The notes under the pieces were generated by a model. That model made no database searches. It was not told the origin of the DNA and worked only from the letters and a program-made list of their open reading frames with translations. From assembly GCA_045590715.1 (NCBI GenBank), contig JAZNRO010000049.1, positions 1,853 through 65,852 of the forward strand: a stretch of 64,000 nucleotides of DNA. Direction: 5' to 3'. Positions 1-64,000 of the stretch are shown here, in pieces. Positions within the stretch are counted from its first letter, which is position 1, and the number at the start of each line of letters is the position of its first letter. The position numbers were made by a program, and so were the translations under genes. Origin of the DNA: Eubacteriales bacterium (lineage in GTDB: Bacteria; Bacillota; Clostridia; Oscillospirales; SIG627).

Positions 1-404
1 ATAACTGCCCGCGCCCCCAAAATATGATGTGTGTGACAAACTTGAGGAATATATCTTTTCATTCTTTTTTCCATTTCATTTTTAGGAATGAAGCGATAGG
101 CATCCACCTCATAAAGATCTGGCGCCATTTCCAAATGAGAAGTCAGAAACAATATCAGACAACGGGGATTGATCCGGCGCAACATTTGGGCCACTTCGAT
201 CCCGTTGTAATAGGGCATTTCAATATCCAAAATTGCAACATCGAAGAGGGGCGACTCACTTTTTAAAACTTTTGCCAGTTCTTCCATATCAGAATAACCT
301 AAAACAGTGTGATTCCCCACTTCTTTTTGAAATAAATCCGTTACCACATCAACTGTGTGGGAAAGAATCCTTTCATCATCGTCACAAACAATACAGCGAA
401 TCAT
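1..404 (-). CDS. Response regulator receiver (REC) domain protein, partial (C-terminal part lies beyond the window start)
   Basis: Reverse frame is open from ATG at 404-402 to the window edge: MIRCIVCDDDERILSH...FDVAILDIEMPYYNGIEVAQML...LILFLTSH...DAYRFIPK. These are acidic pocket DD, phospho-Asp D-I-E-M-P, T/S and K motifs of REC domains. Absent from the ORF track because there is no stop in the window. Confidence 0.7.
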   Translation of the reverse strand, partial: MIRCIVCDDDERILSHTVDVVTDLFQKEVGNHTVLGYSDMEELAKVLKSESPLFDVAILDIEMPYYNGIEVAQMLRRINPRCLILFLTSHLEMAPDLYEVDAYRFIPKNEMEKRMKRYIPQVCHTHHILGARAV

Positions 405-522
405 ATAAAAACTCCTTGATCTGATAGATTCCCCTATATTATAGCAAAAAAACAGAATTTTTACAATGGTTTGACCCCAAACGGTCTTTTTTTGACCTCC
501 AACGGCGATCTTTTGGCATAAG

Positions 523-556
523 AAAAAACGGACCGAATGATCGGTCCGTTTTTTTG
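523..556. terminator. Orphan bidirectional stem-loop with flanking A-run and T-run
   Basis: Perfect 9-bp stem ACGGACCGA / TCGGTCCGT with loop ATGA, preceded by A6 and followed by T7. It lies between divergent genes, so it terminates no annotated CDS. Confidence 0.5.
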
Positions 557-612
557 ATGCAAAAACCACAAAAAAAATGTGAAAAAACATAATAAAAATA
601 GAAGAAAATCCA

Positions 613-641
613 TTGATTTTTTCGAAATACAATGATAAAAT
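613..641 (+). promoter_or_regulatory. Candidate sigma-A promoter upstream of the LDH/MDH-family gene
   Basis: TTGATT, 17 nt, TAAAAT read directly; about 170 nt upstream of the ATG at 810. Confidence 0.35.
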
Positions 642-809
642 GTAAAAAGCAATGTAAAATGGTGACGAATAGTCGGCTATTTCAAAAAGCGAAAATTGAT
701 CTTTTACATAAAATGAATCTTTGTAAGCAGTGATCTTGCCTAAAGGACAAAGAGTCAAAAATTGAATATATTAAAAAGAACAAATCAAGGATATATAAGG
801 AGAGAAACA

Positions 810-1757
810 ATGCAAAAGAAAGTTACTATTATCGGAGCAGGTGCCGTTGGTTCCACCACAGCCTTTGCTCTTCTTACCAAAGGCGCAGCTTCTGAGGTTG
901 TTCTCATCGATGTGAACCACGAAAAAGCCCTGGGCGAAGCTATGGATATGAACCAGGCTACCCCCTACATTGACAACTGCTGCATTTACGCAGGCAGTTA
1001 TGAAGATGCCGTAGGATCCGACGTCGTTATCATCACCTCCGGCATTGGCAGAAAACCCGGCCAGACCCGTCTGGAACTGGTTCAGACCAACGTAGGAATC
1101 ATCAAGTCCATCTCTACCGAGATCGTAAAATACGCGCCTGATGCCATTTATCTTTTGGTAGCAAACCCCGTAGACATTTTGACCTACGCATTCCTGAAAT
1201 ACACCGGTCTTCCCAAGAACCAGGTATTCGGTACCGGTACGGTTCTTGATACCATCCGACTCCGCACCCGCCTTTCCGAGCTTTACAACGTAAACAAGCA
1301 GCAGGTACACGCAAACGTTCTGGGTGAGCACGGTGATACTTCTCTGGTTGCTTGGTCCACCGCTACCATTGCCGGTGTTCCTCTGGACCAGTACGTTCCC
1401 GCCATTGCCACCCCTTACTTCGAGCCCGAAGTATACACCAAGGAAGACGTTGAGACCTACGTGAGAAAATCCGGCGGTCAGATCATCGCCCGTAAAGGCT
1501 GCACTACCTACGGCATTGCCATTTCCTCCGCCCAGATCGTAAAGACTCTGGCAGGAAGCGCAGAAACCGCTCTTACCGTATCTTCCCTGCACGAAGGGGA
1601 ATACGGCATTTCCGACGTATGCTTAAGTTCTCTTTCTCTGGTTGACAGAACCGGTGTAAAATCCATCATCACCCAGACTCTCACCGACGAAGAACTGGCA
1701 AAACTCCACGCTTCTGCAGAAGCGCTGAAAGAAGTTATCAGAAGCGCCGGTCTGTAA
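810..1757 (+). CDS. L-lactate/malate dehydrogenase family NAD-dependent 2-hydroxyacid dehydrogenase (Arg at the substrate-specificity position)
   Basis: RBS AAGGAGAG precedes ATG 810 (ORF-track start 762 is unlikely). Motifs: IIGAGAVGS Rossmann motif, ANPVDIL, LDTIRLR, LGEHGDT catalytic His. The specificity loop reads SGIGRKPGQTRLEL. Confidence 0.85.
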   Translation: MQKKVTIIGAGAVGSTTAFALLTKGAASEVVLIDVNHEKALGEAMDMNQATPYIDNCCIYAGSYEDAVGSDVVIITSGIGRKPGQTRLELVQTNVGIIKSISTEIVKYAPDAIYLLVANPVDILTYAFLKYTGLPKNQVFGTGTVLDTIRLRTRLSELYNVNKQQVHANVLGEHGDTSLVAWSTATIAGVPLDQYVPAIATPYFEPEVYTKEDVETYVRKSGGQIIARKGCTTYGIAISSAQIVKTLAGSAETALTVSSLHEGEYGISDVCLSSLSLVDRTGVKSIITQTLTDEELAKLHASAEALKEVIRSAGL

Positions 1758-1810
1758 AGAAAAGCGATCAAAGAAAAAGCATTTTCTTTCGGTAAAAAAC
1801 TTGCAAACAA

Positions 1811-1850
1811 AAAAGAAGAAGCAACACGCTTCTTCTTTTTTTATTTTTTT
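1811..1850. terminator. Bidirectional rho-independent terminator between convergent genes
   Basis: Stem AAGAAGAAGC / GCTTCTTCTT, loop AACAC, A-run upstream, T-rich run downstream. Confidence 0.7.
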
Positions 1851-1872
1851 ATATATTAAAATATGAAACAAG

Positions 1873-3231
1873 TTACTGTTCTTCCTTCAAAGATTTCAGT
1901 ACCTTTACCATCAAAAAGCTGGAGATCAGAAGAGTGATCGTATCCGCCACAAGCTGGGTGGAAACCACACCGTAAAGGCCGAAAATGGAGTTTAAAAGGA
2001 AGAGCAAAGGAATATTTACAAGACCCTGACGGCAAACGGAAAGAACAAGAGATTCTCTGCCTTTTCCCATTGCCTGCAGAGAGAAGGTTGCCAGGAGATT
2101 CATAAACATCAAAGGGGTTGCCAGACAGCAGATGCGAAGGAAATTTTCGCCCAGTGCCACAGTTTTTGCATCACCGATAAAGAAGGTAACGATCTCTTTT
2201 GCGAAAATTTCGAAAAAGAACACGCAAATAAGGGAAAAAGCAACACCGGCGATACGGCAGGCGGAAATAACTTTTTTCATTCTTTCTCTATCTCCGGAGC
2301 CGTAGTTATAAGCCACCAGAGGAACCATACCCTGGCAAAGGCCCATGCCTACGTTCAAGGGAAGCATATCGATTTTTTTTACAATGCCCAATGCCGCAAG
2401 TTCAATATCGCCGTAACCGGAAGAAAGCTGATTTAAAAAGACGTTGGAAAGACTGGCAAGGAAAGCCGCCAATGCGGAAGGAATACCGATGGCCAAAATG
2501 TCTTTCACATATCGAAGGCCTTTTAAAATATGGCGGGGAGAAATGGACAAAACGGTTTTTCCCCGAAGGTGACGGAAAACAATGAGAAAATAAACAAGGC
2601 TGATCACGTTAGAAAGGCAAGTTGCCATTGCCGCGCCTGTCACTTCCTGACCTTTGGGAAGAATGAGAAACATAAAAACAGGGTCCAGGATAATATTGAT
2701 GACACCGCCAAGACCCAGACCGATGCTGGCGTATTTCGCATAACCCTCGCTTCTCAAAAGATGCGAAAGGGCCATACTGAGGGTAGCGGGAACACCGCCG
2801 ATCACAATGACGTAAAGCGTATACGAAAAAGCAAAATCATAAGTATTGCTGCTGGCACCTACCGTCTTTAAAATGGGCTCGGAGAAAAACAGACAAGCGG
2901 CCGAATACAAAAGGGTAACGGCGATGGTACCGTAAAAGCTGACGGAAGATACTTTTTTTGCTTCTTCCCCCTGTCCTTTTCCCAAAAGACGGGAGATTAA
3001 GCTACCGCCGCCCACACCGAAAAGGTTAGAAAGGGCGCACATGACAAAAAACAAAACGAAGGCAATGGTAGATGCGGCCACTTTATAAGGGTCATTGGTA
3101 AGACCGATGAAGAAGGTATCCGCCAGATTATAGATCATACTGATCAGCTGACTGATAATGGTGGGAATTGCAAGGGTTGCAAGTGCCTTGGGTACCGGCA
3201 TTTTTTCAAACAGTTCTTTTTTCTTATCCAT
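1873..3231 (-). CDS. MATE family efflux transporter
   Basis: About 450 aa and polytopic. N-terminus MDKKKELFEKMPVPKALATLAIPTIISQLISMIYNLADTFFIG is typical of MATE/NorM. RBS AAGGAAG lies before ATG 3231 (track start 3255 is less likely). Confidence 0.8.
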   Translation of the reverse strand: MDKKKELFEKMPVPKALATLAIPTIISQLISMIYNLADTFFIGLTNDPYKVAASTIAFVLFFVMCALSNLFGVGGGSLISRLLGKGQGEEAKKVSSVSFYGTIAVTLLYSAACLFFSEPILKTVGASSNTYDFAFSYTLYVIVIGGVPATLSMALSHLLRSEGYAKYASIGLGLGGVINIILDPVFMFLILPKGQEVTGAAMATCLSNVISLVYFLIVFRHLRGKTVLSISPRHILKGLRYVKDILAIGIPSALAAFLASLSNVFLNQLSSGYGDIELAALGIVKKIDMLPLNVGMGLCQGMVPLVAYNYGSGDRERMKKVISACRIAGVAFSLICVFFFEIFAKEIVTFFIGDAKTVALGENFLRICCLATPLMFMNLLATFSLQAMGKGRESLVLSVCRQGLVNIPLLFLLNSIFGLYGVVSTQLVADTITLLISSFLMVKVLKSLKEEQ

Positions 3232-3456
3232 ACGGATCTTCCTTTCTGGTTTCAAAAAACAAAGGGGATTATATCACAAAAAAAGACAAAATGCAAGAAA
3301 AGACTACAACAATCTTTCTGCCTTTTTCCCCTTTTTTCTTCCTTTTACTACGGCAAAAACAAAGCCTTTTTTCGCTTTCCGCTTTTTATTTTACAAAAAT
3401 ACATCAAATTATCAAATTTTGGACTAAAAAATGCAAGGTTTTTGTCAAGAAAACTA

Positions 3457-3485
3457 TTGAAAAAAAAACATTTCTTTGATACAAT
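3457..3485 (+). promoter_or_regulatory. Candidate sigma-A promoter of the fumC-hdr-flx-frd operon
   Basis: TTGAAA, 17 nt, TACAAT; 50 nt upstream of the fumC ATG. Confidence 0.5.
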
Positions 3486-3534
3486 ATACTAGATTAGGAA
3501 TGTCGGCTTTCGACCGGCAATAAGGAGGAAATAA

Positions 3535-4911
3535 ATGAACTATCGCATCGAACACGACTCTATGGGCGAAGTGAAGGTTCCCGCAGACAAATATTGGGCT
3601 GCGCAGACCGAAAGAAGCCACGAGAACTTCAAGATCGGCGTTGGCATCGAAACCATGCCCAGAGAAATCACCCGCGCTTTTGGTATTCTGAAAAAAGCGG
3701 CCGCTATGGCAAACCACAATCTGAAGCCGGAAAAGATGACCGCAGAGAAACTGGAAGCCATCAAAACCGCTTGTGATGAAGTGATCTCCGGTTCTTTGAA
3801 CGATCATTTCCCCTTGGTTGTATGGCAGACCGGCAGTGGCACCCAGTCCAACATGAATGCAAACGAAGTCATCGCAAACCGCGGAAACGAGATCGCCGGC
3901 AAAAAGCTTCTCCACCCCAACGATGATATCAATAGGTCCCAGAGCACCAAGGACACCTTCCCCACTGCCATGCACATTGCCGCAGTAGAGATCGTGGAAA
4001 ACAAGCTCTTCCCCGCAATGGACCTTCTCATTTCCACTCTCATCCGTCTGGAAAAAGAAAACGAAGGCATCGTAAAAAGCGGCAGAACCCATCTGCAGGA
4101 CGCTACCCCCGTTACCTTCTCCCAGGAGATCTCCGGCTGGAGAAGCAGTCTGGAAAAGGATAAGGAACTTCTGAAAGCTTCCCTTACCCATCTCCACGAA
4201 CTGGCACTGGGCGGCACCGCCGTTGGTACGGGACTGAACACCCCCAAGGGATTTGATAAAGAAGTAGCAAAGGCTGTTTCCGAAATTACCGGAAAAGAAT
4301 TTGTTACCGCTCCCAATAAATTCCACGCTCTCACTTCCAAAGACGAACTGGTATTTGCTCACGGTGCTATGAAAGCACTGGCAGCAGACCTGATGAAGAT
4401 CGCAAACGATATCCGCTGGCTGGCCAGTGGCCCCACACTTGCTATCGGTGAGATCTTCATTCCCGAAAACGAGCCCGGTTCTTCCATTATGCCCGGTAAG
4501 GTAAACCCCACCCAGTGCGAAGCAGTTACCATGGTAGCCGTACAGGTTATGGGTAACGACGTAGCCGTTGGTATGGCAGCAAGCCAGGGCAACTTTGAAC
4601 TGAACGTGTTTATGCCCGTGTGCATTTACAACTTCCTCCAGTCTGCCCGTCTTCTGGCTGAGTCTATCGTTTCCTTTAATGATAACTGCGTTACCGGAAT
4701 CCGCGCAAACCGCGAAAAGATGCATGCAAACCTCCACAACTCTCTGATGCTGGTAACGGCTCTCAATCCTTACATCGGATATGAAAACGCCGCAAAGACC
4801 GCAAAGAAAGCCTTCAAGGAAAACATTTCCCTGAAAGAAGCTTGCGTGGCCCTGGGCTTTTTGACCGCAGAAAAGTTTGACCAAGTTTTCCATCCTGAAC
4901 AGATGGTTTAA
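3535..4911 (+). CDS. fumC: Class II fumarate hydratase
   Basis: 458 aa. GSSIMPGKVNPTQCE lyase signature, WQTGSGTQSNMNANEVIANR, N-terminus MNYRIEHDSMGEVKVPADKYWAAQTERS. RBS AAGGAGG. Confidence 0.9.
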   Translation: MNYRIEHDSMGEVKVPADKYWAAQTERSHENFKIGVGIETMPREITRAFGILKKAAAMANHNLKPEKMTAEKLEAIKTACDEVISGSLNDHFPLVVWQTGSGTQSNMNANEVIANRGNEIAGKKLLHPNDDINRSQSTKDTFPTAMHIAAVEIVENKLFPAMDLLISTLIRLEKENEGIVKSGRTHLQDATPVTFSQEISGWRSSLEKDKELLKASLTHLHELALGGTAVGTGLNTPKGFDKEVAKAVSEITGKEFVTAPNKFHALTSKDELVFAHGAMKALAADLMKIANDIRWLASGPTLAIGEIFIPENEPGSSIMPGKVNPTQCEAVTMVAVQVMGNDVAVGMAASQGNFELNVFMPVCIYNFLQSARLLAESIVSFNDNCVTGIRANREKMHANLHNSLMLVTALNPYIGYENAAKTAKKAFKENISLKEACVALGFLTAEKFDQVFHPEQMV

Positions 4912-4935
4912 TATAAAATAGAAAGGAACTCTGAT

Positions 4936-5712
4936 ATGGTTTTTCAATACTACCCCGGTTGTACCTTAAGAACCAAGGCAAAAGAACTTGACCGCAAGGC
5001 AAGACTCTGTGCCGAGGCTTTGGGCGTGACCCTGAATGAAACTCCCGAATGGCAGTGCTGCGGCGGTTGTTACCCCGTGGCAAAAGACGAGATCGCGACC
5101 AAGCTTTCCGCTGTCCGCACCATGATGGCAGCGCGTGACGCCGGAATGCCCGTTGTAACCGTTTGCTCTGCTTGTCACAACGTATTAAAGAGAGTCAATA
5201 ACGATATGAAGACCGATGCAGTGATCGCTGATCGCGTTAATCGTTATATGAAGAACGAAACTCCCTACCTGGGAGAAGGCGAAGTTCTTCACTTTATCGA
5301 AATGCTCCGTGACAAAGTGGGATTTGATAAGATCCGTGAAATGGTAAAGAACCCTCTCACCGGAAGAAAGATCGGCGCCTACTACGGCTGTCTGCTCCTC
5401 CGTCCCGGCAAGGTAATGGCATTTGACGATCCCGAAAACCCCACCATCATCGAGGACTTTATCCGCGCACTGGGTGCAGATCCCGTGATCTATCCCTATC
5501 GCAATGAGTGCTGCGGCGCTTACGTGACTCTGGAGAATAAGGAAAGCGCAGTAAAGAAATCCGGCGCTGTCCTCCACTCTGCTGCTGCAAATGGCGCAGA
5601 ATGTGTGATCACCGCTTGTCCCCTTTGCCTTTACAATCTGCAGAAGTCCGGCGGAGAAATTCCTGCCGTCTACTTTACCGAGCTTCTCGCCGAAGCTTTG
5701 GGAATCGAATAA
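4936..5712 (+). CDS. hdrB: Heterodisulfide reductase subunit B-like protein (two CCG domains)
   Basis: 258 aa. YYPGC...CCGG and YYGC...CCGA...ACPLC motifs, i.e. a duplicated CCG (Cys-rich) domain as in HdrB/TfrB/SdhE. Confidence 0.8.
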   Translation: MVFQYYPGCTLRTKAKELDRKARLCAEALGVTLNETPEWQCCGGCYPVAKDEIATKLSAVRTMMAARDAGMPVVTVCSACHNVLKRVNNDMKTDAVIADRVNRYMKNETPYLGEGEVLHFIEMLRDKVGFDKIREMVKNPLTGRKIGAYYGCLLLRPGKVMAFDDPENPTIIEDFIRALGADPVIYPYRNECCGAYVTLENKESAVKKSGAVLHSAAANGAECVITACPLCLYNLQKSGGEIPAVYFTELLAEALGIE

Positions 5713-5721
5713 GGAGGCATT

Positions 5722-6108
5722 ATGGAACAGAAGTTTTTGAAAGAACAGATCCTTCGTATGAGCGGTGTAAACCCCCGCAAGTGTATGAAATGCGGTAAGT
5801 GCAGTGGAACCTGTCCCTCCTACGAGGAAATGGAATTCCATCCCCACCAGTTCGTATACATGGTGGAAAACGGAGATATCGAGCCTTTGATGGCTTCCAA
5901 ATCTCTTTATCAGTGTCTGACCTGCTTTGCCTGTGTGGAGCGTTGCCCCCGTCAGGTAGAGCCTGCAAAACTCATTGAAGCGGTTCGTCTTGCTACCATC
6001 CGTCAGCAGGGCAAGAACCACTTAAAGCCCGACAGTCTCCCCGCTCTTTTAGACGAGGATATGCCTCAGCAGGCACTGGTGTCTGCCATGAGAAAATACG
6101 CAAAATAG
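5722..6108 (+). CDS. hdrC: Heterodisulfide reductase subunit C-like 4Fe-4S ferredoxin
   Basis: 128 aa. CMKCGKCSGTCP and CLTCFACVERCP cluster motifs. 9-nt gap after hdrB, RBS AAGGAGG. Confidence 0.75.
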   Translation: MEQKFLKEQILRMSGVNPRKCMKCGKCSGTCPSYEEMEFHPHQFVYMVENGDIEPLMASKSLYQCLTCFACVERCPRQVEPAKLIEAVRLATIRQQGKNHLKPDSLPALLDEDMPQQALVSAMRKYAK

Positions 6109-6117
6109 GAGGACGAT

Positions 6118-8109
6118 ATGCAAAGAATCGGCGTTTTCGTTTGCTGGTGTGGTAGTAATATCGCCGCAACCGTTGATGTAAAAGCCGTTGCTGAAGCTCT
6201 TTCCAAAGAGCCCGGCGTGGTTTATTACGAAGATTATCAGTACATGTGCTCCGAGGAAGAACAGAACAAGATCAAGAATGCCATCCGTGATTACAAGCTC
6301 ACCGGTGCCGTTGTCTGCTCCTGCTCTCCCCGTATGCACGAAAACACCTTCCGCAAGGCCGCAGCTGCCGCAGGAGTAAACTCCTTTATGGTAGAGATCG
6401 CCAATATCCGTGAGCAGTGCTCCTGGATCCACAAGGATAAACAGAGTGCTACCGAAAAAGCGATCATTCTCGGTAGAGCCGCCATTGCAAAGGTACATTT
6501 GAACACTCCCCTTACCGCCGGAGAAAGCCCGGTCGTAAAGAGAGCATTGGTTATCGGTGGCGGTATCGCCGGTATCCAGACTGCACTTGACATTGCAGAT
6601 GCAGGATTTGAAGTAGACATCGTGGAAAAGAAGCCTACCGTCGGCGGTAAGATGAGCCAGATCGACAAGACCTTTCCCACCCTGGACTGTGCTGCTTGTA
6701 TCCTGACTCCCAAAATGGTAGACGTAGCCCAGAACGAAAAGATCCGCATCTTCGCCTTCAGTGAAGTGGATTCCGTAAAGGGCTTTGTAGGTAACTTTAA
6801 CGTATCCATCCGCCGCAAGGCAAGATACGTTGACGAAGTGAAGTGTACGGGCTGCGGTCTTTGTACCGAAAAGTGCCCCCAGAAAAAGGTTCCCAACGAT
6901 TTCAACTTAGGTCTGGATCAGAAGAGAGCCATTTACATTCCCTTCGCTCAGGCAGTTCCGAAGGTTGCAACCATTGACCCCGACTACTGTACCATGCTGA
7001 AGACCGGCAAGTGCGGTGTCTGCGCCAAGGTTTGTACCGCCGGTGCTATTGACTACAAGCAACAGGATACTTTCGTAGAAGAACAGTACGGTGCTATCGT
7101 AGTTGCAACCGGCTTTAACCCCATTGAACTAAAGAAATACGACGAGTTTGCTTACTCCCAGTCTCCCGACGTTATCACCTCCCTGGAATTTGAACGCATT
7201 ACCAATGCGGCAGGTCCCACCGGCGGCGTACTCCTTCGTCCTTCCGACGGAGAGCATCCTCACAAGATCGTATTCGTTCAGTGTGTCGGTAGCCGTGAAG
7301 ACGGTAACGGTTGCGGTAAGACTTACTGCTCCAAGATCTGCTGTATGTATACCGCAAAGCACGCCATGCTGACCCGCGAAAAATATCCGGATACCGAAGT
7401 TTACGTATTCTACATTGACGTTCGTACTCCCGGTAAGAACTTTGATGAGTTCTACCGCAGAGCCGTAGAAGAATACGGCGTTCACTACATCAAGGGTATG
7501 GTTGGTAAGGTTTCTCCCGAAAACGGAAAACTTATGGTGCGCGCTTCCGATCTGATCGAAGGCAAGCAGATGACCATTGACGCTGACCTTGTGGTTCTGG
7601 CAGCTGCCATTGAGCCCGACAAATCCGCCCGTCCTTTGGCTACCATGCTCACCGCTTCCATGGATACCAACGACTTCTTTACCGAAGCACATCCCAAGCT
7701 CCGTCCTGTAGAAAGCCCCACCGCCGGCATCTTCCTTTCCGGTTGCTGCCAGGGACCCAAGGACATTCCCGAAACCGTTGCCCAGGCTTCCGCTTGTGCC
7801 GCAAAGGTTATCGGACTTCTGGCAAAAGATACCCTTACCTGCAACGCTTGTGTTGCTCATTCTAACGAAATGCTCTGTAACGGATGTTCCTCCTGTGAAA
7901 AGGTATGTCCCTACGGCGCTATCACCTACGAAGAAAAAGAATTCCGTATGCCCGATCGCACCACCAAGGTTCGCAGAGTGGCAAGCGTGAACCCGGCTGT
8001 ATGTCAGGGATGCGGTGCTTGTACTGTTGCTTGTCCCAGCGGTGCTATGGACCTTCACGGATTCTCTAACAGACAAATCATGGCGGAGGTAGATGCAATA
8101 TGCAAGTAG
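6118..8109 (+). CDS. hdrA: Heterodisulfide reductase subunit A-like FAD/Fe-S protein
   Basis: 663 aa. VIGGGIAGIQTALDIADAG FAD fold, hallmark KTFPTLDCAACILTPKM, several CxxCxxCxxxCP ferredoxin motifs. Confidence 0.85.
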   Translation: MQRIGVFVCWCGSNIAATVDVKAVAEALSKEPGVVYYEDYQYMCSEEEQNKIKNAIRDYKLTGAVVCSCSPRMHENTFRKAAAAAGVNSFMVEIANIREQCSWIHKDKQSATEKAIILGRAAIAKVHLNTPLTAGESPVVKRALVIGGGIAGIQTALDIADAGFEVDIVEKKPTVGGKMSQIDKTFPTLDCAACILTPKMVDVAQNEKIRIFAFSEVDSVKGFVGNFNVSIRRKARYVDEVKCTGCGLCTEKCPQKKVPNDFNLGLDQKRAIYIPFAQAVPKVATIDPDYCTMLKTGKCGVCAKVCTAGAIDYKQQDTFVEEQYGAIVVATGFNPIELKKYDEFAYSQSPDVITSLEFERITNAAGPTGGVLLRPSDGEHPHKIVFVQCVGSREDGNGCGKTYCSKICCMYTAKHAMLTREKYPDTEVYVFYIDVRTPGKNFDEFYRRAVEEYGVHYIKGMVGKVSPENGKLMVRASDLIEGKQMTIDADLVVLAAAIEPDKSARPLATMLTASMDTNDFFTEAHPKLRPVESPTAGIFLSGCCQGPKDIPETVAQASACAAKVIGLLAKDTLTCNACVAHSNEMLCNGCSSCEKVCPYGAITYEEKEFRMPDRTTKVRRVASVNPAVCQGCGACTVACPSGAMDLHGFSNRQIMAEVDAICK

Positions 8110-8537
8110 AAAAGAAGTTTGAGCCCACCATCGTAGCATTCTGCTGCAACTGGTGTTCCTACGCAGGCGCTGACCTTTCCGGTACCAACCGTCTTCAGTA
8201 CCCTGCCAACGTAAAGATCATTCGTGTTCCCTGCTCCTGCAGAGTAAACCCCATGTTCATTCTCCGCGCCTTCCAGAGAGGCGCAGACGGTGTTATCCTT
8301 TGCGGATGCCACCCCGGTGACTGTCACTACACCACCGGTAACTACTACGCCCGTCGCCGTATGACTCTCTTCTTCTCCATGCTGAACTTCCTTGGCATCG
8401 AGAAAGACAGAGTTCGTCTGGAATGGGTCAGCGCCGCAGAAGGCGCGAAATTTGCCGCCACCATGAACGAATTTGTTGAAACCGTTACGAAACTTGGTGA
8501 AAACAGAAGATTGGAGGATTTGAGATGCAAAAAGTAA
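8100..8537 (+). CDS. mvhD: MvhD/FlpD-type (FlxD-like) hydrogenase delta-subunit-family Fe-S protein
   Basis: 145 aa. IVAFCCNWCSYAGADLSG...IRVPCSCRV...LCGCHPGDCHY. 10-nt overlap with hdrA. Confidence 0.8.
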   Translation: MQVEKKFEPTIVAFCCNWCSYAGADLSGTNRLQYPANVKIIRVPCSCRVNPMFILRAFQRGADGVILCGCHPGDCHYTTGNYYARRRMTLFFSMLNFLGIEKDRVRLEWVSAAEGAKFAATMNEFVETVTKLGENRRLEDLRCKK

Positions 8538-9493
8538 TTCGTGAAAAAGCCAAAGATCTTCTCTCTTCCGGCAAGGTAGACCGAGTACTGGGCTGGACCG
8601 AAGGCGAATTCTTCTACGACCAGACTCCCGAAGTATTCAAGACCGCGGAAGAAATTGAAAAAGGATTCGTTTATAACGGATTCTCCGGTGCTAACCTTTC
8701 CAAGTACCTGGTAAAGGAAAGCCGCAAAGAAGGAAAGGTTGCCGTTTTCTTAAAACCCTGCGACACTTACTCCTTCAGCCAGCTTTTAAAAGAGCATCGC
8801 ATTGCAAGAGAAAACGTATACGCCGTTGCCATCCCCTGCGAAGGAAAGCTTGACATCGAGCTGATCCGTGCAGAAGGCATCAAGGGTATTACCGCTATCA
8901 CCGAAGAGGGCGACGAAATTGTCATCACCACCCTTTACGGCGAAGAAAAACTGGCAAAAGAAAAAGCACTTGCCGAGCGCTGCAGAAACTGCAAGAGCAA
9001 AAAGCACGTGATCTTTGACGAGATCATCGGCGAAGAAGGCGAAGAGGTTGAATCCGGCCGTTTCGATATGGTAGAAGAGCTTGAAAATATGACCGAAGAA
9101 GAAAGATTTCTCTTCTGGCAGAACGAGCTTTCCCGCTGTATCCGTTGTAACGCCTGCCGTAACGTTTGCCCTGCCTGCACCTGTGAAAAGTGTGTATTTG
9201 ACAATGCCGCTTCCGGTATTGAAAGCAAGGCTCCCGCTTCTTCTTTTGAAGAACAGAACTTCCACATCATCCGCGCCTTCCACGTTGCCGGAAGATGTAC
9301 CGACTGTGGCGAGTGCTCCAGAGTTTGTCCCCAGAGCATTCCCCTGCACCTTTTAAACCGCAAGTTTATCAAAGATATCAACGAGTTCTACGGTGACTAC
9401 CAGGCCGGTAAAAATGCCGATGAACGTTATCCTTTGACCAACTACACCGTGGACGATATGGAACCGTCCGACGCTTTTCAGAAGGGAGAGTAA
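8525..9493 (+). CDS. Cys-rich Fe-S oxidoreductase subunit (FlxC / FrhB-like class)
   Basis: 322 aa. CIRCNACRNVCPACTC and CTDCGECSRVCP motifs. Overlaps the mvhD stop (translational coupling). Confidence 0.6.
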   Translation: MQKVIREKAKDLLSSGKVDRVLGWTEGEFFYDQTPEVFKTAEEIEKGFVYNGFSGANLSKYLVKESRKEGKVAVFLKPCDTYSFSQLLKEHRIARENVYAVAIPCEGKLDIELIRAEGIKGITAITEEGDEIVITTLYGEEKLAKEKALAERCRNCKSKKHVIFDEIIGEEGEEVESGRFDMVEELENMTEEERFLFWQNELSRCIRCNACRNVCPACTCEKCVFDNAASGIESKAPASSFEEQNFHIIRAFHVAGRCTDCGECSRVCPQSIPLHLLNRKFIKDINEFYGDYQAGKNADERYPLTNYTVDDMEPSDAFQKGE

Positions 9494-9496
9494 ACA

Positions 9497-10516
9497 ATGA
9501 AAAAGATTAACGTTTCAAAACTCCCCGCTCTTCTTTCCGCTTTGGCCAAGAAAGAAGCTCTGTATCTGCCTGTTGACGGCAAAGCCGGCGCAGACTACAA
9601 GCGTTTTGAAGAGGGTGACACCCTTTCTACCGCGCTGAATACCAACAGAAGCGCAAAAGACTTCTTCTTCCCCCAGGTAGAAGATATGGCTTCCTTCAAA
9701 GTAGAAGGACAGAAGATCGAAGTTTTCGATACCAGAAAGGAAAACGAAGATTTCATCATCTTCGGTGCAAGAGCCTGTGACGTAAGAAGCTTTGACATTC
9801 TGGACAGAGTGTTCCTGGGCGCACCGGTAGACACCTTCTATCAGAACAGAAGAGAGCATGCGACCATCGTTTCCATCGCTTGTTCCAGACCCGAAGAAAC
9901 CTGCTTCTGCGGCTCCTTCGGTATTGATGCGGCAAACCCCGCTGGTGATATCAGCGCAGTATACGTAGGCGACGAGCTCTACTTTACCGCTAACACCGAC
10001 AAGGGCACCGCGCTTCTCGACAGCGTTTCCGACCTTCTGGAAGAAGGCGACGAAAAGAAAGCGGAGAAAGAAAAAGAAGCCATCAAGGAAACCTTGAAAA
10101 AGCTTCCCCTTCAGGATCTTCCCACCGATCACTTCAAGGCTGAAGACCTGATGGAGCACTTTGCCGATGCAAATTGGGCAGAGCTTTCCAAGGCTTGTCT
10201 GGGCTGCGGTACTTGTACCTTCGTATGCCCCACCTGTCAGTGCTTTGACGTTCGCGATTTTGATACCGGACACGGCATTCAGCGTTATCGCTGCTGGGAC
10301 TCCTGCATGTATTCCGACTTTACTCAGATGGCGGCAGAAAACCCCAGACACACTCAGCTGGAAAGATTCCGCCAGAGATTTATGCACAAGCTGGTATACT
10401 ACCCCGCCAACAACGAAGGCATCTTCGGTTGCGTAGGCTGTGGCAGATGTCTTGCAAAATGCCCCATTAATATGAATATTGTAAAAGTAATGAAAAAGAT
10501 TGGAGGGGACAAATAA
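9497..10516 (+). CDS. 4Fe-4S dicluster subunit, AsrA / sulfhydrogenase-beta / FlxB-like
   Basis: 339 aa. CLGCGTCTFVCPTCQCFD and CVGCGRCLAKCP. 3-nt gap from the upstream gene. Confidence 0.6.
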   Translation: MKKINVSKLPALLSALAKKEALYLPVDGKAGADYKRFEEGDTLSTALNTNRSAKDFFFPQVEDMASFKVEGQKIEVFDTRKENEDFIIFGARACDVRSFDILDRVFLGAPVDTFYQNRREHATIVSIACSRPEETCFCGSFGIDAANPAGDISAVYVGDELYFTANTDKGTALLDSVSDLLEEGDEKKAEKEKEAIKETLKKLPLQDLPTDHFKAEDLMEHFADANWAELSKACLGCGTCTFVCPTCQCFDVRDFDTGHGIQRYRCWDSCMYSDFTQMAAENPRHTQLERFRQRFMHKLVYYPANNEGIFGCVGCGRCLAKCPINMNIVKVMKKIGGDK

Positions 10517-11343
10517 TGATGAAAGAAGCTTTGATCCCCGATATCGGTGTGATCACCGATATTCGCATTGACACTCCGGACGTTAGAACCTTCCGCGTGG
10601 TTACCCCCGATGGAAAGAAACCCTTCGAGCATATCCCCGGTCAGTGCGCATTTCTCTCCATTCCCGGTGTAGGCGAAGCGCTGTTCTCTATCACCTCTTC
10701 CCCCACGAACACCGAATATATGGAGTTTTCCATCAAAAAGTGCGGCTGTGTTACCAGCTTTCTCCACTCCATTGAGCCCGGCCAGTACGTGACCATCCGT
10801 GGTCCTTACGGCAACGGCTTCCCCGTGGAAACGGCTTTCAAGGGAAAAGATCTTCTCTTCGTAGCCGGCGGTATCGGCCTTGCACCTTTAAGATCCGTCA
10901 TCAACTACTGCCGTCATTACAGAGAAAATTACGGCTCCATTGATATCGTTTACGGCTCCCGTTCTATGCAGGATCTGGTAGACTACAACGAGATCATGGA
11001 AGAGTGGTGCAAAGAAGACGGTATCAACGTTCACCTGACCATCGACCGCGAACAGCCCGAATGGTCCGGCCACGTAGGCTTTGTACCCAACTTTGTAAAG
11101 GAACTGGGCTTTGATACCAACAAGACCGCAGTTCTTTGCGGACCTCCCATTATGATCAAATTCACTCTGGCAGGACTGCAGGAGATCGGATTCAAGAAGG
11201 ATCAGATCTACACCACCCTGGAAATGCGTATGAAGTGCGGCATCGGAAAATGCGGCAGATGCAACCTGGGTGACAAATTCATCTGTAAAGACGGACCTGT
11301 CTTCCGCTTTGACCAGCTGGAAGAACTTCCCGACGAATATTAA
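10516..11343 (+). CDS. FAD/NAD(P)H-binding oxidoreductase with C-terminal 2Fe-2S site (AsrB / HydG / PyrK / FlxA-like)
   Basis: 275 aa. FNR-like fold (FVAGGIGLAPLRS), C-terminal MKCGIGKCGRCNLG motif. Start overlaps the upstream stop. Confidence 0.7.
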   Translation: MMKEALIPDIGVITDIRIDTPDVRTFRVVTPDGKKPFEHIPGQCAFLSIPGVGEALFSITSSPTNTEYMEFSIKKCGCVTSFLHSIEPGQYVTIRGPYGNGFPVETAFKGKDLLFVAGGIGLAPLRSVINYCRHYRENYGSIDIVYGSRSMQDLVDYNEIMEEWCKEDGINVHLTIDREQPEWSGHVGFVPNFVKELGFDTNKTAVLCGPPIMIKFTLAGLQEIGFKKDQIYTTLEMRMKCGIGKCGRCNLGDKFICKDGPVFRFDQLEELPDEY

Positions 11344-11364
11344 TCGTATCGAAAGGATAGAAAG

Positions 11365-12039
11365 ATGGAAAAGAATGTAAATATCTTCCTGTACGGAAAA
11401 AAATACTCCGTACCCGGAAACCTTACCATTATGAACGCAATGGAATATGCCGGCTATCAGCTGGTTCGCGGTTGCGGTTGCCGTAACGGCTTCTGTGGCG
11501 CTTGCGCTACCATTTACAGAATCAAGGGTGACACCGAACTGAAGGCTTGTCTTGCTTGTCAGACCAAGGTTGAGGACAATATGTATATTGCCACTCTCCC
11601 CTTCTTCCCCTTGGTAAAACAGATCTACGACATTGAAAAGATCGGTCCTACCGAACAGATCATGATGCAGCTCTACCCCGAAATCTACAGCTGTATCGGT
11701 TGTAACGCCTGCACCAAGGCTTGCACCCAGGAACTGAACGTGATGCAGTACATCGCTTACGCTCAGAGAGGCGAGTACGAAAAGTGCGCGGAAGAAAGCT
11801 TTGACTGCGTTATGTGCGGCGTATGCTCCTCCCGTTGCCCTGCCGGTATCAGCCATCCCCAGGTAGCAATGCTGGCTCGCAGACTCAACGGTAAGTACCT
11901 TGCTCCCGGATGCGGACATCTGGAAGACAGAGTAAAAGAGATCAACGACGGCACCTTCCAGGAACTCCTTGAGAACCTGATGCAGAAGCCCATCGATGAA
12001 CTCAAAGAACTCTACAACAATCGTGAGATCGAGAAATAA
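11365..12039 (+). CDS. Succinate dehydrogenase/fumarate reductase iron-sulfur subunit-like protein
   Basis: 224 aa. N-terminal CGCRNGFCGACA (2Fe-2S-type), then CIGCNACTKAC and CVMCGVCSSRCP. Confidence 0.6.
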   Translation: MEKNVNIFLYGKKYSVPGNLTIMNAMEYAGYQLVRGCGCRNGFCGACATIYRIKGDTELKACLACQTKVEDNMYIATLPFFPLVKQIYDIEKIGPTEQIMMQLYPEIYSCIGCNACTKACTQELNVMQYIAYAQRGEYEKCAEESFDCVMCGVCSSRCPAGISHPQVAMLARRLNGKYLAPGCGHLEDRVKEINDGTFQELLENLMQKPIDELKELYNNREIEK

Positions 12040-12053
12040 GGAGGGAAAGCACA

Positions 12054-13649
12054 ATGTATAATGAAGATATTCGCCTTTCTCTGGCAAAAGTAGAGGCAAA
12101 CAGAAAAGCAAATGCTGCCTCCGAACCCAAAAGAATGACTGCCGAGGAGAAGGAAAAGCTCCTTGCTACCTTCCACCCCGACTATATCGAAAGCCAGTTT
12201 GATACGCTTGCCATCGGCCCCAACAAGGGTCAGAAGGTTCCCGTAGAACTGAAGGCTCTTCTGGAAGCAAATTCCAGAGTAAAGGGTCTTGACCTGGATC
12301 TGGAAAACGTTGACTACGACGTAGACGTACTGGTAATCGGCGGCGGCGGTGCCGGCGCCAGCGCAGCCATTGAAGCCCACGAAAAGGGCGCAAAGGTTAT
12401 GATCGCTACCAAGCTCCGTATCGGCGATGCCAACACCATGATGGCAGAAGGCGGTATTCAGGCTGCTGATAAGCCCAACGACTCCCCCGCAATCCACTAC
12501 GTAGACGCACTGGGCGGCGGACACTTTAAGAACAAGCCCGAACTTCTCTACCGTCTTGTTACCGAAGCTCCCGACGCCATCAAATGGCTCAACGAGCTGG
12601 GCGTAGAATTCGATAAGATGGCTGACGGTACTATGGTTACCACCCACGGCGGCGGTACCAGCCGTAAGAGAATGCACGCTGCCAAGGACTACTCCGGCGC
12701 AGAAATCATGCGTACTCTCCGCGATGAGGTATTCAACCGTCAGATCCCCGTTGTTGATTTCACCGCAGCTATTGAACTGATCCTGGACGAGGAAGGCAAG
12801 GCTGCCGGTGCTGTTCTCCAGAATATGGAAACCGGCGAAATTATGATCGCCCGTGCAAAGACTGTTATCATCGCTACCGGCGGTTGCGGCAGACTGCACT
12901 ACCAGGGCTTCCCCACCTCCAACCACTACGGTGCTACCGCAGACGGTCTGGTTCTGGGTTACAGAGCAGGCGCAAAGCTTCTCTACGCTGATACTCTTCA
13001 GTATCACCCCACCGGTGCTGCATACCCCGAACAGATCTTCGGCGCACTGGTAACCGAAAAAGTTCGTTCTCTGGGCGCTATGCTCATTAACTGCGACGGT
13101 ACTGCTTTCATGCATCCCTTGGAAACCCGTGACGTTTGCGCTTCTTCTATCATTCGTGAATGCAAGGAACGCGGCAAGGGTATTAAGACTCCCATGGGCG
13201 AAGGCATCTGGCTGGATACTCCCATGATCGAAATGAAGGGTGGCGAGGGTACCATCGAAAAGAGAATCCCCGCTATGATGAGAATGTTCGGCAAATACGG
13301 TATTGATATCCGTAAAGAGCCCATCCTGATCTACCCCACTCTCCACTACCAGAACGGCGGTCTTGAAATCAAGAAGGACAACGAGACCAACATTCCCAAC
13401 CTGTACGTAGCTGGCGAAGCCGTTGGCGGTATCCACGGTAGAAACAGACTAATGGGTAACTCCCTGCTTGACATCATCGTATTCGGTAGAAGCGCAGGTA
13501 AGAATGCTGCTGACAGAGCGGCTGATACCAAGGTTGGAAAGCTCACCCTTTCCCACGTTGACGCTTTTGCAAAGGAAATGGCTGATGCCGGTATCAAGTC
13601 CGATATCGTATCTCCCAAGCTCCTTCCCGACTACAAGAGAAAAGTTTAA
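12054..13649 (+). CDS. Fumarate reductase/succinate dehydrogenase-family flavoprotein (soluble type; no covalent-FAD His)
   Basis: 531 aa. VLVIGGGGAGASAAIEA, LQYHPTG, ETRDV, LHYQNGG, GEAVGGIHGRNRLMGNSLLD. RBS AAGGAGGG. Confidence 0.75.
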   Translation: MYNEDIRLSLAKVEANRKANAASEPKRMTAEEKEKLLATFHPDYIESQFDTLAIGPNKGQKVPVELKALLEANSRVKGLDLDLENVDYDVDVLVIGGGGAGASAAIEAHEKGAKVMIATKLRIGDANTMMAEGGIQAADKPNDSPAIHYVDALGGGHFKNKPELLYRLVTEAPDAIKWLNELGVEFDKMADGTMVTTHGGGTSRKRMHAAKDYSGAEIMRTLRDEVFNRQIPVVDFTAAIELILDEEGKAAGAVLQNMETGEIMIARAKTVIIATGGCGRLHYQGFPTSNHYGATADGLVLGYRAGAKLLYADTLQYHPTGAAYPEQIFGALVTEKVRSLGAMLINCDGTAFMHPLETRDVCASSIIRECKERGKGIKTPMGEGIWLDTPMIEMKGGEGTIEKRIPAMMRMFGKYGIDIRKEPILIYPTLHYQNGGLEIKKDNETNIPNLYVAGEAVGGIHGRNRLMGNSLLDIIVFGRSAGKNAADRAADTKVGKLTLSHVDAFAKEMADAGIKSDIVSPKLLPDYKRKV

Positions 13650-13660
13650 GTTATAAAAAA

Positions 13661-13691
13661 AGAGCAGATCCAAATGGATCTGCTCTTTTTC
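13661..13691 (+). terminator. Rho-independent terminator closing the fumC-frd operon
   Basis: Stem AGAGCAGATCC / GGATCTGCTCT, loop AAAT, followed by a T-run. Confidence 0.8.
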
Positions 13692-13729
13692 TTTCGGGAT
13701 AAAAAATCGGTATTTTTCTGCCGATTTTT

Positions 13730-14116
13730 TTATTTTAAATATTCTTTTTGATAAAGCAAAAGGGCGCAAAGGCCGAGAAGAAGGCTGATACCAAGTCCCG
13801 CAAGGGAGAAGTTTCGGATTCCGCCGGTCAAAGGCAGAAGGGACAGGATCGTTCCGGCAAAGGACAGGAAAAAGGCACTTTTCTCCCACTTTTCCTTGAA
13901 GAAGGAAAGGATAAGGATCAAAACAAATAAAGTGCTTAAGATCGCTGTCAAAAGCGGAAAGAAATTGGCATAGCCGTAAGGGGTAAGACTAAAATAGGAA
14001 TACGTTCTGCGAACGGTTTTACCGGAATCAAGGGCGAAATTCAGTACCGCGCCCCAAGGCATGATCTCTAAAAAAAGCACAACCAGTGAAAGGATAAAAG
14101 CAAAACGTTTTTTCAT
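13730..14116 (-). CDS. Small integral membrane protein (about 4 TM), function unknown
   Basis: 128 aa, hydrophobic segments throughout. Directly downstream of rdgB on the same strand. Confidence 0.55.
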   Translation of the reverse strand: MKKRFAFILSLVVLFLEIMPWGAVLNFALDSGKTVRRTYSYFSLTPYGYANFFPLLTAILSTLFVLILILSFFKEKWEKSAFFLSFAGTILSLLPLTGGIRNFSLAGLGISLLLGLCALLLYQKEYLK

Positions 14117-14127
14117 ATAGCCCTCCT

Positions 14128-14703
14128 TTAAGAAAGCTTTAAAAGCAGTTTCTGCAAGGCTTCTGCCCGATGGCTGATCTGATTTTTCTTTTCTGCGCTG
14201 AGTTCTGCGGCAGTACAGCCGTACTGGGGCAAATAGAAGTAAGGATCGTAACCGAAGCCGCCCTCTCCTTTGGGGGTATCAATGATCTGACCGAAAAGGT
14301 ACCCTTCCGTACAGATCTCTTTTCCATCCGGGAAACAAAGACACATAGCGCAGGTGTAATGGGCATCTCTATTTTCTTCACCCTGCAGTTTTTCTACCAA
14401 AAGACGGTTATTGGCTTCATCGTCCCCGTGTCTGCCGCAAAAGCGGGCAGAGTAAATACCGGGGGCGCCGCCTAAAGCGTCTACGCAAATTCCACTGTCA
14501 TCCGCCAGGGCCGCACAGCCGGAAATTTCAGCAATTTCTCTGGCCTTCTTTCTGGCATTTTCCCGGAAGGTCTCGCCGTCTTCTACAGTTTCGTGATCGA
14601 TTCCCGCCTCGCGGATGGAAAGGATCTCTTCAAACTTTTCCCCTAAAATGGCGCGGATCTCACGGATCTTTCCGGCATTGCCGGAGGCAATGATCAGTTT
14701 CAT
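14128..14703 (-). CDS. rdgB: Non-canonical purine NTP pyrophosphatase (RdgB/HAM1 family)
   Basis: MKLIIASGNAGKIREI..., ...FGYDPYF..., SHRAEAL motifs. ATG 14703 abuts the glyA stop; the track's N-terminal extension overlaps glyA. Confidence 0.85.
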   Translation of the reverse strand: MKLIIASGNAGKIREIRAILGEKFEEILSIREAGIDHETVEDGETFRENARKKAREIAEISGCAALADDSGICVDALGGAPGIYSARFCGRHGDDEANNRLLVEKLQGEENRDAHYTCAMCLCFPDGKEICTEGYLFGQIIDTPKGEGGFGYDPYFYLPQYGCTAAELSAEKKNQISHRAEALQKLLLKLS

Positions 14704-14704
14704 A

Positions 14705-15946
14705 TTAGTCAGCGTAAATGGGGAATTTCTCGCAAAGAGCCATAACTTCTGCGGAAACTCTCTCACGGTTGCCTTCAAAATCGGTGGCAATATCGCGGAT
14801 CCACAGAGCGATCTTCTCCATTTCCTCTACGCCGAAGCCACGGGTGGTAACGGCGGGAGTACCGATACGGATACCGCTGGTTACGAAGGGGCTTTCGGGA
14901 TCGTCGGGAATGGTATTCTTGTTTACCGTAATATGAACGGCGTCGAGTCTTGCCTGCATTTCTTTACCGGTAACCTTGAAGTTGCGAAGGTCAATGAGCA
15001 TCAGGTGGTTATCGGTACCGCCGGATACGACACGGAAGCCGGCTTTTTCCATTGCTTTTGCAAGGGTTGCGGCATTCTTTACCACGTTCTTCTGATATTC
15101 TACGAATTCAGGCTTCATTGCTTCGCCGAAAGAAACGGCCTTGGCAGCAATGATGTGTTCCAGAGGACCGCCCTGAAGACCGGGGAACATTGCCTTGTCA
15201 ATGATCTTGGCAAATTCTTCCTTGCAAAGGATCAGACCGCCTCTGGGTCCGCGCAGGGTCTTATGGGTGGTGGTGGTAACAACGTCTGCATAGGGTACGG
15301 GGGAAGGATGAAGTCCTGCGGCAACAAGACCTGCAATGTGAGCCATATCTACCATATAGTAAGCGCCCACTTCTTTTGCGATCTGGCCGATCTTTTCAAA
15401 ATCAATGGTACGGGAGTAAGCAGAAGCACCGGCAATGATCAGCTTGGGCTTGCATTCCAATGCCTTCTGACGGATCAGTTCGTAATCCAGAACTTCGCTC
15501 TTTTCATCTACACCGTAGGAAACGATGTTGTAATACTTACCGGAAATATTGGCAGGAGAGCCGTGGGAAAGGTGACCGCCGTGAGCCAGAGAAAGACCCA
15601 TAACGGTATCGCCGGGCTGTACCAGAGCCAGGAATACGCCAAGGTTTGCAGCAGCGCCGCAGTGGGGCTGAACGTTTGCGTGGTCAGCACCGAAGAGCTT
15701 CTTTGCTCTTTCGATGGCAATGGTTTCCACCTCGTCAATATGCTCACAGCCACCGTAGTAACGCTTGTTGGGATAGCCTTCCGCATACTTATTGGTAAGA
15801 ACGGTACCGGCAGCCATCAGAACAGCCTTGGATACGATATTCTCGGAAGCGATCAATTCAATATTGTGGCGCTGACGGGCAAGTTCACGGTCACAAGCGG
15901 CGAAAACCTCAGCATCAAAATTTTTAAGTTCATCAAAAAAATTCAT
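14705..15946 (-). CDS. glyA: Serine hydroxymethyltransferase
   Basis: 413 aa. [39 protein letters not shown] and [14 protein letters not shown] (PLP-Lys) motifs. Confidence 0.95.
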
Positions 15947-16028
15947 TTTTCTTTTCTCCTTATTATCATTCTATTAAAAGAGGGATTTCCTCAAAATCAT
16001 CATATGCGTTTTTTATTGGACTGTAAAA

Positions 16029-16844
16029 TCATTCCTTCTTATCAAGGCCAAATAGACGAATGGCATTACCGGAAAGGATCTGACGATTGGCCTCTTCGGG
16101 AAGGTCCAGAGAAAGGAAGGTATCCAGTTCCTTTAAGGGATCCCACATGGGATAATCAGAGCCAAATAAAACTCTGTCAAATCCCCAGCGGCAGATCAAT
16201 TCTTTTGCCTTCTCCTTTTCCCAGAAAGGAAAGGTAGAAGAGCAGTCCACATACAAATTCTTCTTATGAGATAAGGCCTTGTACGCGTCTTCCCAAATGG
16301 ACCAGCCCGCAAGATGGGCGCCGATCACCGTAAGGTTTTCGTAAATGTCCAAAATGGGTAAAAGACGGTTGGGATTGGAAAAATCGTAGCGGTAATCGCC
16401 GGTGTGAAGAAGTACCGGAATCCCCTTTTTCTCGCAAAGCTCGTAAATTTTCAGACAGCGGAAATCATCTAATTTAAAGGCCTGGATATCCGGATGAAGC
16501 TTTACTCCTTGGAGTCCAAGCTCCAGAAGATGCTCAAAATCCCGCTCAATATCATCGCTCTCCGGGTGAAGGGTGCCAAAGCCGAAGAAAATATCCGGGT
16601 GAAGCTGAACTTCTCTGGCAATAAAGGAATTGATGGATTCTACCTGGTGAGGGGTGGTAGCCACGGAATGAACCAAAAAGCGATCGATCCGGCCGTCTGC
16701 CAGGATCTCTTTCAGTCCTCCGGTAGTGCCGTCGCAAGCGGGAGAGGTACCGTACAAACGATCGGTACCGGCACAGGCTTTTGCCGCTATCTTTTCCGGA
16801 TAAATATGGCAATGGGCATCAATTACGGGAATGTTACCGACCAT
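16029..16844 (-). CDS. Amidohydrolase-family (TIM-barrel metal-dependent) hydrolase
   Basis: 271 aa. N-terminal IDAHCHIYP metal-binding HxH, later HTGD and GSDYP motifs. RBS GAAGGAG. Confidence 0.7.
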   Translation of the reverse strand: MVGNIPVIDAHCHIYPEKIAAKACAGTDRLYGTSPACDGTTGGLKEILADGRIDRFLVHSVATTPHQVESINSFIAREVQLHPDIFFGFGTLHPESDDIERDFEHLLELGLQGVKLHPDIQAFKLDDFRCLKIYELCEKKGIPVLLHTGDYRYDFSNPNRLLPILDIYENLTVIGAHLAGWSIWEDAYKALSHKKNLYVDCSSTFPFWEKEKAKELICRWGFDRVLFGSDYPMWDPLKELDTFLSLDLPEEANRQILSGNAIRLFGLDKKE

Positions 16845-16944
16845 TTTCTACTCCTTCTTCCTATTTATTCGACTATTTATTATTTTACACCATTCATATT
16901 CTAATATCAATAGAATATGAAAGAAAGAATGTTTCTTTTTTGTG

Positions 16945-16980
16945 AAAAAACAAGCCCGGGCAAGGCTCGGACTTGTTTTG
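16945..16980. terminator. Stem-loop terminator downstream of the SulP gene
   Basis: AACAAG(C/T)CCG...CGG(A/G)CTTGTT imperfect stem flanked by A6 and T4 runs. Confidence 0.55.
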
Positions 16981-16988
16981 ATAAGTTT

Positions 16989-18272
16989 TTATGCGGTTTT
17001 CTTTCTTTTGATCTTTCCCAAAAGGTAAAAAACAAAGTGCAGGGAAAGGCCTACGGCAATGGCTACCACAAGATCAAAGATCACGGTTAAGAGGAAAGTA
17101 AGCACCAAGACCAGGATACCGGTAAAGGGCTGCGTTTTCACCATTGAAACAAATTTTCTCCACTCGCTCATATTATAGGCTACCATAAAGAGAATAGCTG
17201 CAATGGTAGGCATGGGGATCAGAGCCGCAAGAGGCATCAAAACCAAAAGAACAAGCAAGAGAACCAGCGCGTGAACCATACCCGCGATGGGGGTTCTGCC
17301 GCCGTTTTTCGCGTTGGCGGCGGTTCTGGCAATGGCACCGGTAGCGGGAATACCACCGAACATAACCGACAGCATATTGCCTGCGCCCTGGGCAACCAGT
17401 TCCGCATTGGGATTGTGCTTAGAATCGATCATAGTATCTGCTACCACGCAGGAAAGAAGGGATTCAATGGCCGCAAGGATCGCAATGGTAATAGCATCGG
17501 GCAAAAGGGACAAAAGATTTCCCGCGCTGAAATCAAGGCCGGTCAAAGTAAAAGGAGGAAGACCGGAGGGGATGGTATAAAGCTCTCCGATGGTAAATAC
17601 GCCCCCGTCCAGACCGGGAATGAATTTCACCATCAAAGCGCCAAATAAAACCGCAATGAGAGAAGGCGGAACTCTTTTTTCAAATCTGGGGTAAATAATA
17701 AGGATGGAAAGACTTACCAAACCTACCAAAAGGGCCTGCCAGGAGAAGGTGGAAAGAGAAGCAAGGTTTGCTTCCATTTTTTCAATGGTTTCTACGGGCT
17801 TTATACCGGCGGCGTACTGCAGACCGAAAAAGTCCTTCAACTGACCCAAAAGAATGGTAACGGCGATACCGGAGGTAAAACCGACGGTAATAGTAGAAGG
17901 AACGAAGCGGATCAGTCCGCCCATTTTGCAAACGCCCATGAGAATCAAAATAGCGCCTGCCATCAAGGTGGCTAAAATCAGGCCGCCCATTCCCTTCTGG
18001 GCTACCACGCCTGCTACGATGGTAGCAAAGGCAGCGGTGGGGCCGGCAATCTGGATCCGGCTTCCGCCTAAAAAGGATACCACAAAACCTGCGACAATAG
18101 CGGTATAAACACCGGCGGCAGGTTCTACGCCGCTGGCAAGAGCCAGGGCAATGGATAAAGGCAAAGCAATAATGGCAACGATGATACCGGCTACGATATC
18201 CTTTACCACCTGCTCCTTTTTCAGATCCTTTAAAACGGAAAAGAATTTGGGAAGCAAATAAAACTCTTTCAT
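16989..18272 (-). CDS. SulP-family anion transporter (transmembrane core only, no STAS domain)
   Basis: 427 aa. DIVAGIIVAIIALPLSIALALASGV and GGSRIQIAGPTAAFA motifs of SulP. The protein ends right after the last TM. Confidence 0.75.
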   Translation of the reverse strand: MKEFYLLPKFFSVLKDLKKEQVVKDIVAGIIVAIIALPLSIALALASGVEPAAGVYTAIVAGFVVSFLGGSRIQIAGPTAAFATIVAGVVAQKGMGGLILATLMAGAILILMGVCKMGGLIRFVPSTITVGFTSGIAVTILLGQLKDFFGLQYAAGIKPVETIEKMEANLASLSTFSWQALLVGLVSLSILIIYPRFEKRVPPSLIAVLFGALMVKFIPGLDGGVFTIGELYTIPSGLPPFTLTGLDFSAGNLLSLLPDAITIAILAAIESLLSCVVADTMIDSKHNPNAELVAQGAGNMLSVMFGGIPATGAIARTAANAKNGGRTPIAGMVHALVLLLVLLVLMPLAALIPMPTIAAILFMVAYNMSEWRKFVSMVKTQPFTGILVLVLTFLLTVIFDLVVAIAVGLSLHFVFYLLGKIKRKKTA

Positions 18273-19582
18273 TTTTCTTCTCCCTTTGCTTTCACTTCAT
18301 TCAAAGCCTTCAGCTTATGGTGACGGCGATGCTTTACTTCATCGCTCATGGGCTTGATTTCACCGGCGGCAGTCAGAGCCATACGGGTAAAGACCGGACC
18401 GAAGAGCTCGTAAATAAGAACCGCAAAAAGCGTAATATTGCGAATAAGATTTCCCTCTGCGCCAAGCTGCATGGCAGTGGTGCACATACCCAGAGCAACA
18501 CCGGTTTGGGGAAGAAGGGTGATACCCAGATACTTGCAAATATTTTCAGAGCATCCGGTCATTTTCGCACTGCTCATAGCGCCAAAATACTTACCCAAAG
18601 AGCGGAAGAGAATATAAACAAGACCGATAAAGACGATGGAAATTTCCGTAAATACGTTCAGCTCCAGTTCAGCGCCGCTGATAACGAAGAACAGGGCGAA
18701 AAGCGGAGAAGTCCATTTATCGGAGCGCTCCATCAGATCCTCAGACAAGGGACAGATATTGCAGAAGACCGTACCCAGCATCATACAAACAAGCAGAGAG
18801 GAAAAGCCTACGTGAACCGGGCCCAGTTCAAAATGCAGTTTGGAAAGAGATGCGGTCAAAAATACCAGGGCGATGGTAAGATTTAAACGGTTGGTATTGG
18901 AGTTAAAGAGTTTCTCCAGTTGGGTAAGAACCCAGCCCATAATAGCGCCCAGAATCAGAGAGGCAATGATCTCTACCATGGGATTTACAAAAATAGAAAT
19001 AAGATCGGGAGAACCCTGACTGGCAAGAGCCTTTGCCACACCGAAAGATACCGCAAATGCTACAAGACCTACCGCATCGTCCAGGGCTACAATGGGGAGA
19101 AGAAGCTTGGTCAAAGGACCGTCTGCCTTATACTGACGAACAACCATCAAAGTTGCGGCGGGAGCGGTAGCGGTGGCAATAGCACCCAAGGTCAGAACCT
19201 GGGCAAGGCTTATTTTATCCGGCATCATAAAGTGGATACCCAGAAGAGCCAGATCTACAAAAATAAGAGCCACCAGTGCCTGGAAAATACCGATCACCAG
19301 CGCCTGCTTGCCGGTTTTTTTCAGATCCTGCAAGCGGAATTCATTGCCGATGGAAAAAGCAATAAAGCCCAGCGCCACTTCGGACACCATAGAAAGACGG
19401 CTTACCGCGTCGGCAGAGGAAAAGCCAATGCCATTCAGTCCCAGAGCACCCAGACAGTAGGGGCCGATAAGAACGCCTGCGATCAGGTACGCGGTAACGG
19501 CGGGAAGTTTAAATTTTTTCAGGACTCGGGTCATTAAAAGACCGGTCAGAAGTGCGAATGATACGGTCAAAAGCGTATTCAT
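18269..19582 (-). CDS. Cation:proton antiporter (CPA2 / Kef-type membrane domain)
   Basis: 437 aa, polytopic. N-terminus LPAVTAYLIAGVLIGPYCLG is typical of the Na+/H+ exchanger family. ATGA overlap with the downstream SulP gene. Confidence 0.7.
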   Translation of the reverse strand: MNTLLTVSFALLTGLLMTRVLKKFKLPAVTAYLIAGVLIGPYCLGALGLNGIGFSSADAVSRLSMVSEVALGFIAFSIGNEFRLQDLKKTGKQALVIGIFQALVALIFVDLALLGIHFMMPDKISLAQVLTLGAIATATAPAATLMVVRQYKADGPLTKLLLPIVALDDAVGLVAFAVSFGVAKALASQGSPDLISIFVNPMVEIIASLILGAIMGWVLTQLEKLFNSNTNRLNLTIALVFLTASLSKLHFELGPVHVGFSSLLVCMMLGTVFCNICPLSEDLMERSDKWTSPLFALFFVISGAELELNVFTEISIVFIGLVYILFRSLGKYFGAMSSAKMTGCSENICKYLGITLLPQTGVALGMCTTAMQLGAEGNLIRNITLFAVLIYELFGPVFTRMALTAAGEIKPMSDEVKHRRHHKLKALNEVKAKGEEK

Positions 19583-19704
19583 AAAATTACCCTCTTTTTC
19601 TATTTTTCAAAACGGACACATTATACACCCAAAGGGGCAAAATAGTCAATGGCAAAACCCACAAAAAAACGACACAAAACCGTCCCTTTTTTGCCTTTCC
19701 CAAT

Positions 19705-19738
19705 ACAAAAAAAGATGACGGAAAACCGTCATCTTTTT
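19705..19738 (-). terminator. Rho-independent terminator after pepD
   Basis: Stem AAGATGACGG / CCGTCATCTT, 4-nt loop, T-run on the minus strand. Confidence 0.75.
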
Positions 19739-19746
19739 CACTTCTG

Positions 19747-21165
19747 TTATAAATTTTCCAAAAGTCTTAAAAGCCTTTTGTAAAGCCTTTCGGTAGAGGA
19801 GAGCGAAAGCCTCTCGGCGGTGGTATGAATATCCAAAAGATCCGGGCCGATGGCAATGCAATCAAGGTCAGGGATATTACCGGCAAAGACGCCGCATTCC
19901 AGACCCGCGTGAATCCCCTCGATCTTAATTTCTTCCCCTCTCTCTTCCTTATAAAGTCCGGCGTACAGATCCCGAAGAGGTGATTCCTTCCGGTATTCCC
20001 AAGGGGGATAGTGCCCAAAACTTTCCATCGTTCCGCCAAAATTCTCTGCCAGGAGAGAAAGGATCTCCTCCATTTCAGAAAGAGCGGAAAGAAGACTGGA
20101 ACGAAGGAGAAAATGAGCCAGAAATCCTTCTTCTTTCGTTTCCATTACCCCCAGGTTCAAAGAACTCTGCACCTGGCCCGGAACCTGGTCGCTCATCTCC
20201 ACAACACCCGTAGGAAAAAGGGAAAGATGATTTAAAATAAGAGGCGTTTCCACAGGATCAGTAGCCTTTGCTTCGCCCTTTTTCTCTAAAAGAGAGATGG
20301 AATAAGAAAAATTCTTTTCGGAAGAAGAAATTTCCTCTTTCCAGGCAGAAAGGATCTCCTCGGCCTTTTTTAAAACCTCTTCCCCCTTTTCGCAAAGAAG
20401 CAAAACTTCGCTTTCCGAAGGGATCACGTTGGGCTTTTTACCGCCGGAAAAAGAGGCCAAAGCAAAAGCTTCACTCTCGTAAAGTTCTAAAAGAAAACGG
20501 GCCATAAAGCAAATGGCGTTTTCTCTTTTTTCCGCAATATCCACCCCGGAATGACCGCCTAAAAGAGAATCAAAAGAGATCTTTACAAGATCTCCCTTCC
20601 TTTCACAAAAGGTAACGGGCAAATTTAAAACCACGTCTCTGCCCCCGGCGCAGGAGCAAGTGATGACCCCTTCCTGCTCCGAGTCTAAATTTACCATTCT
20701 TTTGCCGGAAAGAAGGCGATAATCCACCTTTCCCGCGCCGATCATTCCCACCTCTTCATCGGTGGTGAAAAGGGCCTCAATAGGGGGATGAGAAAGATCC
20801 TCCCGCTCCAAAATAGCGAGGATCATAGCGATGGCGATACCGTCGTCACCGCCAAGGGTCGTACCCCTGGCCTTTAAAAAATCACCCTCAATAAAGGTCC
20901 GGATGCCGTCTTTTTCAAAATCAATCTCGACCCCTATATCCTTCTGGCAAACCATATCCAGATGCCCCTGAAGGATCACCGGCTCTTCCCCTTCCCTGCC
21001 GGGAGAGGCTGCCTTTTTGATCATTACATTTTGGGCCTGATCCCGATGGCACCAAAGCCCCCGCTTTTCAGCAAAATCCTGGCAAAACTGCGCGATCTTC
21101 TCCATATTGCCGGAACCGTGGGGAATTTCGCAGATCTCTTCAAAATAATAAAGCACTCGCTCCAT
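19747..21165 (-). CDS. pepD: Aminoacyl-histidine dipeptidase (M20 family, PepD-like)
   Basis: 472 aa. YFEEICEIPHGSGN, ILQGHLDMV, FTTDEEVGMIGA, and C-terminal GIHAGLECG / AIGPD..DIHT motifs. Confidence 0.8.
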   Translation of the reverse strand: MERVLYYFEEICEIPHGSGNMEKIAQFCQDFAEKRGLWCHRDQAQNVMIKKAASPGREGEEPVILQGHLDMVCQKDIGVEIDFEKDGIRTFIEGDFLKARGTTLGGDDGIAIAMILAILEREDLSHPPIEALFTTDEEVGMIGAGKVDYRLLSGKRMVNLDSEQEGVITCSCAGGRDVVLNLPVTFCERKGDLVKISFDSLLGGHSGVDIAEKRENAICFMARFLLELYESEAFALASFSGGKKPNVIPSESEVLLLCEKGEEVLKKAEEILSAWKEEISSSEKNFSYSISLLEKKGEAKATDPVETPLILNHLSLFPTGVVEMSDQVPGQVQSSLNLGVMETKEEGFLAHFLLRSSLLSALSEMEEILSLLAENFGGTMESFGHYPPWEYRKESPLRDLYAGLYKEERGEEIKIEGIHAGLECGVFAGNIPDLDCIAIGPDLLDIHTTAERLSLSSTERLYKRLLRLLENL

Positions 21166-21245
21166 TTTCTTCTCCTAAAAATCATTTCTTACCCTAATTT
21201 TACCAAAAATAAAAGGCTGGGGCAAGTAAAAATACAAAGAATTTG

Positions 21246-21285
21246 TCAAAAGGGGCATCCTTCAAAAAAGGATGCCCCTAAAAAA
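21246..21285 (-). terminator. Rho-independent terminator after the ABC operon
   Basis: Stem AGGGGCATCC / GGATGCCCCT with a T-run on the minus strand. Confidence 0.7.
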
Positions 21286-21290
21286 TATCA

Positions 21291-21953
21291 CTATGAAACG
21301 ATCTTTCCGTCTGAAAGATGGATCTCTCTTCTTGCATAAGATGCCACGTGATCGTCATGGGTAACTAAAATTATGGTAATGCCACTTTCGTTCAGACCCT
21401 TCAGCACTTCCATAATGGCTTCTCCCGTTGCTGAATCAAGCTGTCCCGTTGGCTCATCTGCCAAAAGAACACCAGGCGAATTTACAATGGCTCTTGCAAT
21501 GGCAACTCTCTGCCTCTGCCCGCCGGAAAGCTGATTGGCCTTCTTCTTGGCTTGTTCCGAGAGACCCACTTTTTCCAACGCAACAAGAGCCGCTTTTTTC
21601 ACCTTACCATAAGGCATTTTGCTAAAAAGAAGAGGAAGCATAACGTTATACAAAACAGTCTGCGTATTAATGAGCGCAAAATCCTGAAGAACAAAGCCGA
21701 TCTCTTCATTGCGGATAACGGCTTTCTTTCCATCTCCTACGCCAGCGATATCTTTCTCTCTGAAAAAATAAGATCCTTTGCTTGCATCATCCAGACATCC
21801 GATAATATTTAAAAGCGTGGTTTTTCCACTTCCGCTGGCACCCCGAACAACAACAAATTCGCCTTCTTCAATCACAAGATCCACATCTCGCAGGGCATAA
21901 AAATCTTCTTTTCCTACTTTGTATATTTTTGATATATTTTTCAGTCTGATCAT
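21291..21953 (-). CDS. ABC transporter ATP-binding protein (MacB/LolD/FtsE-type)
   Basis: 220 aa. Walker A GASGSGKTT, signature LSGGQRQR, Walker B LLADEPT. 4-nt overlap with the upstream permease. Confidence 0.9.
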   Translation of the reverse strand: MIRLKNISKIYKVGKEDFYALRDVDLVIEEGEFVVVRGASGSGKTTLLNIIGCLDDASKGSYFFREKDIAGVGDGKKAVIRNEEIGFVLQDFALINTQTVLYNVMLPLLFSKMPYGKVKKAALVALEKVGLSEQAKKKANQLSGGQRQRVAIARAIVNSPGVLLADEPTGQLDSATGEAIMEVLKGLNESGITIILVTHDDHVASYARREIHLSDGKIVS

Positions 21954-23224
21954 TTTTCTGCTCCTCTCAAAAACTGTATGGGATTTTTTCCTGCCATAGA
22001 AACAAACACGGTACCTGCGGCGATCAATAAAGTGAAAATAAAGTATAGAATAACGAAGGTTTTAGTATAAGCTCCCATAAGCATAGAAGGTTGAACATAA
22101 ATAATTTCCTTTGATTCCAATATTGGCCGAATCCAAACATATAAATAACCAATAAAAGTAGGAACTATGGATATAAAAGCAAAAGTGGCAAATGCCATAA
22201 CGCCGCAACGCACTTTACTTGCTCCGCAAAGATAATAAATCGCCACTTCTTTCTCTTTGGATTTCACAGTCAAAATTACCGTGCTGAAAAAAGCAACAGT
22301 GGATACAAGTAACATAAAGATAGGCTTTGCAAGCATCATCCATATTTGGTCTTGAATCTCTTTCTGGGTCTTTTCAAGAATATCCGTTACCGATTGCGTA
22401 TGGTAAAGATCACTTAAGTCTTCTAAAACCGCATCACGCTCCTCTTGTGTCGCATCCTCTTTAAATTTCAACATTAAATTCAAATCCGGCGAACAGGAAG
22501 TATATTTTAACTTATCCAAATTTTCTTCTGTATATAATAGAAAAACCGATTTTTCACCTGTTACGAGAAAATCCGATGCAGACGCTCCCTCCGTACTGCC
22601 GTGACTTAAAGAAAAACGATAATACGGAAACTGACGCCATCCTTCCACTTGATAAGAAAAAGTTGCATCAAGTTTTGACGATGAATATAACGTTAGCTCA
22701 CCATCTTCTATATAATGCTTCATATCGCTGTTTGCAAGAAGACACCCATTTTCATCCCGCCATTTGAATCCTATTTTTTTCAATGCGGGAAAATCCTCTA
22801 ACATTTCCGGCTCCAGAAAAATGATGCTGGTCATAGATCTGGACTCTGTGGTATAAGCAAAATCTTCTTCCTCGCTAGGCACGTCGTCCCAAGTTTCCGG
22901 AGGAATATAATGAACGATATTGGTATGCCAAACCGTATAGACGCTTTCGACCCCATCCATTTCTTTTAACTCATTGATTTTACTTTTTGTCTGATTGGAA
23001 AGAGCCGTATTCATATCTTTTTCGCCGCGGGAAAAAAAGCGGTATACATAATATATATCATCTTTTCTGTCGGAATTAAATATGTCATACCCTACTCTTA
23101 AATATTCATACTTTCCCATGGCCTGTATAGAAACCAGCAGGGAAAAAGTCATCATCACAGCCAAAAGCAACGTCTGAAAACGAATTCCTCTGAAATACGA
23201 TAAAATAACCCGAATATGTTTCAT
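21950..23224 (-). CDS. FtsX-like ABC permease with large extracytoplasmic domain (copy 3)
   Basis: 424 aa. N-terminal TM, about 260-aa hydrophilic loop, C-terminal 3-TM FtsX-type block. Confidence 0.65.
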   Translation of the reverse strand: MKHIRVILSYFRGIRFQTLLLAVMMTFSLLVSIQAMGKYEYLRVGYDIFNSDRKDDIYYVYRFFSRGEKDMNTALSNQTKSKINELKEMDGVESVYTVWHTNIVHYIPPETWDDVPSEEEDFAYTTESRSMTSIIFLEPEMLEDFPALKKIGFKWRDENGCLLANSDMKHYIEDGELTLYSSSKLDATFSYQVEGWRQFPYYRFSLSHGSTEGASASDFLVTGEKSVFLLYTEENLDKLKYTSCSPDLNLMLKFKEDATQEERDAVLEDLSDLYHTQSVTDILEKTQKEIQDQIWMMLAKPIFMLLVSTVAFFSTVILTVKSKEKEVAIYYLCGASKVRCGVMAFATFAFISIVPTFIGYLYVWIRPILESKEIIYVQPSMLMGAYTKTFVILYFIFTLLIAAGTVFVSMAGKNPIQFLRGAEK

Positions 23225-23235
23225 TTTCTCCTCCT

Positions 23236-24318
23236 TTACAATATTTTTCTGTGAAGATCAAACAGTGTTTCTCGGCGATAGCGTGCTATGAAAGGAATCA
23301 GAATAATAAGAGTAGTAATCAACGTAATGAAAAGTACGATCATATAATCAAAGATGGTAAAATGAAATGATTTACCGGCAATGCTATCAAAAGAAAAAAC
23401 AGACGAAAAAGCACTGTAAAAAACAAGACCTAAAACAGAAGAGGTCATACATAAGAGAAAACATTCCCAGAAAGTAAATACAATAATATCTGATTTTGGA
23501 GCACCGACGATCATAGAAATCAAATTGTCTTTTTCAAAAGAGCCTAACAGATAGCGAAGCAAAAGAAGGAAAGAACTGACTGCAATAAAATAACATAAAA
23601 ATATCGGCAATAGTTCTCTTTGAGCATCCATCTGTATTTGCTGTACCAAACGGTGCGGTGCAACGACTGCTATACGGGAATCTGAAAAAATATTATTGAG
23701 ATACTCCTCTATCAAAGAAGTTTCTTTTTCCGTTTCCGGAACGGCAACAATTGCTATTTTTTGAGCCATTCCGCCCAAGGCTTCAAAAGCGTCAAAGGAA
23801 ATATAATACCCGTCTCCGGTATATTTCCCTACTACCTGAAATTCTTTATCCTGAAGAATGACCGTTTCCCCAAGATCACGCTCGGAAGTTCTGTCAACAA
23901 TGATTTCATTGTCCTTTAAAGAATGGGGATCTGTTGTTCCGTAAAGCCGAACGAACTTTTGTTCCCCTTTCCAAAAAGTCACAACTCCAATTTGATCTTT
24001 TTCTCCGGCAGGCGTTAATCTTCGTTCCGCCATAACATTTTCAAACAAAGAGTTCTCAACAATAGGCCCTATATCCTCAATAGAAAAGCTTGTTTCCCGG
24101 GTTAAATCTTCCTGTGCTTCTCCCTGATAAAACACTTCATATTTCCTGAAATCTGCAATAGAAGTTACTTGATTTTTATAAAGAGCCATGGTTTGTCCAT
24201 AAAAAGATGCAACAACAAAAGAACTGATTGCGCCCCCAAAAAGAAACAAGAGAAAAATGGCCTTGTTTCTCGTATAATATCCCTTCAAACGCGAAAAGAT
24301 CAAATAAATCGTTTTCAT
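23236..24318 (-). CDS. FtsX-like ABC permease (copy 2, paralog of copy 1)
   Basis: 360 aa. N-terminus ...YYTRNKAIFLLFLFGGAISSFVVASFYG and C-terminal LLLLRYLLGSF..N..S.IVG align by eye with 24343..25602. Confidence 0.65.
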   Translation of the reverse strand: MKTIYLIFSRLKGYYTRNKAIFLLFLFGGAISSFVVASFYGQTMALYKNQVTSIADFRKYEVFYQGEAQEDLTRETSFSIEDIGPIVENSLFENVMAERRLTPAGEKDQIGVVTFWKGEQKFVRLYGTTDPHSLKDNEIIVDRTSERDLGETVILQDKEFQVVGKYTGDGYYISFDAFEALGGMAQKIAIVAVPETEKETSLIEEYLNNIFSDSRIAVVAPHRLVQQIQMDAQRELLPIFLCYFIAVSSFLLLLRYLLGSFEKDNLISMIVGAPKSDIIVFTFWECFLLCMTSSVLGLVFYSAFSSVFSFDSIAGKSFHFTIFDYMIVLFITLITTLIILIPFIARYRRETLFDLHRKIL

Positions 24319-24342
24319 TGTTTACTCCTTTCGCAGATCTTT

Positions 24343-25602
24343 TTACAAATTTCTCCTTCTTAATTCAACCGGATTTTGGATCTGAAATAATAAAACAAAG
24401 GGAATCAACACGGCAACACTTACTCCCGCCATAATGAGAAAGAGTATCGCATAATCCTGAAAACTTTCAGCCAAATAATAAACCGAAGTAATATGAGAAA
24501 ACAAAGACGGCGATAACAATTTATGAAGAATAAGCCCGATCATCGCCGGAATTACGGAAAGAAGCAAACTCTCCGTAAAAACACAAGCAAAAAGTTTTCT
24601 TTTCTTCATTCCAACAATAATAGAGACCGCATTATCACCGGCAAGAGAATTCAAAAGATAGCGAAGCAAAATTAAAAATGCAACCTGAGACATAAAGTAG
24701 CAAAAAACAATGGTGATCAGTCTCTCATAAAAACTGTGCAGCTGGATTCCGCCTTCCAACGGTTCCCCATAGGCCGACGGCCGATGAAGATAATAGCTAG
24801 GACCAAAAACCGTATCCAGAGGATAAGAAACATCCGTATATACCAGGTCATAATCAGAGAAGATCTCTCTGGCCAGATCAGTGACGGGATTTTCCTTTTC
24901 ATCATAAGTTTCCGATGAAAAGAAAACGACTGCCGTAATAAGTCCGCCGCTTACCTCTTTCATGGCACTTGGTGTTATCAACGAGCAAAAAGTATTACTG
25001 GCTATTGAGGCAATTTCAAATTCCTTCCCGGCGATTACCTTCTTATCTCCGATTTTTTCGGACCAGTCAGTATAAATTATCTGATCATCCTGCAGTTCTT
25101 CATATTTCGTACTTCCTCCGATAATCTCCAATACCTCGTGTGCCGGGCCGACGCCGCTACCCACATGGAGCCATGTATTACTAGCCAGCGTCTCCCCTTT
25201 TATGATGGAATATAAAGATTTGCGCGAATGAATACCCGGATCATCAAACCTTTCCTGAAAAATAACCATTACCTGCTCGATCAAATCACTTTTTGCAAGA
25301 CGTTCTGCCTGATCCATGGTAATATGATCTTTTCTGGTATTTACATTAATAAATCCGGTTCCATCTTCTGCCAAATCTGCTCCGTTAATTTCACCGGCAT
25401 AATCCCAAGTAAGATAATACGTGCGATAAACGGGAGCATCCTTGGTAACTCCGGACTGACGGATCAAGGCATAGGCCTCTCCGGAAAAGCTTGCCAAAAC
25501 GAAAGCATTTAAAATTCCGCCTAAAATGAAAAGAGTAAAAATCAACTTATTTCGCAAAAAATATGCAAAAATACGGTTTTTCACCAGCAAAAGATTTTTC
25601 AA
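24343..25602 (-). CDS. FtsX-like ABC permease (copy 1)
   Basis: 419 aa. N-terminus ...YFLRNKLIFTLFILGGILNAFVLASFSG, C-terminal ILLRYLLNSLAGDNAVSIIVG. Same topology as copy 2. Confidence 0.65.
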   Translation of the reverse strand: MKNLLLVKNRIFAYFLRNKLIFTLFILGGILNAFVLASFSGEAYALIRQSGVTKDAPVYRTYYLTWDYAGEINGADLAEDGTGFINVNTRKDHITMDQAERLAKSDLIEQVMVIFQERFDDPGIHSRKSLYSIIKGETLASNTWLHVGSGVGPAHEVLEIIGGSTKYEELQDDQIIYTDWSEKIGDKKVIAGKEFEIASIASNTFCSLITPSAMKEVSGGLITAVVFFSSETYDEKENPVTDLAREIFSDYDLVYTDVSYPLDTVFGPSYYLHRPSAYGEPLEGGIQLHSFYERLITIVFCYFMSQVAFLILLRYLLNSLAGDNAVSIIVGMKKRKLFACVFTESLLLSVIPAMIGLILHKLLSPSLFSHITSVYYLAESFQDYAILFLIMAGVSVAVLIPFVLLFQIQNPVELRRRNL

Positions 25603-25630
25603 GATTTGTCTCCTTTCTGCTTTTAAGGGT

Positions 25631-25657
25631 GCCCACCGCAGGATGTGTGCGGTGGGC
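25631..25657 (-). promoter_or_regulatory. GC-rich intercistronic stem-loop between the secreted-protein gene and the first permease gene
   Basis: Perfect 10-bp stem GCCCACCGCA / TGCGGTGGGC, 7-nt loop. No clear U-run on the coding strand. Confidence 0.5.
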
Positions 25658-25725
25658 CGGAAATTTAAAATTTAGAAATCTTCACACCTTTGCAAAACAA
25701 TAAATCGAAAGATATATCAATTATT

Positions 25726-26175
25726 TTAATACTCAGTGGCATACACAGTAAACCAATAATTATTGCTGGTTCCGTTTACTACGCGGCCGCCGTTAAAATC
25801 AGCAATTTTCATGAATTTCTTATCTTCAGCGGTCCCGCTCTTGGGAGCACCTAAAGTTGCCCAACCAGAATTAATACTGGAAGAACCGTTAGAATCCGTG
25901 CGCTTGTAATTACTTTCGTTATTGGCACGGAAGATCTCTACCCAAGCATAGCCGGAAGTCATACCGGAAGCTCCGAGCATAGTTGCTTCAGCACTGGCTC
26001 CAAGAGTAGTAGAATTAAAACTATAGACCCAATTCAGCGCATTGTTGAAAACTCCGTTTTGCCCTGTCTTCAAAGAAAGCCTAACATCATCATAGAAAGA
26101 GGCGCCGAACACTGGAACTGCAATAGCTGCGATCAAACAAACGATCAGCAATGTGGAAATAACGATCTTTTTCAT
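25726..26175 (-). CDS. Small Sec-secreted protein (about 149-aa precursor), first gene of the ABC/FtsX operon; possible bacteriocin-like product
   Basis: ATG 26175 with RBS AAAGGAGAAA. Signal peptide MKKIVISTLLIVCLIAAIAVPVFGA. The mature part is Gly/Ser/Asn/Thr-rich and ends ...NNYWFTVYATEY. Confidence 0.7.
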   Translation of the reverse strand: MKKIVISTLLIVCLIAAIAVPVFGASFYDDVRLSLKTGQNGVFNNALNWVYSFNSTTLGASAEATMLGASGMTSGYAWVEIFRANNESNYKRTDSNGSSSINSGWATLGAPKSGTAEDKKFMKIADFNGGRVVNGTSNNYWFTVYATEY

Positions 26176-26394
26176 TGTATTTCTCCTTTTCTGTATTTTT
26201 TCATTTATTTTATAAATACGCTTTTTCTTTTTTGGGGTGAAAAATACTCCTTTGTATTTATTCACCGATCAAATGCGAAAAAGCATCCGCACACTCAAAT
26301 CAATGAAGGCGGAAATATTTGACTTAAAAGTCAAAAAAATCACCTCCCTTTCTCATTCTGCATCAATTTGTGAATAATTGATGTTTCTAACATT

Positions 26395-26458
26395 AGTATA
26401 TATTGCCAATTACTTATTGTCAATAGCTATTGACAAAAAATATAAAAAAATTTAATAT
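26395..26458. promoter_or_regulatory. Divergent promoter pair sharing a perfect 20-bp palindrome (candidate PadR operator)
   Basis: Palindrome TTGTCAATAGCTATTGACAA (26417-26436). Each arm supplies a TTGACA -35. Minus strand: TTGACA, 17 nt, TATACT (26423-26395). Plus strand: TTGACA, 16 nt, TAATAT (26431-26458). Confidence 0.6.
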
Positions 26459-26502
26459 AACAATAGTCCTATCCGCTATTTCAAAATCTTAAGGAGTAGT
26501 TT

Positions 26503-26895
26503 ATGGAAAAAGACCTGGACGCTATCGTTTCGGAGGTTTCTACCAATTTCAAACGCGGAACCACGGAAATGCTACTTTTATCCCTTTTGACTTTAAAAGA
26601 CTGGTATGTATACGATCTTTCCAAAACATTGAAAAAGGCAAGCAACGAAAAGTTTGATATTCAGGGGCCTTCCCTGTACACTGCACTTTATCGTATGCAA
26701 GATCACGGTTTTGTTTCAAGCCATCGGGTCTTGATCGGACAACGGACAAGGATCTACTATCACCTTTTACCAAAAGGTGAAGAATATTTGAAAAAAATTC
26801 TGAAAGAGTATTTTGAAGTGGGCAGCGGTATTCATTCCGTGCTACAATACACAGAACTAAACGAAAAAAACGCGCAAAACGATGAGGAACCCTGA
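26503..26895 (+). CDS. PadR-family transcriptional regulator
   Basis: 130 aa. ...GTTEMLLLSLLTLKDWYVYDLSKTL...SLYTALYRMQDHGFVSS...RIYYHLLPKGEEYL winged-helix PadR pattern. RBS AAGGAG. Confidence 0.85.
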   Translation: MEKDLDAIVSEVSTNFKRGTTEMLLLSLLTLKDWYVYDLSKTLKKASNEKFDIQGPSLYTALYRMQDHGFVSSHRVLIGQRTRIYYHLLPKGEEYLKKILKEYFEVGSGIHSVLQYTELNEKNAQNDEEP

Positions 26896-26896
26896 T

Positions 26897-27286
26897 ATGG
26901 ATGAGAAATTTCTAAAAAATTATTACAAAAAAGTACGAAAAGAATTAAAATGCCCCAGGAAAATGAAAAAAGAGATCCTGGCAAATATGAAAAGCGATAT
27001 TGAGGAATATTTCGCGGAGTTTCCGGATGAAACAGAGTCTGGTTTTATCGACCGCTTTGGAGAACCCAAGCAGTACGCCAAGATATATATAACTACGTTA
27101 AATAACGACGTATTAAAGAAAAAGCTATCCCGAAATGTCTTTGGCCTCCGATTATGGCTTTTCTCCATTATCATTATGCTTTTGATCTTTATTGCAGTCC
27201 TTATCGGTATGATCCGCTGGAATAAGAGAACAACTCCCGTATTTTACACACAAGAGATCGTATACGAATCTCAACTACAAAAATAG
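26897..27286 (+). CDS. PadR-associated membrane protein (DUF1700/HAAS-like N-domain plus one TM)
   Basis: About 129 aa. Helical N-domain ...EILANMKSDIEEYF...FGEPKQYAKIY, then TM LWLFSIIIMLLIFIAVLIGMI. ATG 26897 is 1 nt after the padR stop; alternative start at 26882. Confidence 0.6.
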   Translation: MDEKFLKNYYKKVRKELKCPRKMKKEILANMKSDIEEYFAEFPDETESGFIDRFGEPKQYAKIYITTLNNDVLKKKLSRNVFGLRLWLFSIIIMLLIFIAVLIGMIRWNKRTTPVFYTQEIVYESQLQK

Positions 27287-27294
27287 AAAAGTCA

Positions 27295-27335
27295 AACAAA
27301 AAAAACAGCACCCGATTTGGGTGCTGTTTTCATTT
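27295..27335. terminator. Bidirectional terminator between convergent genes
   Basis: Stem ACAGCACCC / GGGTGCTGT, loop GATTT, A-run upstream, T-run downstream. Confidence 0.75.
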
Positions 27336-27348
27336 TTATCAGTATGCT

Positions 27349-29316
27349 TTATTTGTCTACGCCGTAGTCGATCTTTTCGTTTTCTTTCTTCAGTACGCGC
27401 TTATACATGGCGTTTGCCAAAGTAAAGATGTCAAAGTATCTTTCCAGTTCGTATTCGTATTTACCGAAGTCTGCAATGAACTTATTGTAAAGTTCTTTTG
27501 CTTCCTTGCCGGCGCCAACGGATTTTAAGATCATCACGTCTGCAATGCCGCAAGCGTATTCCAGATATCTGCGAAGGATTCTGTATGCTACGGTCTGGGT
27601 ACGAACGGGGCTGTTCTTATGGGCTTCTACGAAGGGTTTGAACTCTTCTACCAAAGGACGAACCTGGCGCAGTTTTTCTGCCATAGCGGGATTGTAGTAC
27701 TGGCCGATCTCAGGATTAGCGGAGTTTTCACCTGCCATAAACTTGTGGTCGATGAGTTCTCCCAGTTTTTCAAGGAAAGTAACGACCTCTTTCCAGTCTT
27801 CGCCGTAGATGTGGCTGAAATAGTCTTCCTTCAGTGCTTCAAAATCAAGGTCGGTATCAAAGAGGGTGTGACCGTAAGTATAGAAGGGGAAACCGTTGGG
27901 GAAGAAGCCTCTCTGGGAGCCGTCTTCAATGGTACCGCCGAACTTGTGGTACTTGTAGCCCTTGATATCCTCATTGATGATCTGGGCGAAGCGGGTAGTA
28001 GAAAATTCATAGGCCATATTGTACCAGAAGTGGTATTCATAAACCAGAATATCTACATTGCAAGTGTCCTGCCAGGATTTGGCAAAGGCAATACCGGTAT
28101 CGCTGGCAGTAGGCAGATCCACCTTGTTTCTTACGTACTTGGGAAGATTTGCGGTAGAAACGGGACGCTGGGCAACGCCCTCGGTATAAGTACGGGTAAT
28201 GGGCGCAAGGAGAATGGTAAATCTATCGGGGTGATTCAGTCTTTCTACTTCGGGAGCAAAAAGGGTGTCGTAATAGCAGATCATTACGATATGGGTATCA
28301 AGACCGCGGCGGATCAGTTCGTCGTCGATCTCATTTAAAAGGATCATGTACCAGTCGGTAGCAGTCTTCTTCACACACTCTTCGCACTCGCAGTGGTTAT
28401 TTACCATATCGGAAAGCCAAACGTGGAGAAAGTCTACGTTGGTAGAGATCTCTGCATAGTCAACAACGGCCTTGGCAACCAGTCTGCGTGCCTCGGGATT
28501 GGACATACAGAAGTTGGTGAGCCAGGGGTCGCCGTGATAGATGGCTCTCTTACCGTCAAACAGGGCAATATAATCTTTTGCGGCAATATATTCGGGGCGC
28601 TTCTCCCACTCTTCTTCGGTAAATCTGGTTTCGGGGTCAATGCCAAGACCCTTGGTGGTCCAGCCATGGCCGATATCGTGGAACTGAAGACCGCGCTTGG
28701 AAATTTCAACCTCGCACTGCTTCTTCCACTGAACCAGAGTTTCCTTGGTAACAGGTTCGGGCTCGCGGTTTGCGGTGTTGTTACGATGTTCGTAATAGAA
28801 GTTATAATAGCCGGGAGCAAAGAACTCCAGCATAAAGATATTCATACCCAGCTTGGGAGCAAAATCAATGGCCTCCAGCATATTGGACTGGTATTCTGCG
28901 CCTTCGTTGCACCAACCTCTATAGCGGTTTGATGCCATCTTATGGAATTTTACGCCTTCTACTTCCTTCATAGGAATGATCTCGCCGTCCACACCTGGGA
29001 AAAGCCAGCGGCAACCGTTCATGGTAAGGAAGCGGTAAACAGCAAGAAGTACGCTTCTTACGTTGTTACCGGAAATGATACCGCCGTCTTTGTCGGTATC
29101 GATATGCAGGATATCATCCAGGTTATTATCAGGGGCCTCGCTGGTATCAAGACCGAAATCAGCCATCACACCCAGGCGGAAGCCTTCTTTTGCTTCGGGG
29201 TCATAAGCAATCGGAATTTCGCCGCATTCGGGCATCATCATTCTCAAATACTTTTTGAGTTCTTCTGCCGCGAAATCTACCACAGGGCTTGACGTAATTT
29301 TTTTAATGGTGTACAT
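27349..29316 (-). CDS. Cytoplasmic DUF4838-like putative glycoside hydrolase
   Basis: 655 aa, no signal peptide. N-terminus ...VVDFAAEELKKYLRMM... and a central TIM-barrel-like region resemble DUF4838/GH20-related proteins as I remember them. The family call is tentative. Confidence 0.45.
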   Translation of the reverse strand: MYTIKKITSSPVVDFAAEELKKYLRMMMPECGEIPIAYDPEAKEGFRLGVMADFGLDTSEAPDNNLDDILHIDTDKDGGIISGNNVRSVLLAVYRFLTMNGCRWLFPGVDGEIIPMKEVEGVKFHKMASNRYRGWCNEGAEYQSNMLEAIDFAPKLGMNIFMLEFFAPGYYNFYYEHRNNTANREPEPVTKETLVQWKKQCEVEISKRGLQFHDIGHGWTTKGLGIDPETRFTEEEWEKRPEYIAAKDYIALFDGKRAIYHGDPWLTNFCMSNPEARRLVAKAVVDYAEISTNVDFLHVWLSDMVNNHCECEECVKKTATDWYMILLNEIDDELIRRGLDTHIVMICYYDTLFAPEVERLNHPDRFTILLAPITRTYTEGVAQRPVSTANLPKYVRNKVDLPTASDTGIAFAKSWQDTCNVDILVYEYHFWYNMAYEFSTTRFAQIINEDIKGYKYHKFGGTIEDGSQRGFFPNGFPFYTYGHTLFDTDLDFEALKEDYFSHIYGEDWKEVVTFLEKLGELIDHKFMAGENSANPEIGQYYNPAMAEKLRQVRPLVEEFKPFVEAHKNSPVRTQTVAYRILRRYLEYACGIADVMILKSVGAGKEAKELYNKFIADFGKYEYELERYFDIFTLANAMYKRVLKKENEKIDYGVDK

Positions 29317-29448
29317 TCTCGCTCTCCTTTAGGTTGTTTTGCTTTTTTCCGCATCAAGGCAAAGGCCTTTCTGCACCTTAACTCTTATTATATCATACCG
29401 AAAAAACCATTGCAATAAAAACAAGGCAGTTTTTTCCATAAAAAAGCC

Positions 29449-29493
29449 GAAAAAACAAAGAAATGCGACCGTTTTTTTCCGTAGTCGCATTTC
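29449..29493 (-). terminator. Rho-independent terminator after the HAD gene
   Basis: Stem GAAATGCGAC / GTCGCATTTC followed on the minus strand by TTTGTTTTTT. Confidence 0.65.
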
Positions 29494-29499
29494 TTTTCC

Positions 29500-30195
29500 T
29501 TATAAGATCTTTTCTATTTCTTTCAGGGTATAAACCACAAAATCGGGCTTTCTTTCCTCTGGGATCTCCTGCTTTTTGGCGTTGTACAAAAGAGTCTTAA
29601 TGCCGGCATTCTTTCCGCCTGCCATATCGGAAGTGATAGAATCACCGATGATCATCATCTCCTCCGGCAAAATAGGAGTAGGTTGATCTTTGTTCAAACG
29701 ATCAAAACAAATGTCAAAATACTCCCGCGAGGGTTTCGAGTGCCCCATCTCTTCGGAAATAAAAAGATGAGAAAAATACGGGAGCATTCCGCCTATTTTC
29801 AGTCTGTTTACCTGCTGAAGATAGGGCCCGTTGCTGGCGGCACAAAGGATATATTTTTCCTTTAAATAAGAAAGAAGCTCCAGGGCTCCCTCTTCCGGAA
29901 TGGCACTGTCAAAAAGGCAATCACGAAAATAGGCTTCAAATTTTACTCCGTCTGCCTTGAAGCCAAGAGCTTCAAACACCAGGTTCCAACGGATCTTTTT
30001 CAGTTCCTCAAAAGAAAGTTCCCCTTCCTCCAGCCTATGCCAAAGAGAAGAATTGACCTTGTGAAAAACAGAAAGCATCTCATCTTGAAATTCACCGATT
30101 TGAAAGACCTCAAAACCGCTTTTCATGGCTTCTTTTACATACTGCTGAAAACTTAAAAGCGTATCGTCAATATCCAGTAATATCACCTTCAGCAC
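29500..30195 (-). CDS. HAD-superfamily hydrolase (subfamily IA, YjjG-like nucleotidase type)
   Basis: 231 aa. Motif I LLDIDDTLL, motif II ASNG, motif IV IGDSITSDMAGGKNAG. Confidence 0.8.
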   Translation of the reverse strand: MLKVILLDIDDTLLSFQQYVKEAMKSGFEVFQIGEFQDEMLSVFHKVNSSLWHRLEEGELSFEELKKIRWNLVFEALGFKADGVKFEAYFRDCLFDSAIPEEGALELLSYLKEKYILCAASNGPYLQQVNRLKIGGMLPYFSHLFISEEMGHSKPSREYFDICFDRLNKDQPTPILPEEMMIIGDSITSDMAGGKNAGIKTLLYNAKKQEIPEERKPDFVVYTLKEIEKIL

Positions 30196-30291
30196 AAGAT
30201 CACCTCCCCTTTTCTTCTATTTTACACAAAAAAGAAAAAATTGCAATGGCAGATATAGGCGCAGATGAATCGGTACATCTATGATATACGT

Positions 30292-30323
30292 AATAAAAAA
30301 GAGGGATAAAACTCCCTCTTTTC
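30292..30323. terminator. Stem-loop terminator downstream of the SHOCT-domain gene
   Basis: Stem AGAGGGA / TCCCTCT, 6-nt loop, A-run and T-run on either side. Confidence 0.6.
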
Positions 30324-30326
30324 TTA

Positions 30327-30809
30327 TTACAGCCCAAGCAATTCTTTTTTCTTTACATTAAATTCTTCTTCGGTAATAACACCAAGATCCAAAAGTTCTT
30401 TAAATTTCTTAATTTCATCAGCAACAGACACTTCGTTTATGACAACATTGTCTTTCTTGGTTTTGTATTCTTCAATTTGTTTTTTGCAGTACTCGGCAAC
30501 TTCTACCATCTTTTTATTTGGTATTTTTGTTGTTTCCCAATTAAAGGAGTTTTCCGCGTAAAAATTACCGCCGCCGCCACTATTAACGCCACTACTTGCG
30601 GTCTCAAATTGTAAATAACCAATCATTAGTCCCGCTTTCTTAAATTGAATACCGATACAATCGGAAAAATAAATTGTTTTCTCTCCGTTAAGAGCGCTAC
30701 CCGTTAATATGGACCCTAAATTAACCTTTGCCTTTATAACTACTTTATCCTTATAAACGTCTAAATGTTTCCCTCTAACACCTTTCAATTCGTAAATCTT
30801 TTCACTCAT
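30327..30809 (-). CDS. Bacterial PH-like (YokE/DUF4429-like) plus C-terminal SHOCT domain protein
   Basis: 160 aa from ATG 30809 (RBS GAGGTG). Contains ...KTIYFSDCIGIQFKKAGLMIGYLQFET.... C-terminus ADEIKKFKELLDLGVITEEEFNVKKKELLGL is a SHOCT pattern. The gene is visibly AT-rich relative to its neighbours. Confidence 0.6.
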   Translation of the reverse strand: MSEKIYELKGVRGKHLDVYKDKVVIKAKVNLGSILTGSALNGEKTIYFSDCIGIQFKKAGLMIGYLQFETASSGVNSGGGGNFYAENSFNWETTKIPNKKMVEVAEYCKKQIEEYKTKKDNVVINEVSVADEIKKFKELLDLGVITEEEFNVKKKELLGL

Positions 30810-30922
30810 ATTAAGCACCTCAACGTATTATTTTTAGACATATCTCACTACCATATTAAGGTAATTGCCAATATAATTAAATAACTCTTTTACATTGTTT
30901 ACAAAATGTTCACAGACGGCAT

Positions 30923-30966
30923 AAAAAAAGGGGGGTAGCCCCGTTTGAGGCTACCCCTTTTATTTT
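30923..30966. terminator. Strong bidirectional terminator downstream of the endolysin gene
   Basis: Stem GGGGTAGCC / GGCTACCCC, 8-nt loop, A7 upstream, TTTTATTTT downstream. Confidence 0.8.
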
Positions 30967-31059
30967 GCGATATTTTGCCGTTTTTAGCGCTTTTAGTTTT
31001 ACCCTACTTGGGTATTATTAGTGTAACGCTTAACGTGCGCGTGTTGGGCGCGTGCTGGG

Positions 31060-31770
31060 CTACACGATGATAGCGTCGTAACCTTTGGCTTTCAGTTCGT
31101 CGCGCAGTCTTTCGGCTCCAGATTTATTACGAAAAGCGCCGACTTGCACACGATACCACTTGTCGGCCTCGGCGGGCTGTTCTACCTTTTTCTTGGTGAG
31201 ACCGCCTTTTGCTACCAGAACCTCTACACAGGCTCTGGCTACCTTGTCGGCAAAGTCGTCTGTGAGAATAATCGGTACATCAGTGGTGGAGTCCATAAAA
31301 CCGCACTCGATCAAGACGGCGGGCATATGTGTTTCACGCAGTACGTGAAGGTTAGACTGGGCCAAGGGTGTCGCTCTGTTGCCTTTCAGTCCTGTGTACT
31401 TAATTACAGCGTTGTAGAGATCTCTCTGCCAGTTCAACGTGGCTTCTCCTACGTTCGGGTAAACATAAGCCACTACACCGCCACCACTACCTCTGTTGAT
31501 ACCAGCGTTGTGGTGGATAGAAAGGTAAAAGTCAGCGTTGAATTTGTTTGCGTTTGCGGTACGGGTTTCCAGAGGAACGTCAATTTTTCCTGTGGTGTCG
31601 TCAGCGCGGATCAGTTCGTATCCCTCATACGTAGAAAGGTACTGCTGGATCTTGTTGCAGATCCGAGAGTTTAAAGACCATTCGCGGGTCTGGTGAGGGT
31701 CGATTTTTACGTCACAACGTTTGCCAGCCGTATTGATACCGTGGCCAGCGTCGAGTACAAATTTAAACAT
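31060..31770 (-). CDS. Endolysin: N-acetylmuramoyl-L-alanine amidase (Amidase_3) with C-terminal SPOR domain
   Basis: 236 aa. LDAGHG...SIHHNA...IECGFMDS amidase_3 motifs. C-terminus WYRVQVGAFRNKSGAERLRDELKAKGYDAIIV is SPOR-like. Confidence 0.85.
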   Translation of the reverse strand: MFKFVLDAGHGINTAGKRCDVKIDPHQTREWSLNSRICNKIQQYLSTYEGYELIRADDTTGKIDVPLETRTANANKFNADFYLSIHHNAGINRGSGGGVVAYVYPNVGEATLNWQRDLYNAVIKYTGLKGNRATPLAQSNLHVLRETHMPAVLIECGFMDSTTDVPIILTDDFADKVARACVEVLVAKGGLTKKKVEQPAEADKWYRVQVGAFRNKSGAERLRDELKAKGYDAIIV

Positions 31771-31772
31771 AG

Positions 31773-31982
31773 TTATTCCCCCTTGTTTTTGTTATACTGT
31801 GCAGAGCTGATACCGATTAGAGTACCGATAAGCAGAGAAAAGGCGACGCAAGTTTTAAACACCTGGTCACCATAAGGCAGTCCCCAAATGGTACTCATTT
31901 CATTATAAAACAGACCGAGAGCGTCTAAAGCTACCAGCGCGATCCATTTTAAAACATCGTATACTTTGTTGTTCAGTTTCAT
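31773..31982 (-). CDS. Holin
   Basis: 69 aa, two hydrophobic helices, charged C-terminus. Immediately upstream of the endolysin. Confidence 0.7.
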   Translation of the reverse strand: MKLNNKVYDVLKWIALVALDALGLFYNEMSTIWGLPYGDQVFKTCVAFSLLIGTLIGISSAQYNKNKGE

Positions 31983-32275
31983 AGTTCATTCTCCTTTTCG
32001 TCTAATTGTTCGAGAATGGCGTTGTATAGGAGTTTTACCTCGCCGTTCCCGCCTCGCTTGATATATTCGTCGCCAGCCTTAATACGCTCTCGTAAAGGCA
32101 TATATGGCGACGTAATAACAAGCCTTTTGATATCAAGGTAGTTTTCAAGGATATGCCTCTCGTTGGTCTCGTCGCGCTTTTCTTTTTTGCGGAAAAAGCT
32201 ATACACCTTCGCACAAGCCAGAATGATAGCGCTACAAGCCCCAACGACAGATCCAAGCGTAATAATTGTCTGCAT
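31979..32275 (-). CDS. Membrane-anchored phage protein (N-terminal TM), lysis-cassette associated
   Basis: 98 aa from ATG 32275 (RBS AAGGAGGATAGG). The track's 197-aa version overlaps the tail-fibre gene and is rejected. Confidence 0.55.
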   Translation of the reverse strand: MQTIITLGSVVGACSAIILACAKVYSFFRKKEKRDETNERHILENYLDIKRLVITSPYMPLRERIKAGDEYIKRGGNGEVKLLYNAILEQLDEKENEL

Positions 32276-32289
32276 TGGCCTATCCTCCT

Positions 32290-34620
32290 TTAGTTTTTGG
32301 TGTACCACAATTGGACTACACCCGCGTATTGTGAGTAATCTCCTGCTGTATAAATATTTACGACCCCTGTTTCTCCTCCAACATGGATATAGTTGTCTAC
32401 ATTGTACCAATGAGGCAACGCACAGGATCCTCCGCTGGTAGAATGTTTTATTGTTCCAGAAACGCGAATAACTTGATTGATATTGGGTATACCATGTAAA
32501 ACGGATTTTCTTCCATTGTTTGGCAAATATCCGCAGTCTACTAACTGAACAAAAACAGGTTTCCCTTCCCAAATTTCAGTCGTGCGATATTCCGCACCAA
32601 GGCCCGCGGGCGGGTTTACCCAACACCAGTCCTCCCAGATATCTTCAACAATATTTCTTTTCCATTCAAAAGGAGACGGCCCCGCATATTTAATAGCGGA
32701 AATACAGCCCCACTTGTTATTTGTTTTATAAATTGTCACGAAGGTAATACCACCTCCGAACGTTGAATATTTTAAAGAACCGTTGTTTACGATAATATGC
32801 TTTATTGTGTTTTCTGTCATACTTTCATAGACAGCTTTAAGCAATTCGTCCGTTTTTTCTTCGGGATTTTCCTCGTCTTCGTGGATACCTATTGTTTTAT
32901 CGATATCTACCAGTCCAGCGGGTGCCACGTCCTCGGTAATGGTTTTGTGGATGCCTTCAATCTCTTTGCCAATGCCGGCAATCTCCTTTTTGATTTCGCG
33001 AATAATATGATTATCTCCTTCACCGAGAGCAATAGAGAGCTTGTTTGCTACTTTGCCAAAGTCAAGGTTACGAATTACGGTAAAATCGGTTGAAAGGCCA
33101 GACTCGTAGACAATGGTAGTAGTCGGTGAAAAATACTCAAATTCAAGTTCACCAGCGGTCGATCTTTTATAGTGTTTGTAATCTTGATAGGGTGCGTAGG
33201 GCGTAGGCTCTTTGCCGAGTTCTGCCTGTACGTTTAGGATAGCGTGACCTGGTGTGCAACTCCACCGCGCATACGATACTTTCTTTGTGGTTGTGAATGT
33301 TGCGTATGCTCTGCCGTCTTTGGTTTTGTCGAGAACAATGGTATTTACGAGAGTTCCTTCTTCGTTGGTCTCAAACAGTTCAAGGGTAATATCGTCGCTG
33401 ATATCTGCGCTGACGGTTAATTCTACGCCCGCGGGAATACTAGGAAACCACTTCGGGCTTGTTGCTTTTACTCCCGCGCTGTTGATAATGTTTTTACCAA
33501 AGACTCTAATACCGATACTGTCCTTTGAAACAACGGTCATTTTCGTAACGGCGTCACAGTCGTCAAAACGCGCGGACGTATTGCAGTCTACCTCTGCCTC
33601 GGTCATATCGCTCTTAAGGTAGTAGGGCATTTCGTCGGCTCTAAACTCATAAAACTCTAGTTCCTCGCCGTACATACCCTTATCGCTGGCGTTTGTTTCC
33701 GTCAAAATAGGCGTACAGTTATGGCTACCAGCAAAGCCCGCGTAGTTCATGTTGAAATCTACTGTTCTGTTTTCACTGGTGTCAATTTCCACGTAAACGT
33801 CAATATAGCAGTTTACGGGTGTTACCTCGTAGTTTACTTTTCCGTTACTGTCGGGGAACGTTGTACCCGCTTTGGGGTATGCAATTCTCGCCTTTTTGAT
33901 TTTGAATTTTTCGTCGCCTTCTCCGAAAAAGTTCTCATAGCGCTTTACCAGTACGCCTCTATAAGAGCTGGGCTGATTAGGAAACCTAACAAAGCCAGAA
34001 AAGTCGAACGACAGGGTGTGTACTTGTTTACAGTCGCTACCAGAGTAACCGTTTGCAAGGCCCAAGTTCACGGTACCGTTTGTGGCGCGGATAACGTTCA
34101 AGATACGTTTCCAGCCAGTAGACTTGATTTGGTAGCTTGCGTTTCTACCTTGGGAAACGATTTCAATTTTCTCTTTTACCTCGGACAAACACTGTTCTGT
34201 TTCGTTTAATACTTTCTGTACCTCAAAAATAAAGTCCTCTTTTTCGGGGATAGCGTCCTCTGCGCCGATACTTTTCAGTACGACGTATTTTTTGGTTGCG
34301 CTTTTCCAGACCTCGCCGTTTTCACTTTGTAAAACAAGCTGTACCTCTAGGTTACCGCTTTTATCGAGTACGCCAGACGGGATATCAAACTCGATCTTGT
34401 TTTCTACAATTTCAAGGCGAGGAGTTTTAATCATTTCGCCGTTCGGCTTTTTGAAATCAAGATAAGCCCAGAACGCAGATAGTTCTTCGGGGATCGTGAT
34501 CTCTAACTGCGAGACGGCATTTTCGCCCGTTCGGCCAATAGTGGCCACCGAGCAGTTATAAGTATGATCGTCGCCGATCGTTACATGGATCGTGTCCTTT
34601 TCAAGTATTGTGTCTTTCAT
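32290..34620 (-). CDS. Tail fibre / receptor-binding protein
   Basis: 776 aa. Last large gene of the tail module. C-terminal WEGKPVFVQLVDCGYLPNNGRKSV... block resembles phage fibre tip domains. Confidence 0.6.
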   Translation of the reverse strand: MKDTILEKDTIHVTIGDDHTYNCSVATIGRTGENAVSQLEITIPEELSAFWAYLDFKKPNGEMIKTPRLEIVENKIEFDIPSGVLDKSGNLEVQLVLQSENGEVWKSATKKYVVLKSIGAEDAIPEKEDFIFEVQKVLNETEQCLSEVKEKIEIVSQGRNASYQIKSTGWKRILNVIRATNGTVNLGLANGYSGSDCKQVHTLSFDFSGFVRFPNQPSSYRGVLVKRYENFFGEGDEKFKIKKARIAYPKAGTTFPDSNGKVNYEVTPVNCYIDVYVEIDTSENRTVDFNMNYAGFAGSHNCTPILTETNASDKGMYGEELEFYEFRADEMPYYLKSDMTEAEVDCNTSARFDDCDAVTKMTVVSKDSIGIRVFGKNIINSAGVKATSPKWFPSIPAGVELTVSADISDDITLELFETNEEGTLVNTIVLDKTKDGRAYATFTTTKKVSYARWSCTPGHAILNVQAELGKEPTPYAPYQDYKHYKRSTAGELEFEYFSPTTTIVYESGLSTDFTVIRNLDFGKVANKLSIALGEGDNHIIREIKKEIAGIGKEIEGIHKTITEDVAPAGLVDIDKTIGIHEDEENPEEKTDELLKAVYESMTENTIKHIIVNNGSLKYSTFGGGITFVTIYKTNNKWGCISAIKYAGPSPFEWKRNIVEDIWEDWCWVNPPAGLGAEYRTTEIWEGKPVFVQLVDCGYLPNNGRKSVLHGIPNINQVIRVSGTIKHSTSGGSCALPHWYNVDNYIHVGGETGVVNIYTAGDYSQYAGVVQLWYTKN

Positions 34621-34632
34621 AATGCACCTCCT

Positions 34633-37104
34633 TTATGCAGTTCTTTTCCAGTAGAATTTATCACAAAAGCTGTTTACCATAGTGTTTGGTACAACGTTAA
34701 ACGTGAAATCCAAAGAATATGAATGACCGCTTTCAAGAGACGTCGCCTCGATTACATTAAGAACATTTAAACCGCCTGTATAGTCAAGATTCCACACAAT
34801 ACCACCTTTTGCTCCGTCGCTGTATGCTACTTGTTTGCCGTAGCCCATAGGCATATTAGTAATGCCTACTTTTTCCCAGTTAAACGTACCCAAAGCCAAG
34901 CCTGTATCGTTTAGTGTCGTATTTATAGCAAGCGACAAGCATATACGTATTGTACTGTGGCTACGCGTTATATGCGCTGAATTTACCACCACATTTGAGG
35001 TGGGGGTAAATATCGTGGTATCATTTCCACAATAAGGCGTGAAACCTTTATCGGCAAGCGCCCACGTTCCACCGAGTTTCGAGGCGGGGTTTGTGTTGGT
35101 AGTGTTACAGTAAATAGATCCTACGGGACACAAGTCCTCAATATACGCCGTGGTGTTCCACTCGCTCCACGTAGCGCCAGCGTCTATGGTGCGACGAAAG
35201 TACGTCATGCGCCCGTAGATAAGCTCTTGCCGTCTGTGCTGTTCGTTGCTTTCCGTTGTCGTCCAGTTCAGCACGTGCAACGTAAAACCGCCGTCCAGTC
35301 CGCTCGGTACGTTTTTCATCGTGTGTGTGTGCGAGGCCTGTATAGAGCGATAGGTTCCTTCTTCTACGATCGCGTTTAGATCGGTACCTTCTGCCAACTG
35401 TGTGAAATACTTTGTCTGTCTTATATTGTCAATGGTCGCCACCTCGACACCGTTTATGTAGGCTTTTTTCTTGTTTGAGCTTATAAAGAAAACCGCCTGT
35501 CCGATATCAACAGTAAGAGTCTCTTTGGTCGTGGTTAAAGTCCCAAAATTATCGGTTACGACAATCTCGATTTCAAACGACTTGGTATTGTCGAAAGTCA
35601 GCACAATATCGGCGCACGTAAACTTTCCAGCGGAAAGTTTAGGCGTTAGAGTTACATAACTATCCCACGTTCCACCTGTTTGACGGGACCGATACTTTAC
35701 GGTTTTAATCGTGTTTTTATCAGCGCCGTTGATCGTTAGCCGTGAATATTCACCGCCGATCTTTAGCGTTGTCTGCGCGCCAAAGTTATTGACACGCTTT
35801 GCGCTGGCGGTAATCTTCGGCTTGTTGTAGTCGTACACGGTAACGTCTTTGTATTTAAGCGTGGAAAGTCCACGGCTGTCGTAGGCTCTCACGTCCAAGC
35901 GCTTTGCACCAGCAGAAGAAATCTCCCCGACGGGAATGGTTACCGCGCTAGAGGCGTTGTAATTGGCGTTTTTGTTGATCGTGTCAATGTTTACACCGTA
36001 ATACTTGGACGTTGCGCCGTTTTGGGCTACCATTTTGTTTGCCGTGGAGATCTCAACAGACAAAGAGGAAAGCCCTTTTACGAGCGCTTGGTTACTGCCC
36101 GTTACAGCGGTAATCGCTGTGTTGGTGTCCTTGTACGTGAACGCTGGGAAAGTAGGGTAACACTCGCTTTCCTTAATTGAATACTTACCGCCCTGTTTCG
36201 TTCTCGCTTTCCCGCTATATTCCACCCTTACGCTGTACGTTGCGCTTTTTGTGTTGGGAATTGTAGCGTACAAATACGCGACGCTTGACGTGGAGTTATT
36301 GACCCCCTTGTAAGACGTGGTAGAACATTTGTACTCCACGTCGATCTGGGTACCGTTTCCGATGATATAGAAAACAAAGTCCCGCGAAAGAGGGTTATAA
36401 AACGAAAGCGTCAACTCGTTACCAAGCACAAAGTCGGGAGCATTGGTACAATGCGGATAGTCGTATGTGGTAACGCTCAATTTTGAGCTGTCGGTTGTGA
36501 GCTGGCTGTCTTTTCGGCGTACACGGGTCTTGATCTCATACGCCGTGTTTGAGGCAAGACCGCTGATCGTATAAGATCCGCTTTTGCCGTCGGTAACATC
36601 TACGCCTTTCCAGTTTGAGCCGTTATCCTTGCTGTACCACAAATAGTCGATCGTGCTGTCGCTAGACCAGTTCATAGTGATAGACGTTTCCGTTTTGGAT
36701 TTTAGGCTCTGTACAGACGTAGCGTAGCGCGGGATCTCGTCGAGTTCCCAGTCCCCTATGTAACCGTGTACGGTTGTACCGTAAACCGCTGTGCTAAACT
36801 CCACCTTGATCGTCTTTGAGCCGTCGCTGGTGTGCTTAACGGTGATCGTTCCGTCGGTAGAGCCTACCATAGTCGGGAATTTTTTATACTCCGAGTCTTT
36901 ACGATCTACGCTGTAAACGGTTGTACCGTTGATAATTACCTTTGTAGGGCCTGTGGGGTAACTGATATCGCTATCGCCGTGCGCCGATAACTCCCAAGAG
37001 ATCGTGGAGGAGTTTTCTTGAATATTTTGCTTTTGCGTGCATTTTAACTGAAAATATCGATCCCCGTATATGGGGTCACCTTTTAACGTTTTGCTACTAG
37101 CCAT
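34633..37104 (-). CDS. Tail/baseplate structural protein with DUF859-like N-domain and a fibronectin type III repeat
   Basis: 823 aa. N-terminus ...ISWELSAHGDSDISYPTGPTKVIINGTTVY.... FN3-like ...TSITMNWSSDSTIDYLWYSKDNGSNWKGV..YTISGLASNTAYEIKTRV. Confidence 0.6.
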   Translation of the reverse strand: MASSKTLKGDPIYGDRYFQLKCTQKQNIQENSSTISWELSAHGDSDISYPTGPTKVIINGTTVYSVDRKDSEYKKFPTMVGSTDGTITVKHTSDGSKTIKVEFSTAVYGTTVHGYIGDWELDEIPRYATSVQSLKSKTETSITMNWSSDSTIDYLWYSKDNGSNWKGVDVTDGKSGSYTISGLASNTAYEIKTRVRRKDSQLTTDSSKLSVTTYDYPHCTNAPDFVLGNELTLSFYNPLSRDFVFYIIGNGTQIDVEYKCSTTSYKGVNNSTSSVAYLYATIPNTKSATYSVRVEYSGKARTKQGGKYSIKESECYPTFPAFTYKDTNTAITAVTGSNQALVKGLSSLSVEISTANKMVAQNGATSKYYGVNIDTINKNANYNASSAVTIPVGEISSAGAKRLDVRAYDSRGLSTLKYKDVTVYDYNKPKITASAKRVNNFGAQTTLKIGGEYSRLTINGADKNTIKTVKYRSRQTGGTWDSYVTLTPKLSAGKFTCADIVLTFDNTKSFEIEIVVTDNFGTLTTTKETLTVDIGQAVFFISSNKKKAYINGVEVATIDNIRQTKYFTQLAEGTDLNAIVEEGTYRSIQASHTHTMKNVPSGLDGGFTLHVLNWTTTESNEQHRRQELIYGRMTYFRRTIDAGATWSEWNTTAYIEDLCPVGSIYCNTTNTNPASKLGGTWALADKGFTPYCGNDTTIFTPTSNVVVNSAHITRSHSTIRICLSLAINTTLNDTGLALGTFNWEKVGITNMPMGYGKQVAYSDGAKGGIVWNLDYTGGLNVLNVIEATSLESGHSYSLDFTFNVVPNTMVNSFCDKFYWKRTA

Positions 37105-37107
37105 TTT

Positions 37108-39081
37108 TTACACCTCCCACGTTGCTGGTACAAACGCCCAGCCTTGCAGTTCACCCTCGGTTACAGGCAAGATTTTAAGCGGTGCCATTTTAACCTCGTC
37201 TTCTGCCTCCAGTTTTTTGACGAATGTTACGTCTTTGTTTAAGCTGAATACCCTTGTTGGTGTGCCGTTAATGTTTGAATAACCAGCAAACTCCAATGGC
37301 GACATTACGGTATAGTCGCCAAGATAAACGCTGGATCTTACCAGTACACCGTTAATATTGATATTTACCTGTGTGTTCATCACCTCACCGTTTGCTTGCG
37401 TCCATTGGCTGGTATAGTCGCCAACGGTGAACATATTGTCGGTGAAGGTAGCGCCACTATCGGCCGTGCCGTAAAACTCGATATCATAATACGTGTCCTT
37501 CGGCTCCAGCCCTTTTAGTTCATAAGTGGAATAAAAGGCACTCGTGCCGTCGGGAATGGGAATAATATGTTCCTCCAGCGTATTAGAGATTTTTACGTAG
37601 CAACTGCCGATTAGGTTTTTCTTGATCTTGGTACTGAATGAGTACCGTGTTTTTTCAGCGCCATCTGTACTGGCCTTAACGTTTACTCTTTGGATCGCTT
37701 TTTTGTTAAGCAAGGTAAACGAATGACCGCTCAAACCGCCATTAGAAAGAGACTCTGTATCGCTTTGCATTGAAATTGTGCCGTCCCCGAACAGATCCCA
37801 GTTTGCTGGTACGTTGTTATTGTCGTAAGCATACATTACCGAGTTTTGGAGTAGATTACTTCCACCGCTTGTCTGTACGCTGTGGGTAATTGCGTCGATA
37901 TCTTGCTTGAGTTCTGTGAAATTTTTATTTACGATCCCGTCCACGTCTTTCACTTCGCTCACAAGCATTTCGATAGTCTGTTCTTGCTTGCTTGTGATAA
38001 TCTCGGTGTTTTTTACCCGCTTTTCAATGCTAGTCGCGTATTGGTACTGGGTCTGTGTTTTCGTTTCTGCTACCGTTTTGAACGTTTCTTTGATACCGCC
38101 GTCAACGGTAATGCTGAAATTAAATAGCACAGTCCCAAACTCGTCGCCAGTATCGTCGCCAGTATCGGTTTCGATCATAAAACGATCGCCGATTTCGTAC
38201 CAGCCCAAGCCCTCGGTGGTTGCCTCAAACGGATAAAACCTCACGCCGTGTAGCGCGTTATAGATCGGGATAATAGAGGTTAAACGGTCACGGTCTAAAA
38301 TCTGGTTGTTTTCGATCCTAAACTCTGTGAGGCCGTTTGTTTCTATGCTTTCCTCGTCTCGCATGAAGATATTGTCTTCCTGTTCGGCGCGGGAAAGTAC
38401 CACGCTGTTAATCTCGCCGTATTGATCCTCCAGTTTGAGTTTGAAAAGGTTGTCATACGTGAGTTTTTCATCGGTTTCTGTGATAGGCTTGAAATAAACC
38501 TTATCGTCTGCGCCGATCACGCACGTACTGGCTGTGGCTTGTGCAATTTGCACAAAAATATCACGGTAGGTAATACCGCTTATGTTTTCCCACAGCTCGT
38601 CTTCAATTTCCCAGTCGTTATTGACGGAAAAACTAGTATTCCCAAGTTCTAACCCGCACGCCTCACACAGTAGTTTTGTGTAGTCGTATAGGCCGATCGG
38701 GTAGTGAGTGGTCAGCGTAGTATATGGTTTCATAGCGTTAATCATTTTGTCATACGCTACAATACTGGTCTCGCCAGTGTCTTTGGAAATTGTAAGTTCA
38801 TTTACCAAAAAAGAGCCGTACCCGATATATTCATAGGCTCCGCTGGGGAGCATTACGCCAAACCCAGCGGACACCCATTTACCGAGCAAATTATGCTCTC
38901 CGAGATATTTAGCCTCTAATTTCCGCATTACCGACTTACACAAGCCACCCTCGCCACTTACTTTGAATGAGATAAGATCGTCCTCGTCGCGGATCGTTTG
39001 ATCTTCCGCGTCAATATAAGCCTGTAACTCTTTTACTGGTTGAGTCATTGCTTGCTTGAAATCGTCGCTTGCCATTATCAC
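37108..39081 (-). CDS. Tail-tip protein (Tal-like / prophage tail endopeptidase-family structural protein)
   Basis: 657 aa. Its position, two genes downstream of the tape measure, is the main evidence. Confidence 0.5.
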   Translation of the reverse strand: MIMASDDFKQAMTQPVKELQAYIDAEDQTIRDEDDLISFKVSGEGGLCKSVMRKLEAKYLGEHNLLGKWVSAGFGVMLPSGAYEYIGYGSFLVNELTISKDTGETSIVAYDKMINAMKPYTTLTTHYPIGLYDYTKLLCEACGLELGNTSFSVNNDWEIEDELWENISGITYRDIFVQIAQATASTCVIGADDKVYFKPITETDEKLTYDNLFKLKLEDQYGEINSVVLSRAEQEDNIFMRDEESIETNGLTEFRIENNQILDRDRLTSIIPIYNALHGVRFYPFEATTEGLGWYEIGDRFMIETDTGDDTGDEFGTVLFNFSITVDGGIKETFKTVAETKTQTQYQYATSIEKRVKNTEIITSKQEQTIEMLVSEVKDVDGIVNKNFTELKQDIDAITHSVQTSGGSNLLQNSVMYAYDNNNVPANWDLFGDGTISMQSDTESLSNGGLSGHSFTLLNKKAIQRVNVKASTDGAEKTRYSFSTKIKKNLIGSCYVKISNTLEEHIIPIPDGTSAFYSTYELKGLEPKDTYYDIEFYGTADSGATFTDNMFTVGDYTSQWTQANGEVMNTQVNININGVLVRSSVYLGDYTVMSPLEFAGYSNINGTPTRVFSLNKDVTFVKKLEAEDEVKMAPLKILPVTEGELQGWAFVPATWEV

Positions 39082-39084
39082 GGG

Positions 39085-39459
39085 CTAATACCTCCTTTTG
39101 CTGACTGGTACAAGGCTGACACTAAACGGCTTGTATCTGCCTTTCGACTTACTATCCAGCTCTACGTCGTAGTCGCTGGCGTAGTATTCAGTGCTGACTG
39201 TGGTTTGCAGTCTCACGTCAAACCACGTAACGGTAAAAAACGCCTTGTCTAACAGCGCTGTAAGTTCGGCCATTTCTTCCTGGTCGGTATATCCCACCTC
39301 GATCTGAATCTTCGGGAAAATACCGATCAGCGTAGCCCTTACGTCGCCAGACATATTACGCTCGCTATCTTTCCACAGTTTAGCGCGTCCGATCTTATAG
39401 CTTTTAATGTGGGGAATGGTAACCCCGTCAATTTGTACTAAATCGCCTGTATAAATCAC
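39085..39459 (-). CDS. Short distal-tail (Dit-like) protein
   Basis: 124 aa. 4-nt overlap with the tape-measure stop. Call is by position only. Confidence 0.4.
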   Translation of the reverse strand: MIYTGDLVQIDGVTIPHIKSYKIGRAKLWKDSERNMSGDVRATLIGIFPKIQIEVGYTDQEEMAELTALLDKAFFTVTWFDVRLQTTVSTEYYASDYDVELDSKSKGRYKPFSVSLVPVSKRRY

Positions 39460-42320
39460 GCGAATACCACCTCCCCGTTAGTTTCAAAGGCTTTCTCTCT
39501 GCCGTACTCAATAAGTTTATTAAAGATATCTTCCTCGCCGAGTTTCACGGTGAGTTTGATATTTCCACCGCCACCGCCGATCTTGTCGCCGATCTTGGAC
39601 GCTAGCTGGTCGATCCAGCCTGTATTACGTTCCAGAGGCATTACCGCCTCTTTACCAGCTTCACCGATCATAGCGTAAGTCGGTCTATCTACGATACCGC
39701 CCTGTGCCAGTTTCGGTACCTCCAGCAGAGTAAGTTTGCTGATCTCTACGCCGGGGATCTTGTTAATAATACCAATCGCAAAGTTAATGGCTTTGAGAAA
39801 GCCGTTAATTTTACCGATCACTTTTTCAAGTATCCCGTTAACCGCAGATTTCACCGCGCCAGACACAGCGTCACCGACTTTTTTACCGATATCTTTGAAA
39901 AAATTACCGATATCAGCAAACACGTCTTTAATGCCTTGACACAAATTACTAAACCACTTTTTAATCTTGGTACCAGTAGACTCGTATTTGTGCGGATCCA
40001 TACCGTCTTTGATACTGGCGGGAAGGTCTGTCATAAACGTCTTTTGCGCGTCGTCGCTCATTTCACTCATGCTCTTGGAAATAAGCTCACGCGCCTCGTC
40101 TGCTGATAATTCGCCTTTTTCAAAAGCGTCCACTACTGATTTTTTGAAATCGTCGTAGTTTCCGCTTTCCTTGGCAAGCGCTAGCTGGTTTTCGTAAGAG
40201 GCGATAGTCTCGGCTTTTTTGGCGGCGTTAAATTCCTCGGTTGACTTTTTCAAGTCTTTTTGTTTCTGCTCGTTATCCAAATAGGCCTTATAGACCTCTT
40301 TTTGTGCGTCGGTCATATCGGCATAATCGAGCGTGCCGTTCTGTACTTGCGTATAAAGTTCCTCTCCTGTAACGCCCGCGGCTTTTTCTGCTTCTTCAAG
40401 CCGTTTCATAGAGGCCTCGGCCGCGTCTACTGCGCTGATATAATTGTTTTCTGCCTCTTTTGCTCTCTCTTTGGCCGCTGTCAAGTTTTCTTGCGCCTCT
40501 TGAACAGACATAATGGCGGGTTCCTCTAAAAGAATAGCCGCGACGAAACCAGCAACGAGGGCCGTTACACCTACGATAGCCGAAACAAGAGTGTGAACAC
40601 CAGCGGTCGCAAGGCCAACGGCAATGGCGATGGCACCGCCGATAATAAGTATCGTGTTTTGTAACGTAGGCCCGTTGGCGATAAAGTCTTTTACGCCTAC
40701 CACCATCAAGGCTATACCGCCTACAACGGCGGCAATACCAGCGACTATGGGCGCTAGAGTCGTATTAAATGGCTTGATCGCAAAATACAAGCCTACCGCG
40801 GCGGCAGTTACACCGCCGATCATAAGCGCGAAGTTCTTCCAGTCCAGTCCGTTGATCCAAGCGTCAAAGACGCCGTATGCAAAAGCGACAATACCCGCGG
40901 TCGCCGCAATAGCACCGCCAAGCGAAGTAAATTTGTCCCCCGTTGTTAGAGCGTCAAGCACGTCGGAAACCCCAAACAAGTCGCCCATCATTTGGAAAAA
41001 ACCAAGATTACCAGGGTTTAAGAAAAAGCCGAGCACTGTTTTTGAGATTTTCCATAACGCGAGAGCGGTACCTACAGAGGCTACCAAAGTTAGAAACTCT
41101 TTCATTTTGCCGTACAATTCGTCTACTTTGCCCGATACGGAAGAAGTGGCAGAGTCCCACCCGCTGGTGTTCCATTCGGATACTTCCAAATTACTGATCG
41201 TGGAGTCGTCGTCAGATCCGCTACTCTTGTTTTCGGTTAGCACGTTCATCTCGTCAAACCCAGCCAAGCTTTTAAGTGTCTTGCTCAAGCCTTTAGCGGA
41301 TTTATTAGCGTTTTTATTTGAATTATCAAGATTTTTTACAGAGTCGTTGACACTATCAACGGCTTTGTTTGCTGAATTTGTGTCGATTATGTTTTTTCCA
41401 CCAAACAACTTGCTCACAGAGTTTACCGCCCAGATACACGCTTTTACGAACGCGGTAACGTATGGTACCGCGCTGTTTATCGCCTTTACGATATTTTGGA
41501 AAAAACCAGCTATATTAGAACGTCCTATCGCGTTAATGATATCAGCGATACCTCTTGTTAAGGCTGTTTTGACGTTCGTAATAGACGTTCCAATACCACC
41601 AGTAGCGCCGCGCGCTTGCTCCTCAAAACTAGCAAATCCCGCCACGCCCTCGGTGTTGAGTCTGTGTATGGTCTGCATAAACTCATTCATAGAGACGTTG
41701 CCGTTTCGCAGTTCCTCGCCGAGCTGTGACGAATTGGCGTAGCCCATAGCGACAGCGACTTGTTTCAGCTGTGCTGGCATAGCCGTCATAGCGGTACGCC
41801 ACTCCATCATATCGGGCTTGCCTTTTGCGTAAGCCTGTGATAATTGCTCCAGCGCCGACGTTTGAATTTGCTGACTTGCACCACCCGCCAAAATGGCGTT
41901 ATTAAGGGCCAGAAACATATCAGTACTAGCCTTTACGTTTCCGTTTACACTTGTAAACTTTTGTACCGCGCCTACGGCAGAGTCCAGAGTAGTGGGTAGC
42001 CCAGTCAGTTTGTCACTCAAACGTTTCATTGACTCGTCGGCGTCGTCGGTTGATACGCCCAAGTTACCCATAACCTTTGAAAAATTATTTATGGTGTCTG
42101 CTCTCTGTATAGCGCTGTCTAAATTGCTACTTATAGCCCGTATGCCAGAGCTTACGGTTTTCATAATAAGGTTGCTTTTTAGAAAGCTCTTTGTCATACT
42201 GGTCGAGAATTTGTTCGTGTTTTTAGTAACGTCGTTTAGCCTACCTTGCACCGCGCTTATTTCTTTTTTCAGCTGGGTAGTGTTTGCCGTTATCAACACT
42301 TGCAATTCATCAATAGTCAT
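39456..42320 (-). CDS. Tail tape measure protein
   Basis: 954 aa. Helical N-terminus, central Gly/Ala-rich multi-TM-like block, long coiled-coil C-half. Follows the G/T chaperone genes. Confidence 0.9.
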   Translation of the reverse strand: MTIDELQVLITANTTQLKKEISAVQGRLNDVTKNTNKFSTSMTKSFLKSNLIMKTVSSGIRAISSNLDSAIQRADTINNFSKVMGNLGVSTDDADESMKRLSDKLTGLPTTLDSAVGAVQKFTSVNGNVKASTDMFLALNNAILAGGASQQIQTSALEQLSQAYAKGKPDMMEWRTAMTAMPAQLKQVAVAMGYANSSQLGEELRNGNVSMNEFMQTIHRLNTEGVAGFASFEEQARGATGGIGTSITNVKTALTRGIADIINAIGRSNIAGFFQNIVKAINSAVPYVTAFVKACIWAVNSVSKLFGGKNIIDTNSANKAVDSVNDSVKNLDNSNKNANKSAKGLSKTLKSLAGFDEMNVLTENKSSGSDDDSTISNLEVSEWNTSGWDSATSSVSGKVDELYGKMKEFLTLVASVGTALALWKISKTVLGFFLNPGNLGFFQMMGDLFGVSDVLDALTTGDKFTSLGGAIAATAGIVAFAYGVFDAWINGLDWKNFALMIGGVTAAAVGLYFAIKPFNTTLAPIVAGIAAVVGGIALMVVGVKDFIANGPTLQNTILIIGGAIAIAVGLATAGVHTLVSAIVGVTALVAGFVAAILLEEPAIMSVQEAQENLTAAKERAKEAENNYISAVDAAEASMKRLEEAEKAAGVTGEELYTQVQNGTLDYADMTDAQKEVYKAYLDNEQKQKDLKKSTEEFNAAKKAETIASYENQLALAKESGNYDDFKKSVVDAFEKGELSADEARELISKSMSEMSDDAQKTFMTDLPASIKDGMDPHKYESTGTKIKKWFSNLCQGIKDVFADIGNFFKDIGKKVGDAVSGAVKSAVNGILEKVIGKINGFLKAINFAIGIINKIPGVEISKLTLLEVPKLAQGGIVDRPTYAMIGEAGKEAVMPLERNTGWIDQLASKIGDKIGGGGGNIKLTVKLGEEDIFNKLIEYGREKAFETNGEVVFA

Positions 42321-42744
42321 TTTTTATAACACCTCCCATCTTTATAGTGTTGCGACGGGCTTGGCGTTCCATTTCCTCGTCCGTCATTGGCCTCAAGTCG
42401 GTGTTGTTTTCCAGAAAAGGCTTTGAAGGGTATTTTTTGGGATTGTTAAACGCATAGGCGATATACTTACCCAGCAAATAATTAAAAGAGTCTTGCTCTT
42501 TGATCCTTGCCTGTTCCTTTTCGTTAAATACTTGGATATGTTTAGCCCATTGTTTCGGGTTTAGGCTCCAGAAATAATGGAGATCTAGCCCTATCATAAG
42601 AGCGTCGCTCTCCGTTTCGCGCCACATATCACCAAAGTATCTGGATTTTACAGGGAGTTCGAGATTTCCTCGGTCACTTGGGCCTGTCGTTTCGTCTTGT
42701 ACTCTCTCAATTTCTCCATGTCGAGATCCCTCGATAAAAAACCC
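42310..42744 (-). CDS. gpT-like extension of the tail assembly chaperone, reached by -1 programmed frameshift (predicted G-T fusion about 233 aa)
   Basis: The -1 frame relative to gpG is open from the heptamer through ORF 42310..42627, with no stop in between. The frame relation was checked by coordinate arithmetic. Confidence 0.6.
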   Translation of the reverse strand, partial: GFFIEGSRHGEIERVQDETTGPSDRGNLELPVKSRYFGDMWRETESDALMIGLDLHYFWSLNPKQWAKHIQVFNEKEQARIKEQDSFNYLLGKYIAYAFNNPKKYPSKPFLENNTDLRPMTDEEMERQARRNTIKMGGVIKNDY

Positions 42745-43010
42745 CCTTTGATTAAGGCCTCCATGATATCCATAACAAGCTCGTCCTTGTCTTTTTCCTC
42801 CAAATAAGCGTCAATAGCGCTTACCGCTACGGCTTTGCTTACGCCGTGGTTGCCGTTATCATCAACAAGCCCTTTCTGGACAAATAAAATCAAGGTACCA
42901 ATAGTGGTATCCGAAATACAGTTTTCAATAGGCGCTTTCTTTGCCTGTTCGATTTCATCTACTCTTGTAGCGTTATATTTCAAATTAAGTTTCATAATAT
43001 CCTCCGTCAA
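42648..43010 (-). CDS. Tail assembly chaperone (gpG-like)
   Basis: 120 aa, between the major tail protein and the tape measure. Contains an in-frame slippery heptamer. Confidence 0.7.
   Translation of the reverse strand: MTEDIMKLNLKYNATRVDEIEQAKKAPIENCISDTTIGTLILFVQKGLVDDNGNHGVSKAVAVSAIDAYLEEKDKDELVMDIMEALIKGGFLSRDLDMEKLREYKTKRQAQVTEEISNSL
42738..42744 (-). promoter_or_regulatory. Slippery heptamer G_GGU_UUU for the G/T -1 frameshift
   Basis: Minus strand reads ...AAA GGG GGT TTT TTA... in the gpG frame. The X_XXY_YYZ pattern is in the correct phase. Confidence 0.55.
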
Positions 43011-43059
43011 TTTAGTAGAAAAAATAGGGCGATCTTATGAAAAGACCGCCCGTTTTAGG

Positions 43060-43485
43060 TTATGCTGTTGCTTTTGCGTAAACAGGCTTTCCGCTTACAC
43101 GGATAGTCGCAGAGAAGGTAGCCAGACCGTCGGGGGTCTTTTCACCGTCTTTGAAAGACTTAACAAAGCCAGAGAAAGTCCAAGTGGCTCCGCTGGGGTA
43201 AGCAACTTTCCATTTCTCCAAAGACTGGCTTTCAGCAAGAGCGAGCATTTTTTCAACGTTTGCTTCGTCCTTGATATTACCAGCCAGAGAAACTTCGCCA
43301 GCGTCTTTGGAGCCAGCGATAAACTCTTTGTAGTTGTTGGGGCTATCCAGATCGGTAGCGTCGATTTCTTCGCTTTCTACACCGATTTCTCCGATAGAAG
43401 TAAGGTTGGCGATCTTCAGATCTTCGCCTTCGTCGCCACTCTTGATTTTGGTAAGGGTAGTACCCATAGTTCTGGTTGCGGGCAT
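43060..43485 (-). CDS. Major tail protein
   Basis: 141 aa. Sits immediately upstream of the chaperone pair. MPATRTMGTTLTKIKSGDEGEDLKIANLTSIGEIG... is typical of small siphovirus tail-tube proteins. Confidence 0.7.
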   Translation of the reverse strand: MPATRTMGTTLTKIKSGDEGEDLKIANLTSIGEIGVESEEIDATDLDSPNNYKEFIAGSKDAGEVSLAGNIKDEANVEKMLALAESQSLEKWKVAYPSGATWTFSGFVKSFKDGEKTPDGLATFSATIRVSGKPVYAKATA

Positions 43486-43499
43486 ATTCTGTCCTCCTT

Positions 43500-43832
43500 T
43501 TATACTGTTTTGGAAAATCTGTTAACCACGTGGTGCAGATTTCCAGCGTTTGGAACGTCGTTTGAGAACGACATAATATATTTGTTGGATCTCATTATTT
43601 CCTCAACTTCGGAAAGTACCGCACTGGCCGTTACGCTATCATCGGCCCAAATATCTACTTGAATTTCGATATCTTGGCTAGAAATAGCCCCGTCCAGATC
43701 AGCAGTAATAGCGTTGTTACCCACCTTGAAAATAACGGCGGGCAAATCAGTAAATACAGCGGGTTGAGTCTGCGCTACGAAATAGGGCAGAGCTTTCAAA
43801 CTGTTATATACGTCTGTCTTTGGTAAATACAT
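43500..43832 (-). CDS. Tail terminator / tail-completion protein
   Basis: 110 aa. Call by position between the HK97 gp10-like gene and the major tail gene. Confidence 0.5.
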   Translation of the reverse strand: MYLPKTDVYNSLKALPYFVAQTQPAVFTDLPAVIFKVGNNAITADLDGAISSQDIEIQVDIWADDSVTASAVLSEVEEIMRSNKYIMSFSNDVPNAGNLHHVVNRFSKTV

Positions 43833-43835
43833 GGG

Positions 43836-44318
43836 TTATTGACCTCCTTTGCAGTTTTCTTTCAGCTTTGAGTTAACACCTTCGCGAAAGATCTTTTTTA
43901 TGGTTTTCTCGTTTTCTTTCAAGGCGGGGTACATATACGGCTGGGCCACTTGACCCTTGGTATATATCCACTCGCCCTTGTCCTCGTCAAAGTAGGCCCA
44001 CCCCTTATTTTTATACTCTGGGGTAAAGCCCTCTACTTGGTACGGGTAAGTACCGTTACCAGTAATACCCGTTCCAAATTCAACATAGGGAGCGTGTTCT
44101 ACGTTGGTATAAACACGCCCCTGTAATTCTTTTCCTGTATCTTTGACTTGCATGTGAATACTGTCTGCCAACTGGCCCGTATCTACGGGAGCCAGCGCCT
44201 TTGCTTGGCCGTGTACCAGCGCTGTGGCTTTGTTCATTGCCGTCCGGAGTTCCATATTTGCGATCTTATTAAAGCGTTTCGTAAGGGTGTCAACGCCCTT
44301 TATGCTTACCTTCGCCAA
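43836..44318 (-). CDS. HK97 gp10-family head-tail joining protein
   Basis: 160 aa. ...NKATALVHGQAKALAPVDTGQLADSIH... is the characteristic gp10-family motif. Confidence 0.7.
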   Translation of the reverse strand: MAKVSIKGVDTLTKRFNKIANMELRTAMNKATALVHGQAKALAPVDTGQLADSIHMQVKDTGKELQGRVYTNVEHAPYVEFGTGITGNGTYPYQVEGFTPEYKNKGWAYFDEDKGEWIYTKGQVAQPYMYPALKENEKTIKKIFREGVNSKLKENCKGGQ

Positions 44319-44647
44319 ATAGCGCCCAAAACGAGCGTGTGACTATCACGGGTATATATACCCTTCACCTCATACAGAACACCGTCGTAGCTGATAATAT
44401 CGCTCTTGGTAAGCCCTGTATAATCGGTGGAAATAGATATATTTACCTTGTAGTCCAGCCCGTAGTCCTCTTGGATTTTTTCACAGTTTGAAAAGTTTAC
44501 GTTGCCCTTGAATTTTTCTTTTTCGGTGTAGCCGAGCGTTTTCACGCCTCCTTCTGCGTCCTTTTCGGTACGCTTATCCATTAAGTGGATCTCTTTATCG
44601 TAAAACGTCTTGGCTATTGCCGTTTTCATCGCTTGCGGGATAAACAA
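44306..44647 (-). CDS. Head closure / head-tail adaptor protein (SPP1 gp16-like)
   Basis: 113 aa. TTG start with strong RBS AGGAGGG 7 nt upstream. Confidence 0.5.
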   Translation of the reverse strand: MFIPQAMKTAIAKTFYDKEIHLMDKRTEKDAEGGVKTLGYTEKEKFKGNVNFSNCEKIQEDYGLDYKVNISISTDYTGLTKSDIISYDGVLYEVKGIYTRDSHTLVLGAIWRR

Positions 44648-45038
44648 CTGTAACCCTCCTATATCTACTCAATAACGCAGTAAACCCAGTGAACAGCTCG
44701 TCGTCGGTGGCCGTTGTAAAGTACCTTGTTACCTCGTTGGCGTAAGATACAGACTGCCCGTTGTCGCTCACGCTGGAAATAGCGCGATCCACCTCCGCTA
44801 CGTTGTTTTTGGTCCGTTCAAGTGTTTTGATACACCGCGCAAGTCCTGTGTTTACAATATTCGCAAGAATACGCTCCAGTTTTGCGGGGATCGTTTCGCG
44901 GTTTAGATAGATCTGTACCCGATCCAGCGTTTCACCAATTACGAAATCAAGCAGCCCGCTATTGGTCTGGTCGACCTCGTCAATATTGGCGTTAATGATC
45001 TTTAAGTATTCTTTGATCTTTGCTTTCGTTGCGTCCAT
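44595..45038 (-). CDS. gp6-like head-tail connector protein
   Basis: 147 aa. N-terminus ...IKEYLKI....DFVIGETLDRVQIYLNRE is typical of the DNA-packaging/connector family. Confidence 0.6.
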   Translation of the reverse strand: MDATKAKIKEYLKIINANIDEVDQTNSGLLDFVIGETLDRVQIYLNRETIPAKLERILANIVNTGLARCIKTLERTKNNVAEVDRAISSVSDNGQSVSYANEVTRYFTTATDDELFTGFTALLSRYRRVTVVYPASDENGNSQDVLR

Positions 45039-45069
45039 ACTAACACCCCCTTTACGTAGTTATTGGCGC

Positions 45070-45216
45070 TTATTTGCCCTTTGCGGGCTTTTTCGGTTTA
45101 TCCTCGGCCTTTTCTTCGACGCGCTTGTAAACGTCGCTGTGTTTCAAATATTGAGGGATCAAGGAGTCGTTTTTCACGTCCTCCACGATCCCCGTTACCT
45201 TGTGCTTAAATTTCAT
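45070..45216 (-). CDS. Small phage protein (48 aa), below the ORF-track cut-off
   Basis: Translated by hand: MKFKHKVTGIVEDVKNDSLIPQYLKHSDVYKRVEEKAEDKPKKPAKGK. Fills the MCP-connector gap. Weak RBS AAGGTG. Confidence 0.4.
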   Translation of the reverse strand: MKFKHKVTGIVEDVKNDSLIPQYLKHSDVYKRVEEKAEDKPKKPAKGK

Positions 45217-45256
45217 ACCTACACCTTTTGACTTTTCTTATGGTTGCTATTGTTTC

Positions 45257-46081
45257 TTAAAAAGTATCAGCGTACTTGATAAGATCGGGCATTACAGCCT
45301 TGGTACCCTTGGAGAAGAACAGTTCCAGCGCGATATTGTTGGAAAGAGGGATCTTCTCTGCGTCGTATTCATCGGTGGTAACCAGCTGTGCAACAGCGCC
45401 CTCGATCATAGCGATAGCGGGCTTGGTCTGTCTGTGGTTAGAGAAGATACGTACCTTGTGGAACAGTTCTTCTGCCAGACCGCTTACGCTGTTAGGTACA
45501 GAGTCGATATAGTTCTGTACTGCGGAATATACAGCGGGGGAAACGGTAACAACGATCATATCGCGGTCTACACCGTCTACGTAGTCGTTCTTGGTAGTTT
45601 CAACTGCGAGGATCAGTTCCTCCAGTTTTTCTGCCACGGTTTCCTTGGTCAGTTCTACCTTGGTACCTTCTTTTTCAGCGCAAGCGAAAAATTCGCCGTC
45701 CAGATAAGCGATCATACGCTTAACGTGGTTAGCCTTTCTCTTTTCAGCCATACCAGCAAGGCCGAAGAGCTTAACGTCCTTTTTGGACAGTTCTTCTACG
45801 ATTTCCTTGTCGGTATCAACGGATACGGTTACTTTACCGCCGTTGTCAAGGCCATTGCCTTTACCGCCAGCGCGAGCGGTACCGAGATCGTCTACGATAG
45901 CGTTCTTAAAACGGTTGATTTCAACGGTACCAGTGGTAGCGTCGCCGCTGTAATTCTTGTTTTTGATCTGTTCGGAGATCGCGCCTTTCTGTACGGCCTC
46001 GATTACTGCGCCGTAGGTTTCAGCGAGCTTGTCTTTGGTTTCTCCGTTTACGAAAATATTCAATGCGTCCTGTCTTGCCAT
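45257..46081 (-). CDS. Major capsid protein
   Basis: 274 aa, directly after the scaffold gene. Codon usage looks highly expressed, and a long antisense ORF artefact lies opposite. Confidence 0.75.
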   Translation of the reverse strand: MARQDALNIFVNGETKDKLAETYGAVIEAVQKGAISEQIKNKNYSGDATTGTVEINRFKNAIVDDLGTARAGGKGNGLDNGGKVTVSVDTDKEIVEELSKKDVKLFGLAGMAEKRKANHVKRMIAYLDGEFFACAEKEGTKVELTKETVAEKLEELILAVETTKNDYVDGVDRDMIVVTVSPAVYSAVQNYIDSVPNSVSGLAEELFHKVRIFSNHRQTKPAIAMIEGAVAQLVTTDEYDAEKIPLSNNIALELFFSKGTKAVMPDLIKYADTF

Positions 46082-46114
46082 TATAAAATCACACTCCTTT
46101 TGTATTTTTAGGCA

Positions 46115-46642
46115 TTAAAAAGCCGACATAACCTTTTTAGGCTTGTCGGTGTTGGTGTTGGTATTAGAAAAGTCGGTCGGTGGTGTGCCTTTCAGCTTGT
46201 CGGTTACGCCATTTTCTACTGACTTGTTGTAGGTTTTAGCCAGTCTTTCGATGTTTTCTTTAGTCTTGGTTTCGTCAAGATCCACGACGAAATCTACTAA
46301 ATCTGTGGGGATATTCTTCTGCGCCAGCAGTTCCTGTGCGATCAAGCGTCTTTCTCGGAGGGTAATAGCGTCCTCGCGTTCTTTCAGCTCTTTCTCACGT
46401 TTTGCCTTTGCCTCGCTTTCACGTTCGTCAGCTGTCAACTGGGCCTGTCTGCGTTCCTCGGCGATCGCTTGGGCTACTGCGTCTTTGATAGCCTGTTCAC
46501 CTTTGCGCTTTTCCTCGCCACGGATCTTTCCAGCCAAAGCGTCAAGATCTGCCTGTGTGAAAGTTTTTCCAGCGTTGTTGTCCTCGTTGGTAACTGCGGG
46601 TGCTGTGTCCACAGTTTGAGTAATGGTTTTGTTATCGTCCAT
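46115..46642 (-). CDS. Capsid scaffolding protein
   Basis: 175 aa. Charged, coiled-coil-rich (EERRQAQLTADERESEAKAKREKELKERE). Sits upstream of the MCP. Confidence 0.7.
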   Translation of the reverse strand: MDDNKTITQTVDTAPAVTNEDNNAGKTFTQADLDALAGKIRGEEKRKGEQAIKDAVAQAIAEERRQAQLTADERESEAKAKREKELKEREDAITLRERRLIAQELLAQKNIPTDLVDFVVDLDETKTKENIERLAKTYNKSVENGVTDKLKGTPPTDFSNTNTNTDKPKKVMSAF

Positions 46643-46725
46643 TGATAACTCCTTTCCTCGTTTTACGCCCGTCGGCTAAAATGTATGAAAAAAGCGCTGT
46701 GTTTGATAACATAGCGCTTAAATCA

Positions 46726-47502
46726 TTATAATTTTGCGTACATTTCCTTTTTGCGCCCGTTTAAGTAAATAACAGGCGTGTCTTTGCTGTTTGGTTTAAA
46801 TTCTTGCGCCTCGCCATAGCCACCGTAATTTAGGTTGCTTGACGTGTTCACGAATAACTTTGTTACATTCTGTACCGTTGAGCTACATAAATCAGTACGG
46901 AAAAAGCCCTGTTTCATAATCATACCTAGGTGGGTGTGAGAATGAATGTAGATATCCGCGTCAACGATACTCGCCATATCGGCCAGACGTATTGCTTTCG
47001 CGCCTTCTTTGCGCCCGCCACCGCTACCGTGGTTACAGTAGATCGTGTATAACGCTGGTCTATAATTTTCGTGAGACGACATTTTGCCAAAGCGCAGAAA
47101 CAACAGCGCAGACGTAGGAGAGTAGATATCCCCAAGGCCTAATTGCATAGCCACCAGCTTGGAAATGTCGATACCCTCTTTTCTGTATGTCCTGTTCTCG
47201 TGGTTTCCGTTTGTAACACACAGGATTTTGTCCTTTATTGGTGTAAACAGTTCCACGCCTTGCTGGATCTGGCCCATAATGTTAAATTCTCGCGCCTCAA
47301 TGTCGCCGATACTGCTACGGCTGGCGTTGTCTAAAATGTCGCCGTTTAGTATGCAGTAGGCGCTCGGCGTTTCAGCCACGTATTTTATACGTTCTTTCAG
47401 CCTTGCTATGTCGCTATTGTCGTCGCCGATATGTTCATCTGCGAACGTGTGCAACTCCAGCTGTGCCAAGTCTTTTGATAGCGTCGTTTTTATTACTTTC
47501 AT
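46726..47502 (-). CDS. Calcineurin-like metallophosphoesterase (moron inside the head module)
   Basis: 258 aa from ATG 47502. Motifs: FADEHIGD (DxH), NGDILDN (GDxxDN), GNHENR, NHGSGGG, IHSHTH. Flanked by hairpin terminators. Confidence 0.75.
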   Translation of the reverse strand: MKVIKTTLSKDLAQLELHTFADEHIGDDNSDIARLKERIKYVAETPSAYCILNGDILDNASRSSIGDIEAREFNIMGQIQQGVELFTPIKDKILCVTNGNHENRTYRKEGIDISKLVAMQLGLGDIYSPTSALLFLRFGKMSSHENYRPALYTIYCNHGSGGGRKEGAKAIRLADMASIVDADIYIHSHTHLGMIMKQGFFRTDLCSSTVQNVTKLFVNTSSNLNYGGYGEAQEFKPNSKDTPVIYLNGRKKEMYAKL

Positions 47503-47587
47503 GTAGTCCTCGTATGAATGTATGAAAAAAGCACCCCGCAATAAGCGACGTGCTTTAGTCAATGTAATTATTTAATTGTGAGCTATG

Positions 47588-47779
47588 TTAATTAGCGTCA
47601 TAGATAGCGTCGTATAGCCGTTCTATTACCCTAAAATCGTCCGTAGGCTCGTTTTGCTTATCCAAATAGTCGGTCATAACCAAGTCGATTTCTATAAGCA
47701 AATCGCCGAGAGATAAGCCCTTATACGGTATATTGTATTTTTCCAACAGTTCGATCTGCTCTGGTGTTAACTTAACCAT
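47588..47779 (-). CDS. Small acidic protein (63 aa) immediately downstream of the MuF gene
   Basis: Intact ORF, 9-nt gap from the MuF stop, followed by a hairpin terminator. Confidence 0.55.
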   Translation of the reverse strand: MVKLTPEQIELLEKYNIPYKGLSLGDLLIEIDLVMTDYLDKQNEPTDDFRVIERLYDAIYDAN

Positions 47780-47788
47780 TATAACCTC

Positions 47789-49342
47789 CTATTTTTTGTG
47801 CGGGTTTACTTGGATCAGTTCCCCTGTTTTTGGGTTAATTGATACAATATTATTCTCCCCATAGACTTTCACGCTGTCGCCTTTTACAACGCGCCTTGCC
47901 GATTTATTAAGCAATGTTTTTTTGATATCGGGTATATCTACACCGTTTCTCTTTTTCTCAACGCTACCGAATACACGGTCGATAAAATGGAAAGAATGGT
48001 CTTTTACTTTGATACCGTTAACTGTTTCGATCCCGTTTAGTTCGACGTGTAGCATTTTATCATAGTCGCGGTATAGATCATAGCCAACTAACGGGGATAA
48101 ATCGCCGTTGGATATTGACATGTCATAGTGGCGCTTTAGACGATACGAATACTTTGTATCAGCCCATGCGCCGTCGTTATTATACTTGATTTTCCTAAAA
48201 TTGTCAAATGTTCCGACGTTTTCCTTGCCGAGACGTTCCACATAGCGTGCATATTGCTTTTTATCGGCTGACATATTTCCCGCCACTTTGTAGGCTTTAT
48301 CTACTTCGGCTTGGCCGTGTTCCTTAACTTTGGAATTGTACCAGTCCTTGTAAGACATATTTCCGATAACTTCGTTTTTGCCTGTAACGGGGTTTTTGGC
48401 GCGTCTTTTCAGCGTCTTTTCGATTTCCTCGCCCATATAGGCCCTTGTCTTGCTTCGGCAGTTCGGGTGTAACGGTGGGAAATTTTTACCCACCTCGCGC
48501 TCTTTGAGAGGAATTACCTCGCCGTCCGTCTCTTGGCAGATCGTACTTGTGTGGGTGTCTAACGTAGCCAAAAAAACGTACTGATCCATTTCCATTTCCT
48601 CATAGGCCATAGCGTCGGCCTCGTTATTGAAATGGTTTGTCTCGGTGCGTACCAGCCGATCGGCGTAGTATTTAGCAACGTCGAAACGCTCACGGATCTG
48701 TCTGGACGTTTTGGCTATGCTTTGTCCGCTTATCATAGCACCGCCGATGATCTCGCTTAAACTCTCGGCCAGTATATCGGTGTTACCCCATATACGCTGG
48801 CTGTAATTCTTACCGCTCCACTTTTCATTGAGTAGAGCAGTCGTCATATTGTCGTCGATCTTGGAAAAAGCAAAGTCTAGGCCCGTCCCCATTTGCACGT
48901 CGTATATAGTCTTATAATAAGACTCGTGTACAACGCCCTTATAATGCTCTGTGTGGGCCCGTTGCTCTTGGGGGTATAATTCCTTTGCCTTTGCATATAC
49001 TTGCGCTTGTAGGCGTTCTAGGCGCGATATACGGGCTTTGTAATTGTCTTTAACGTACTGATCCAGCCCTTGGCGTTTTAATTCTTCCCACAGCTTGGCT
49101 GTTTCGCTCTTTGTGAGTAGTATTTTAAGACTTTGCACGTCTAGGCCCGTTGCTTTGGAATAATTCGCGTATATGTTCTCCAGATCACGCTGTATATTAC
49201 GCTGGGCTTGGTCGTACATTTTGTGAATACGGGCCATATACGCCTCGCTCTGCTTTTCAGCGTCGGTGAGGCGTTTTATTGCTCGTTCGTCCCAGTATTT
49301 GTCGTTCTGTTCTACTGCTTTTTCAAGCGGGGTTTTAGCCAT
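47789..49342 (-). CDS. Head morphogenesis protein (SPP1 gp7 / Mu F family) with about 200-aa C-terminal extension
   Basis: 517 aa. MuF core RLVRTETNHFNNEA...LATLDTHTSTICQETDG...PPLHPNCRSKT around aa 215-305. A further about 200 aa of unrelated sequence follows. Confidence 0.8.
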   Translation of the reverse strand: MAKTPLEKAVEQNDKYWDERAIKRLTDAEKQSEAYMARIHKMYDQAQRNIQRDLENIYANYSKATGLDVQSLKILLTKSETAKLWEELKRQGLDQYVKDNYKARISRLERLQAQVYAKAKELYPQEQRAHTEHYKGVVHESYYKTIYDVQMGTGLDFAFSKIDDNMTTALLNEKWSGKNYSQRIWGNTDILAESLSEIIGGAMISGQSIAKTSRQIRERFDVAKYYADRLVRTETNHFNNEADAMAYEEMEMDQYVFLATLDTHTSTICQETDGEVIPLKEREVGKNFPPLHPNCRSKTRAYMGEEIEKTLKRRAKNPVTGKNEVIGNMSYKDWYNSKVKEHGQAEVDKAYKVAGNMSADKKQYARYVERLGKENVGTFDNFRKIKYNNDGAWADTKYSYRLKRHYDMSISNGDLSPLVGYDLYRDYDKMLHVELNGIETVNGIKVKDHSFHFIDRVFGSVEKKRNGVDIPDIKKTLLNKSARRVVKGDSVKVYGENNIVSINPKTGELIQVNPHKK

Positions 49343-49355
49343 AGACTACACCCCC

Positions 49356-50747
49356 TTATTCTTCTGTTTCTTCTTCCTCGGTTACCTTGGTTTCCTCGGT
49401 TTCTTCTGCCTCTGCGTTTGCGTCGAGCATTTCGTTGGCACCGAACGCGTCATCATAGGTGGGTTTTGGCTTGCTTTCGTTCTCTTTGGCTTTCAGTTCT
49501 ACGATCTCGCTGGCGTCCTTGATAAAGGAAAGCTGGGAGATTAAGGTTTCAGCGTCCACAAAGTCAGCCAAATTGTTAATCATTTGTGAAATTTCAAAGT
49601 CATTAGAGGGAAGGTTGCGCTTAAATACCGCGTCCACCTCTTCAACGGGTACCAGAGCCATTTTAGACTGGGTAAACAGGAAATTGTTATACAGTTTGAA
49701 CCGCTCCATAAGGCCCTTTTCCATATAACGCTCTTTGTTTTTGATATTCTGCTCAAACGCAAGGAGCTTATAACGGATAGCCACGCCAGAGGAATTACCT
49801 ACAAAGTTAGCGTCGCTCATATTGGGTACCATAGAAATTTTATGGATATCGTTCTCGATATTCTGGCGTAAGATATCTACGTCGCCCTCTTGGAGAGTCT
49901 TAATAAGGTATTCCACCTTACCGTCTACGGGCAGATTTGCCAGCATACGGCTTTCACGTAGCATGTCGGCCTGTTCTGCGTCAAAGTCCATGCCGTACAG
50001 GCACAGGATAGCGTCTACGAGCTGTTCCTTGTCGTTGATACGGTCGCTCTGGAGTAGGTTGTATGCGTCAATAAGACTGATTACTGTCTCAAAATCGCCT
50101 AAAAATTCGGGGTTATTCTTATAACAGATAATCGGTACGTCGCCGAAAGCGTGAGGCTCGTCTTTTCCTTCTTGCTGGAGGCTCTTTGAGAATGATTTAT
50201 ATACGCGCTTGATCTGCTTGTCTACGTAGATAATCTCCCAATACTTAAAAGTGGCCCCTTCAAAGATCGGTCTATAAATAAGGCCGAAGAGTTTGTTATG
50301 TTCCACCGTGTCGTCGTACACGATGATAGTGTTCTTGTTATCGGTTTCACAGCTTTTAGGCTCCGCGTTTTCATTCGCGTAAACATATTCATACTGCAAA
50401 CCGAAAATAGACACGTCTTTAGCGATCTCACTATCCAGATCGTTAATGGTCTGCTTTTTGTATGCGTCCAGCAGAGGCTCGATATCGTGGCCGTTGCTGG
50501 CTTGATAGTCCACAGGGTTACCCAGTAAATATCCCACATTGGTATCGGTAATATACTTTGCGTGGTTTACCATTACCTTGTTATTGCTTAATCTGTCGTC
50601 TTTGCTACGGTCAAAAATACCGTGTTTGCCAAGATAATAGCGCTCCAGCAATTCAAACCGTTCCTTGTTGCGTTCGTTGTAGTCGATCACGTCATTTAAT
50701 ACTTGATTTGTGATCGGCGTATCCTTTGGTAAAGTATACATTTTCAC
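49356..50747 (-). CDS. Portal protein (SPP1 gp6-like)
   Basis: 463 aa, acidic C-terminus. Sits between the large terminase and MuF. N-terminus ...RFELLERYYLGKHGI is typical. Confidence 0.85.
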   Translation of the reverse strand: MKMYTLPKDTPITNQVLNDVIDYNERNKERFELLERYYLGKHGIFDRSKDDRLSNNKVMVNHAKYITDTNVGYLLGNPVDYQASNGHDIEPLLDAYKKQTINDLDSEIAKDVSIFGLQYEYVYANENAEPKSCETDNKNTIIVYDDTVEHNKLFGLIYRPIFEGATFKYWEIIYVDKQIKRVYKSFSKSLQQEGKDEPHAFGDVPIICYKNNPEFLGDFETVISLIDAYNLLQSDRINDKEQLVDAILCLYGMDFDAEQADMLRESRMLANLPVDGKVEYLIKTLQEGDVDILRQNIENDIHKISMVPNMSDANFVGNSSGVAIRYKLLAFEQNIKNKERYMEKGLMERFKLYNNFLFTQSKMALVPVEEVDAVFKRNLPSNDFEISQMINNLADFVDAETLISQLSFIKDASEIVELKAKENESKPKPTYDDAFGANEMLDANAEAEETEETKVTEEEETEE

Positions 50748-50750
50748 CTC

Positions 50751-51977
50751 TTACAAGCCTCTCGGTTTCTTGACCACCGTAGGCGTTTTTACTCCTTTGA
50801 TATATTTATTTAGGCCGTACCGTAGAGCGTCGATCGTGTGGTTAAAGGTATCTACTGGCTCGTTGATATACTCGCCTGTCTTTTTATCCTTCTGCCACGT
50901 GTAATTTTCCAGTTCTTCGCACACCTTAAAGCACCGCTCGTCCACAATGAGATCATACTGCTGTATCCATTGGATACCATGTATTACGCTGTCCTTGCCT
51001 TTTTCGGTGGGATCAATGTTTACGCCCTTGTCCCGTATCTCGTCAATAGACTTGCGCTCTGCGCAGTCGCCGTATGATTTATCCTTGTGTAGCCCTAGAT
51101 CGGTCATTGTTTCGGCTATTTCGTTATTCTTCATACCGCGCTTTACGTATTCCCCTGTAACGTATATACGCTTTCTGGCGGTATCTATATAGCCCCATAC
51201 AATCGCCGAAGGGTCGTTGATATAACCAAAGTCCAGCCCGATCCAGCGCTTTAGCCCCTCTACGTCTGCCTCGCTTACAATTTTGGTGGTATACACAGGG
51301 AATACCAGTTTATCCAGCGTGGCAAATTCACCGAGGCAATATATACGGTAATATGCTGGGTTACGGTCTTTCAACCGTTCCAGTTCCTCGCGGTATTCAT
51401 CGGATAGAAACTTATTGTCTTGGTATGTGGTTTTTACTACCTTAACGTTGAAGGGGAGAGCCCGCACAAAAAAGTAGTCATATACCCAGTTCTTTTTGCT
51501 GATCGGATTAAACATTAAGTAGATCTGTAAGTGATCCACCAAAGCACGCAGACGCAAATTGAGCTGTGTGAAGTCGTCCTCGGTTAGTTCGGTAGCCTCC
51601 TCAATTACGATATCCGTTATACCGTCAATAGACTTAATCTTTTCTGGGTCGTCTAGGCCCTTGAAAATAAAAACAGAGCCATTAGGCAACTCTATTTCAA
51701 AGTCGCTCCTGTTGACTCTGCAAGCGTCGTAAAAACCGCTAGCGTGTAAATGGGATATAAGCAACGCCCATATACTATCCTTGATCGTGCGCTGGATCTT
51801 ACGAATAACAAGCACCTTGCGACGGTACTTTAACGCCTTTAGTAATATCTTTTGTGTAGCGCCGAATGACTTACCACTACCAGCGCCACCGTAGTATACC
51901 TCAATACGTTTTGAGTAATCGTCAATGCTTTGGTATATCCAGTCGTTAAAGACAGCGGGGTTTAGTTTCTTTGCCAT
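50751..51977 (-). CDS. Terminase large subunit (PBSX-like family)
   Basis: 408 aa. Walker A YYGGAGSGKSF, Walker B-like DIVIEEATE. C-terminal nuclease half. Confidence 0.9.
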   Translation of the reverse strand: MAKKLNPAVFNDWIYQSIDDYSKRIEVYYGGAGSGKSFGATQKILLKALKYRRKVLVIRKIQRTIKDSIWALLISHLHASGFYDACRVNRSDFEIELPNGSVFIFKGLDDPEKIKSIDGITDIVIEEATELTEDDFTQLNLRLRALVDHLQIYLMFNPISKKNWVYDYFFVRALPFNVKVVKTTYQDNKFLSDEYREELERLKDRNPAYYRIYCLGEFATLDKLVFPVYTTKIVSEADVEGLKRWIGLDFGYINDPSAIVWGYIDTARKRIYVTGEYVKRGMKNNEIAETMTDLGLHKDKSYGDCAERKSIDEIRDKGVNIDPTEKGKDSVIHGIQWIQQYDLIVDERCFKVCEELENYTWQKDKKTGEYINEPVDTFNHTIDALRYGLNKYIKGVKTPTVVKKPRGL

Positions 51978-52306
51978 TACTTAAACCAGTCGCTCTCTAC
52001 GACCTTTACCTCTTGTTTTTCGGTAGGTTTCTCGCCGATCGTATCGCGTACCAGTTCAAACACTTTAGGATCGCCAGCCATAAATTTGGCCATAAGCGCC
52101 TCTATGCCCTTGTCCTGTACCGTCTGCTTTGTTTCATCATCGGCCATAATAGTAAGCGCCTCTTTTAGTGCCTCTTTGAAAGCCTTGCGCTTCCTTTTTG
52201 ATATTGCCCCAGCCTTACCGCCTTTTGACTGTACCGCTTTTTTCTTTTCTGGCTCCATTTTATCGAAAGGCGTTAAGTTCTGCGGGTTTCCTTTAGGATT
52301 AGCCAC
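51977..52306 (-). CDS. Putative terminase small subunit
   Basis: 109 aa. MANPKGNPQNL...KGGKAGAISKRKRK basic N-terminus. 1-nt overlap with terL. Confidence 0.55.
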   Translation of the reverse strand: MANPKGNPQNLTPFDKMEPEKKKAVQSKGGKAGAISKRKRKAFKEALKEALTIMADDETKQTVQDKGIEALMAKFMAGDPKVFELVRDTIGEKPTEKQEVKVVESDWFK

Positions 52307-52326
52307 GTTAACACCTCCTTTTGCTG

Positions 52327-52461
52327 TTATGCCTTTTTGGGCTTTTCGGTCTTTTCGGGCTTGGGCTCCTTAACCACGATCTGGTACTTGGTACCGTAGA
52401 GGGTAATAAATACTTTACCGTTCTTATCGGGGGTTACCTCAATTACGTGTGCGTTATTCAT
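52327..52461 (-). CDS. Small phage protein (44 aa), first gene of the late transcript
   Basis: Translated by hand: MNNAHVIEVTPDKNGKVFITLYGTKYQIVVKEPKPEKTEKPKKA. Strong RBS AAAGGAGG. Confidence 0.55.
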   Translation of the reverse strand: MNNAHVIEVTPDKNGKVFITLYGTKYQIVVKEPKPEKTEKPKKA

Positions 52462-52478
52462 AAACAATACCTCCTTTG

Positions 52479-52514
52479 CAAAAACAAAAGGCCACCCGTT
52501 TCCGAGTAGCCTTT
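52479..52514 (-). terminator. Intrinsic terminator in the leader of the late operon
   Basis: Minus strand: AAAGGCUACUCG-GAAA-CGGGUGGCCUUU (12 pairs including 2 G-U), followed by UGUUUUUG. Confidence 0.65.
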
Positions 52515-52527
52515 CTTTACATTTTGG

Positions 52528-52536
52528 ATTATATCA
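52528..52536 (-). promoter_or_regulatory. Extended -10 promoter (TGaTATAAT) just upstream of the leader terminator
   Basis: Minus strand reads cttgTGaTATAATcc, overlapping the stop codon of the 166-aa regulator gene. The -35 is weak. Confidence 0.45.
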
Positions 52537-53029
52537 CAAGATTTACTGTACTTTCACTATACTTTTGCAAAGTTCTTAAATCTTTTTTTATTTTGCTGTA
52601 ATGATATTTCCAGATCGTCTGATCGTCCCTATTGAAACGCTCTGCAATAGCACTCACGGCCCTTGAAACGCGAATACCTTTTACAGCGATCTCATAAAAT
52701 AAATCATACTCAATACCGCTCATTTTGCCCAGGGTATCGTTCATAAGGTTTAAGTACTGCTGTAAATTATCCACGATCTCCCGCTGGTATTCGATCTCTT
52801 GCGCAAGGCTCATTCCTGTACCGATATCCACCTCGTGCAGTTCGTGTACGTAGTCGGCCATTTTGTCATTGTTGCGCTGTCCTCCGCTTACCACGTCCTC
52901 TTTGATCGTTTGCGTCATGGGGAAGTACTTACAGTATAGTTTTTCTTTCCGATCCATTAGGAGATTAAGGCGCGCCTTTGCCATTTCCAGCTCGCATTTA
53001 GTGTTCGTGTAAGTCCTTATCGTTTCCAT
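52529..53029 (-). CDS. Putative late-gene transcriptional regulator (sigma-70 region-4-like / ArpU-RinA-DUF1492-type HTH)
   Basis: 166 aa. Last gene before the packaging module. C-terminus ...IEYDLFYEIAVKGIRVSRAVSAIAERFNRDDQTIWKY is HTH-like. Confidence 0.5.
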   Translation of the reverse strand: METIRTYTNTKCELEMAKARLNLLMDRKEKLYCKYFPMTQTIKEDVVSGGQRNNDKMADYVHELHEVDIGTGMSLAQEIEYQREIVDNLQQYLNLMNDTLGKMSGIEYDLFYEIAVKGIRVSRAVSAIAERFNRDDQTIWKYHYSKIKKDLRTLQKYSESTVNLVI

Positions 53030-53195
53030 AGTTCAACTCCTTTTCTCTAGCCAGCCGTTCTCTTGCTTTCTTGCTTTCAACATAGGGTCGGAGCATTGCT
53101 TTGATTTTTCTTATCAAGCGCACCTTTTCTTTGCACTTTTGACACATTGCGGGACAGTCGGATTTCACACCGCAGTAAGCACAGTAGTATACCAT
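52998..53195 (-). CDS. Small zinc-ribbon protein
   Basis: 65 aa. CAYC...CPAMCQKC Cys pairs. Confidence 0.5.
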   Translation of the reverse strand: MVYYCAYCGVKSDCPAMCQKCKEKVRLIRKIKAMLRPYVESKKARERLAREKELNYGNDKDLHEH

Positions 53196-53412
53196 TTACT
53201 CGTCCCTCCCACTTGCAATAAGCACGCATAAGATTAAAAAACTGAAAATACCGCCTACAACACAGCCTAACAAAAAGTCCATTATTTTTTCTTTCCTTTC
53301 TTCTCCAGAATACGCTCTACGATGAGGATAATTCCCATCGCAATAAGAACAACTGCGGTAATTTGAGTAAGTACCAACAGCACACGAATTAGAATAAGAA
53401 AATCAATTACTG

Positions 53413-53613
53413 TCATTCCCCACACCCCATTTCTTTCTCAATCCGATATAACCTCGATTCCAGTTCTTTAATCTCATCTTCCAATTTGAGACTTTTTGAA
53501 TAAGCAAATAAGGAAAAAACACTTCCTGCCATCCACCACAAACCGCTGATGTTTTCATAATAAAAACCTGCACAAAAGCAAACAGCGGAACAAATCAGCA
53601 ACGCCACAATCAC
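53413..53613 (-). CDS. Small membrane protein (2 TM)
   Basis: 66 aa. Two further tiny TM ORFs (28 and 44 aa) can be read by hand at 53197..53416. Confidence 0.45.
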   Translation of the reverse strand: MIVALLICSAVCFCAGFYYENISGLWWMAGSVFSLFAYSKSLKLEDEIKELESRLYRIEKEMGCGE

Positions 53614-53993
53614 AACTCCACCCCCATTTCTTTTACTAATCGTTCAATATCGTCAAATGATAAAACAGACATGTCACCGCTTTTAGCGAGAAGTAAAAAC
53701 ATTTTCATCCTCTTGGCAAACTCTTTGATTGCTTCTGATCTGCCCATCCTTTTCGCAATCTCAACTTCCGCTTTTTGTCTTTCGCTCATTTCCTTGTAGA
53801 GTTCATCACAGTTTTTCTTCCATTCCTCAATCTCCGCATTTTTGCGGTTGATAAGGTCAAGTGCATATTGATATAATCTGTTCATACAATTCTGTCCCGT
53901 ATTCCACATAGGACAAGCGGGGCATTTTGTGTTTTGTGTGCAACACTCCAAAGCCTTCATAATCTCCTCTTCGGTCATTTTATTTTCGGTCAT
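53610..53993 (-). CDS. Phage hypothetical protein (Cys-rich N-terminus, coiled-coil)
   Basis: 127 aa. 4-nt overlaps on both sides indicate translational coupling. Confidence 0.55.
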   Translation of the reverse strand: MTENKMTEEEIMKALECCTQNTKCPACPMWNTGQNCMNRLYQYALDLINRKNAEIEEWKKNCDELYKEMSERQKAEVEIAKRMGRSEAIKEFAKRMKMFLLLAKSGDMSVLSFDDIERLVKEMGVEL

Positions 53994-54217
53994 TCTTTTA
54001 CCTCACACCTTCCGCTTTCTAAAAAGTTTACAAATTCTTGATAACAACCAGGGCATAAATCAATTCGTCGTCCAAAACTGCTTCTCGGTTCTCCAACTCT
54101 CCAAAGAGTAATTTTTGCTGAATACTCCTTTAGTTCATAAGTGGGGCAATAACACTCCATAGGGTTGATTATTTCTTTGCCACATCTATCACACACACAA
54201 GATGTTAATTTGCTCAT
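53990..54217 (-). CDS. Zinc-ribbon phage protein
   Basis: 75 aa. CVCDRCGK ... CPGC. Confidence 0.5.
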   Translation of the reverse strand: MSKLTSCVCDRCGKEIINPMECYCPTYELKEYSAKITLWRVGEPRSSFGRRIDLCPGCYQEFVNFLESGRCEVKE

Positions 54218-54384
54218 TCTCTACCACCCCCAAGAAAGGTATTTAGCATTTTCTTTTTCCAGGTCGGCTTTTCTTCCACAAGTCGCATACACTCCCGAAA
54301 GCCCTCGACATAGTCAGAGTTTTCGCCGTGCATTTTTACAAGATGATCGTATCTCTCCTTGATCTGTTCAAATTTTCCGTCCAT
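54214..54384 (-). CDS. Small phage protein (56 aa), below the ORF-track cut-off
   Basis: Translated by hand: MDGKFEQIKERYDHLVKMHGENSDYVEGFRECMRLVEEKPTWKKKMLNTFLGGGRE. ATGA overlap with the next gene. Confidence 0.45.
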   Translation of the reverse strand: MDGKFEQIKERYDHLVKMHGENSDYVEGFRECMRLVEEKPTWKKKMLNTFLGGGRE

Positions 54385-54385
54385 T

Positions 54386-54688
54386 TCATTCCTCCTTGAA
54401 TGATAAACATTTAGCTAGTTCTTTTATCCATACGGGATCTGTTTTGCATAGTTCGTGTTCCACAAATTCGGGACACCTATATACGTCGTATGAGTCGGCG
54501 GGAACGGTGCGAAGGCCGACGCCAGTTTGATAGACTCGCACGCCTACGCTTGTTTTTTTTGCTCTCCAGCCCTTTACGGGCTTTAAGCTCTTTGACCAGC
54601 TACACCCGCTTGTCGTTGCCTTTTGGCAATAAAAGCATAGTGTGGGGTGTTGGTAAGGCCCTTTTTTTCTCATTTCAAACCTCCCCAC
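54386..54688 (-). CDS. Phage hypothetical protein (Cys-rich)
   Basis: 100 aa ORF in the tightly packed early operon. Confidence 0.5.
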   Translation of the reverse strand: MGRFEMRKKGPYQHPTLCFYCQKATTSGCSWSKSLKPVKGWRAKKTSVGVRVYQTGVGLRTVPADSYDVYRCPEFVEHELCKTDPVWIKELAKCLSFKEE

Positions 54689-54932
54689 TTAACCACCGCA
54701 TACACCGATCAAACAGCGCCATTTTCAAGCATACCGCCTGTACCTTGTTTTTGACTGTTCTATCATTCTGGAGCATAAGCTCGGCCATTGTCATTGCCAC
54801 TTGTTCTATATCCATATCCTTTAGCTGGTCGTAGTTCGTGATATGCTTTGCGTAGCCTTTCTCAATACATACGCTGGCGCACTTGCCGTATTCTTTAAGC
54901 CACGAGCACTTTTCTTTTACGCACTTTTGCAT
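54675..54932 (-). CDS. Phage hypothetical protein
   Basis: 85 aa ORF, same operon. Confidence 0.5.
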   Translation of the reverse strand: MQKCVKEKCSWLKEYGKCASVCIEKGYAKHITNYDQLKDMDIEQVAMTMAELMLQNDRTVKNKVQAVCLKMALFDRCMRWLSGEV

Positions 54933-54943
54933 TTATCCACTCG

Positions 54944-55342
54944 TCAGCCCTCTAGTAAGGGCTGGCTTTTTCCTTTCAGTAAGTTTTCAATATTGCTGTA
55001 TTGTATGATCGTATCGTTGCGCTCGGTGTACTGCGCGGTGTGCGCCATAATGTACTGGTTTACCTTGCGCTCGTTTCCGTCGGCGATCGTCAATACATTT
55101 ACTGTTGCCTCGGCGTGCATATTCCGCAGTTCCTCGATCATGTCCGCAATGGTAGGCGGGAATTTTGAGCCTTTGACGAAATGATCCAGCGCTATTTCAA
55201 TAATTCCGTAGGGCGTTGCCTTGAAGGCACGGTGCCACATATTCACCGTGGCCAGCGTGGTATCGTTGTCTATACCCTTGTATGAGTTAGGGTAGGCCAG
55301 CTTAATCATAGCGAGGAGCTTTGCGCTTTCTTCCAGCGTCAT
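54944..55342 (-). CDS. G39P-like replicative helicase loader/inhibitor
   Basis: 132 aa. ...LLAMIKLAYPNSY....VNMWHRAF...P......AL......SKFPPTIADMIEEL matches the remembered SPP1 G39P-family pattern. Follows the replisome organizer. Confidence 0.6.
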   Translation of the reverse strand: MTLEESAKLLAMIKLAYPNSYKGIDNDTTLATVNMWHRAFKATPYGIIEIALDHFVKGSKFPPTIADMIEELRNMHAEATVNVLTIADGNERKVNQYIMAHTAQYTERNDTIIQYSNIENLLKGKSQPLLEG

Positions 55343-55343
55343 A

Positions 55344-56108
55344 TTATCCCTCCTTTAGAAGATCCAGAAACGGGTTACTGCTCGCCGTCGGCTTAGCTTT
55401 CTGCTCGTCGTTCTTGGCCCATTTGAGGATCGCCAGATAATGCGACTTGTATTTGTAGCCTTTGAGCGCCAGCCCTTCCGATAACGCGTTGATTTTGTCC
55501 TCATAGTCGGTAGGGAATTTTTGTTGTAGTTTGGTGTATTCCTCGTCGGTGAGTAATACGTTTTTGTGTTCGCCGTGCTTGTGTTTTTTCGGAGCCGTAG
55601 GCGTAGAATTAGATATTTCTTTATCTTCTTCTTTTTCTTTTTCTTCTTCTATATCTGTTGCGTGACACTCCGTGACAGTCACGTGACTGGTCACGTGACA
55701 GTCACGTGACATATCTCCAAGGGGTCTTTCCTTCTCCCTCTGCTTTTGTTTTCGGAGGCGATTTTGTTCGCGGATCGTTTCCAGCCCGTCTAAATTTTGA
55801 TACTCACCCCAGCCAGCAATGGAAAAGAAACCGTCCTTTGCTACGATCATGTTCAGCTGATCCAGTACCTCGATACCGAGGATCACCGTGTTTTCTTCAA
55901 AACCTAGCTCGTCGGCTAGCATTTTTGTTGTGTACGGTATGTTTTCTGTTAAGAAGATCATACCGCCCGCGTTGCACCGTCCCGCCATAGTGAGGAGCAT
56001 TATCCAAAGCAGTACGATATTGTTACCGTCGGGGAGTCTCCGTAAATGCTTTATTTTTCTGTTGTCAAACATATCCGTAGTAAGTTTGATCCACTTAACG
56101 TCCGCCAC
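55344..56108 (-). CDS. Phage replisome organizer (N-terminal origin-binding domain family)
   Basis: 254 aa. MADVKWIKLTTDMFDNRKIKHLRRLPDGNNIVLLWIMLLTMAGRCNAGG is typical of the replisome-organizer N-terminal region. Carries internal iterons. Confidence 0.8.
   Translation of the reverse strand: MADVKWIKLTTDMFDNRKIKHLRRLPDGNNIVLLWIMLLTMAGRCNAGGMIFLTENIPYTTKMLADELGFEENTVILGIEVLDQLNMIVAKDGFFSIAGWGEYQNLDGLETIREQNRLRKQKQREKERPLGDMSRDCHVTSHVTVTECHATDIEEEKEKEEDKEISNSTPTAPKKHKHGEHKNVLLTDEEYTKLQQKFPTDYEDKINALSEGLALKGYKYKSHYLAILKWAKNDEQKAKPTASSNPFLDLLKEG
55661..55710. repeat. Iteron array (candidate phage origin) inside the replisome-organizer gene
   Basis: CGTGAC x5 at 10-12 bp spacing. Three copies sit in perfect palindromes GTCACGTGAC (55678, 55690, 55701). 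The adjacent CT-rich tract 55621-55655 could serve as an unwinding element. Confidence 0.7.
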
Positions 56109-56469
56109 CGTTTGCCACCCCTCCCTCGATATATTCCTCTAGGCGCTGTTTTACCTCAAAGGCTTTGTATAGTTTCATAAAGTCGTCCAATTCCATTGTT
56201 ACCAGCCACCCGCACCGATTTTTTCTGTGAAACACGGTAGGGAAGTCTCCGTTCTTCGCGTCCCGCTTGGCTTGGTCCATAGCGTTGTATAAATTCAACT
56301 GTTCCACCCTTTTACATTCAATATGAATGTTCGGGAGGCCCAGAACGTCGGCTTGTCCGTCCTTGCCGTTATACTGGACGCTACGCTTTGTATCGTAGCC
56401 GTATTCCTTTAATTTGTGGGCCAGCTCTAATTCACCAGCCTTTCCCTTTTGTCTGCTGTTAATAGGCAT
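56095..56469 (-). CDS. PD-(D/E)xK Holliday-junction-resolvase-like nuclease
   Basis: About 124 aa from ATG 56469 (RBS AGGAGG). MPINSRQKGKAGELELAH...DV....IECK motif set. Confidence 0.55.
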   Translation of the reverse strand: MPINSRQKGKAGELELAHKLKEYGYDTKRSVQYNGKDGQADVLGLPNIHIECKRVEQLNLYNAMDQAKRDAKNGDFPTVFHRKNRCGWLVTMELDDFMKLYKAFEVKQRLEEYIEGGVANGGGR

Positions 56470-56484
56470 TACGCCCACCTCCTG

Positions 56485-56889
56485 TTAGAATGGTAAGTCC
56501 TGTTCGCTGGTCATTTCCTCAAACTGTGTCTCGTTCCCGCCGTAGGGTACGCTCGGCGCGCCGGTTTTCTTGCTGTCTACAAACTGCGCCTCGTCTGCGA
56601 TTACCTCGGTAGCGTAGCGCTTGTTTCCGTTGCCGTCCGTCCAACTGCGGGTCTGGATCTCGCCTTTAATAAAAATCGCGCTACCTTTTTTGAAATACTT
56701 TGCGATAAATTCCGCGGTATTCCTCCACGCTACGACATTGATAAAGTCGGCTTGCTGTTCCTCGCCCTTGGAGTATCTTCTGTTCACCGCGATAGTAAAT
56801 GTGGTTACTGCCACGCCGTTGGTGGTCTGTTTCAGTTCGGGATCTGCTGTCAGTCTGCCGATCAGCATTGTTACGTTCAAATTTGCCAT
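56485..56889 (-). CDS. ssb: Single-stranded DNA-binding protein
   Basis: 134 aa. MANLNVTMLIGRLTADPELKQT..G..V..F.IAVNR OB-fold. Acidic tail ...EQDLPF. Confidence 0.9.
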   Translation of the reverse strand: MANLNVTMLIGRLTADPELKQTTNGVAVTTFTIAVNRRYSKGEEQQADFINVVAWRNTAEFIAKYFKKGSAIFIKGEIQTRSWTDGNGNKRYATEVIADEAQFVDSKKTGAPSVPYGGNETQFEEMTSEQDLPF

Positions 56890-56905
56890 TTTGTTTTCTC
56901 CTTTG

Positions 56906-57193
56906 TTATAAATAATTTTTTCCGAATATGGAGCGGAAGTCGTCCACGCTCCAGTTATAATGTTCCATTGCTTTCTGTTGCGCCTTTGCTTGTAGGCGTT
57001 TTCTTAATTTTGCGTTAAAATGTACGCCGTGTGGTGGCTCGTTGTGGTGGTTATGACATAGCCACACTTTGAGGCCGTACCGCTCGCTTAATTTCCTGTT
57101 GGGGTTGCCTCCAAATACGTGGTGGCACTCCAGCCAGATCGTACTACCGCAGATATAGCACTTTTTATCTGTTTGTATGATAGATTTAGCCAT
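56906..57193 (-). CDS. HNH-motif zinc-finger protein
   Basis: 95 aa. CYICGS....ECHHVF....LCHNHHN pattern. Confidence 0.5.
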   Translation of the reverse strand: MAKSIIQTDKKCYICGSTIWLECHHVFGGNPNRKLSERYGLKVWLCHNHHNEPPHGVHFNAKLRKRLQAKAQQKAMEHYNWSVDDFRSIFGKNYL

Positions 57194-57713
57194 TGTCCCA
57201 TAGGCTTTTTAGCTTTGCGATTTCCTCTGGCGTGCGGGTATCTATATCCAGATCCTTTGCCTCTTGCACGATACCGTCTATGAAAACAGCCATTTCCCGC
57301 TTGTCAAAGTCGCTACTGCCTTTGTATACCCTGTAATGCTTGAATAGGGTACCGTTGAGCGTGCTTTCTCCCGCCTCCTCGCAATACTTAACGTATTCGG
57401 TGATAGGGATATTAGCCTTGACGCTGATAAGCTCGCTCTGGCCGTATTCCTTTAGCATTTTGAAATATGCGTCCTCTTTGCTGATCCTCAAAACGTTACC
57501 GATCTCGGTTAATAGTTTCCAAGCGTAGGCGTTAGCATTAAGGGATCGCTTTTCGCGGTATTTGTCTATTTTTATTGATAGCCTGTCCGCGCCGTTTAGT
57601 TCATCGTAGCAGTTCATAGCCGACTGTTTTTGATTTACCGCCAGCGTTAAAAGAGCCTTTCCTGTTTTGTAGTCTATGTTTAGTTCTTTGATCGTTCCAT
57701 GAAGATCGTACAT
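57186..57713 (-). CDS. Recombination/replication-associated phage protein (NinB-like / putative HNHc-type; RSLNANAYAW motif)
   Basis: 175 aa. The KRSLNANAYAWKLL motif is common in phage recombination-module proteins. The family assignment is tentative. Confidence 0.4.
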   Translation of the reverse strand: MYDLHGTIKELNIDYKTGKALLTLAVNQKQSAMNCYDELNGADRLSIKIDKYREKRSLNANAYAWKLLTEIGNVLRISKEDAYFKMLKEYGQSELISVKANIPITEYVKYCEEAGESTLNGTLFKHYRVYKGSSDFDKREMAVFIDGIVQEAKDLDIDTRTPEEIAKLKSLWDNG

Positions 57714-57714
57714 A

Positions 57715-58623
57715 TCAAGCGCCCTTCGGGAGGGTTACTTTTACAAAGCCAGCGCGTCCCGCCTTTTTCTTCTCGATATCGTGCCGGTACATTTCGTACA
57801 GCGCGGGGTTTTCTGCTTTGAATGTTTCGGCGTCAAACTCGGTAACGGTTTCCGTGGTGCTTTCCACCGCGTCTACTCGCGTGATCTTAATACCGCTGGG
57901 CGTTTCCCAAGTCTTAACGTTGTACTTGGTCATTGCCTCAAATAAAGCTTGTTTTACCTTCTTCTGCTCGGTCTCCAGCGCTTTATAATCAGCCATGCGT
58001 CGCTCGATCTCCACTACTTTTTTGGAGATAGCCACCAGTTCGTTTGGCTGGAAGTCCTGTTCGGATAAAAGCGGGTTATTTCTTAACCGCGCTAAATCGG
58101 CACGGAACCGCTCTATTTCGGCTTTTACCTCGTCTAGCGAGGATTTGTATACCTCGATATCGATATCAAACGTGGATAGCCTGTTCGCGTCAAAGGCGGG
58201 GTTAAAATCTTCGGGTCTGCTATATACCGCCAGCAGTCCTTTTTTTACTCCGTACAAGTCCATATAGAAAAGCAACTGCACCAAGTATTTTTTGTATTTG
58301 TCTACCGTGTCGTGAATATTTGAAGTAGTTTTGATTTCGAGAATAGCGTCGCCGTTAAAGCCGTCGCAGTTCCCGCGCAGATCGTCGATAATCGTTTGCG
58401 CTGGTGCGAAAGTCGTCGCGCGCTCGGTGTTGATATAATCGCGAATTTTGGGTTCCATAACGTCGCCGTACTCGGTGTATTTATTGCCCGCGAAGTCGCT
58501 CTGGATCAGTCCCGCCTTTTCCTGTAACAGTTCCCAGCGGGTCGTAAATGGGCTAATCCCCATAATAATCGGGATATCCGAGCCTCCGATATATTTGTCT
58601 CTGTCTATTGTTACGTCGATCAT
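57715..58623 (-). CDS. YqaJ-like (lambda Exo-type) recombination exonuclease
   Basis: 302 aa. ...YIGGSDIPIIMGISPFTTRWELLQEKAG... and D...E.K PD-(D/E)xK core. Confidence 0.8.
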   Translation of the reverse strand: MIDVTIDRDKYIGGSDIPIIMGISPFTTRWELLQEKAGLIQSDFAGNKYTEYGDVMEPKIRDYINTERATTFAPAQTIIDDLRGNCDGFNGDAILEIKTTSNIHDTVDKYKKYLVQLLFYMDLYGVKKGLLAVYSRPEDFNPAFDANRLSTFDIDIEVYKSSLDEVKAEIERFRADLARLRNNPLLSEQDFQPNELVAISKKVVEIERRMADYKALETEQKKVKQALFEAMTKYNVKTWETPSGIKITRVDAVESTTETVTEFDAETFKAENPALYEMYRHDIEKKKAGRAGFVKVTLPKGA

Positions 58624-58624
58624 A

Positions 58625-59290
58625 TTAGCCCTCCAACTCTGCCAACAGCGCTGTATAGGTTTCTGCTGTGGTTTCTTTATTCAGTCCCTTTTCGGTAGCG
58701 TAGGCGTTCTTATCAATTCCCAGCTCGTCAAGCTTTGCGATCAATAACTCGCGCGGGGTTTTCTGTTTGCCTTTAGCGGCGGGCTTTGCTTGCTCAAAAG
58801 TCGGCGCGTGACCACCTTCTTTTTTAGGCTCGCCTTCGAGATTGTCATATTTAGTACCGCCAGCCGACCAGTAAACGTTTGCACCGATACCTAAAGCCTT
58901 ACAGGCTACTGATAAGGCGTCTGTTAATGCCATTTTGAAACATTCGTCATTTGTATACTTACCATTTCTCTCAACCGATACAAATTGGCTACCGCCTGTA
59001 CCCTGTATAGCCTCACTCCATTCCCCTTTGACTTTTACAAACAAGTCGATATTTACAAACGCACACACTGTACCGTCCGCACCCTCGTGCAAATTCTTTT
59101 CCGTAATAATGTATTTCCAGCCAAAGCCGACAGGCCCGAAAAGTTCTGTCAGCACTTTTATACGCCACATAGGGTTAATATCTGTCATACCCTTAATACG
59201 TCCCGCCGTGATAGTTTTTTGTGCCTCTTTTGGCACCTCGGCGACTTTGTTGTAAATTGAAAGATTCTCATAATTTGAAATGTTACTCAT
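58625..59290 (-). CDS. Rad52/Sak-type single-strand annealing protein
   Basis: 221 aa. ...GMTDINPMWRIKVLTELFGPVGFGWKY... is typical of the DUF1071/Sak (Rad52-like) SSAP family. Paired with the exonuclease. Confidence 0.7.
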   Translation of the reverse strand: MSNISNYENLSIYNKVAEVPKEAQKTITAGRIKGMTDINPMWRIKVLTELFGPVGFGWKYIITEKNLHEGADGTVCAFVNIDLFVKVKGEWSEAIQGTGGSQFVSVERNGKYTNDECFKMALTDALSVACKALGIGANVYWSAGGTKYDNLEGEPKKEGGHAPTFEQAKPAAKGKQKTPRELLIAKLDELGIDKNAYATEKGLNKETTAETYTALLAELEG

Positions 59291-59292
59291 AT

Positions 59293-59511
59293 TTAGACCG
59301 CCTTTTCAATTAAATAGTACTTTACGAAATGTACGGGCTTTCCGTATCTGTTCTGCGCCCGCTGTGGCTCCGTTCTAAAATCGTAGCCCTTGGCTTTTAA
59401 TTCCTTGATCCGCGTTGCTAATTGAGTAATACCCAGATCAGCGTAGGCTTGGAAAGACGTTATGCTACCAAAGTCAGCTAAATATTTGAGGATCAGTTCT
59501 TTTTGACTCAT
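59293..59511 (-). CDS. Small winged-helix DNA-binding protein
   Basis: 72 aa. ...ILKYLADFGSITSFQAYADLGITQLATRIKELKAKGY. Confidence 0.5.
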   Translation of the reverse strand: MSQKELILKYLADFGSITSFQAYADLGITQLATRIKELKAKGYDFRTEPQRAQNRYGKPVHFVKYYLIEKAV

Positions 59512-59686
59512 ATTGCTGTATTCCTTTCATTTGTTCTTCTTCCTCGTCACCGTAATACAGTTTCTGTAATACGCGCTCCGCAGATCTCTTGATCTCTTCT
59601 AACTGGATTTTGTTGTCTATTTCCGCAATGTCGGGAAAATGTACCCGAACCGTTGCGTTTGGATATTCAAATACCTGGTTTTGCAT
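59474..59686 (-). CDS. Phage hypothetical protein
   Basis: 70 aa. ...ATVRVHFPD...-type N-terminus is seen in Firmicutes mobile elements. Confidence 0.45.
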   Translation of the reverse strand: MQNQVFEYPNATVRVHFPDIAEIDNKIQLEEIKRSAERVLQKLYYGDEEEEQMKGIQQYESKRTDPQIFS

Positions 59687-59822
59687 ATCATCACCTCGTT
59701 ATGCTGTATGTTTTGATCGTTTGTCCCTATGCCCTTCGGGCTTGGTTATGTTTTGAAACGTTGGAGAAACGAAATATGCGCCATATTCTTTTTTGAGAAC
59801 GCGTTTTTCGCAACTTGTGGGA

Positions 59823-60038
59823 CTAAATTAAAGCTACACCAAGTAGCTCGTTTCTTTCTTCTGCTGTATTGAGTTTTAAAATCTCGCACAGTTTTAGGTA
59901 TTCGTCCATATAAATACGGCGCTTGTTGTGTAGTTTCTGGTTGAACGTTACGACGTTGATATTCATTAGTTTCGCTACGTCGGGCTGTGTCAGTCCTAAT
60001 AGGATCATGCGCGCCTTGACTTTTCTTGTGTTGATCAT
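59823..60038 (-). CDS. Cro/antirepressor-like XRE-type HTH protein
   Basis: 71 aa. ...RMILLGLTQPDVAKLMNINVVTFNQKLHNKR. Confidence 0.6.
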   Translation of the reverse strand: MINTRKVKARMILLGLTQPDVAKLMNINVVTFNQKLHNKRRIYMDEYLKLCEILKLNTAEERNELLGVALI

Positions 60039-60053
60039 CGGATCACCTCCTTG

Positions 60054-60278
60054 TTATTTAGATAAAAGGTTAATAGTAGCTTTTAGCCTTGTGCGTTCGG
60101 TTTCCAGTTTTTCTTTCAGATCATATACCGTGTTTCCTAGATCGTCGTTTTCCGTTTCCAGTCGGTCGATCGCTCGATCCAGCCTTTCGCATTTGAAATT
60201 GTAATAAACCCAAATGCAGATCGTAACCGCCGTAAGGAAAAGCGTTATATAATAGAAAACGCCGTGGCAGAGACACAT
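60054..60278 (-). CDS. Small membrane-anchored coiled-coil protein
   Basis: 74 aa from ATG 60278 (RBS GAGGAGGTGG). N-terminal TM, then heptad-rich RLETENDDLGNTVYDLKEKLE. Confidence 0.5.
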   Translation of the reverse strand: MCLCHGVFYYITLFLTAVTICIWVYYNFKCERLDRAIDRLETENDDLGNTVYDLKEKLETERTRLKATINLLSK

Positions 60279-60279
60279 A

Positions 60280-60507
60280 TTATTCCACCTCCTCGCTGAA
60301 TTTGTCGAGCTTTTCAAGCATTTCAAACGTTACCCCAGCCTTTTCGAGTTCCTTTCCCATTTTCTCATAAGCCCGTAGAGTATATAAATACTTGCGTCGG
60401 CGGTATCGGATTTGTTCGTCCTTTCTCGCCAATTTTACGTGTTCGGAGTTTTTCAGCCTTTCGATCTCTTGCTCCACTTGCTCGTCGGATAACCAGTTTT
60501 TAGCCAT
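60280..60507 (-). CDS. First early-operon protein (75 aa), unknown function
   Basis: ATG 60507 with a GAGG RBS. The track start 60576 would overlap the early promoter -10. Confidence 0.5.
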   Translation of the reverse strand: MAKNWLSDEQVEQEIERLKNSEHVKLARKDEQIRYRRRKYLYTLRAYEKMGKELEKAGVTFEMLEKLDKFSEEVE

Positions 60508-60575
60508 TTGTCGTACCTCGTTCTTTCTTGTCGGTTTTTGTTGTAAATATTCGCGTTCTTGTTTACTGCACCACA

Positions 60576-60604
60576 ATTATAGTAAACAAATTCGCAACTG
60601 TCAA
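60576..60604 (-). promoter_or_regulatory. Early (lytic) promoter, perfect sigma-A consensus
   Basis: Minus strand: TTGACA, 17 nt, TATAAT, read directly. Confidence 0.75.
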
Positions 60605-60644
60605 TAGTTTTTTCAATTTTTTTTTGTACTTTTTTTAAAAACCA

Positions 60645-60673
60645 TTGATTTTAACCATTTTTAACGCTACAAT
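60645..60673 (+). promoter_or_regulatory. Repressor (lysogenic) promoter
   Basis: TTGATT, 17 nt, TACAAT; 58 nt upstream of the repressor ATG. Confidence 0.65.
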
Positions 60674-60730
60674 GTGTGTTACATAGTAAACACTATGGCG
60701 ACTGCGAAAGGAGGAATATGGAGGAATATT

Positions 60731-61090
60731 ATGAATATGCAGGTGTTTGCCGAACGGCTGAAAGAAACGCGCAAAGAAAAAATGATCTCGTCCAAAGAGC
60801 TTGGAGAGGCGGTAGGTATCCACAAGGCTACTATACACCGATACGAAAAAGCGGATTTTAAGGGGATAAAGGAGTCGTTGTTAAACGCCATAGCAGATTA
60901 CCTCAACGTAAACCCCGACTATTTAATCGGTGCAACGGATAACAAGCACACGGTTAAAGAGGCCGAGGATTTACTGGAAAATATTACAGACGGAGAAAAA
61001 ATGCTCCTTGAATTATTTAGGAAAGTTCCTGTTGAGAGTCAGCAGATGGTGCTTGATATGATACGGATCGTTCTAAAACAGCACCAATAA
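60731..61090 (+). CDS. XRE-family phage repressor (CI-like; no S24 peptidase domain)
   Basis: 119 aa from ATG 60731 (RBS GGAGG). ...FAERLKETRKEKMISSKELGEAVGIHKATIHRYEK HTH. Divergent from the early operon. Confidence 0.8.
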   Translation: MNMQVFAERLKETRKEKMISSKELGEAVGIHKATIHRYEKADFKGIKESLLNAIADYLNVNPDYLIGATDNKHTVKEAEDLLENITDGEKMLLELFRKVPVESQQMVLDMIRIVLKQHQ

Positions 61091-61172
61091 CAAGCACGGC
61101 GGTAAGCAAAGCCTGTTCTGGGTTTTCATTTTCGCGAATAAGGGTTAACAATTCTCTTTCGTTGCTTGTCAT
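61017..61172 (-). CDS. Small ORF (51 aa) convergent with, and overlapping, the repressor 3' end
   Basis: Strong RBS AAGGAG 8 nt before ATG 61172. MTSNERELLTLIRENENPEQALLTAVLVIGAVLE.... The last 74 nt are antisense to the repressor CDS. Confidence 0.4.
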   Translation of the reverse strand: MTSNERELLTLIRENENPEQALLTAVLVIGAVLERSVSYQAPSADSQQELS

Positions 61173-61381
61173 TTCGTTTTACTCCTTTTGAAAAAAATAT
61201 GTAGAACACGTGTTTGTGAAATCTTAATATTCACGGGCACTAATTCAAATGGTATTTGTTGGGGTAATTGTAAAACATTGCCAACTGTTTTGGCAATACG
61301 CAAATTCGGTCAATTTATGACCGAATAAGAAAAAAGCCTATTTAGAAGGTGATAAAAATTTGTCAATTAAGGTACTAAAAA

Positions 61382-61801
61382 ATGGTAAAAGACTACTTAA
61401 ACTCCTTGAAAAACAAGGGGAATTTCACGGCTAAAGATATAGAAAAAATGAGCGGTATTCCTGTGGCGACCGTTCGCAAAGTTTTATCGGGTGAGACCGA
61501 CGATCCCCGCTTTGATACGGTTGTAAAGCTCGTTTCTGCTATGGGAGGATCGCTAGACCACCTCGCAGAGAAGAAAGGTAAGAAGGAAATTGAGTCAAAT
61601 TCGATCGTAACCCTAAAGGAAATATACGACGAACGGATCAAGGATATAAAGGATCATACGAGCTCGTTGAGCAGAGACAAGCAAATCTTGTCTACTGTTG
61701 CGGGTGTGCTGGTTGCTATTCTTTTGGCTTTGCTTATTTTCGATATATCAATAAGCCCCCAAGGCTGGGTTCGTTATAAAAATAATACTGACACAAACTG
61801 A
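61382..61801 (+). CDS. XRE-type HTH protein with C-terminal transmembrane anchor
   Basis: 139 aa. ...FTAKDIEKMSGIPVATVRKVLSGE HTH. TM ILSTVAGVLVAILLALLIFDI near the C-terminus. Confidence 0.65.
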   Translation: MVKDYLNSLKNKGNFTAKDIEKMSGIPVATVRKVLSGETDDPRFDTVVKLVSAMGGSLDHLAEKKGKKEIESNSIVTLKEIYDERIKDIKDHTSSLSRDKQILSTVAGVLVAILLALLIFDISISPQGWVRYKNNTDTN

Positions 61802-61856
61802 CATAGACGGTCACACAATAACAAAACGTGTCAAAATACAAAAAGGAGGTTTATAT

Positions 61857-63155
61857 ATGCCTAAATGTACTCTGTGTGGTAAATCTGGATTTTTTTTAAA
61901 AACTAATGTTGAGGGTATGTGTCCCGATTGTCAAACAAAAACTCTACAAGAATTAAGAGAGGCACTAACGCCAGAACAACAAGATATTTTTAAACTTAAA
62001 AATGAAATACAGCGTTTGAATGATGAGGTGTCTAGCCTAAATAACCGAATATCTACGCAAACAGCCTCGCTGAATGAAACAGAAACGGAGTTAGAAGAAA
62101 AGAAACAGCAACTAATAGAAACAAACGAAACTATTTTATTGCAGTCCTTTGGCCTTTACGAGCCTAAATATAGTTTTACTAGTTCGGAACAATACAAACA
62201 GCGTTTAGACAAAATACGAGCAGAGCAAAAGGAAAGCATAAAAAACAAGACTGCCGTTACTGGTCTTACAAACTGGACTGTCAACGGTAGTGCGTCGCAA
62301 GGGCGAACAATGGTAAACAATATGCAAAAGCTTTTATTAAGAGCTTTTAACAGCGAGTGCGACGAAATCATAGAAAAGGTTAAATATAGCAACTATGACT
62401 CTTCTGTAAAACGCATAAACTCCTCTATAAACGCTATTTCAAAGCTTGGTAAAATGATGGGTATTTCTATTTCTGGGGCGTATGGTAGATTAAAACTGGC
62501 AGAGTTAGATCTGGCTTTTGAATATCAGCAAAAAAAGCAACAGGAGAAAGAAGAACAAAAAGAATTAAAAGCGCAAATGCGCGAAGAGGCAAAACTGCAA
62601 AAAGAATTAGAAATGGAACGCAGAATTGTCGAAAAGCAACAAACCCACTACTATAACGCGCTTGAAAAAGTAAACAAGCAATTACTCGAACAGCCGGACA
62701 ATATTGAGCTATTAGAGAGGAAGAGAACGCTTGAAGAAAACCTATCACAAACCGAGCAAGCACTAAAAAATCTCGATTATCGAGAGGCAAATAAAAAAGC
62801 GGGATATGTATATATAATCTCTAATATTGGCGCTTTTGGTGAGAACGTCTACAAAATTGGCATGACACGCCGTCTTGATCCACAAGAAAGAATTGACGAA
62901 TTGGGCGATGCCTCGGTTCCGTTTAAGTTTGACGTACACGCTATGATTTTTTCAGAGGACGCTCCAGCGCTTGAAAACGCGTTGCACCACGCTTTCGAGA
63001 ATAAAAGATTAAATAAAGTGAACGCACGCAAAGAGTTTTTTAACGTTACACTTGACGAGATAAAAGAAGTTATAAAGGCTAATTACGATAAAACAGCAGA
63101 ATTTATAGAAATTGCAGAGGCAGAGCAATATAGAATTTCTTTAAAATTAAACTGA
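61857..63155 (+). CDS. Zn-ribbon / coiled-coil / DUF4041 / T5orf172 (GIY-YIG-like) nuclease-domain protein
   Basis: 432 aa. CTLCGK..CPDC ribbon, heptad-rich aa 30-95, FGLYEPKYSF...WTVNGSASQG core, C-terminal GYVYIISN..NVYKIGMTRRLDPQERIDELG...EFF motif. RBS AAAGGAGG. Confidence 0.75.
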   Translation: MPKCTLCGKSGFFLKTNVEGMCPDCQTKTLQELREALTPEQQDIFKLKNEIQRLNDEVSSLNNRISTQTASLNETETELEEKKQQLIETNETILLQSFGLYEPKYSFTSSEQYKQRLDKIRAEQKESIKNKTAVTGLTNWTVNGSASQGRTMVNNMQKLLLRAFNSECDEIIEKVKYSNYDSSVKRINSSINAISKLGKMMGISISGAYGRLKLAELDLAFEYQQKKQQEKEEQKELKAQMREEAKLQKELEMERRIVEKQQTHYYNALEKVNKQLLEQPDNIELLERKRTLEENLSQTEQALKNLDYREANKKAGYVYIISNIGAFGENVYKIGMTRRLDPQERIDELGDASVPFKFDVHAMIFSEDAPALENALHHAFENKRLNKVNARKEFFNVTLDEIKEVIKANYDKTAEFIEIAEAEQYRISLKLN

Positions 63156-63189
63156 CAGGTTTTAATAAAAGAGGAAAGGGCGTGTTAAA

Positions 63190-64000
63190 ATGTTTACCTA
63201 TCACGGTGTAACATTTACAGCAAACGAAATATTAAAGTATTCCAGAAAATCACGCTCCGACGATCCGCTACTTACGGTCGAGGAAGTCCTGGAAAAGCAC
63301 GAAAAAATATTGAACGAATGGTGCGAGCGTAATCTGGGTGAATTGATCCCAGAATGTAACTCCTTCCAAGAGATCGGATCGGGTGAAACGATAGATGCGA
63401 GACCCGCCTTTCAAAATATACTCCGTTTGATCGAAAACTCAAAGTACAGGGCCATTTTTACGGTGGACGTGCAAAGACTTTCCCGCGGCGATTTGGAAGA
63501 CGCTGGTAGGATAATGAAACTCCTGCGCTATACAAACACCTTTGTTATTACTCCAGACATGGTATTTGATCTTTCCGACGAATACGACAGAGACCGTTTC
63601 AAGAGGGAATTAGACCGAGGAAACGATTACCTAGAATATTATAAGAAGATAAACTGGCGCGGAAGGTTGGAAAGCGTAAGGGCAGGTTATTTCATCGGAT
63701 CGGTTGCGCCTTACGGCTACGATAAAGGCTGGCTAAAAGAAGGCAGAAAAAAACGCCCCACACTCAAAATAAATGAATGTGAGGCAGAGGCGGTACGCCT
63801 TATATTTCATCTGTACGTAAATGAAGATATGGGTATGACAAATATAGCGCACCAATTAAACGGGCTGGGATATAAAACCCGTAAGGGTGCGCTTTGGTCA
63901 ACGGCGTCAATTAAAGATATTCTTGCCAATGTGCATTATATCGGTAAAATAAAATGGAATTGGAGAAAGACCGTTAACATAGTGGCTGACGGTGAAATTT
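63190..64000 (+). CDS. Large serine recombinase (phage integrase), truncated by the window end
   Basis: Read by hand from ATG 63190: ...YSRKSRSDD (catalytic Ser region)...IFTVDVQRLSRGD..., then the recombinase domain ...GYFIGSVAPYGYD. No stop before 64000. Confidence 0.85.
   Translation, partial: MFTYHGVTFTANEILKYSRKSRSDDPLLTVEEVLEKHEKILNEWCERNLGELIPECNSFQEIGSGETIDARPAFQNILRLIENSKYRAIFTVDVQRLSRGDLEDAGRIMKLLRYTNTFVITPDMVFDLSDEYDRDRFKRELDRGNDYLEYYKKINWRGRLESVRAGYFIGSVAPYGYDKGWLKEGRKKRPTLKINECEAEAVRLIFHLYVNEDMGMTNIAHQLNGLGYKTRKGALWSTASIKDILANVHYIGKIKWNWRKTVNIVADGEI

What the first reader, a model, noticed from the sequence alone, without database searches (positions are those of the whole stretch)
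3457..13691. Single operon fusing fumC, hdrBCA-mvhD, an Flx-like NAD(P)H module and a soluble FrdBA-like pair: candidate flavin-based electron-bifurcating (or confurcating) fumarate reductase
Seen directly: one promoter-like element (3457-3485) and one terminator (13661-13691). Ten genes lie between them, with gaps of 24 nt or less or with overlaps (for example hdrA/mvhD by 10 nt, mvhD/next by 13 nt). No subunit has a membrane anchor, so there is no FrdC/D equivalent.

Established knowledge:
- HdrA-MvhD modules are the core of flavin-based electron bifurcation.
- FlxABCD-HdrABC is a proposed NADH-linked complex in anaerobes.
- CCG-domain proteins act in thiol:fumarate reductase (TfrB) of methanogens.

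Inference: fumarate produced by FumC is reduced by the FrdA-like flavoprotein, using electrons routed through Hdr/Flx (NADH and/or ferredoxin). This would be a soluble energy-coupling alternative to quinol:fumarate reductase. Physical linkage of all three modules plus fumC in one transcription unit is not something I recognise as characterised.
Basis: partly seen in the sequence, partly recalled or inferred. Interest (0 to 1): 0.65.

Follow-up and report, generated by a model that had tools for sequence, protein, structure and literature searches.

The report
Soluble Flx-Hdr-linked fumarate reductase operon
This is a real ten-gene operon for a membrane-free fumarate reductase that probably uses NADH to reduce fumarate and ferredoxin together; the design was already proposed for another Clostridium, has never been tested biochemically, and turns out to be very common in gut and rumen Clostridia.

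Summary
Ten co-directional genes (3535-13649) lie between the best promoter-like site and a strong terminator. Gaps are 24 nt or less, or the genes overlap. None of the ten proteins has a membrane helix.

The genes are fumC, hdrB, hdrC, hdrA, mvhD/flxD, flxC, flxB, flxA, a [2Fe-2S]+2x[4Fe-4S] FrdB-like protein and a FrdA-like flavoprotein.

- **Flavoprotein:** it keeps every fumarate/succinate catalytic residue, but an invariant Asn replaces the His that binds FAD covalently. Its fold is closest to E. coli FrdA. It does not cluster with L-aspartate oxidase; it forms its own clade beside TfrA/SdhA.
- **Synteny:** the gene order is kept in all of 80 species-level genomes of Oscillospiraceae, Christensenella, Yeguia and relatives whose contigs reach far enough. 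It is usually preceded by rex and a malate dehydrogenase.
- **Novelty:** the same operon, matching in order and gene sizes, was described as the "succinate operon" of Pseudoclostridium thermosuccinogenes (2019 preprint, 2020 paper). A related linkage was proposed for tubeworm symbionts. I found no biochemical proof.

Verdict: a new member of a known, still hypothetical kind; moderate interest.

The parts
810..1757 (+). LDH-family malate dehydrogenase (ORF as listed 762-1757; the likely start is Met17 at 810). It is a separate transcription unit with its own terminator at 1809-1841, and supplies malate to FumC.
   Evidence: Ldh_1_N and Ldh_1_C domains. NCBIfam scores it as L-LDH (360 bits against a cutoff of 339; the MDH model scores 281.5 against 283). 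It nevertheless has Arg in the GRKPGQTR motif, at the position of LDH Gln102, as do all 36 upstream homologues found in relatives. Terminator -16.7 kcal/mol, z = -7.1.
3457..3485 (+). Sigma-70-like promoter candidate: TTGAAA, 17-nt spacer, TG, TACAAT.
   Evidence: Best + strand match, 10/12, with an extended -10 TG; it lies in the 279-nt gap before fumC. A consensus match only.
3535..4911 (+). fumC, class II fumarate hydratase (458 aa).
   Evidence: TIGR00979, 708.6 bits, above its cutoff of 664.75; Lyase_1 plus FumaraseC_C domains.
4936..5712 (+). HdrB-like CCG protein (258 aa) with both CX31-CC-X34-CXXC-type motifs.
   Evidence: Pfam CCG, two stretches. 115 bits to solved methanogen HdrB, aligned over residues 3-237 with the CC and CxxC cysteines aligned. 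Best NCBIfam matches are SdhE (158.6 bits) and HdrB (135.7 bits), both below cutoff.
5722..6108 (+). HdrC-like 2x[4Fe-4S] ferredoxin subunit (128 aa).
   Evidence: Fer4_17/Fer4_8 domains; TIGR03290 HdrC 66 bits, below its cutoff.
6118..8109 (+). HdrA, the candidate bifurcating flavoprotein (663 aa, 35 Cys).
   Evidence: E = 2e-202 and 677 bits to 5ODC_A over residues 3-660, with all the Fe-S cysteine motifs aligned. 783 bits to the HdrA2 model.
8100..8537 (+). MvhD/FlxD [2Fe-2S] connector (145 aa); overlaps hdrA by 10 nt.
   Evidence: PF02662 FlpD, 192 bits, full length.
8525..9493 (+). FlxC-like Fe-S protein (322 aa), related to the FdhB/FrhB beta subunits that dock onto MvhD-HdrA in methanogen complexes.
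   Evidence: Fer4_8/Fer4_17 domains. 79-85 bits to FdhB chains of Fdh-Hdr complexes 9T1S_M, 7BKB_E and 8RVU_E.
9497..10516 (+). FlxB-like Fe-S protein (339 aa), related to sulfhydrogenase beta and AsrA.
   Evidence: Fer4_22, 106 bits; ShyB 175 bits, AsrA 142 bits. 147.5 bits to Pyrococcus sulfhydrogenase I beta, 9NEZ_B.
10516..11343 (+). FlxA-like FAD/NAD(P)H-binding protein with a [2Fe-2S] domain (275 aa): the NAD(P)H entry point.
   Evidence: FAD_binding_6, NAD_binding_1 and DHODB_Fe-S_bind domains. 204.5 bits to sulfhydrogenase I gamma, 9NEZ_C.
11365..12039 (+). FrdB-like iron-sulfur subunit (224 aa): an N-terminal [2Fe-2S] domain plus two CxxCxxCxxxC motifs. It has no CCG domain.
   Evidence: Fer2_4 and Fer4_7 domains. 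Residues 10-87 match TfrB 17-94 (41 bits) and dhsB (32 bits). Similarity to solved SdhB is only weak (E about 1e-3); the dicluster part looks most like RnfC. Cysteine motifs read from the sequence.
12054..13649 (+). FrdA-like soluble flavoprotein (531 aa): a 90-aa N-terminal extension, FAD and capping domains, and no complex II C-terminal domain.
   Evidence: FAD_binding_2, 243 bits, residues 91-471. Best NCBIfam match TfrA, 349 bits, below its cutoff of 718. Asn127 replaces the covalent-FAD His; H318, T320, E335, R338, R359, H431 and R465 are conserved. AF2 model pLDDT 95.9. Foldseek best hit is E. coli FrdA 1KF6_A, TM 0.73.
13657..13694 (+). Intrinsic terminator: a 15-bp stem with a GC-rich core at 13662-13685, then a U run.
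   Evidence: -23.1 kcal/mol, z = -6.65; sequence.

Best explanation
The operon encodes a cytoplasmic, quinone-independent fumarate reductase system.

**Pathway.** Malate made by the upstream LDH-family malate dehydrogenase is dehydrated by FumC. The FrdA-like flavoprotein, which holds its FAD non-covalently, then reduces the fumarate to succinate.

**Electron path.**
1. NAD(P)H is oxidised at FlxA (FAD, [2Fe-2S]).
2. Electrons pass through the Fe-S clusters of FlxB and FlxC to the [2Fe-2S] cluster of MvhD/FlxD, and on to the FAD of HdrA.
3. There the electron pair is split. One electron goes uphill through the ferredoxin domains of HdrA to a low-potential ferredoxin.
4. The other goes downhill through HdrC and HdrB to FrdB and then to the FrdA flavin.

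**Net reaction.** 2 NADH + fumarate + oxidised ferredoxin -> 2 NAD+ + succinate + reduced ferredoxin. The reduced ferredoxin can then drive Rnf or a hydrogenase. That would give a quinone-free bacterium the energetic equivalent of fumarate respiration.

**Shown here:** the gene content, the cofactor motifs, the catalytic residues, the fold, the operon structure and the conserved synteny.

**Inferred:** fumarate as the substrate, NADH as the donor, bifurcation to ferredoxin, and direct Fe-S wiring between Hdr and FrdB rather than a thiol shuttle.
For: **Operon and modules**
- Ten tightly packed or overlapping genes lie between one promoter-like site and one strong terminator.
- HdrA is full length and about 55% identical to the structurally characterised bifurcating HdrA, with all Fe-S cysteine motifs present.
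- HdrB keeps both CCG motifs. MvhD is complete.
- FlxA and FlxB match the NAD(P)H-oxidising gamma and beta subunits of sulfhydrogenase I. FlxC matches the FdhB subunits found in the solved Fdh-Hdr complexes; that these dock on MvhD-HdrA is my own knowledge of those structures.

**Flavoprotein**
- FrdA-like keeps H318, T320, E335, R338, R359, H431 and R465, equivalent to E. coli FrdA H232, R287, H355, R390 and neighbours (the numbering is my own knowledge, applied to the alignment).
- It has Glu132 at the position of FrdA E49, and an invariant Asn127 instead of the His that binds FAD covalently. From my own knowledge, a non-covalent FAD is typical of unidirectional soluble fumarate reductases.
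- The predicted fold is closest to E. coli FrdA.
- The NJ tree separates it from NadB.

**Conservation and context**
- Synteny of fumC-hdrBCA-mvhD-flxCBA-frdBA is kept in all sufficiently long loci from 80 species.
- rex and mdh lie upstream in relatives, with Arg102-type MDH in all 36 detected and Rex-box-like sites in 14 loci.
- A relative at 56% identity has hdrA-mvhD-hdrC-hdrB-frdB-frdA next to korDABG. Hdr-Frd linkage therefore recurs in a different gene order.
- A gammaproteobacterial relative has frdB-frdA plus a NuoF-like gene and no CCG protein in that locus. FrdB can therefore apparently be fed by an Fe-S partner directly.

**Published support**
- In P. thermosuccinogenes the operon with matching gene order and sizes is highly expressed and co-regulated.
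- Redox potentials are NADH -320 mV and fumarate +33 mV (PMC5861303).
Against: - No biochemical data exist for any member, as far as the held literature shows.
- All Hdr and Frd subunits score below the NCBIfam equivalog cutoffs, so function cannot be transferred by family membership.
- The flavoprotein belongs to a clade with no characterised member that I know of.
- HdrB keeps an apparently intact disulfide-reducing site. That fits a thiol intermediate at least as well as a pure electron relay.
- The same FrdBA module works with a simple NuoF-like partner elsewhere, so bifurcation is not required for fumarate reduction as such.
- The low-potential acceptor is not encoded in the window.
Confidence: 0.55

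Rival explanations
1. Two enzymes linked by a thiol/disulfide shuttle, as in methanogens. FrdBA would oxidise a low-molecular-weight or protein dithiol to reduce fumarate. Flx-Hdr would then re-reduce the disulfide with NADH while bifurcating to ferredoxin. This is how the P. thermosuccinogenes authors phrase it.
For: HdrB keeps both CCG motifs that form the disulfide-reducing noncubane clusters. The methanogen TfrAB plus Mvh-Hdr system is a precedent, and TfrA is the best-scoring NCBIfam model for the flavoprotein. PMC7282089 states that Flx-Hdr transfers electrons to 'ferredoxin (and thiols)'.
Against: FrdB is only 224 aa and has no CCG domain. It matches only the [2Fe-2S] part of TfrB (residues 10-87), so FrdBA has no recognisable thiol-oxidising site. 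No DsrC-like or other thiol-carrier gene lies in the operon. A relative's frdB-frdA-nuoF-like operon has no CCG protein in that locus.
Confidence: 0.15
2. A non-bifurcating NAD(P)H:fumarate oxidoreductase. The Hdr and Flx proteins would serve only as a long Fe-S wire, as in the soluble five-subunit NADH-fumarate reductase of Hydrogenobacter thermophilus, and no ferredoxin would be reduced.
For: NADH to fumarate is strongly exergonic on its own. A relative pairs the same FrdBA with a single NuoF-like NADH dehydrogenase subunit. [quoted passage not shown] 2008, listed in the reference list seen; the details are from my own knowledge).
Against: A complete HdrA with all six cluster motifs and both ferredoxin domains, plus MvhD, is kept at about 80-97% identity across 80 species. 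That is costly if it serves only as a wire. In P. thermosuccinogenes, added H2 nearly abolishes succinate production, which the authors read as ferredoxin coupling.
Confidence: 0.15
3. The flavoprotein acts on another substrate, such as L-aspartate (NadB-like) or another enoate, and the linkage to fumC is incidental.
For: The protein lies in an uncharacterised clade. It scores below every NCBIfam cutoff and is annotated only as 'FAD-dependent oxidoreductase' in public records. NadB shares the same catalytic residues.
Against: NadB is a separate clade with 100% support. NadB needs no Fe-S partner, whereas frdB is always adjacent. fumC is adjacent in almost all loci and mdh in most. No nadA or nadC is nearby. 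All four dicarboxylate-binding residues (two His, two Arg) are kept.
Confidence: 0.05
4. Reverse physiological direction. Succinate oxidation would be pulled by confurcation with reduced ferredoxin to make NADH, as a syntrophic succinate or propionate oxidiser would need.
For: Hdr-type bifurcating enzymes are reversible in principle. This would solve the energetic problem of succinate oxidation without high-potential quinones (my inference).
Against: The His that binds FAD covalently is replaced by an invariant Asn; from my own knowledge, non-covalent FAD enzymes of this family reduce fumarate but oxidise succinate poorly. Glu132 is of the FrdA type. The carriers are fermentative gut and rumen Clostridia. 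P. thermosuccinogenes excretes succinate.
Confidence: 0.05

Closest known systems
'Succinate operon' of Pseudoclostridium thermosuccinogenes (fumC, CDQ83_RS03360-03330 Flx-Hdr, RS03325-03320 fumarate reductase; Koendjbiharie and co-workers, BMC Microbiol 2020, PMC7282089, and the 2019 Preprints.org preprint of Koendjbiharie & van Kranenburg cited there)
   Same: The order is the same and the gene sizes nearly so:
- fumC about 455 aa (458 here)
- a 784-nt gene (hdrB here, 777 nt)
- a 325-nt gene (hdrC here, 387 nt)
- five overlapping genes spanning 5348 nt (hdrA to flxA here, 5226 nt)
- a 676-nt gene (frdB here, 675 nt)
- a 1603-nt gene (frdA here, 1596 nt)

The proposed function is also the same: NADH-dependent fumarate reduction coupled to ferredoxin reduction.
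   Different: That operon ends with a small hypothetical gene of about 82 aa, proposed to be a transporter. The window has no such gene; a terminator follows frdA directly. I could not compare the sequences directly, because the scan of genome contigs returned only relatives at 74% identity or more. That host is a thermophile; the window comes from an uncultured Oscillospiraceae-like gut or rumen bacterium.
rTCA gene clusters of Candidatus Endoriftia persephone and Thioflavicoccus mobilis, with tfrAB, flxABCD-hdrABC and korABCD (PMC6315080, PMC11636981)
   Same: A two-subunit soluble fumarate reductase is clustered with Flx-Hdr. It has been proposed to form a bifurcating complex that passes NADH electrons to fumarate and ferredoxin. 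A relative of the window's FrdA at 56% identity sits in a kor-hdrA-mvhD-hdrCB-frdBA cluster.
   Different: The context there is autotrophic CO2 fixation with 2-oxoglutarate:ferredoxin oxidoreductase, not fermentation. The gene order differs and fumC is not in the unit. I did not test whether their TfrA belongs to the same clade as the window's protein.
Thiol:fumarate reductase TfrAB plus MvhADG-HdrABC of methanogens without cytochromes
   Same: The net chemistry is the same: fumarate reduction tied to an HdrABC-MvhD bifurcating core. TfrA is the best-scoring NCBIfam model for the flavoprotein (349 bits) and TfrB for the [2Fe-2S] part of FrdB. Neither carries the His that binds FAD covalently.
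   Different: TfrB carries its own CCG domains and oxidises CoM-SH and CoB-SH; here FrdB has none, and the only CCG protein is HdrB. The donor there is H2 through a hydrogenase; here it is an NAD(P)H module. The flavoprotein is below the TfrA cutoff (349 against 718) and lies outside the TfrA-type group in the tree. It lacks the C-terminal domain and has a 90-aa N-terminal extension.
FlxABCD-HdrABC NADH dehydrogenase/heterodisulfide reductase of Desulfovibrio vulgaris (Ramos et al. 2015, cited)
   Same: The same seven-protein module by domain content: an FAD/NAD(P)H protein with [2Fe-2S], two Fe-S proteins, MvhD, and HdrA, HdrB and HdrC.
   Different: The proposed high-potential acceptor there is the DsrC disulfide, during ethanol metabolism. 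Here no DsrC is present and a fumarate reductase is encoded in the same operon. The gene order is reversed (hdrBCA-flxDCBA). Sequences were not compared directly.
Soluble NADH-dependent fumarate reductase FrdABCDE of Hydrogenobacter thermophilus (Miura et al. 2008; own knowledge, reference seen)
   Same: A cytoplasmic, multi-subunit, NADH-linked fumarate reductase without a membrane anchor. It is biochemically proven to exist.
   Different: It has no HdrA or MvhD and no evidence of bifurcation, and its NADH module is different. I could not read the paper here.
Membrane-bound quinol:fumarate reductase FrdABCD (E. coli, Wolinella)
   Same: The flavoprotein fold (1KF6_A, TM 0.73) and the catalytic residues. 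The partner Fe-S subunit begins with a [2Fe-2S] domain.
   Different: There is no membrane anchor and no quinone site. FAD is not bound covalently (Asn127). The Succ_DH_flav_C domain is absent. FrdB has two full four-Cys motifs where the canonical subunit (my own knowledge) has a [4Fe-4S]/[3Fe-4S] pair.

Membership tests
Class II fumarate hydratase (FumC) | Full-length match above the curated equivalog cutoff, with Lyase_1 plus the FumaraseC C-terminal domain. | tested here: met
   TIGR00979, 708.6 bits, above 664.75. The aspartase models are below their cutoffs.
HdrABC-MvhD bifurcating core | Full-length HdrA with the FAD domain, the N-terminal cluster domain, and the inserted and C-terminal ferredoxin domains (six [4Fe-4S] motifs). 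| tested here: met
   677 bits to 5ODC_A over residues 3-660, with every cysteine motif aligned.
HdrABC-MvhD bifurcating core | HdrB with two CCG motifs, HdrC with two [4Fe-4S] motifs, and an MvhD [2Fe-2S] protein encoded alongside. | tested here: met
   CCG in two stretches; alignment to solved HdrB over residues 3-237; FlpD 192 bits.
HdrABC-MvhD bifurcating core | Equivalog-level identity with CoB-CoM heterodisulfide reductases (curated score cutoffs). | tested here: not met
   HdrA 783 bits against 1100; HdrB 135.7 against 345; HdrC 66.3 against 160. It is a bacterial Hdr-like complex, not a CoM-S-S-CoB reductase.
HdrABC-MvhD bifurcating core | Demonstrated bifurcation and disulfide reduction. 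| not testable with these tools
   Needs enzyme assays.
FlxABCD NADH dehydrogenase module | FlxA with FAD, NAD(P)H and [2Fe-2S] domains; Fe-S proteins FlxB and FlxC; FlxD equal to MvhD; all adjacent to hdrABC. | tested here: met
   Domain content. Matches to sulfhydrogenase I beta and gamma and to FdhB. Adjacency.
FlxABCD NADH dehydrogenase module | Direct sequence relationship to the D. vulgaris FlxABCD proteins. | not tested
Thiol:fumarate reductase TfrAB | TfrA equivalog score. | tested here: not met
   349 bits against a cutoff of 718, matching model positions 6-419 of 546 only. It lies outside the TfrA-type group in the NJ tree.
Thiol:fumarate reductase TfrAB | TfrB with C-terminal CCG domains for thiol oxidation. 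| tested here: not met
   FrdB-like is 224 aa. It matches TfrB positions 17-94 only and has no CCG hit.
Complex II-type fumarate reductase/succinate dehydrogenase (FrdAB/SdhAB) | Catalytic His-Arg pairs, proton-donor Arg, and the Thr/Glu/Arg of the hinge region. | tested here: met
   H318, T320, E335, R338, R359, H431 and R465 are conserved in the window protein and its family.
Complex II-type fumarate reductase/succinate dehydrogenase (FrdAB/SdhAB) | His for covalent 8-alpha-N3-histidyl FAD. | tested here: not met
   Asn127 (GDANT) aligns with FrdA His44 (RSHT) and is invariant in the family.
Complex II-type fumarate reductase/succinate dehydrogenase (FrdAB/SdhAB) | C-terminal helical domain (Succ_DH_flav_C) and membrane anchor subunits. 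| tested here: not met
   No PF02910 hit. Only about 447 of 531 residues align to FrdA. No hydrophobic helices in any of the ten proteins.
L-aspartate oxidase (NadB) | Equivalog score and clade membership. | tested here: not met
   TIGR00551, 279.7 bits against 452.75. Proteins passing the NadB cutoff form a separate clade with 100% bootstrap.

The most novel reading that the evidence does not exclude
The FrdBA pair defines an uncharacterised clade of soluble fumarate reductases with non-covalent FAD. This clade takes interchangeable electron-input modules: Flx-Hdr here, Kor-Hdr in one relative and a NuoF-like subunit in Gammaproteobacteria. The Flx-Hdr version would then be a widespread route, not a curiosity of one thermophile. 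Many quinone-free gut and rumen Clostridia (Oscillospiraceae, Acutalibacteraceae, Christensenella, Yeguia) would use it to make succinate and gain extra energy via reduced ferredoxin and Rnf. That amounts to fumarate respiration without quinones.
Probability: 0.4. Interest if true: 0.7.

Novelty: new member of a known kind. Interest (0 to 1): 0.45.

Why it matters
If the complex bifurcates, fumarate would join crotonyl-CoA, caffeyl-CoA and heterodisulfide as a high-potential acceptor that drives ferredoxin reduction from NADH. That would explain how quinone- and cytochrome-free Clostridia gain energy from the reductive branch to succinate.

The operon is highly conserved. Its carriers live in human, ruminant and other animal guts. 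It could therefore bear on succinate and hydrogen budgets in those ecosystems.

Public annotation calls the key subunit only 'FAD-dependent oxidoreductase', so metabolic reconstructions probably miss it. Cultured carriers exist, so the hypothesis can be tested directly.

Tried and rejected
- **Exact look-up of the window's FrdA in the contig index:** not on record.
- **Source papers:** neither the 2019 preprint nor Miura et al. 2008 is held.
- **Genome-contig scan with a family alignment:** I hoped to reach P. thermosuccinogenes and other distant carriers. The 80 loci kept were all at least 74% identical. The comparison with P. thermosuccinogenes therefore rests on gene order and gene lengths from the paper's supplement.
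- **Rex operator in the window:** no match near the promoter at up to 3 mismatches. Rex control is inferred only for relatives.
- **Rfam scan of the whole window:** nothing.
- **First AF2 run with a shallow, 80-92% identical alignment:** unusable model, pLDDT 59. I replaced it with a diverse alignment, pLDDT 95.9.
- **Glu217 as a discriminator:** I considered using it (the position of NadB Glu121, from memory) to tell aspartate oxidase from fumarate reductase. I rejected this because TfrA-type, SdhA-type and NadB-type sequences all carry Glu there.
- **HdrB as an SdhE-type subunit:** the slightly higher SdhE score (158.6 against 135.7 bits) is not enough. Both are far below cutoff, and the protein aligns end to end with solved HdrB.
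- **Literature searches for a biochemical characterisation:** none found.

Full report
**Observation**

The window carries ten co-directional genes at 3535-13649.

The promoter-like site at 3457-3485 (TTGAAA, 17 nt, TG-TACAAT) is the best + strand match. It lies in the only long intergenic gap. Such matches are no more frequent than chance in this region, so it is only a candidate.

The terminator is solid. A 15-bp hairpin at 13657-13690 with a U run folds at -23.1 kcal/mol (z = -6.65). The one hairpin at an internal gene junction is no better than shuffled sequence. No protein has a segment hydrophobic enough for a membrane helix.

**What the genes are** (and PDB sequence searches)

- **FumC:** passes the class II fumarase equivalog cutoff.
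- **HdrA:** aligns end to end with the solved bifurcating HdrA of Methanothermococcus (677 bits), with every Fe-S cysteine motif in place.
- **HdrB:** keeps both CCG motifs.
- **HdrC and MvhD:** complete.
- **FlxA and FlxB:** match the NAD(P)H-oxidising gamma and beta subunits of Pyrococcus sulfhydrogenase I.
- **FlxC:** matches the FdhB subunits present in the solved Fdh-Hdr complexes; that those subunits dock on MvhD-HdrA is from my own knowledge of the structures.
- **FrdB-like protein:** a [2Fe-2S] domain resembling the start of TfrB/SdhB, followed by two full CxxCxxCxxxC motifs. It has no CCG domain.
- **FrdA-like protein (531 aa):** an FAD_binding_2 core at residues 91-471, a 90-residue N-terminal extension, and no complex II C-terminal domain.

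**The flavoprotein**

Aligned with E. coli FrdA, it keeps the substrate-binding and catalytic residues H318, T320, E335, R338, R359, H431 and R465, plus Glu132 at the FrdA E49 position. Asn127 replaces the histidine that binds FAD covalently. These features are invariant in 21 close homologues and in relatives down to 42% identity.

With a diverse alignment, AlphaFold2 gives a confident model (pLDDT 95.9) in which the N-terminal extension is ordered. Foldseek ranks E. coli FrdA first (TM 0.73, about 447 residues aligned). Other fumarate reductases and succinate dehydrogenases rank close behind, and NadB ranks 34th.

I built a neighbour-joining tree with reference sequences classified by NCBIfam. 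In it, the window's family and a set of roughly 400-residue relatives form a clade with 100% bootstrap support. NadB-type proteins form a separate clade, also with 100% support, and the TfrA-type and actinobacterial SdhA-type sequences lie outside the window's clade without forming well-supported groups of their own. So the protein is not an aspartate oxidase. By score and by tree it is also not a TfrA equivalog. It is a distinct soluble branch of the fumarate reductase superfamily.

**Conservation and context**

More than 8000 homologues were found. The best 120 are all at least 80% identical and come from Clostridia, Oscillospiraceae or Ruminococcaceae metagenome-assembled genomes. There they are annotated only as 'FAD-dependent oxidoreductase'.

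In 80 species-representative genomes, every locus whose contig reaches far enough keeps the order hdrB-hdrC-hdrA-mvhD-flxC-flxB-flxA-frdB-frdA. Almost all also keep fumC, and most keep an Ldh/Mdh-family gene before it. Cultured carriers include Christensenella tenuis NSJ-35, Yeguia hominis NSJ-40 and a Candidatus Avoscillospira isolate.

That upstream gene has Arg at the position that distinguishes malate from lactate dehydrogenases, in the window and in all 36 relatives examined, although NCBIfam scores the window's copy as L-LDH. In relatives rex precedes it, and 14 loci carry Rex-box-like palindromes just upstream of the first gene. The window has none. In the window a MatE gene separates mdh from fumC.

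More distant family members show that the FrdBA pair is modular:

- At 56% identity it follows hdrA-mvhD-hdrC-hdrB next to korDABG.
- At 48% identity, in Gammaproteobacteria, it is followed by a NuoF-like gene and no CCG protein is in the locus.
- Elsewhere it is fused or stands alone.

**Mechanism**

The best-supported reading is an NAD(P)H-dependent fumarate reductase that bifurcates electrons at the HdrA flavin. One electron goes to ferredoxin. The other goes through HdrC/HdrB and FrdB to the FrdA flavin and then to fumarate. With NADH at -320 mV and fumarate at +33 mV, the downhill branch easily pays for ferredoxin reduction.

I favour direct Fe-S wiring over a thiol shuttle for three reasons. 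FrdB has no thiol-oxidising CCG domain. No thiol carrier is encoded in the operon. And a relative's FrdBA works with a plain Fe-S/flavin partner. The intact CCG site of HdrB keeps the shuttle model alive, however.

A non-bifurcating NADH:fumarate reductase, a different substrate, and reverse operation are less likely rivals. They are scored separately in the rival explanations.

**Comparison with what is known**

The hypothesis is already published. Koendjbiharie and co-workers describe a 'succinate operon' in Pseudoclostridium thermosuccinogenes, made up of fumarate hydratase, seven Flx-Hdr genes, two fumarate reductase genes and a small hypothetical gene. [quoted passage not shown] Their expression table gives gene lengths that match the window almost gene for gene, along with high, co-regulated expression.

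Rubin-Blum et al., and later papers, propose the same coupling for tfrAB and flxABCD-hdrABC in tubeworm symbionts. I found no biochemical characterisation.

The window is therefore a new member of a known, still hypothetical kind. This analysis adds three things:

- the residue-level and fold-level case for fumarate reduction with non-covalent FAD;
- the placement of the flavoprotein in its own clade;
- the finding that the operon is highly conserved and common across gut and rumen Clostridia, rather than unique to one thermophile.

**Verdict**

Novelty is modest and interest is moderate (0.45). The main value is that a widespread, testable candidate for quinone-free energy conservation now has cultured carriers to test it in.

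Noticed in passing
window 30000-52000, - strand: Prophage-like block: large terminase 50751-51977, portal 49356-50747, minor head protein 47789-49342, tape measure 39456-42320, and tail proteins 34633-39081.
   Followed up: partly
window 1873-3255 (-): A MATE efflux gene lies between the mdh-like gene and fumC. In almost all relatives mdh abuts fumC and rex precedes mdh, so the window's arrangement looks like an insertion that gave fumC its own promoter region.
   Followed up: partly
window 762-1757 (+): The Ldh/Mdh-family gene passes NCBIfam's L-lactate dehydrogenase cutoffs, yet it carries Arg at the Gln102 specificity position (GRKPGQTR), as do all 36 syntenic homologues. It is probably a malate dehydrogenase that automatic annotation would misname.
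   Followed up: yes
L001 11621-12178; L004 11638-12187; L091 7455-7682; L092 6731-6985: In some relatives frdA is followed by a roughly 95-aa protein with three hydrophobic segments (by inspection of the sequence) and a weak PQ-loop match (SemiSWEET-like), and by a roughly 80-aa thioredoxin-like [2Fe-2S] ferredoxin. The small membrane protein also flanks a frdB-frdA fusion and a standalone family member. Neither gene is in the window. The membrane protein may correspond to the 'hypothetical, possibly succinate transporter' gene of P. thermosuccinogenes.
   Followed up: partly
L087 9366-12891: In Gammaproteobacteria/Thiotrichales MAGs, a 48%-identical FrdA with a 212-aa FrdB is followed by a NuoF-like gene (Complex1_51K, NADH_4Fe-4S). 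This is a three-gene candidate NADH:fumarate reductase without Hdr.
   Followed up: partly
L016 394; L080 512; 12 further loci: Rex-box-like palindromes (TTGTTAA-N4-TTAACAA; perfect in L016 and L080) lie 30-110 nt upstream of mdh or fumC, and up to about 270 nt upstream of hdrB in L033, in 14 relatives. None occurs in the window at up to 3 mismatches.
   Followed up: partly
L041, L036, L074: Contigs filed under Bacteroides uniformis, Treponema sp. and Bacteroidaceae carry the Clostridia-type cluster at 74-79% FrdA identity. This is probably binning contamination, or less likely gene transfer.
   Followed up: no
P0285: A 44%-identical family member with the N-terminal extension is recorded in 'Prochlorococcus sp. 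MIT 1201' on a 2.59-Mb contig, an unexpected host for this family.
   Followed up: no
window 13701-13730: A second hairpin (-13.2 kcal/mol, z = -3.6) directly after the operon terminator probably terminates the convergent - strand gene 13730-14116 (128 aa, no Pfam match).
   Followed up: partly
window 14615-16237 (+) and 14705-15946 (-): Two long overlapping ORFs on opposite strands. The 540-aa + strand ORF has no Pfam match and overlaps the end of the Ham1 gene (14128-14790, -). Which of the two is real was not resolved.
   Followed up: no

Follow-up and report, generated by a model that had tools for sequence, protein, structure and literature searches.

Organization of the locus

The window analyzed here is a stretch of 64,000 nucleotides from a Eubacteriales bacterium, an uncultured gut member of the Clostridia. 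The locus comprises five genes on the minus strand, all of which were found at the coordinates given by the initial annotation. In the direction of transcription, these genes encode a small Sec-secreted protein (149 aa, 25726-26175), permease 1 (419 aa, 24343-25602), permease 2 (360 aa, 23236-24318), permease 3 (424 aa, 21950-23224), and an ABC ATPase of the MacB/LolD type (220 aa, 21291-21953). The small gene starts with an ATG behind an AAAGGAG ribosome-binding site (its start in the mechanical ORF listing is an upstream GTG at 26265), and permease 1 has a TTG start with a GGAG ribosome-binding site. The three permease genes are separated by gaps of 24 and 11 nt, and the start of the ATPase gene overlaps the stop of permease 3, which indicates a tightly packed operon. 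Its first gene, the small gene, is followed by a 123-nt gap, which holds a hairpin ahead of the pump genes (25631-25657, minus strand). This hairpin lies just 5' of the permease 1 ribosome-binding site, has a 10 bp stem without a U-tract, folds at -24 kcal/mol (z -3.85), and matches no Rfam family.

Two regulator genes lie divergently on the plus strand, as the initial annotation had proposed. One encodes a PadR-family winged-helix regulator (130 aa, 26503-26895; Pfam PadR 47 bits, cut-off 27), and the other, whose start overlaps the end of padR, encodes a HAAS-domain partner with a single transmembrane helix (TM) at residues 93-111 (134 aa, 26882-27286; Pfam HAAS 34.4 bits, cut-off 27; DUF6120 25.2 bits). 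A promoter scan and an inverted-repeat search place both promoters and a palindrome in the control region at 26395-26436. The divergent promoters match 11/12 and 10/12 positions in the scan, and the operon promoter on the minus strand reads TTGACA-17-TATACT. The 20-bp perfect palindrome supplies the -35 boxes for both promoters and is the likely PadR operator. On the regulator side, the island is closed by a bidirectional terminator-like hairpin (27301-27331), found by a terminator scan, with a 13-bp stem and T-runs on both strands.

A HAAS-PadR dyad has been described and proposed as a substitute for envelope-stress two-component systems, and FtsX-like/MacB-PCD modules are among the HAAS partners surveyed, either fused or linked (Ravi et al., mSystems 2024, PMC11237479). 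The regulators here resemble this dyad in having a stand-alone PadR gene with an overlapping, membrane-anchored HAAS gene right after it. Unlike the fusions in that survey, the HAAS protein here is a minimal one-TM protein unfused to an FtsX domain. Its target operon runs divergently and, of the two strains compared below, includes a gene for a secreted protein in only one.

Characterization of the encoded proteins

The small protein has a single hydrophobic segment at its N terminus (residues 4-22; Kyte-Doolittle 2.9), after which comes VFG-AS. Its mature part of ~124 aa (13.5 kDa, neutral with a pI of 6.1) consists of 43% G/S/N/T and 15% aromatic residues. No homolog was found in a word-indexed library of 5.8 billion sequences or by an exhaustive phmmer search of 1.84 billion representatives, and there was no sequence match in Pfam, NCBIfam, or the PDB, lactococcin 972 (Lcn972) included. 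Pfam, NCBIfam, and sequence inspection revealed no hydrolase, coiled-coil, or lipobox features. The similarity to an L023 protein is marginal (E 0.003), and the signal peptide is similar to the one in L009, the nearest cassette. Judged by these sequence comparisons, the small protein belongs to no known family. Structure prediction yielded no fold (pLDDT 33 and 43).

Each permease shows the MacB/FtsX topology, in which TM1 is followed by an extracytoplasmic loop of ~195-265 aa and three further TMs. In permease 3, the TMs are at residues 19-37, 302-320, 338-356, and 390-408, with a loop of ~265 aa. Permeases 1, 2, and 3 score 24.9, 29.1, and 24.7 bits on Pfam FtsX, so only permease 2, which also has a weak Pfam MacB_PCD match, formally passes the 25.5-bit cut-off. 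At the sequence level, no solved structure matched the permease profiles. Permeases 1 and 2 are full-length paralogs (27% identity, E 3e-24), and neither shows similarity to permease 3 by BLASTP. In the permease tree, permease 2 is sister to permease 1 plus its homolog in the near-identical strain L007 (support 95/89), and the related locus L008 contains no permease 2 between its permease-1-like and permease-3-like genes. The extra permease, permease 2, is the product of a lineage-specific duplication of permA, giving permeases 1 and 2. Permease 3 is of the permB type and has homologs in L008 (44% identity) and L009 (25%).

The ATPase scores 105 bits on Pfam ABC_tran and, among NCBIfam models, 215 bits on LolD (TIGR02211), 213 on TIGR03608, and 208 on MacB, all under the equivalog cut-offs; it reaches 200 bits on the FtsE model. 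Its best PDB match is 5xu1, the ATPase of a pneumococcal MacAB-like pump (E 4e-63), it matches BceA at E 7e-45, and it shares 77% identity with the L008 ATPase. These results bear out what had been read from the sequence alone, namely a secreted precursor of 149 aa with a signal peptide and a G/S/N/T-rich mature part, three FtsX-like permeases with large loops, the paralogy of the first two, and a MacB/LolD-type ATPase.

An accessory island of a sporadic cassette family

The GC content is 36-42% over 21.3-27.3 kb and 45-49% in the flanks. Neither the small protein nor permease 1 was found in 40 related genomes searched. Loci elsewhere share a cassette with the order small secreted protein, permA, permB, and MacB-type ATPase. 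A permB profile detected it in 7 of 401 genomes of the order and 9 of 399 of the class, that is, sporadically in ~2% of sampled Clostridia. We conclude that the low-GC island of 6 kb (21291-27286) is an operon acquired by horizontal transfer and belongs to a rare family of cassettes that is as yet uncharacterised, in line with the accessory character suggested earlier. Every other cassette locus found contains two permease genes, which supports the earlier remark that three for one ATPase is unusual. Regulators also vary among the loci: L047 has AraC, and L048 has LytTR together with a kinase.

In 8 of 17 loci, the gene immediately preceding permA encodes a protein of 139-166 aa with a signal peptide. 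These eight loci span the whole permA tree, and analogous secreted proteins are thus found at the matching position in seven loci other than the one in the window. These counterparts are mostly acidic (pI 4.6-7.7) and about twice the size of Lcn972. Only two pairs of small proteins are demonstrably homologous, and a profile of the other eight did not recognise the window protein. In an independent family of such a small protein, four of five homologs lie in or beside a cassette; the remaining one has no cassette, though it is at a contig end. Where homology is detectable, the small proteins and their own permA have diverged at approximately the same pace (29% vs 21%, and 26% vs 26%), which fits co-evolving partners. 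The small gene is absent from the remaining nine loci, L007 included, suggesting an independent function for the pump.

L007 keeps the regulators, the shared control region with the operon promoter, and the first 42 codons of permease 1. In pairwise DNA alignments, it lacks a segment containing the small gene and its leader (25644-26360; 703 bp aligned to gaps in a 717-bp span), with flanks 92% and 95% identical. The regulator region is 92% identical overall and up to 97-98% within padR. Past codon 42, with a breakpoint at ~25475, the DNA identity of permease 1 drops to 52%; at the protein level, TM1 is 95%, the extracytoplasmic domain 34%, and TM2-4 51% identical. The two strains therefore differ jointly in the small gene and the pump allele. 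The hairpin is kept at the equivalent place in L007, with the same 3' arm and another 5' arm (-23.7 kcal/mol).

Comparison with lactococcin 972 systems

The initial annotation suggested an Lcn972-style bacteriocin/immunity locus or a novel export system. Of the former, the architecture holds (a Sec-secreted protein, FtsX-like membrane proteins, and a MacB-type ATPase), while family membership is not supported. In the Lcn972 cluster of plasmid pBL1 (lcn972-orf2-orf3) and in scbABC, the streptococcin B locus of Streptococcus pneumoniae, the leading gene likewise specifies a Sec-dependent, unmodified small protein, and the genes after it specify one or more membrane proteins with FtsX-like helices plus an ATPase of the MacB/LolD clade, which are thought to confer immunity (PMC4055356). 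By contrast, the small protein here is not detectably related to Lcn972, has 124 rather than 66 mature residues, and is not cationic; three separate 4-TM permeases of two types replace one large 7-TM DUF1430/TIGR01654 protein; and control is by PadR/HAAS instead of ComE/ComR or a constitutive promoter. Export in the literal sense is unlikely, because the small protein carries its own Sec signal.

It is very improbable that the small protein is a true, highly diverged Lcn972 family member with a canonical immunity transporter. The gene order and Sec route are equal, the ATPase reaches 213 bits on the Lcn972-group model TIGR03608, and permease 3 has a faint TIGR01654 match (14.6 bits, E 0.008). 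Nevertheless, the family HMM searches proposed with the initial annotation gave no match for the small protein, and none of nine small proteins matched an Lcn972 model or the sequence of an Lcn972 structure, even at E <= 10. Both partner scores are far below the cut-offs (189 for TIGR01654 and 254.85 for TIGR03608), the ATPase scores no better on TIGR03608 than on LolD, and the membrane partners are 4-TM FtsX pairs that differ from the single 7-TM protein, as do the size and charge of the small protein.

Transporters without the small protein, named at the outset as evidence against a bacteriocin/immunity reading, make up the nine loci mentioned above. They weaken this reading without refuting it, as scbABC and scbBC, variants of a proven Lcn972-type locus, show the same pattern: in 27.5% of pneumococci, scbBC is present and the gene for the Lcn972-like toxin, scbA, is missing (PMC11796350). 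These Streptococcus pneumoniae strains, which lost the toxin gene and kept the transporter, mirror the window and L007.

Possible functions of the locus

By analogy with Lcn972/scbABC, we tentatively favor, with somewhat less than even confidence, a secreted antagonistic protein with a cognate self-protection pump, outside the Lcn972 family. The permeases would pair as 4-TM heterodimers, permease 1 or 2 with permease 3, like LolC/LolE, on an ATPase dimer. The large outward-facing domains of this MacB-type mechanotransmission machine would act on the membrane's outer face. The 13.5-kDa, putatively beta-rich small protein would exit by Sec and act outside as an antagonistic bacteriocin-like protein, and the pump would shield the producer by stripping it off the producer's envelope target. 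PadR would repress both promoters until its membrane-anchored HAAS partner senses envelope perturbation, and the hairpin may set or stabilise the ratio of small-gene to pump transcript. Gene content, permease topology, and ATPase type fit this proposal, as do the sporadically recurring accessory island, the secreted protein upstream of permA in eight loci, the independent family, the similar pace of divergence, the joint difference from L007, and the leading position of the small gene, with a hairpin between it and the pump genes. There is also precedent in toxin-less scbBC (PMC11796350) and in Lcn972 orf2-orf3, putative immunity ABC genes (PMC4055356). Against it stand the neutral or mostly acidic charge and large size of the small proteins, atypical for class II bacteriocins, the lack of a predicted fold, homology confined to two pairs with the window protein unrecognised, the solitary homolog at a contig end, and the many cassettes without the small gene.

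The regulators also belong to an envelope-stress type, and in L007 only the pump is under their control; an antimicrobial-resistance or envelope-stress module would fit this at least equally well. We consider this main rival rather unlikely overall. The PadR/HAAS-controlled MacB-type pump would remove foreign compounds acting on the cell envelope, and the small protein would be no toxin but an optional accessory, such as a decoy or a binding or sensing cofactor. Consistent with this, the HAAS-PadR dyad is a proposed envelope-stress system linked or fused to FtsX/MacB-PCD (PMC11237479), nine of 17 cassettes lack the small gene, regulators vary among loci, and neutral-to-acidic small proteins could bind cationic peptides. 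The cassette also resembles BceAB, YxdLM-YxeA, and VraDE modules, with an FtsX-domain permease, an ATPase (the BceA match above), putative induction by an envelope-sensing regulator, and predicted action at the outer face of the membrane. YxeA, a small secreted protein whose gene accompanies yxdLM in Bacillus subtilis, is a possible parallel, but no small protein matched its family, DUF1093. BceAB-type permeases are single 10-TM proteins coupled to a BceRS two-component system, whereas this operon has its permeases split into 4-TM proteins, is paired with PadR/HAAS, and begins with the small gene. This position, the co-divergence with permA across the tree, and the joint strain difference exceed what is expected of a dispensable accessory. 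Vex123-Pep27 of Streptococcus pneumoniae is similar in layout, as the FtsX-type permeases Vex1 and Vex3 flank the ATPase Vex2 beside genes for a small secreted peptide and a signalling pair; it differs in the 27-aa length of Pep27, the permease-ATPase-permease order, and the VncRS two-component system.

With still lower probability, the complex may transport nothing and be a mechanotransmission device, in which ATP hydrolysis releases, activates, or repositions a surface factor on the cell wall, either the small protein or a different one, as in FtsEX with PcsB/CwlO/EnvC or LolCDE with lipoproteins. All solved MacB/FtsX-family machines are known to work by mechanotransmission, as is established for MacB, LolCDE, and FtsEX. 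Like these type VII systems, the locus combines 4-TM permeases, whose TM1 and TM2 enclose a large outward-facing domain, with a MacB-type ATPase, which may be separate or fused; the permA/permB layout, with two different permease subunits on one ATPase, resembles LolC/LolE. The FtsE score and the similar evolutionary rates of small protein and permA point the same way. However, the locus has no adaptor (MacA/YknX), outer-membrane partner, lipoprotein, or hydrolase partner, and its permease genes number three, not one or two. The small protein shows none of the hydrolase, coiled-coil, or lipobox features looked for above and is missing from half of the loci, and the sporadic island, absent from relatives, argues against a core cell-wall function. 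Finally, there is little chance that the small ORF is a remnant or chance frame in an inserted leader segment of a plain three-permease ABC transporter. Its absence from L007 and from both large sequence searches would agree with this, but it has a strong ribosome-binding site, a canonical signal peptide resembling that of L009, and an open frame of 149 codons in AT-rich DNA, and seven other loci have an equivalent secreted protein at this position, with two pairs clearly homologous.

If the locus does encode a secreted antagonist and its self-protection pump, strains that have the pump without the small gene would be immune non-producers, and the two permA paralogs would represent two recognition specificities.

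Organization of the island

The five genes of the operon lie on the minus strand in the order small secreted protein (25726-26175; 149 aa, with an ATG behind AAAGGAG), permease 1 (24343-25602; 419 aa, TTG start), permease 2 (23236-24318; 360 aa), permease 3 (21950-23224; 424 aa), and ATPase (21291-21953; 220 aa). The first four genes are separated by 123, 24, and 11 nt in the ORF listing, and the genes of permease 3 and the ATPase overlap. The five-gene, same-strand operon described in the initial annotation is borne out in every detail by the ORF listing, the Pfam and NCBIfam matches, and hydropathy. A PadR gene (26503-26895) and a gene for a HAAS/DUF6120 protein (26882-27286), both assigned with Pfam, are divergent from the operon.

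The island is accessory. Its GC content is 36-42% over 21.3-27.3 kb, versus 45-49% outside, and neither the small protein nor permease 1 was found in 40 related genomes (19 from the same genus, 5 from the same family, and 16 from other families of the order). The source assembly is 1.46 Mb in 132 contigs and 90% complete. No exact empty site was demonstrable in congeners, and the insertion boundaries could not be set exactly, because the congener counterparts of the flanking M20 dipeptidase and DUF4838 proteins are only ~50% identical and rearranged. Neither flanking direct repeats nor mobility genes were seen around the island, a tblastn search of PLSDB plasmids returned no relatives of permeases 1 and 3, and the small protein, the permeases, and the HAAS protein had no match among the PADLOC defence models.

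The surroundings have features of their own. The adjoining DUF4838 protein (27349-29316, minus strand, 655 aa) belongs to a family greatly expanded in the genus, with up to 8-11 paralogs in some genomes, often arrayed in tandem, six genes long in contigs G013:C182 and G012:C21, for instance. Congeners (L052, L053) also keep the SulP-Kef pair that lies near the island (16989-19582), in linkage with an OPT transporter and a protein of 114-120 aa. The window has neither of these two genes between Kef and the M20 peptidase, which indicates local rearrangement around the island.

Permeases and ATPase

Permeases 1, 2, and 3 give borderline matches to the Pfam FtsX C-terminal model (24.9, 29.1, and 24.7 bits, respectively; cut-off 25.5). 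According to hydropathy, all three contain a first transmembrane helix at about residues 20-38, an outward loop of 195-265 aa, and three further transmembrane helices. Permeases 1 and 2 (type permA) were proposed to be paralogs, and they do align over their full length with 27% identity (E 3e-24); permease 3 is of a different type (permB). The ATPase matches ABC_tran and scores 215, 208, and 200 bits on the LolD, MacB, and FtsE models, respectively (Pfam, NCBIfam). Its best PDB match is 5xu1, the ATPase of a pneumococcal MacAB-like pump (E 4e-63), and it is also close to MacB (5lil, E 6e-57), LolD, and BceA. The periplasmic core model MacB_PCD (Porter/Sabre) matches permease 2 alone and weakly (16.2 bits; cut-off 27), and a permB profile found no match by sequence among solved structures. 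By its topology and its ATPase, the pump belongs to the MacB/FtsX type VII ABC class. We also considered a BceAB-type transporter and rejected it: BceAB systems combine a single 10-TM permease, its loop placed between TM7 and TM8, with a neighbouring two-component system of BceRS type, whereas the island has three separate 4-TM permeases with PadR and HAAS as regulators.

The presence of three permeases was flagged as unusual, rightly so, as all other loci found contain one permA and one permB. In L008, a related cassette, a gene like permease 1 (60% identity) is followed directly by one like permease 3 (44%) and then by the ATPase gene (77%). A maximum-likelihood tree of 18 permA proteins places permease 2 as sister to permease 1 plus its homolog from L007, a near-identical strain locus (support 95/89), and the next outgroup is L009, the nearest cassette (support 96/98). 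By this placement, permease 2 is an old, lineage-specific duplicate of permA. The three-permease state is peculiar to the lineage of the window.

The small secreted protein

The small protein starts with MKK and a 19-residue hydrophobic core, followed by VFG|AS, and its only hydropathy segment is this N-terminal one of signal type. The mature form has 124 residues, a mass of 13.5 kDa, and a pI of 6.1. The ORF listing contains no modification or leader-peptidase genes in the island. A lipoprotein was considered and rejected: the sole cysteine, residue 13, sits in L-I-V-C, which resembles a lipobox poorly, and it is followed by a type I signal-peptidase site.

Homology searches with the small protein returned only itself from a word-indexed library of 5.8 billion sequences and from an exhaustive phmmer search of 1.84 billion representatives, and no homologs were found in its own genome or the 40 relatives. 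AlphaFold2 models of the mature protein reached a pLDDT of 33 from the single sequence and 43 from a 9-row alignment, too poor for fold searches. Comparable proteins are encoded in related cassettes (see below). They are 12.5-15.5 kDa, hydrophilic, neutral to acidic (pI 4.6-7.7), and 12-18% aromatic, and none of the nine cassette small proteins matched Pfam, NCBIfam, or PDB sequences even at E <= 10. Two pairs are homologous, L023 with L024 (E about 1e-10 to 1e-12) and L045 with L051 (E 4e-17), and by sequence comparison a relationship is proven only within these pairs. The window protein reaches E 0.003-0.03 at best, against L023, through a common GYAW/F.EI...NSGW stretch, and its signal peptide is similar to that of L009. 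As the hhalign comparison between the window protein and a profile of the other eight was not significant, we do not claim a single small-protein family. In the detectable pairs, the small proteins are conserved as well as their permA proteins (29% vs 21%, and 26% vs 26%). The whole cassette evolves fast, and this, together with its rarity, best explains why the small protein has no detectable relatives.

Relation to lactococcin 972

The locus was initially compared to lactococcin 972 (Lcn972) bacteriocin loci, a comparison that did not hold at the level of family models. The window protein has no Pfam or NCBIfam match at E <= 0.1, the Lcn972 models do not match any of the nine cassette small proteins at E <= 10, and the small-protein profile search against PDB sequences gave no Lcn972 entry at E <= 10. 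On TIGR01654, the model of a bacteriocin-associated integral membrane protein, permease 3 alone is found, at 14.6 bits with a cut-off of 189.35; the membrane partners here are 4-TM proteins of 360-424 aa. The ATPase scores 213.1 bits on TIGR03608 (L_ocin_972_ABC; cut-off 254.85), equal to its LolD score of 214.9 bits, and therefore has no specific affinity to the Lcn972 group. A Sec signal peptide and the lack of modification genes are common to both systems, whereas the mature proteins differ in size and charge: the Lcn972 peptide, a beta-sandwich (2LGN), is small (about 7.5 kDa) and cationic. Lcn972-type peptides are antimicrobial by way of lipid II, which they bind, and rely on the transporter for immunity. 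We consider true membership in the Lcn972 family highly improbable. The locus may nevertheless work like loci of the Lcn972 or scbABC type, yet it falls outside them by these models. In the Lcn972 cluster, orf2-orf3 is taken as an immunity ABC transporter (PMC4055356). In scbABC, the pneumococcal streptococcin B locus and a proven Lcn972-like one, 27.5% of pneumococci have scbBC only (PMC11796350).

Related cassettes in Clostridia

Whole-genome searches with the permB profile, which matches the window with E 1.6e-161, found the cassette in 7 of 401 sampled genomes of the order and 9 of 399 of the class. Pattern-based locus searches of genome and metagenome contigs with the permB alignment gave no confirmed relative. 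The core common to 17 loci consists of permA (341-439 aa) and permB (394-433 aa), to which an ATPase of ~220 aa is added in those loci whose downstream region was read. The complete set of permA, permB, and 220-aa ATPase is present in the window, L009, L022, L023, L024, and L025; L008 shows a C-terminal fragment of permA, permB, and the ATPase; L026 has no ATPase after permB; and L043-L051 were checked for permA and permB only. Regulators in other cassettes differ, being AraC or LytTR plus a kinase.

A signal-peptide protein of 139-166 aa is encoded directly upstream of permA in 8 of the 17 loci (the window, L009, L022 with two such proteins, L023, L024, L045, L050, and L051). A profile of the L045 and L051 proteins, run on an independent Clostridia family, found homologs in 5 of 25 genomes, three of them adjoining permA, one in a decayed cassette, and one alone at a contig end.

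Several of these loci deserve description. The decayed cassette L057 (G702:C13:33200-38500) contains a 62-aa remnant of the small gene, an N-terminally truncated permA, a permB split into ORFs of 166 and 124 aa, and a 64-aa ATPase remnant. Cassettes of this kind are lost through decay as well as clean deletion. The lone homolog L055 (G423:C37, 4975-5529, minus strand) matches the L045/L051 type with E 1e-21 and has no permease gene downstream; it lies 50 bp from the contig end, and its genome has two cassettes at other sites, both without the small gene. In L022 (G229:C24, 2294-4418), two different small secreted proteins (166 and 157 aa) stand before permA together with a single-TM protein of 190 aa; this could represent a multi-effector or effector-plus-accessory variant. 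In L051 (G771:C78, 38-3759), a secreted protein of 897 aa and a membrane-anchored one of 350 aa precede the cassette.

Control elements and strain variation

PadR and HAAS score 47 and 34.4 bits, respectively, on their Pfam models (both cut-offs 27); their genes overlap at 26882-26895, and the HAAS protein has one transmembrane helix by hydropathy. The pair is a HAAS-PadR dyad as defined in PMC11237479, where such dyads are proposed as a two-component alternative for envelope signals and FtsX/MacB-PCD modules are among the listed partners. The strong operon promoter, TTGACA-17-TATACT, shares a perfect 20-bp palindrome (26417-26436) with the padR promoter. The palindrome is also kept in L007 and is the obvious candidate for the PadR operator. 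A second palindrome, TTGACTTTTAAGTCAA (26318-26340), is located in the small gene's 213-nt leader, within the segment absent from L007. It has the TTGAC half-site of the main operator in the opposite arrangement and may serve as another site for PadR or form a hairpin in the RNA.

L007 is a 2-kb contig from another sample; the samples behind L007 and L008 are ERR11635739 and SRR27608053. The start of the HAAS gene, padR, the palindrome, the promoter, and the first 42 codons of permease 1 are common to L007 and the window. The regulators are 92% identical in DNA sequence. In the permease 1 region, identity is 95% across the initial 169 aligned bases, which comprise the 3' arm of the hairpin, the ribosome-binding site, and the same 42 codons. 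L007 lacks a 703-bp segment (25644-26360) that carries the small gene and its leader. For the remainder of permease 1, DNA identity is 52%, dropping immediately after TM1. The encoded proteins share 95% of residues in TM1, 34% in the outward-facing domain, and 51% in TM2-4. Between the two strains, small gene and pump allele thus differ together, and the control module stays the same. Another such case was found within one genus, where L045 has the small gene and L044 and L043 do not, with permA proteins 61-70% identical.

A 10-bp hairpin at 25631-25657 has a counterpart in L007 at the same spot, before the ribosome-binding site of permease 1. Both are about -24 kcal/mol, with the same 3' arm and different 5' arms. 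As the strain without the small gene keeps a hairpin there, it is not simply the terminator of the small gene. An Rfam search that covered the leader and the intercistronic region yielded no match above noise.

Possible functions of the cassette

The island encodes a heteromeric MacB-type ABC machine that is tied to a Sec-secreted protein, accessory, fast-evolving, and controlled by a membrane-linked repressor pair. Our best reading, which we hold tentatively, is that the secreted protein may be an extracellular antagonistic effector and the pump its cognate self-protection device, which would act at the outer face of the membrane like MacB-family machines. Several observations point in this direction: the gene order puts the effector first, the small protein and permA co-diverge, and the small gene and the pump ectodomain are swapped jointly between strains. 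The small gene is also often lost while the pump is retained, which is exactly the scbABC/scbBC pattern (PMC11796350). On the other side, the small proteins are non-cationic and 12-15 kDa, and the regulators, which belong to a stress-sensing type, control the pump by itself in L007.

The principal alternative, a serious one although we think it somewhat unlikely, is that the pump confers resistance and the secreted protein is its accessory. That the secreted protein is a mechanotransmission partner seems quite improbable to us, and it is very doubtful that the small ORF is not a gene at all. A further and rather speculative proposal, which we regard as unlikely, treats the island as a single allele of a recognition cassette that can be swapped. 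Recombination in TM1 of permease 1 would exchange the whole outward part together with a matched secreted protein, leaving the HAAS-PadR sensor and promoter fixed. The secreted proteins would then be a new, very fast-evolving family of extracellular effectors that is recognised, not merely expelled, by permease ectodomains, and the duplicated permA would give one ATPase two specificities, for its own effector and for that of a competitor.

Systems that combine a small Sec-secreted protein with an FtsX-type ABC pump for immunity or resistance are already known. New here are the unannotated group of secreted proteins, the split permA/permB pump with a third permease, the HAAS-PadR control, and the strain-level cassette swap with its breakpoint in TM1. 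The island has been documented well, lends itself to experiments, and belongs to a set of several similar cassettes. Uncharacterised antagonism systems abound in Clostridia of the gut and rumen. Members of this cassette family carry no annotation other than 'FtsX-like permease' and 'ABC ATPase', and the secreted component is in no protein family. The strain pair, which shares its regulators but differs in pump ectodomains and in having or lacking the small gene, provides a natural experiment on cognate toxin-immunity specificity, and it could also probe the proposed, unproven HAAS-PadR dyad with a defined promoter as its target. Should the secreted proteins prove antibacterial, they would form a new bacteriocin class, Sec-exported, non-cationic, 12-15 kDa in size, and with immunity provided by a pump; should they instead serve a resistance pump as accessories, they would offer the first functional handle on ligand recognition by split Gram-positive MacB-type machines.

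Follow-up and report, generated by a model that had tools for sequence, protein, structure and literature searches.

The 64,000-nucleotide stretch of DNA analysed here (the window) carries, at 61857..63155 on the + strand, a gene for a 432-aa protein that is probably a stand-alone SNIPE defence nuclease, acquired as cargo just upstream of the integrase gene in a siphovirus-type prophage whose host would be a Clostridia-like gut bacterium. This reading draws on the family membership of the gene, the order of the domains that it encodes, the conservation of its catalytic residues, its status as cargo and its independence from the neighbouring upstream gene, which encodes an HTH protein with a transmembrane (TM) segment. 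The initial annotation of the window had proposed the gene pair in the lysogeny module as a candidate anti-phage system of the prophage, and for the 432-aa protein that proposal is supported by the results described below. SNIPE nucleases cut phage DNA during injection (PMC13190303), and the E. coli SNIPE, formerly PD-lambda-1, has been described by Vassallo et al. 2022 (PMC9519451) and by Saxton et al., Nature 2026 (PMC13190303); it is the membrane-bound DUF4041 nuclease blocking genome entry to which the initial annotation had correctly pointed.

By its sequence, the 432-aa protein clearly belongs to the SNIPE (PD-lambda-1) nuclease family. The PADLOC PD-Lambda-1 model PDLC03976 matches it with an E-value of 2.2e-156 (519.5 bits; aa 32-431 against model positions 72-472 of 491), and matches were also obtained to a second PADLOC model, PDLC03977 (E 1.7e-145), and to PHROG 1847 (E 2.7e-152). 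Over aa 9-431 the protein is 43% identical (E 7e-98) to the PD-lambda-1 protein of E. coli phage PhiR26_1, which carries all nine of the nine residues named in the SNIPE paper (PMC13190303). The Pfam family DUF4041 (PF13250), labelled 'SNIPE' in the precomputed Pfam annotation, matches aa 158-213 over the whole of its 56-position model (E 2.9e-22, 78.7 bits against a cut-off of 27), and the C-terminal domain matches T5orf172 at aa 316-407 (E 5e-20) and MUG113 (E 6.3e-21). Profile-HMM searches for these three domains and a search with a defence-system finder had been proposed in the initial annotation; the E-values for DUF4041, T5orf172 and MUG113 lie far beyond chance, and the PADLOC match to PD-Lambda-1 answers the second proposal in the same sense. 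A sequence search of the PDB with the protein gave no match, and a Foldseek comparison of the full model with the PDB returned coiled-coil noise, bar one 66-column match, of uncertain position on the protein, to Rip1 of phage HK446 (probability 0.95). Relatives of the protein were found in metagenome-assembled genomes of Acutalibacteraceae, Oscillospiraceae and Lachnospiraceae, and the type of host given above was deduced from these relatives. A reading of the gene as a homing endonuclease was ruled out on context.

The left flank of the lysogeny operon is an XRE/CI-like prophage repressor at 60674..61090 on the + strand (probable start ATG at 60731), which matches Pfam HTH_3 (E 1.9e-10) and the repressor families PHROG 8 and PHROG 4. 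It is followed on the same strand by a gene for a tail-anchored XRE-type HTH protein of 139 aa (the HTH-TM gene, 61382..61801), by the SNIPE gene and by the N-terminal part of a large serine recombinase, the integrase (63190..64000), which runs past the window end, forms the right flank of the cargo slot and matches the Pfam families Resolvase (E 1.4e-8) and Recombinase (E 1.3e-14). The initial annotation had placed the two genes as a pair between an XRE repressor and a serine integrase on one strand, and this placement is confirmed, with gaps of 55 nt between the HTH-TM and SNIPE genes and 34 nt between the SNIPE gene and the integrase. A Shine-Dalgarno sequence, AAGGAGG, can be read at 61843..61849 on the + strand, 7 nt before the SNIPE ATG. 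A consensus scan detected a promoter-like site upstream of the repressor (60645-60673) and neither a promoter nor a terminator on the + strand between 61100 and 63190; the position and strand of the SNIPE gene suggest that it would be expressed in the lysogen. Control of SNIPE by LexA was considered and rejected, given that a Cheo-box-like palindrome found upstream in two related loci (L081 and L039) is also found in a sister prophage that has no SNIPE gene (L092), does not occur at the corresponding position in the window, and has window-wide matches at a frequency below chance.

The AlphaFold model of the 432-aa protein (mean pLDDT 80) has an elongated layout like that of E. coli SNIPE, with a zinc knuckle, a helix (aa 23-96), a globular core, further helices (aa 207-315) and a C-terminal alpha/beta domain, in that order. 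On the + strand, the corresponding features begin with an N-terminal C4 zinc ribbon (aa 4-25, 61866..61931) that is defined by the invariant cysteines C4, C7, C22 and C25 and is followed by the long N-terminal helix or coiled coil (aa 23-96, 61923..62144), modelled as helices 23-36, 39-89 and 91-96, in which the mean pLDDT of 10-residue blocks is 84-94 over aa 41-80 and falls towards either end. Next are the DUF4041 (PF13250) globular core (aa ~98-213, 62148..62495), with pLDDT above 90, two long charged linker helices (aa 207-278 and 283-315, 62475..62801), the counterpart of what is called the 'downstream alpha helix' in E. coli SNIPE, and the GIY-YIG-type (T5orf172/MUG113) nuclease domain (62802..63152), assigned from Pfam and from its 69% identity to the E. 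coli domain. All of the parts that the initial annotation had listed, namely a CxxC ribbon, coiled coils, DUF4041 and the T5orf172/MUG113 module, are present where it had placed them. The nuclease motifs G316-Y-V-Y, Y332-K-I-G and R338-R339, as well as E373 (codon 62973-62975), which aligns with the catalytic E414 of E. coli SNIPE, are invariant in a 60-sequence alignment of relatives, and the 432-aa protein is predicted to be an active nuclease.

We infer where the protein would be located and which phages it would target: by analogy with E. coli SNIPE, the lysogen would be protected against superinfecting tailed phages. The N-terminal module would position the protein at the DNA entry site, the DUF4041 core would bind DNA and the tape measure protein of the incoming phage, and the GIY-YIG/T5orf172 nuclease, with E373 as its catalytic glutamate, would cut the phage genome in the midst of its injection. 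Both DNA binding and contact with the tape measure protein have been described for the DUF4041 region of E. coli SNIPE (PMC13190303). The prophage in the window encodes a tape measure protein of its own at 39456-42320 on the minus strand.

Sequence comparisons mark the SNIPE gene as horizontally acquired cargo in a variable slot just upstream of the integrase gene. Its GC3 is 0.339, against 0.456-0.489 in the flanking genes, and this low value points to an inserted gene. The sister prophage L092 carries the repressor, the HTH-TM gene and the integrase gene (76% identical to that of the window at the DNA level) and lacks SNIPE. In a blastn comparison of the window with L092, homology ends at 61710 and restarts at 63182. 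Between these positions the window has the SNIPE gene, preceded by the last part of the HTH-TM gene, whose 3' end has diverged; in L092, the HTH-TM gene is separated from the integrase by no more than an A-rich spacer of 232 nt.

The placement of related genes suggests further that SNIPE works as a single gene, since in unrelated prophages its relatives are the only gene between the repressor and the integrase. No membrane partner accompanies the zinc-ribbon SNIPE genes that are most abundant, which directly follow the repressor of a prophage and precede an integrase; the zinc-ribbon relatives P0026 and P0092, which lie directly between these two genes, are indexed in 133 and 131 contig-collection blocks, respectively. 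The same placement was observed in loci L003, L004, L009, L012 and L016 and in two known temperate phages, Javan633 of Streptococcus and CDMH1 of C. difficile. No conserved neighbour gene was found beside SNIPE in the loci compared, which are the best 80 of at least 443 in the genome collection; homologous proteins number more than 8000, and metagenome contigs are over-represented in the samples compared.

As the initial annotation had stated, the 432-aa protein has no TM segment (the best 19-residue Kyte-Doolittle window scores 0.73), and it has neither an amphipathic N-terminal helix nor a PH domain. An N-terminal TM helix is present in ~66% of SNIPE homologues and is essential in the E. coli protein, and the 34% of 474 homologues that are TM-less have an N-terminal PH, DUF4428 or DivIVA-like module instead, DUF4428 being a small zinc-binding domain (PMC13190303). 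The window protein, by its sequence, falls in this TM-less third of the family, and since such homologues have already been reported, the missing TM segment is not new in itself. The four cysteines of its ribbon are invariant in 56 of 56 aligned relatives, the loop between the knuckles is conserved as G-K-x-G-[LIM]-[FL]-L-K-x-N, and the ribbon as a whole can be defined by the motif M-A-x-C-x-x-C-G-K-x-G-x-F-L-K-x-N-x-x-G-x-C-x-x-C, which is not described in the SNIPE paper (PMC13190303). Pfam gives only generic matches to the ribbon below threshold, with DZR_2 in 22 of 41 relatives and DUF4428 (PF14471) weakly in 6 of the 41 (best E 0.0075; one scored 16.4 bits against a cut-off of 27.8); the Pfam scan of the window protein itself gave no match to DUF4428. 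The supplementary tables of the SNIPE paper (PMC13190303) contain nothing on DUF4428 or zinc ribbons. The zinc-ribbon class of SNIPE is large and is common in gut Clostridia.

The upstream neighbour might be thought to supply the missing anchor. The initial annotation had described it as an HTH protein with a single C-terminal TM segment, and both features are borne out by a match to Pfam HTH_3 (PF01381; E 1.1e-6, 29.1 bits against a cut-off of 23) and by a clear hydropathy peak (best 19-residue Kyte-Doolittle window 2.9, at aa 102-120). Its AlphaFold model (pLDDT 69) consists of a five-helix N-terminal domain with the HTH (aa 2-63), a linker and a long helix (aa 70-137) that contains the TM segment at about aa 102-124. 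The TM segment is conserved across 54 homologues of the protein, which also has a conserved C-terminal GW-x-RY motif. The two genes could thus be read as a system in which, at least in this lineage, the tail-anchored HTH-TM protein tethers the TM-less zinc-ribbon SNIPE and replaces its TM segment. They are adjacent on the same strand and 55 nt apart, the same pair recurs in the close relatives L081-L083, membrane anchoring is required by E. coli SNIPE (PMC13190303), and the fusion of TM segments ahead of the same zinc ribbon in the relatives P0065 and P0086 implies that the ribbon can adjoin the membrane. We nevertheless regard such a two-gene system as very improbable on comparative grounds. 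In L092 the HTH-TM gene directly precedes the integrase and there is no SNIPE, other relatives of the HTH-TM gene occur in different contexts (L084-L089 and L090) and in chromosomal settings with unrelated neighbours, and SNIPE is present in none of 59 further HTH-family loci, 34 of which have at least 1.4 kb of downstream sequence. Conversely, a relative of the HTH gene was detected in only two of 80 SNIPE loci (the best 80 of at least 443), and in both of these it is a TM-less paralogue, located ahead of SNIPE proteins that are 82% (L039, best segment) and 65% (L001) identical to that of the window. Only two relatives of the HTH gene were found in IMG/VR. To these observations can be added the lack of a membrane-protein neighbour beside the most abundant zinc-ribbon SNIPEs and the gap in GC3 between the SNIPE and HTH-TM genes, which indicates that the two have different histories. 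The co-occurrence of HTH-TM and SNIPE genes appears to be confined to one narrow prophage lineage, of which the HTH-TM gene is a conserved backbone gene that SNIPE does not need. The two-gene architecture suggested in the initial annotation, together with the co-occurrence across prophages by which it was to be judged, is therefore not upheld.

The same comparisons bear on the proposal that the pair resembles a toxin-antitoxin system, with the upstream HTH protein neutralising or repressing a self-toxic, TM-less nuclease. Toxin-antitoxin loci commonly have an XRE-type HTH gene immediately ahead of the gene for a toxic effector, and E. coli SNIPE from which the TM segment has been deleted is toxic and cuts host DNA (PMC13190303). 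The proposal nonetheless fails on co-occurrence just as the tethering proposal does; moreover, a membrane-tethered antitoxin would be unusual, and where other prophages have an HTH gene ahead of SNIPE, it is the repressor of the phage itself. We consider it extremely improbable and have ruled it out on context.

If SNIPE is a stand-alone nuclease, as we favour, the toxicity of the TM-deleted E. coli protein is a point against this view, in that a TM-less protein would have to be kept harmless or brought to the site of injection by some other means. The conserved lysine-flanked hydrophobic loop of the ribbon is likely to be the adaptor by which the protein attaches to the membrane or to a protein in it. 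Genes for Zn_Ribbon_1+TM2 proteins were found beside TM-less SNIPEs in 7-8 loci and beside none of 15 TM-bearing ones; such a protein was rejected as the SNIPE partner, the numbers being too small and the window containing no such gene. A different possibility, to which we assign a low probability, is that zinc-ribbon SNIPEs act off the membrane in an auto-inhibited form, the ribbon or the DUF4041 core being released by cytoplasmic DNA ends or by a phage protein such as the tape measure protein. This would fit with the 432-aa protein having no TM segment, amphipathic N-terminal helix or PH domain, with the large size of the zinc-ribbon class and its usual lack of a membrane-protein neighbour, and with the auto-inhibited state inferred for the membrane-bound SNIPE (PMC13190303). 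It is harder to reconcile with the conserved K-x-G-[LIM]-[FL]-L-K loop, which would resemble a membrane- or protein-docking surface, with the hints of membrane proximity given by the TM-fused ribbon relatives and the Zn_Ribbon_1+TM2 neighbours in several loci, and with the expectation of the SNIPE authors that all classes localise to the membrane (PMC13190303).

A broader and similarly unlikely proposal is that the zinc-ribbon SNIPEs represent a mechanistically distinct branch of the family, in which the ribbon with its lysine-flanked loop takes the place of the TM helix and either docks on a separate membrane protein or gates a soluble nuclease that is fired by the incoming tape measure protein. 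The docking partner might then be a component of the host DNA-entry channel, a Zn_Ribbon_1+TM2 neighbour like those of several loci or, in this lineage, the HTH-TM protein. If this proposal were true, self and non-self would be told apart by location with a trans-acting adaptor in the role of an integral anchor.

The finding of a SNIPE nuclease in the window does not overturn current knowledge. It does indicate that SNIPE, which has been characterised only in E. coli, is a common single-gene cargo in the lysogeny modules of gut Clostridia prophages, where it mostly takes the zinc-ribbon form and has no membrane anchor. This form offers a natural test case for the idea, central to the family, that position at the membrane is what spares the host DNA. 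For annotation purposes, the 432-aa gene should be designated a SNIPE/PD-lambda-1 defence nuclease and its HTH-TM neighbour kept separate from it.

Compared with E. coli SNIPE, the window protein has the coiled coil, DUF4041 core, long helices and C-terminal GIY-YIG/T5orf172 nuclease in the same order, with 43% identity overall, 69% in the nuclease domain and 40% in the DUF4041 region, retains the catalytic glutamate and is likewise encoded by a single phage- or prophage-borne gene. It differs in having a C4 zinc ribbon in place of the N-terminal single-pass TM helix (MTQTPLLLAIIFLLVVLVLYIAAI), in two positions that contact the tape measure protein (E223 corresponds to V184 here and W257 to D218) and in its host, which is a Gram-positive anaerobe instead of E. 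coli. With the TM-less SNIPE homologues of the PH, DUF4428 and DivIVA-like classes it shares the lack of a predicted TM segment and a small globular N-terminal module before the coiled coil. As to the DUF4428 class, for which no function of the module is given in PMC13190303, the matches to DUF4428 are weak and below threshold in 6 of 41 relatives, and the window protein gives none.

Among phage genomes, the homologues in Javan633, CDMH1 (gp42) and Lactobacillus phage PLE3 are 39-51% identical to the 432-aa protein and have no annotation beyond hypothetical, DUF4041 or 'putative regulatory protein'. Those of Javan633 and CDMH1 share its position in the lysogeny module, between repressor and integrase on their strand. 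All three differ in that tblastn leaves the zinc ribbon unaligned, with matches that begin at aa 27-87. Superinfection exclusion that blocks DNA entry is also known for Ltp of the S. thermophilus phage TP-J34 and Sie2009 of lactococcal phages, whose genes lie close to those for the repressor and integrase of the lysogeny module. These are small membrane or lipoproteins that are not known to have a nuclease and act at the step of DNA injection. The SNIPE gene of the window resembles them in its location and in the step at which its product would act, and differs from them in that SNIPE degrades the incoming DNA.

The right half of the window is a siphovirus-type prophage, with genes for the terminase, portal, a 954-aa tape measure protein, tail proteins and endolysin on the minus strand at about 31-52 kb, and the locus considered here is therefore its lysogeny module. 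On the plus strand, the gene of an XRE/CI-type repressor (60674-61090, probable start 60731) precedes a gene for a 139-aa protein with an HTH_3 domain and a transmembrane (TM) segment (HTH-TM, 61382-61801), a gene for a 432-aa protein with DUF4041 and T5orf172/MUG113 domains (61857-63155, with a strong ribosome-binding site, AAGGAGG) and a large serine recombinase gene (Resolvase and Recombinase domains) that extends from 63190 to the window end. Our reading of ORFs and domains agrees with the initial annotation on the positions of the pair between repressor and serine integrase and on the gaps of 55 nt within the pair and 34 nt to the integrase. In a consensus scan, the only promoter-like site for these plus-strand genes, at 60645-60673, faces the repressor gene and is weaker than its minus-strand counterpart, and no terminator was found between the genes on the plus strand, a pattern that would, as far as sequence can indicate, allow the genes to be co-transcribed in the lysogen. 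On the minus strand, a perfect TTGACA-17-TATAAT (60604-60576) is directed at the early lytic genes, and the prophage switch consists of back-to-back promoter-like sites within 60576-60673. A 51-aa ORF (61017-61172, minus strand) also lies in antisense to where the repressor gene ends, with a strong ribosome-binding site (AAAGGAG) and a promoter-like site at 61296-61267 (minus strand); it is kept in the sister prophages L081 and L092 at about 70-80% identity by eye, and seems to be a genuine small gene belonging to the switch.

The ribbon, DUF4041 and nuclease domains previously recognized in the 432-aa protein are evident from its cysteines (C4, C7, C22 and C25) and from Pfam matches to DUF4041 (aa 158-213, E 2.9e-22) and T5orf172/MUG113 (aa 316-407, E about 1e-20). 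The suggestion that it is a candidate defence protein was also right: it matches two PADLOC PD-Lambda-1 models (E 2.2e-156 and 1.7e-145) over nearly their whole length, with the first 70 positions uncovered, as well as PHROG 1847 (E 2.7e-152). PD-lambda-1, a single-gene defence system discovered by functional screen (PMC9519451), was later characterised and renamed SNIPE (bioRxiv 10.1101/2025.11.03.685801; Nature 2026, PMC13190303), and the link drawn in the initial annotation between DUF4041-nuclease proteins and blocked phage genome entry in E. coli matches the latter report. Among 41 phage-genome records found with tblastn is that of E. coli phage PhiR26_1. Its 500-aa gene product, annotated as PD-lambda-1, carries each of the nine residues discussed in the SNIPE paper at the expected position and so shares the residue numbering of the characterised protein. 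Residues 9-431 of the window protein align with 45-472 of the PhiR26_1 protein at 43% identity (E 7e-98); the nuclease domain is 69% identical, the DUF4041 region 40% and the N-terminal coil 26%. The catalytic E414 aligns with E373 of the window protein (codon 62973-62975), and the positions of the E. coli phage-specificity mutations differ (E223 is V184, W257 is D218), which fits the variable surface reported for SNIPE (PMC13190303). Judged by sequence, the family membership, domain order and catalytic residues of the window protein can be regarded as established.

The initial annotation had further proposed that the HTH-TM and SNIPE genes form a two-gene system, and this part was not supported. 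When the 139-aa protein was compared by phmmer with all ORFs of 80 SNIPE loci (the best 80 of at least 443; 72 of the 80 with at least 600 nt of upstream sequence), relatives adjoined SNIPE in L001 and L039 only, where the SNIPE proteins are 65% and 82% identical, respectively, to that of the window (best segment) and the HTH relatives both align without a TM. The most widespread zinc-ribbon SNIPE relatives are placed straight between repressor and integrase: P0026 is flanked by an HTH repressor and a serine recombinase, P0092 by an HTH_3+Peptidase_S24 repressor and a tyrosine integrase, and placement is similar in L003, L004, L009, L012 and L016, and likewise in phages Javan633 and CDMH1; P0037 has a nucleotidyltransferase gene and a PhdYeFM/YoeB pair beside it and an integrase nearby. 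From the HTH side, tblastn detected SNIPE in none of 59 further HTH-family loci of diverse context (metagenomes and IMG/VR; 34 with at least 1.4 kb downstream), the homologues P0156 and P0173 have chromosomal contexts with unrelated genes downstream, and P0136, 65% identical to the HTH-TM protein, lies in sister prophage L092 in the order repressor, 51-aa antisense ORF, HTH-TM gene and serine integrase, with no SNIPE.

Homology between the window and L092 (blastn) ends at 61710 and restarts at 63182, leaving unmatched the entire SNIPE gene and, ahead of it, the last part of the HTH-TM gene, which has diverged; in L092, a 232-nt A-rich spacer (4385-4615) is all that separates the HTH-TM gene from the integrase. 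GC3 is 0.339 for SNIPE versus 0.489 for the repressor, 0.479 for HTH-TM and 0.456 for the integrase genes. The slot that separates the HTH(-TM) gene from the serine integrase (window 61802-63189) varies across this prophage lineage: SNIPE occupies it in the window, L081, L039 and L001, it is empty A-rich sequence in L092 and L122, and in L132 (4432-5031) it encodes an unrelated 199-aa protein that begins MGLFDLFKK. Because of the co-occurrence tests, the L092 comparison, the GC3 gap and the variable slot contents, we conclude that SNIPE is a cargo gene inserted in a variable slot, independent of its HTH-TM neighbour, which belongs to the prophage backbone. Downstream of the HTH gene, sister prophages carry a Cheo/LexA-box-like palindrome, CGAACAAATGTTCG, and a small hairpin, with SNIPE present or absent (L081 about 7960-7990; L039 about 3395-3420; L092 4385-4450, there as GAACATCTGTTC), which suggests SOS control of the gene downstream in these prophages; the window has no such box at the matching place, its nearest weak match being at 61203-61216.

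The HTH-TM protein itself (Pfam HTH_3, E 1.1e-6, above threshold) has the single C-terminal TM attributed to it (hydropathy 2.9 at aa 102-120). Its AlphaFold model (pLDDT 69) begins with an XRE-type domain of five helices (aa 2-63), which a flexible linker joins to a long helix (aa 70-137) containing the TM, and the protein is therefore tail-anchored, with the HTH domain presumably facing the cytoplasm. Its 54 database homologues conserve the order HTH, coil, TM and C-terminal GW-x-RY motif. Chromosomal homologues are each preceded by a divergent gene for a small two-TM protein (minus strand; L084 3399-3719, L090 3581-3820, L108 3571-3828), and these mutually homologous proteins may be the true conserved partner of the family. 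As a separate observation, genes for Zn_Ribbon_1 proteins with a TM (mostly a TM2 domain) adjoin TM-less SNIPE homologues in 7-8 loci (L002 7378-7740; L010 3141-3563; L003 7337-8410; L005 7320-8291; L006, L017, L050, L061) and none of 15 SNIPE homologues with their own TM; they are better candidates for a SNIPE partner than the HTH-TM gene, in numbers too small for a claim.

The window SNIPE protein was correctly described as lacking a TM (maximum hydropathy 0.73). About 100 of its 120 closest relatives begin M-A-x-C-x-x-C-G-K-x-G-[LIM]-[FL]-L-K-[VT]-N-x-x-G-[LM]-C-x-x-C and are all TM-less. Other N-terminal classes among the 80 related loci are an MG[LF]xDxFK start, a TM helix, and another type of zinc ribbon with a TM after it. 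In these loci, dominated by Clostridia of gut and rumen, the MG[LF]xD[IVL]FK start is the commonest N-terminus, above TM and zinc ribbon; we take it to resemble the membrane-binding amphipathic helix that opens PspA/Vipp1-type proteins. A few proteins have multi-TM extensions ahead of the same ribbon (P0065, P0086); in these and P0087, an added stretch of 115-130 residues, containing two to four TM segments, lies immediately before the ribbon, and may be a real fusion or reflect a start codon called too far upstream of an internal M-A-x-C start. The close homologue P0016 (554 aa) has an internal tandem duplication of ~120 residues, with the SKLGTTMDIAITKKYL...DYREAN region present twice, which may be an assembly artefact of its 1.9-kb contig. 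No Pfam family matches the ribbon above threshold, and the matches to DZR_2, seen in 22 of 41 relatives, and to DUF4428, seen in 6 of them (best E 0.0075), are weak, so that assignment to the DUF4428 class of the SNIPE paper is plausible but unproven; in that paper, 34% of 474 SNIPE homologues lack a TM and have other N-terminal modules (PH, DUF4428, DivIVA-like) (PMC13190303). The absence of a TM might be taken to mean that the window protein works as a soluble, auto-inhibited nuclease. E. coli SNIPE is toxic without its TM (PMC13190303), a toxicity that a TM-less member would have to avoid in some other way. The conserved lysine-flanked hydrophobic loop, the TM-extension fusions and the occasional Zn_Ribbon_1+TM2 neighbours are hints of a membrane-proximal ribbon; we consider a soluble nuclease rather improbable.

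The best-supported reading is that the window SNIPE gene would act alone as the lysogen's superinfection defence by the mechanism known for SNIPE, which is membrane-anchored, uses its DUF4041 domain both to bind DNA and to contact the tape measure protein, and cuts phage DNA during injection with a GIY-YIG nuclease of catalytic residue E414 (PMC13190303); the zinc ribbon would then be a localisation or adaptor module. That it is active, where it localises, what it targets and that the lysogen expresses it are inferences. No solved structure is related to the 432-aa protein by sequence, and a fold search with its model gave nothing useful; the sole high-probability Foldseek match in the PDB for model m4bf648fac12d was 9oox_A (0.95, 66 columns, rmsd 1.9), which is Rip1 of phage HK446 in complex with phage small terminase. 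The window gene adds a member to an already characterised family, and its AlphaFold model, built from 60 relatives (mean pLDDT 80.4), runs from a zinc knuckle through the long helix of aa 23-96, a globular core modelled with confidence (about aa 98-205) and two further long helices (207-278 and 283-315) to a C-terminal alpha/beta domain, a predicted arrangement that matches the elongated plan described for E. coli SNIPE.
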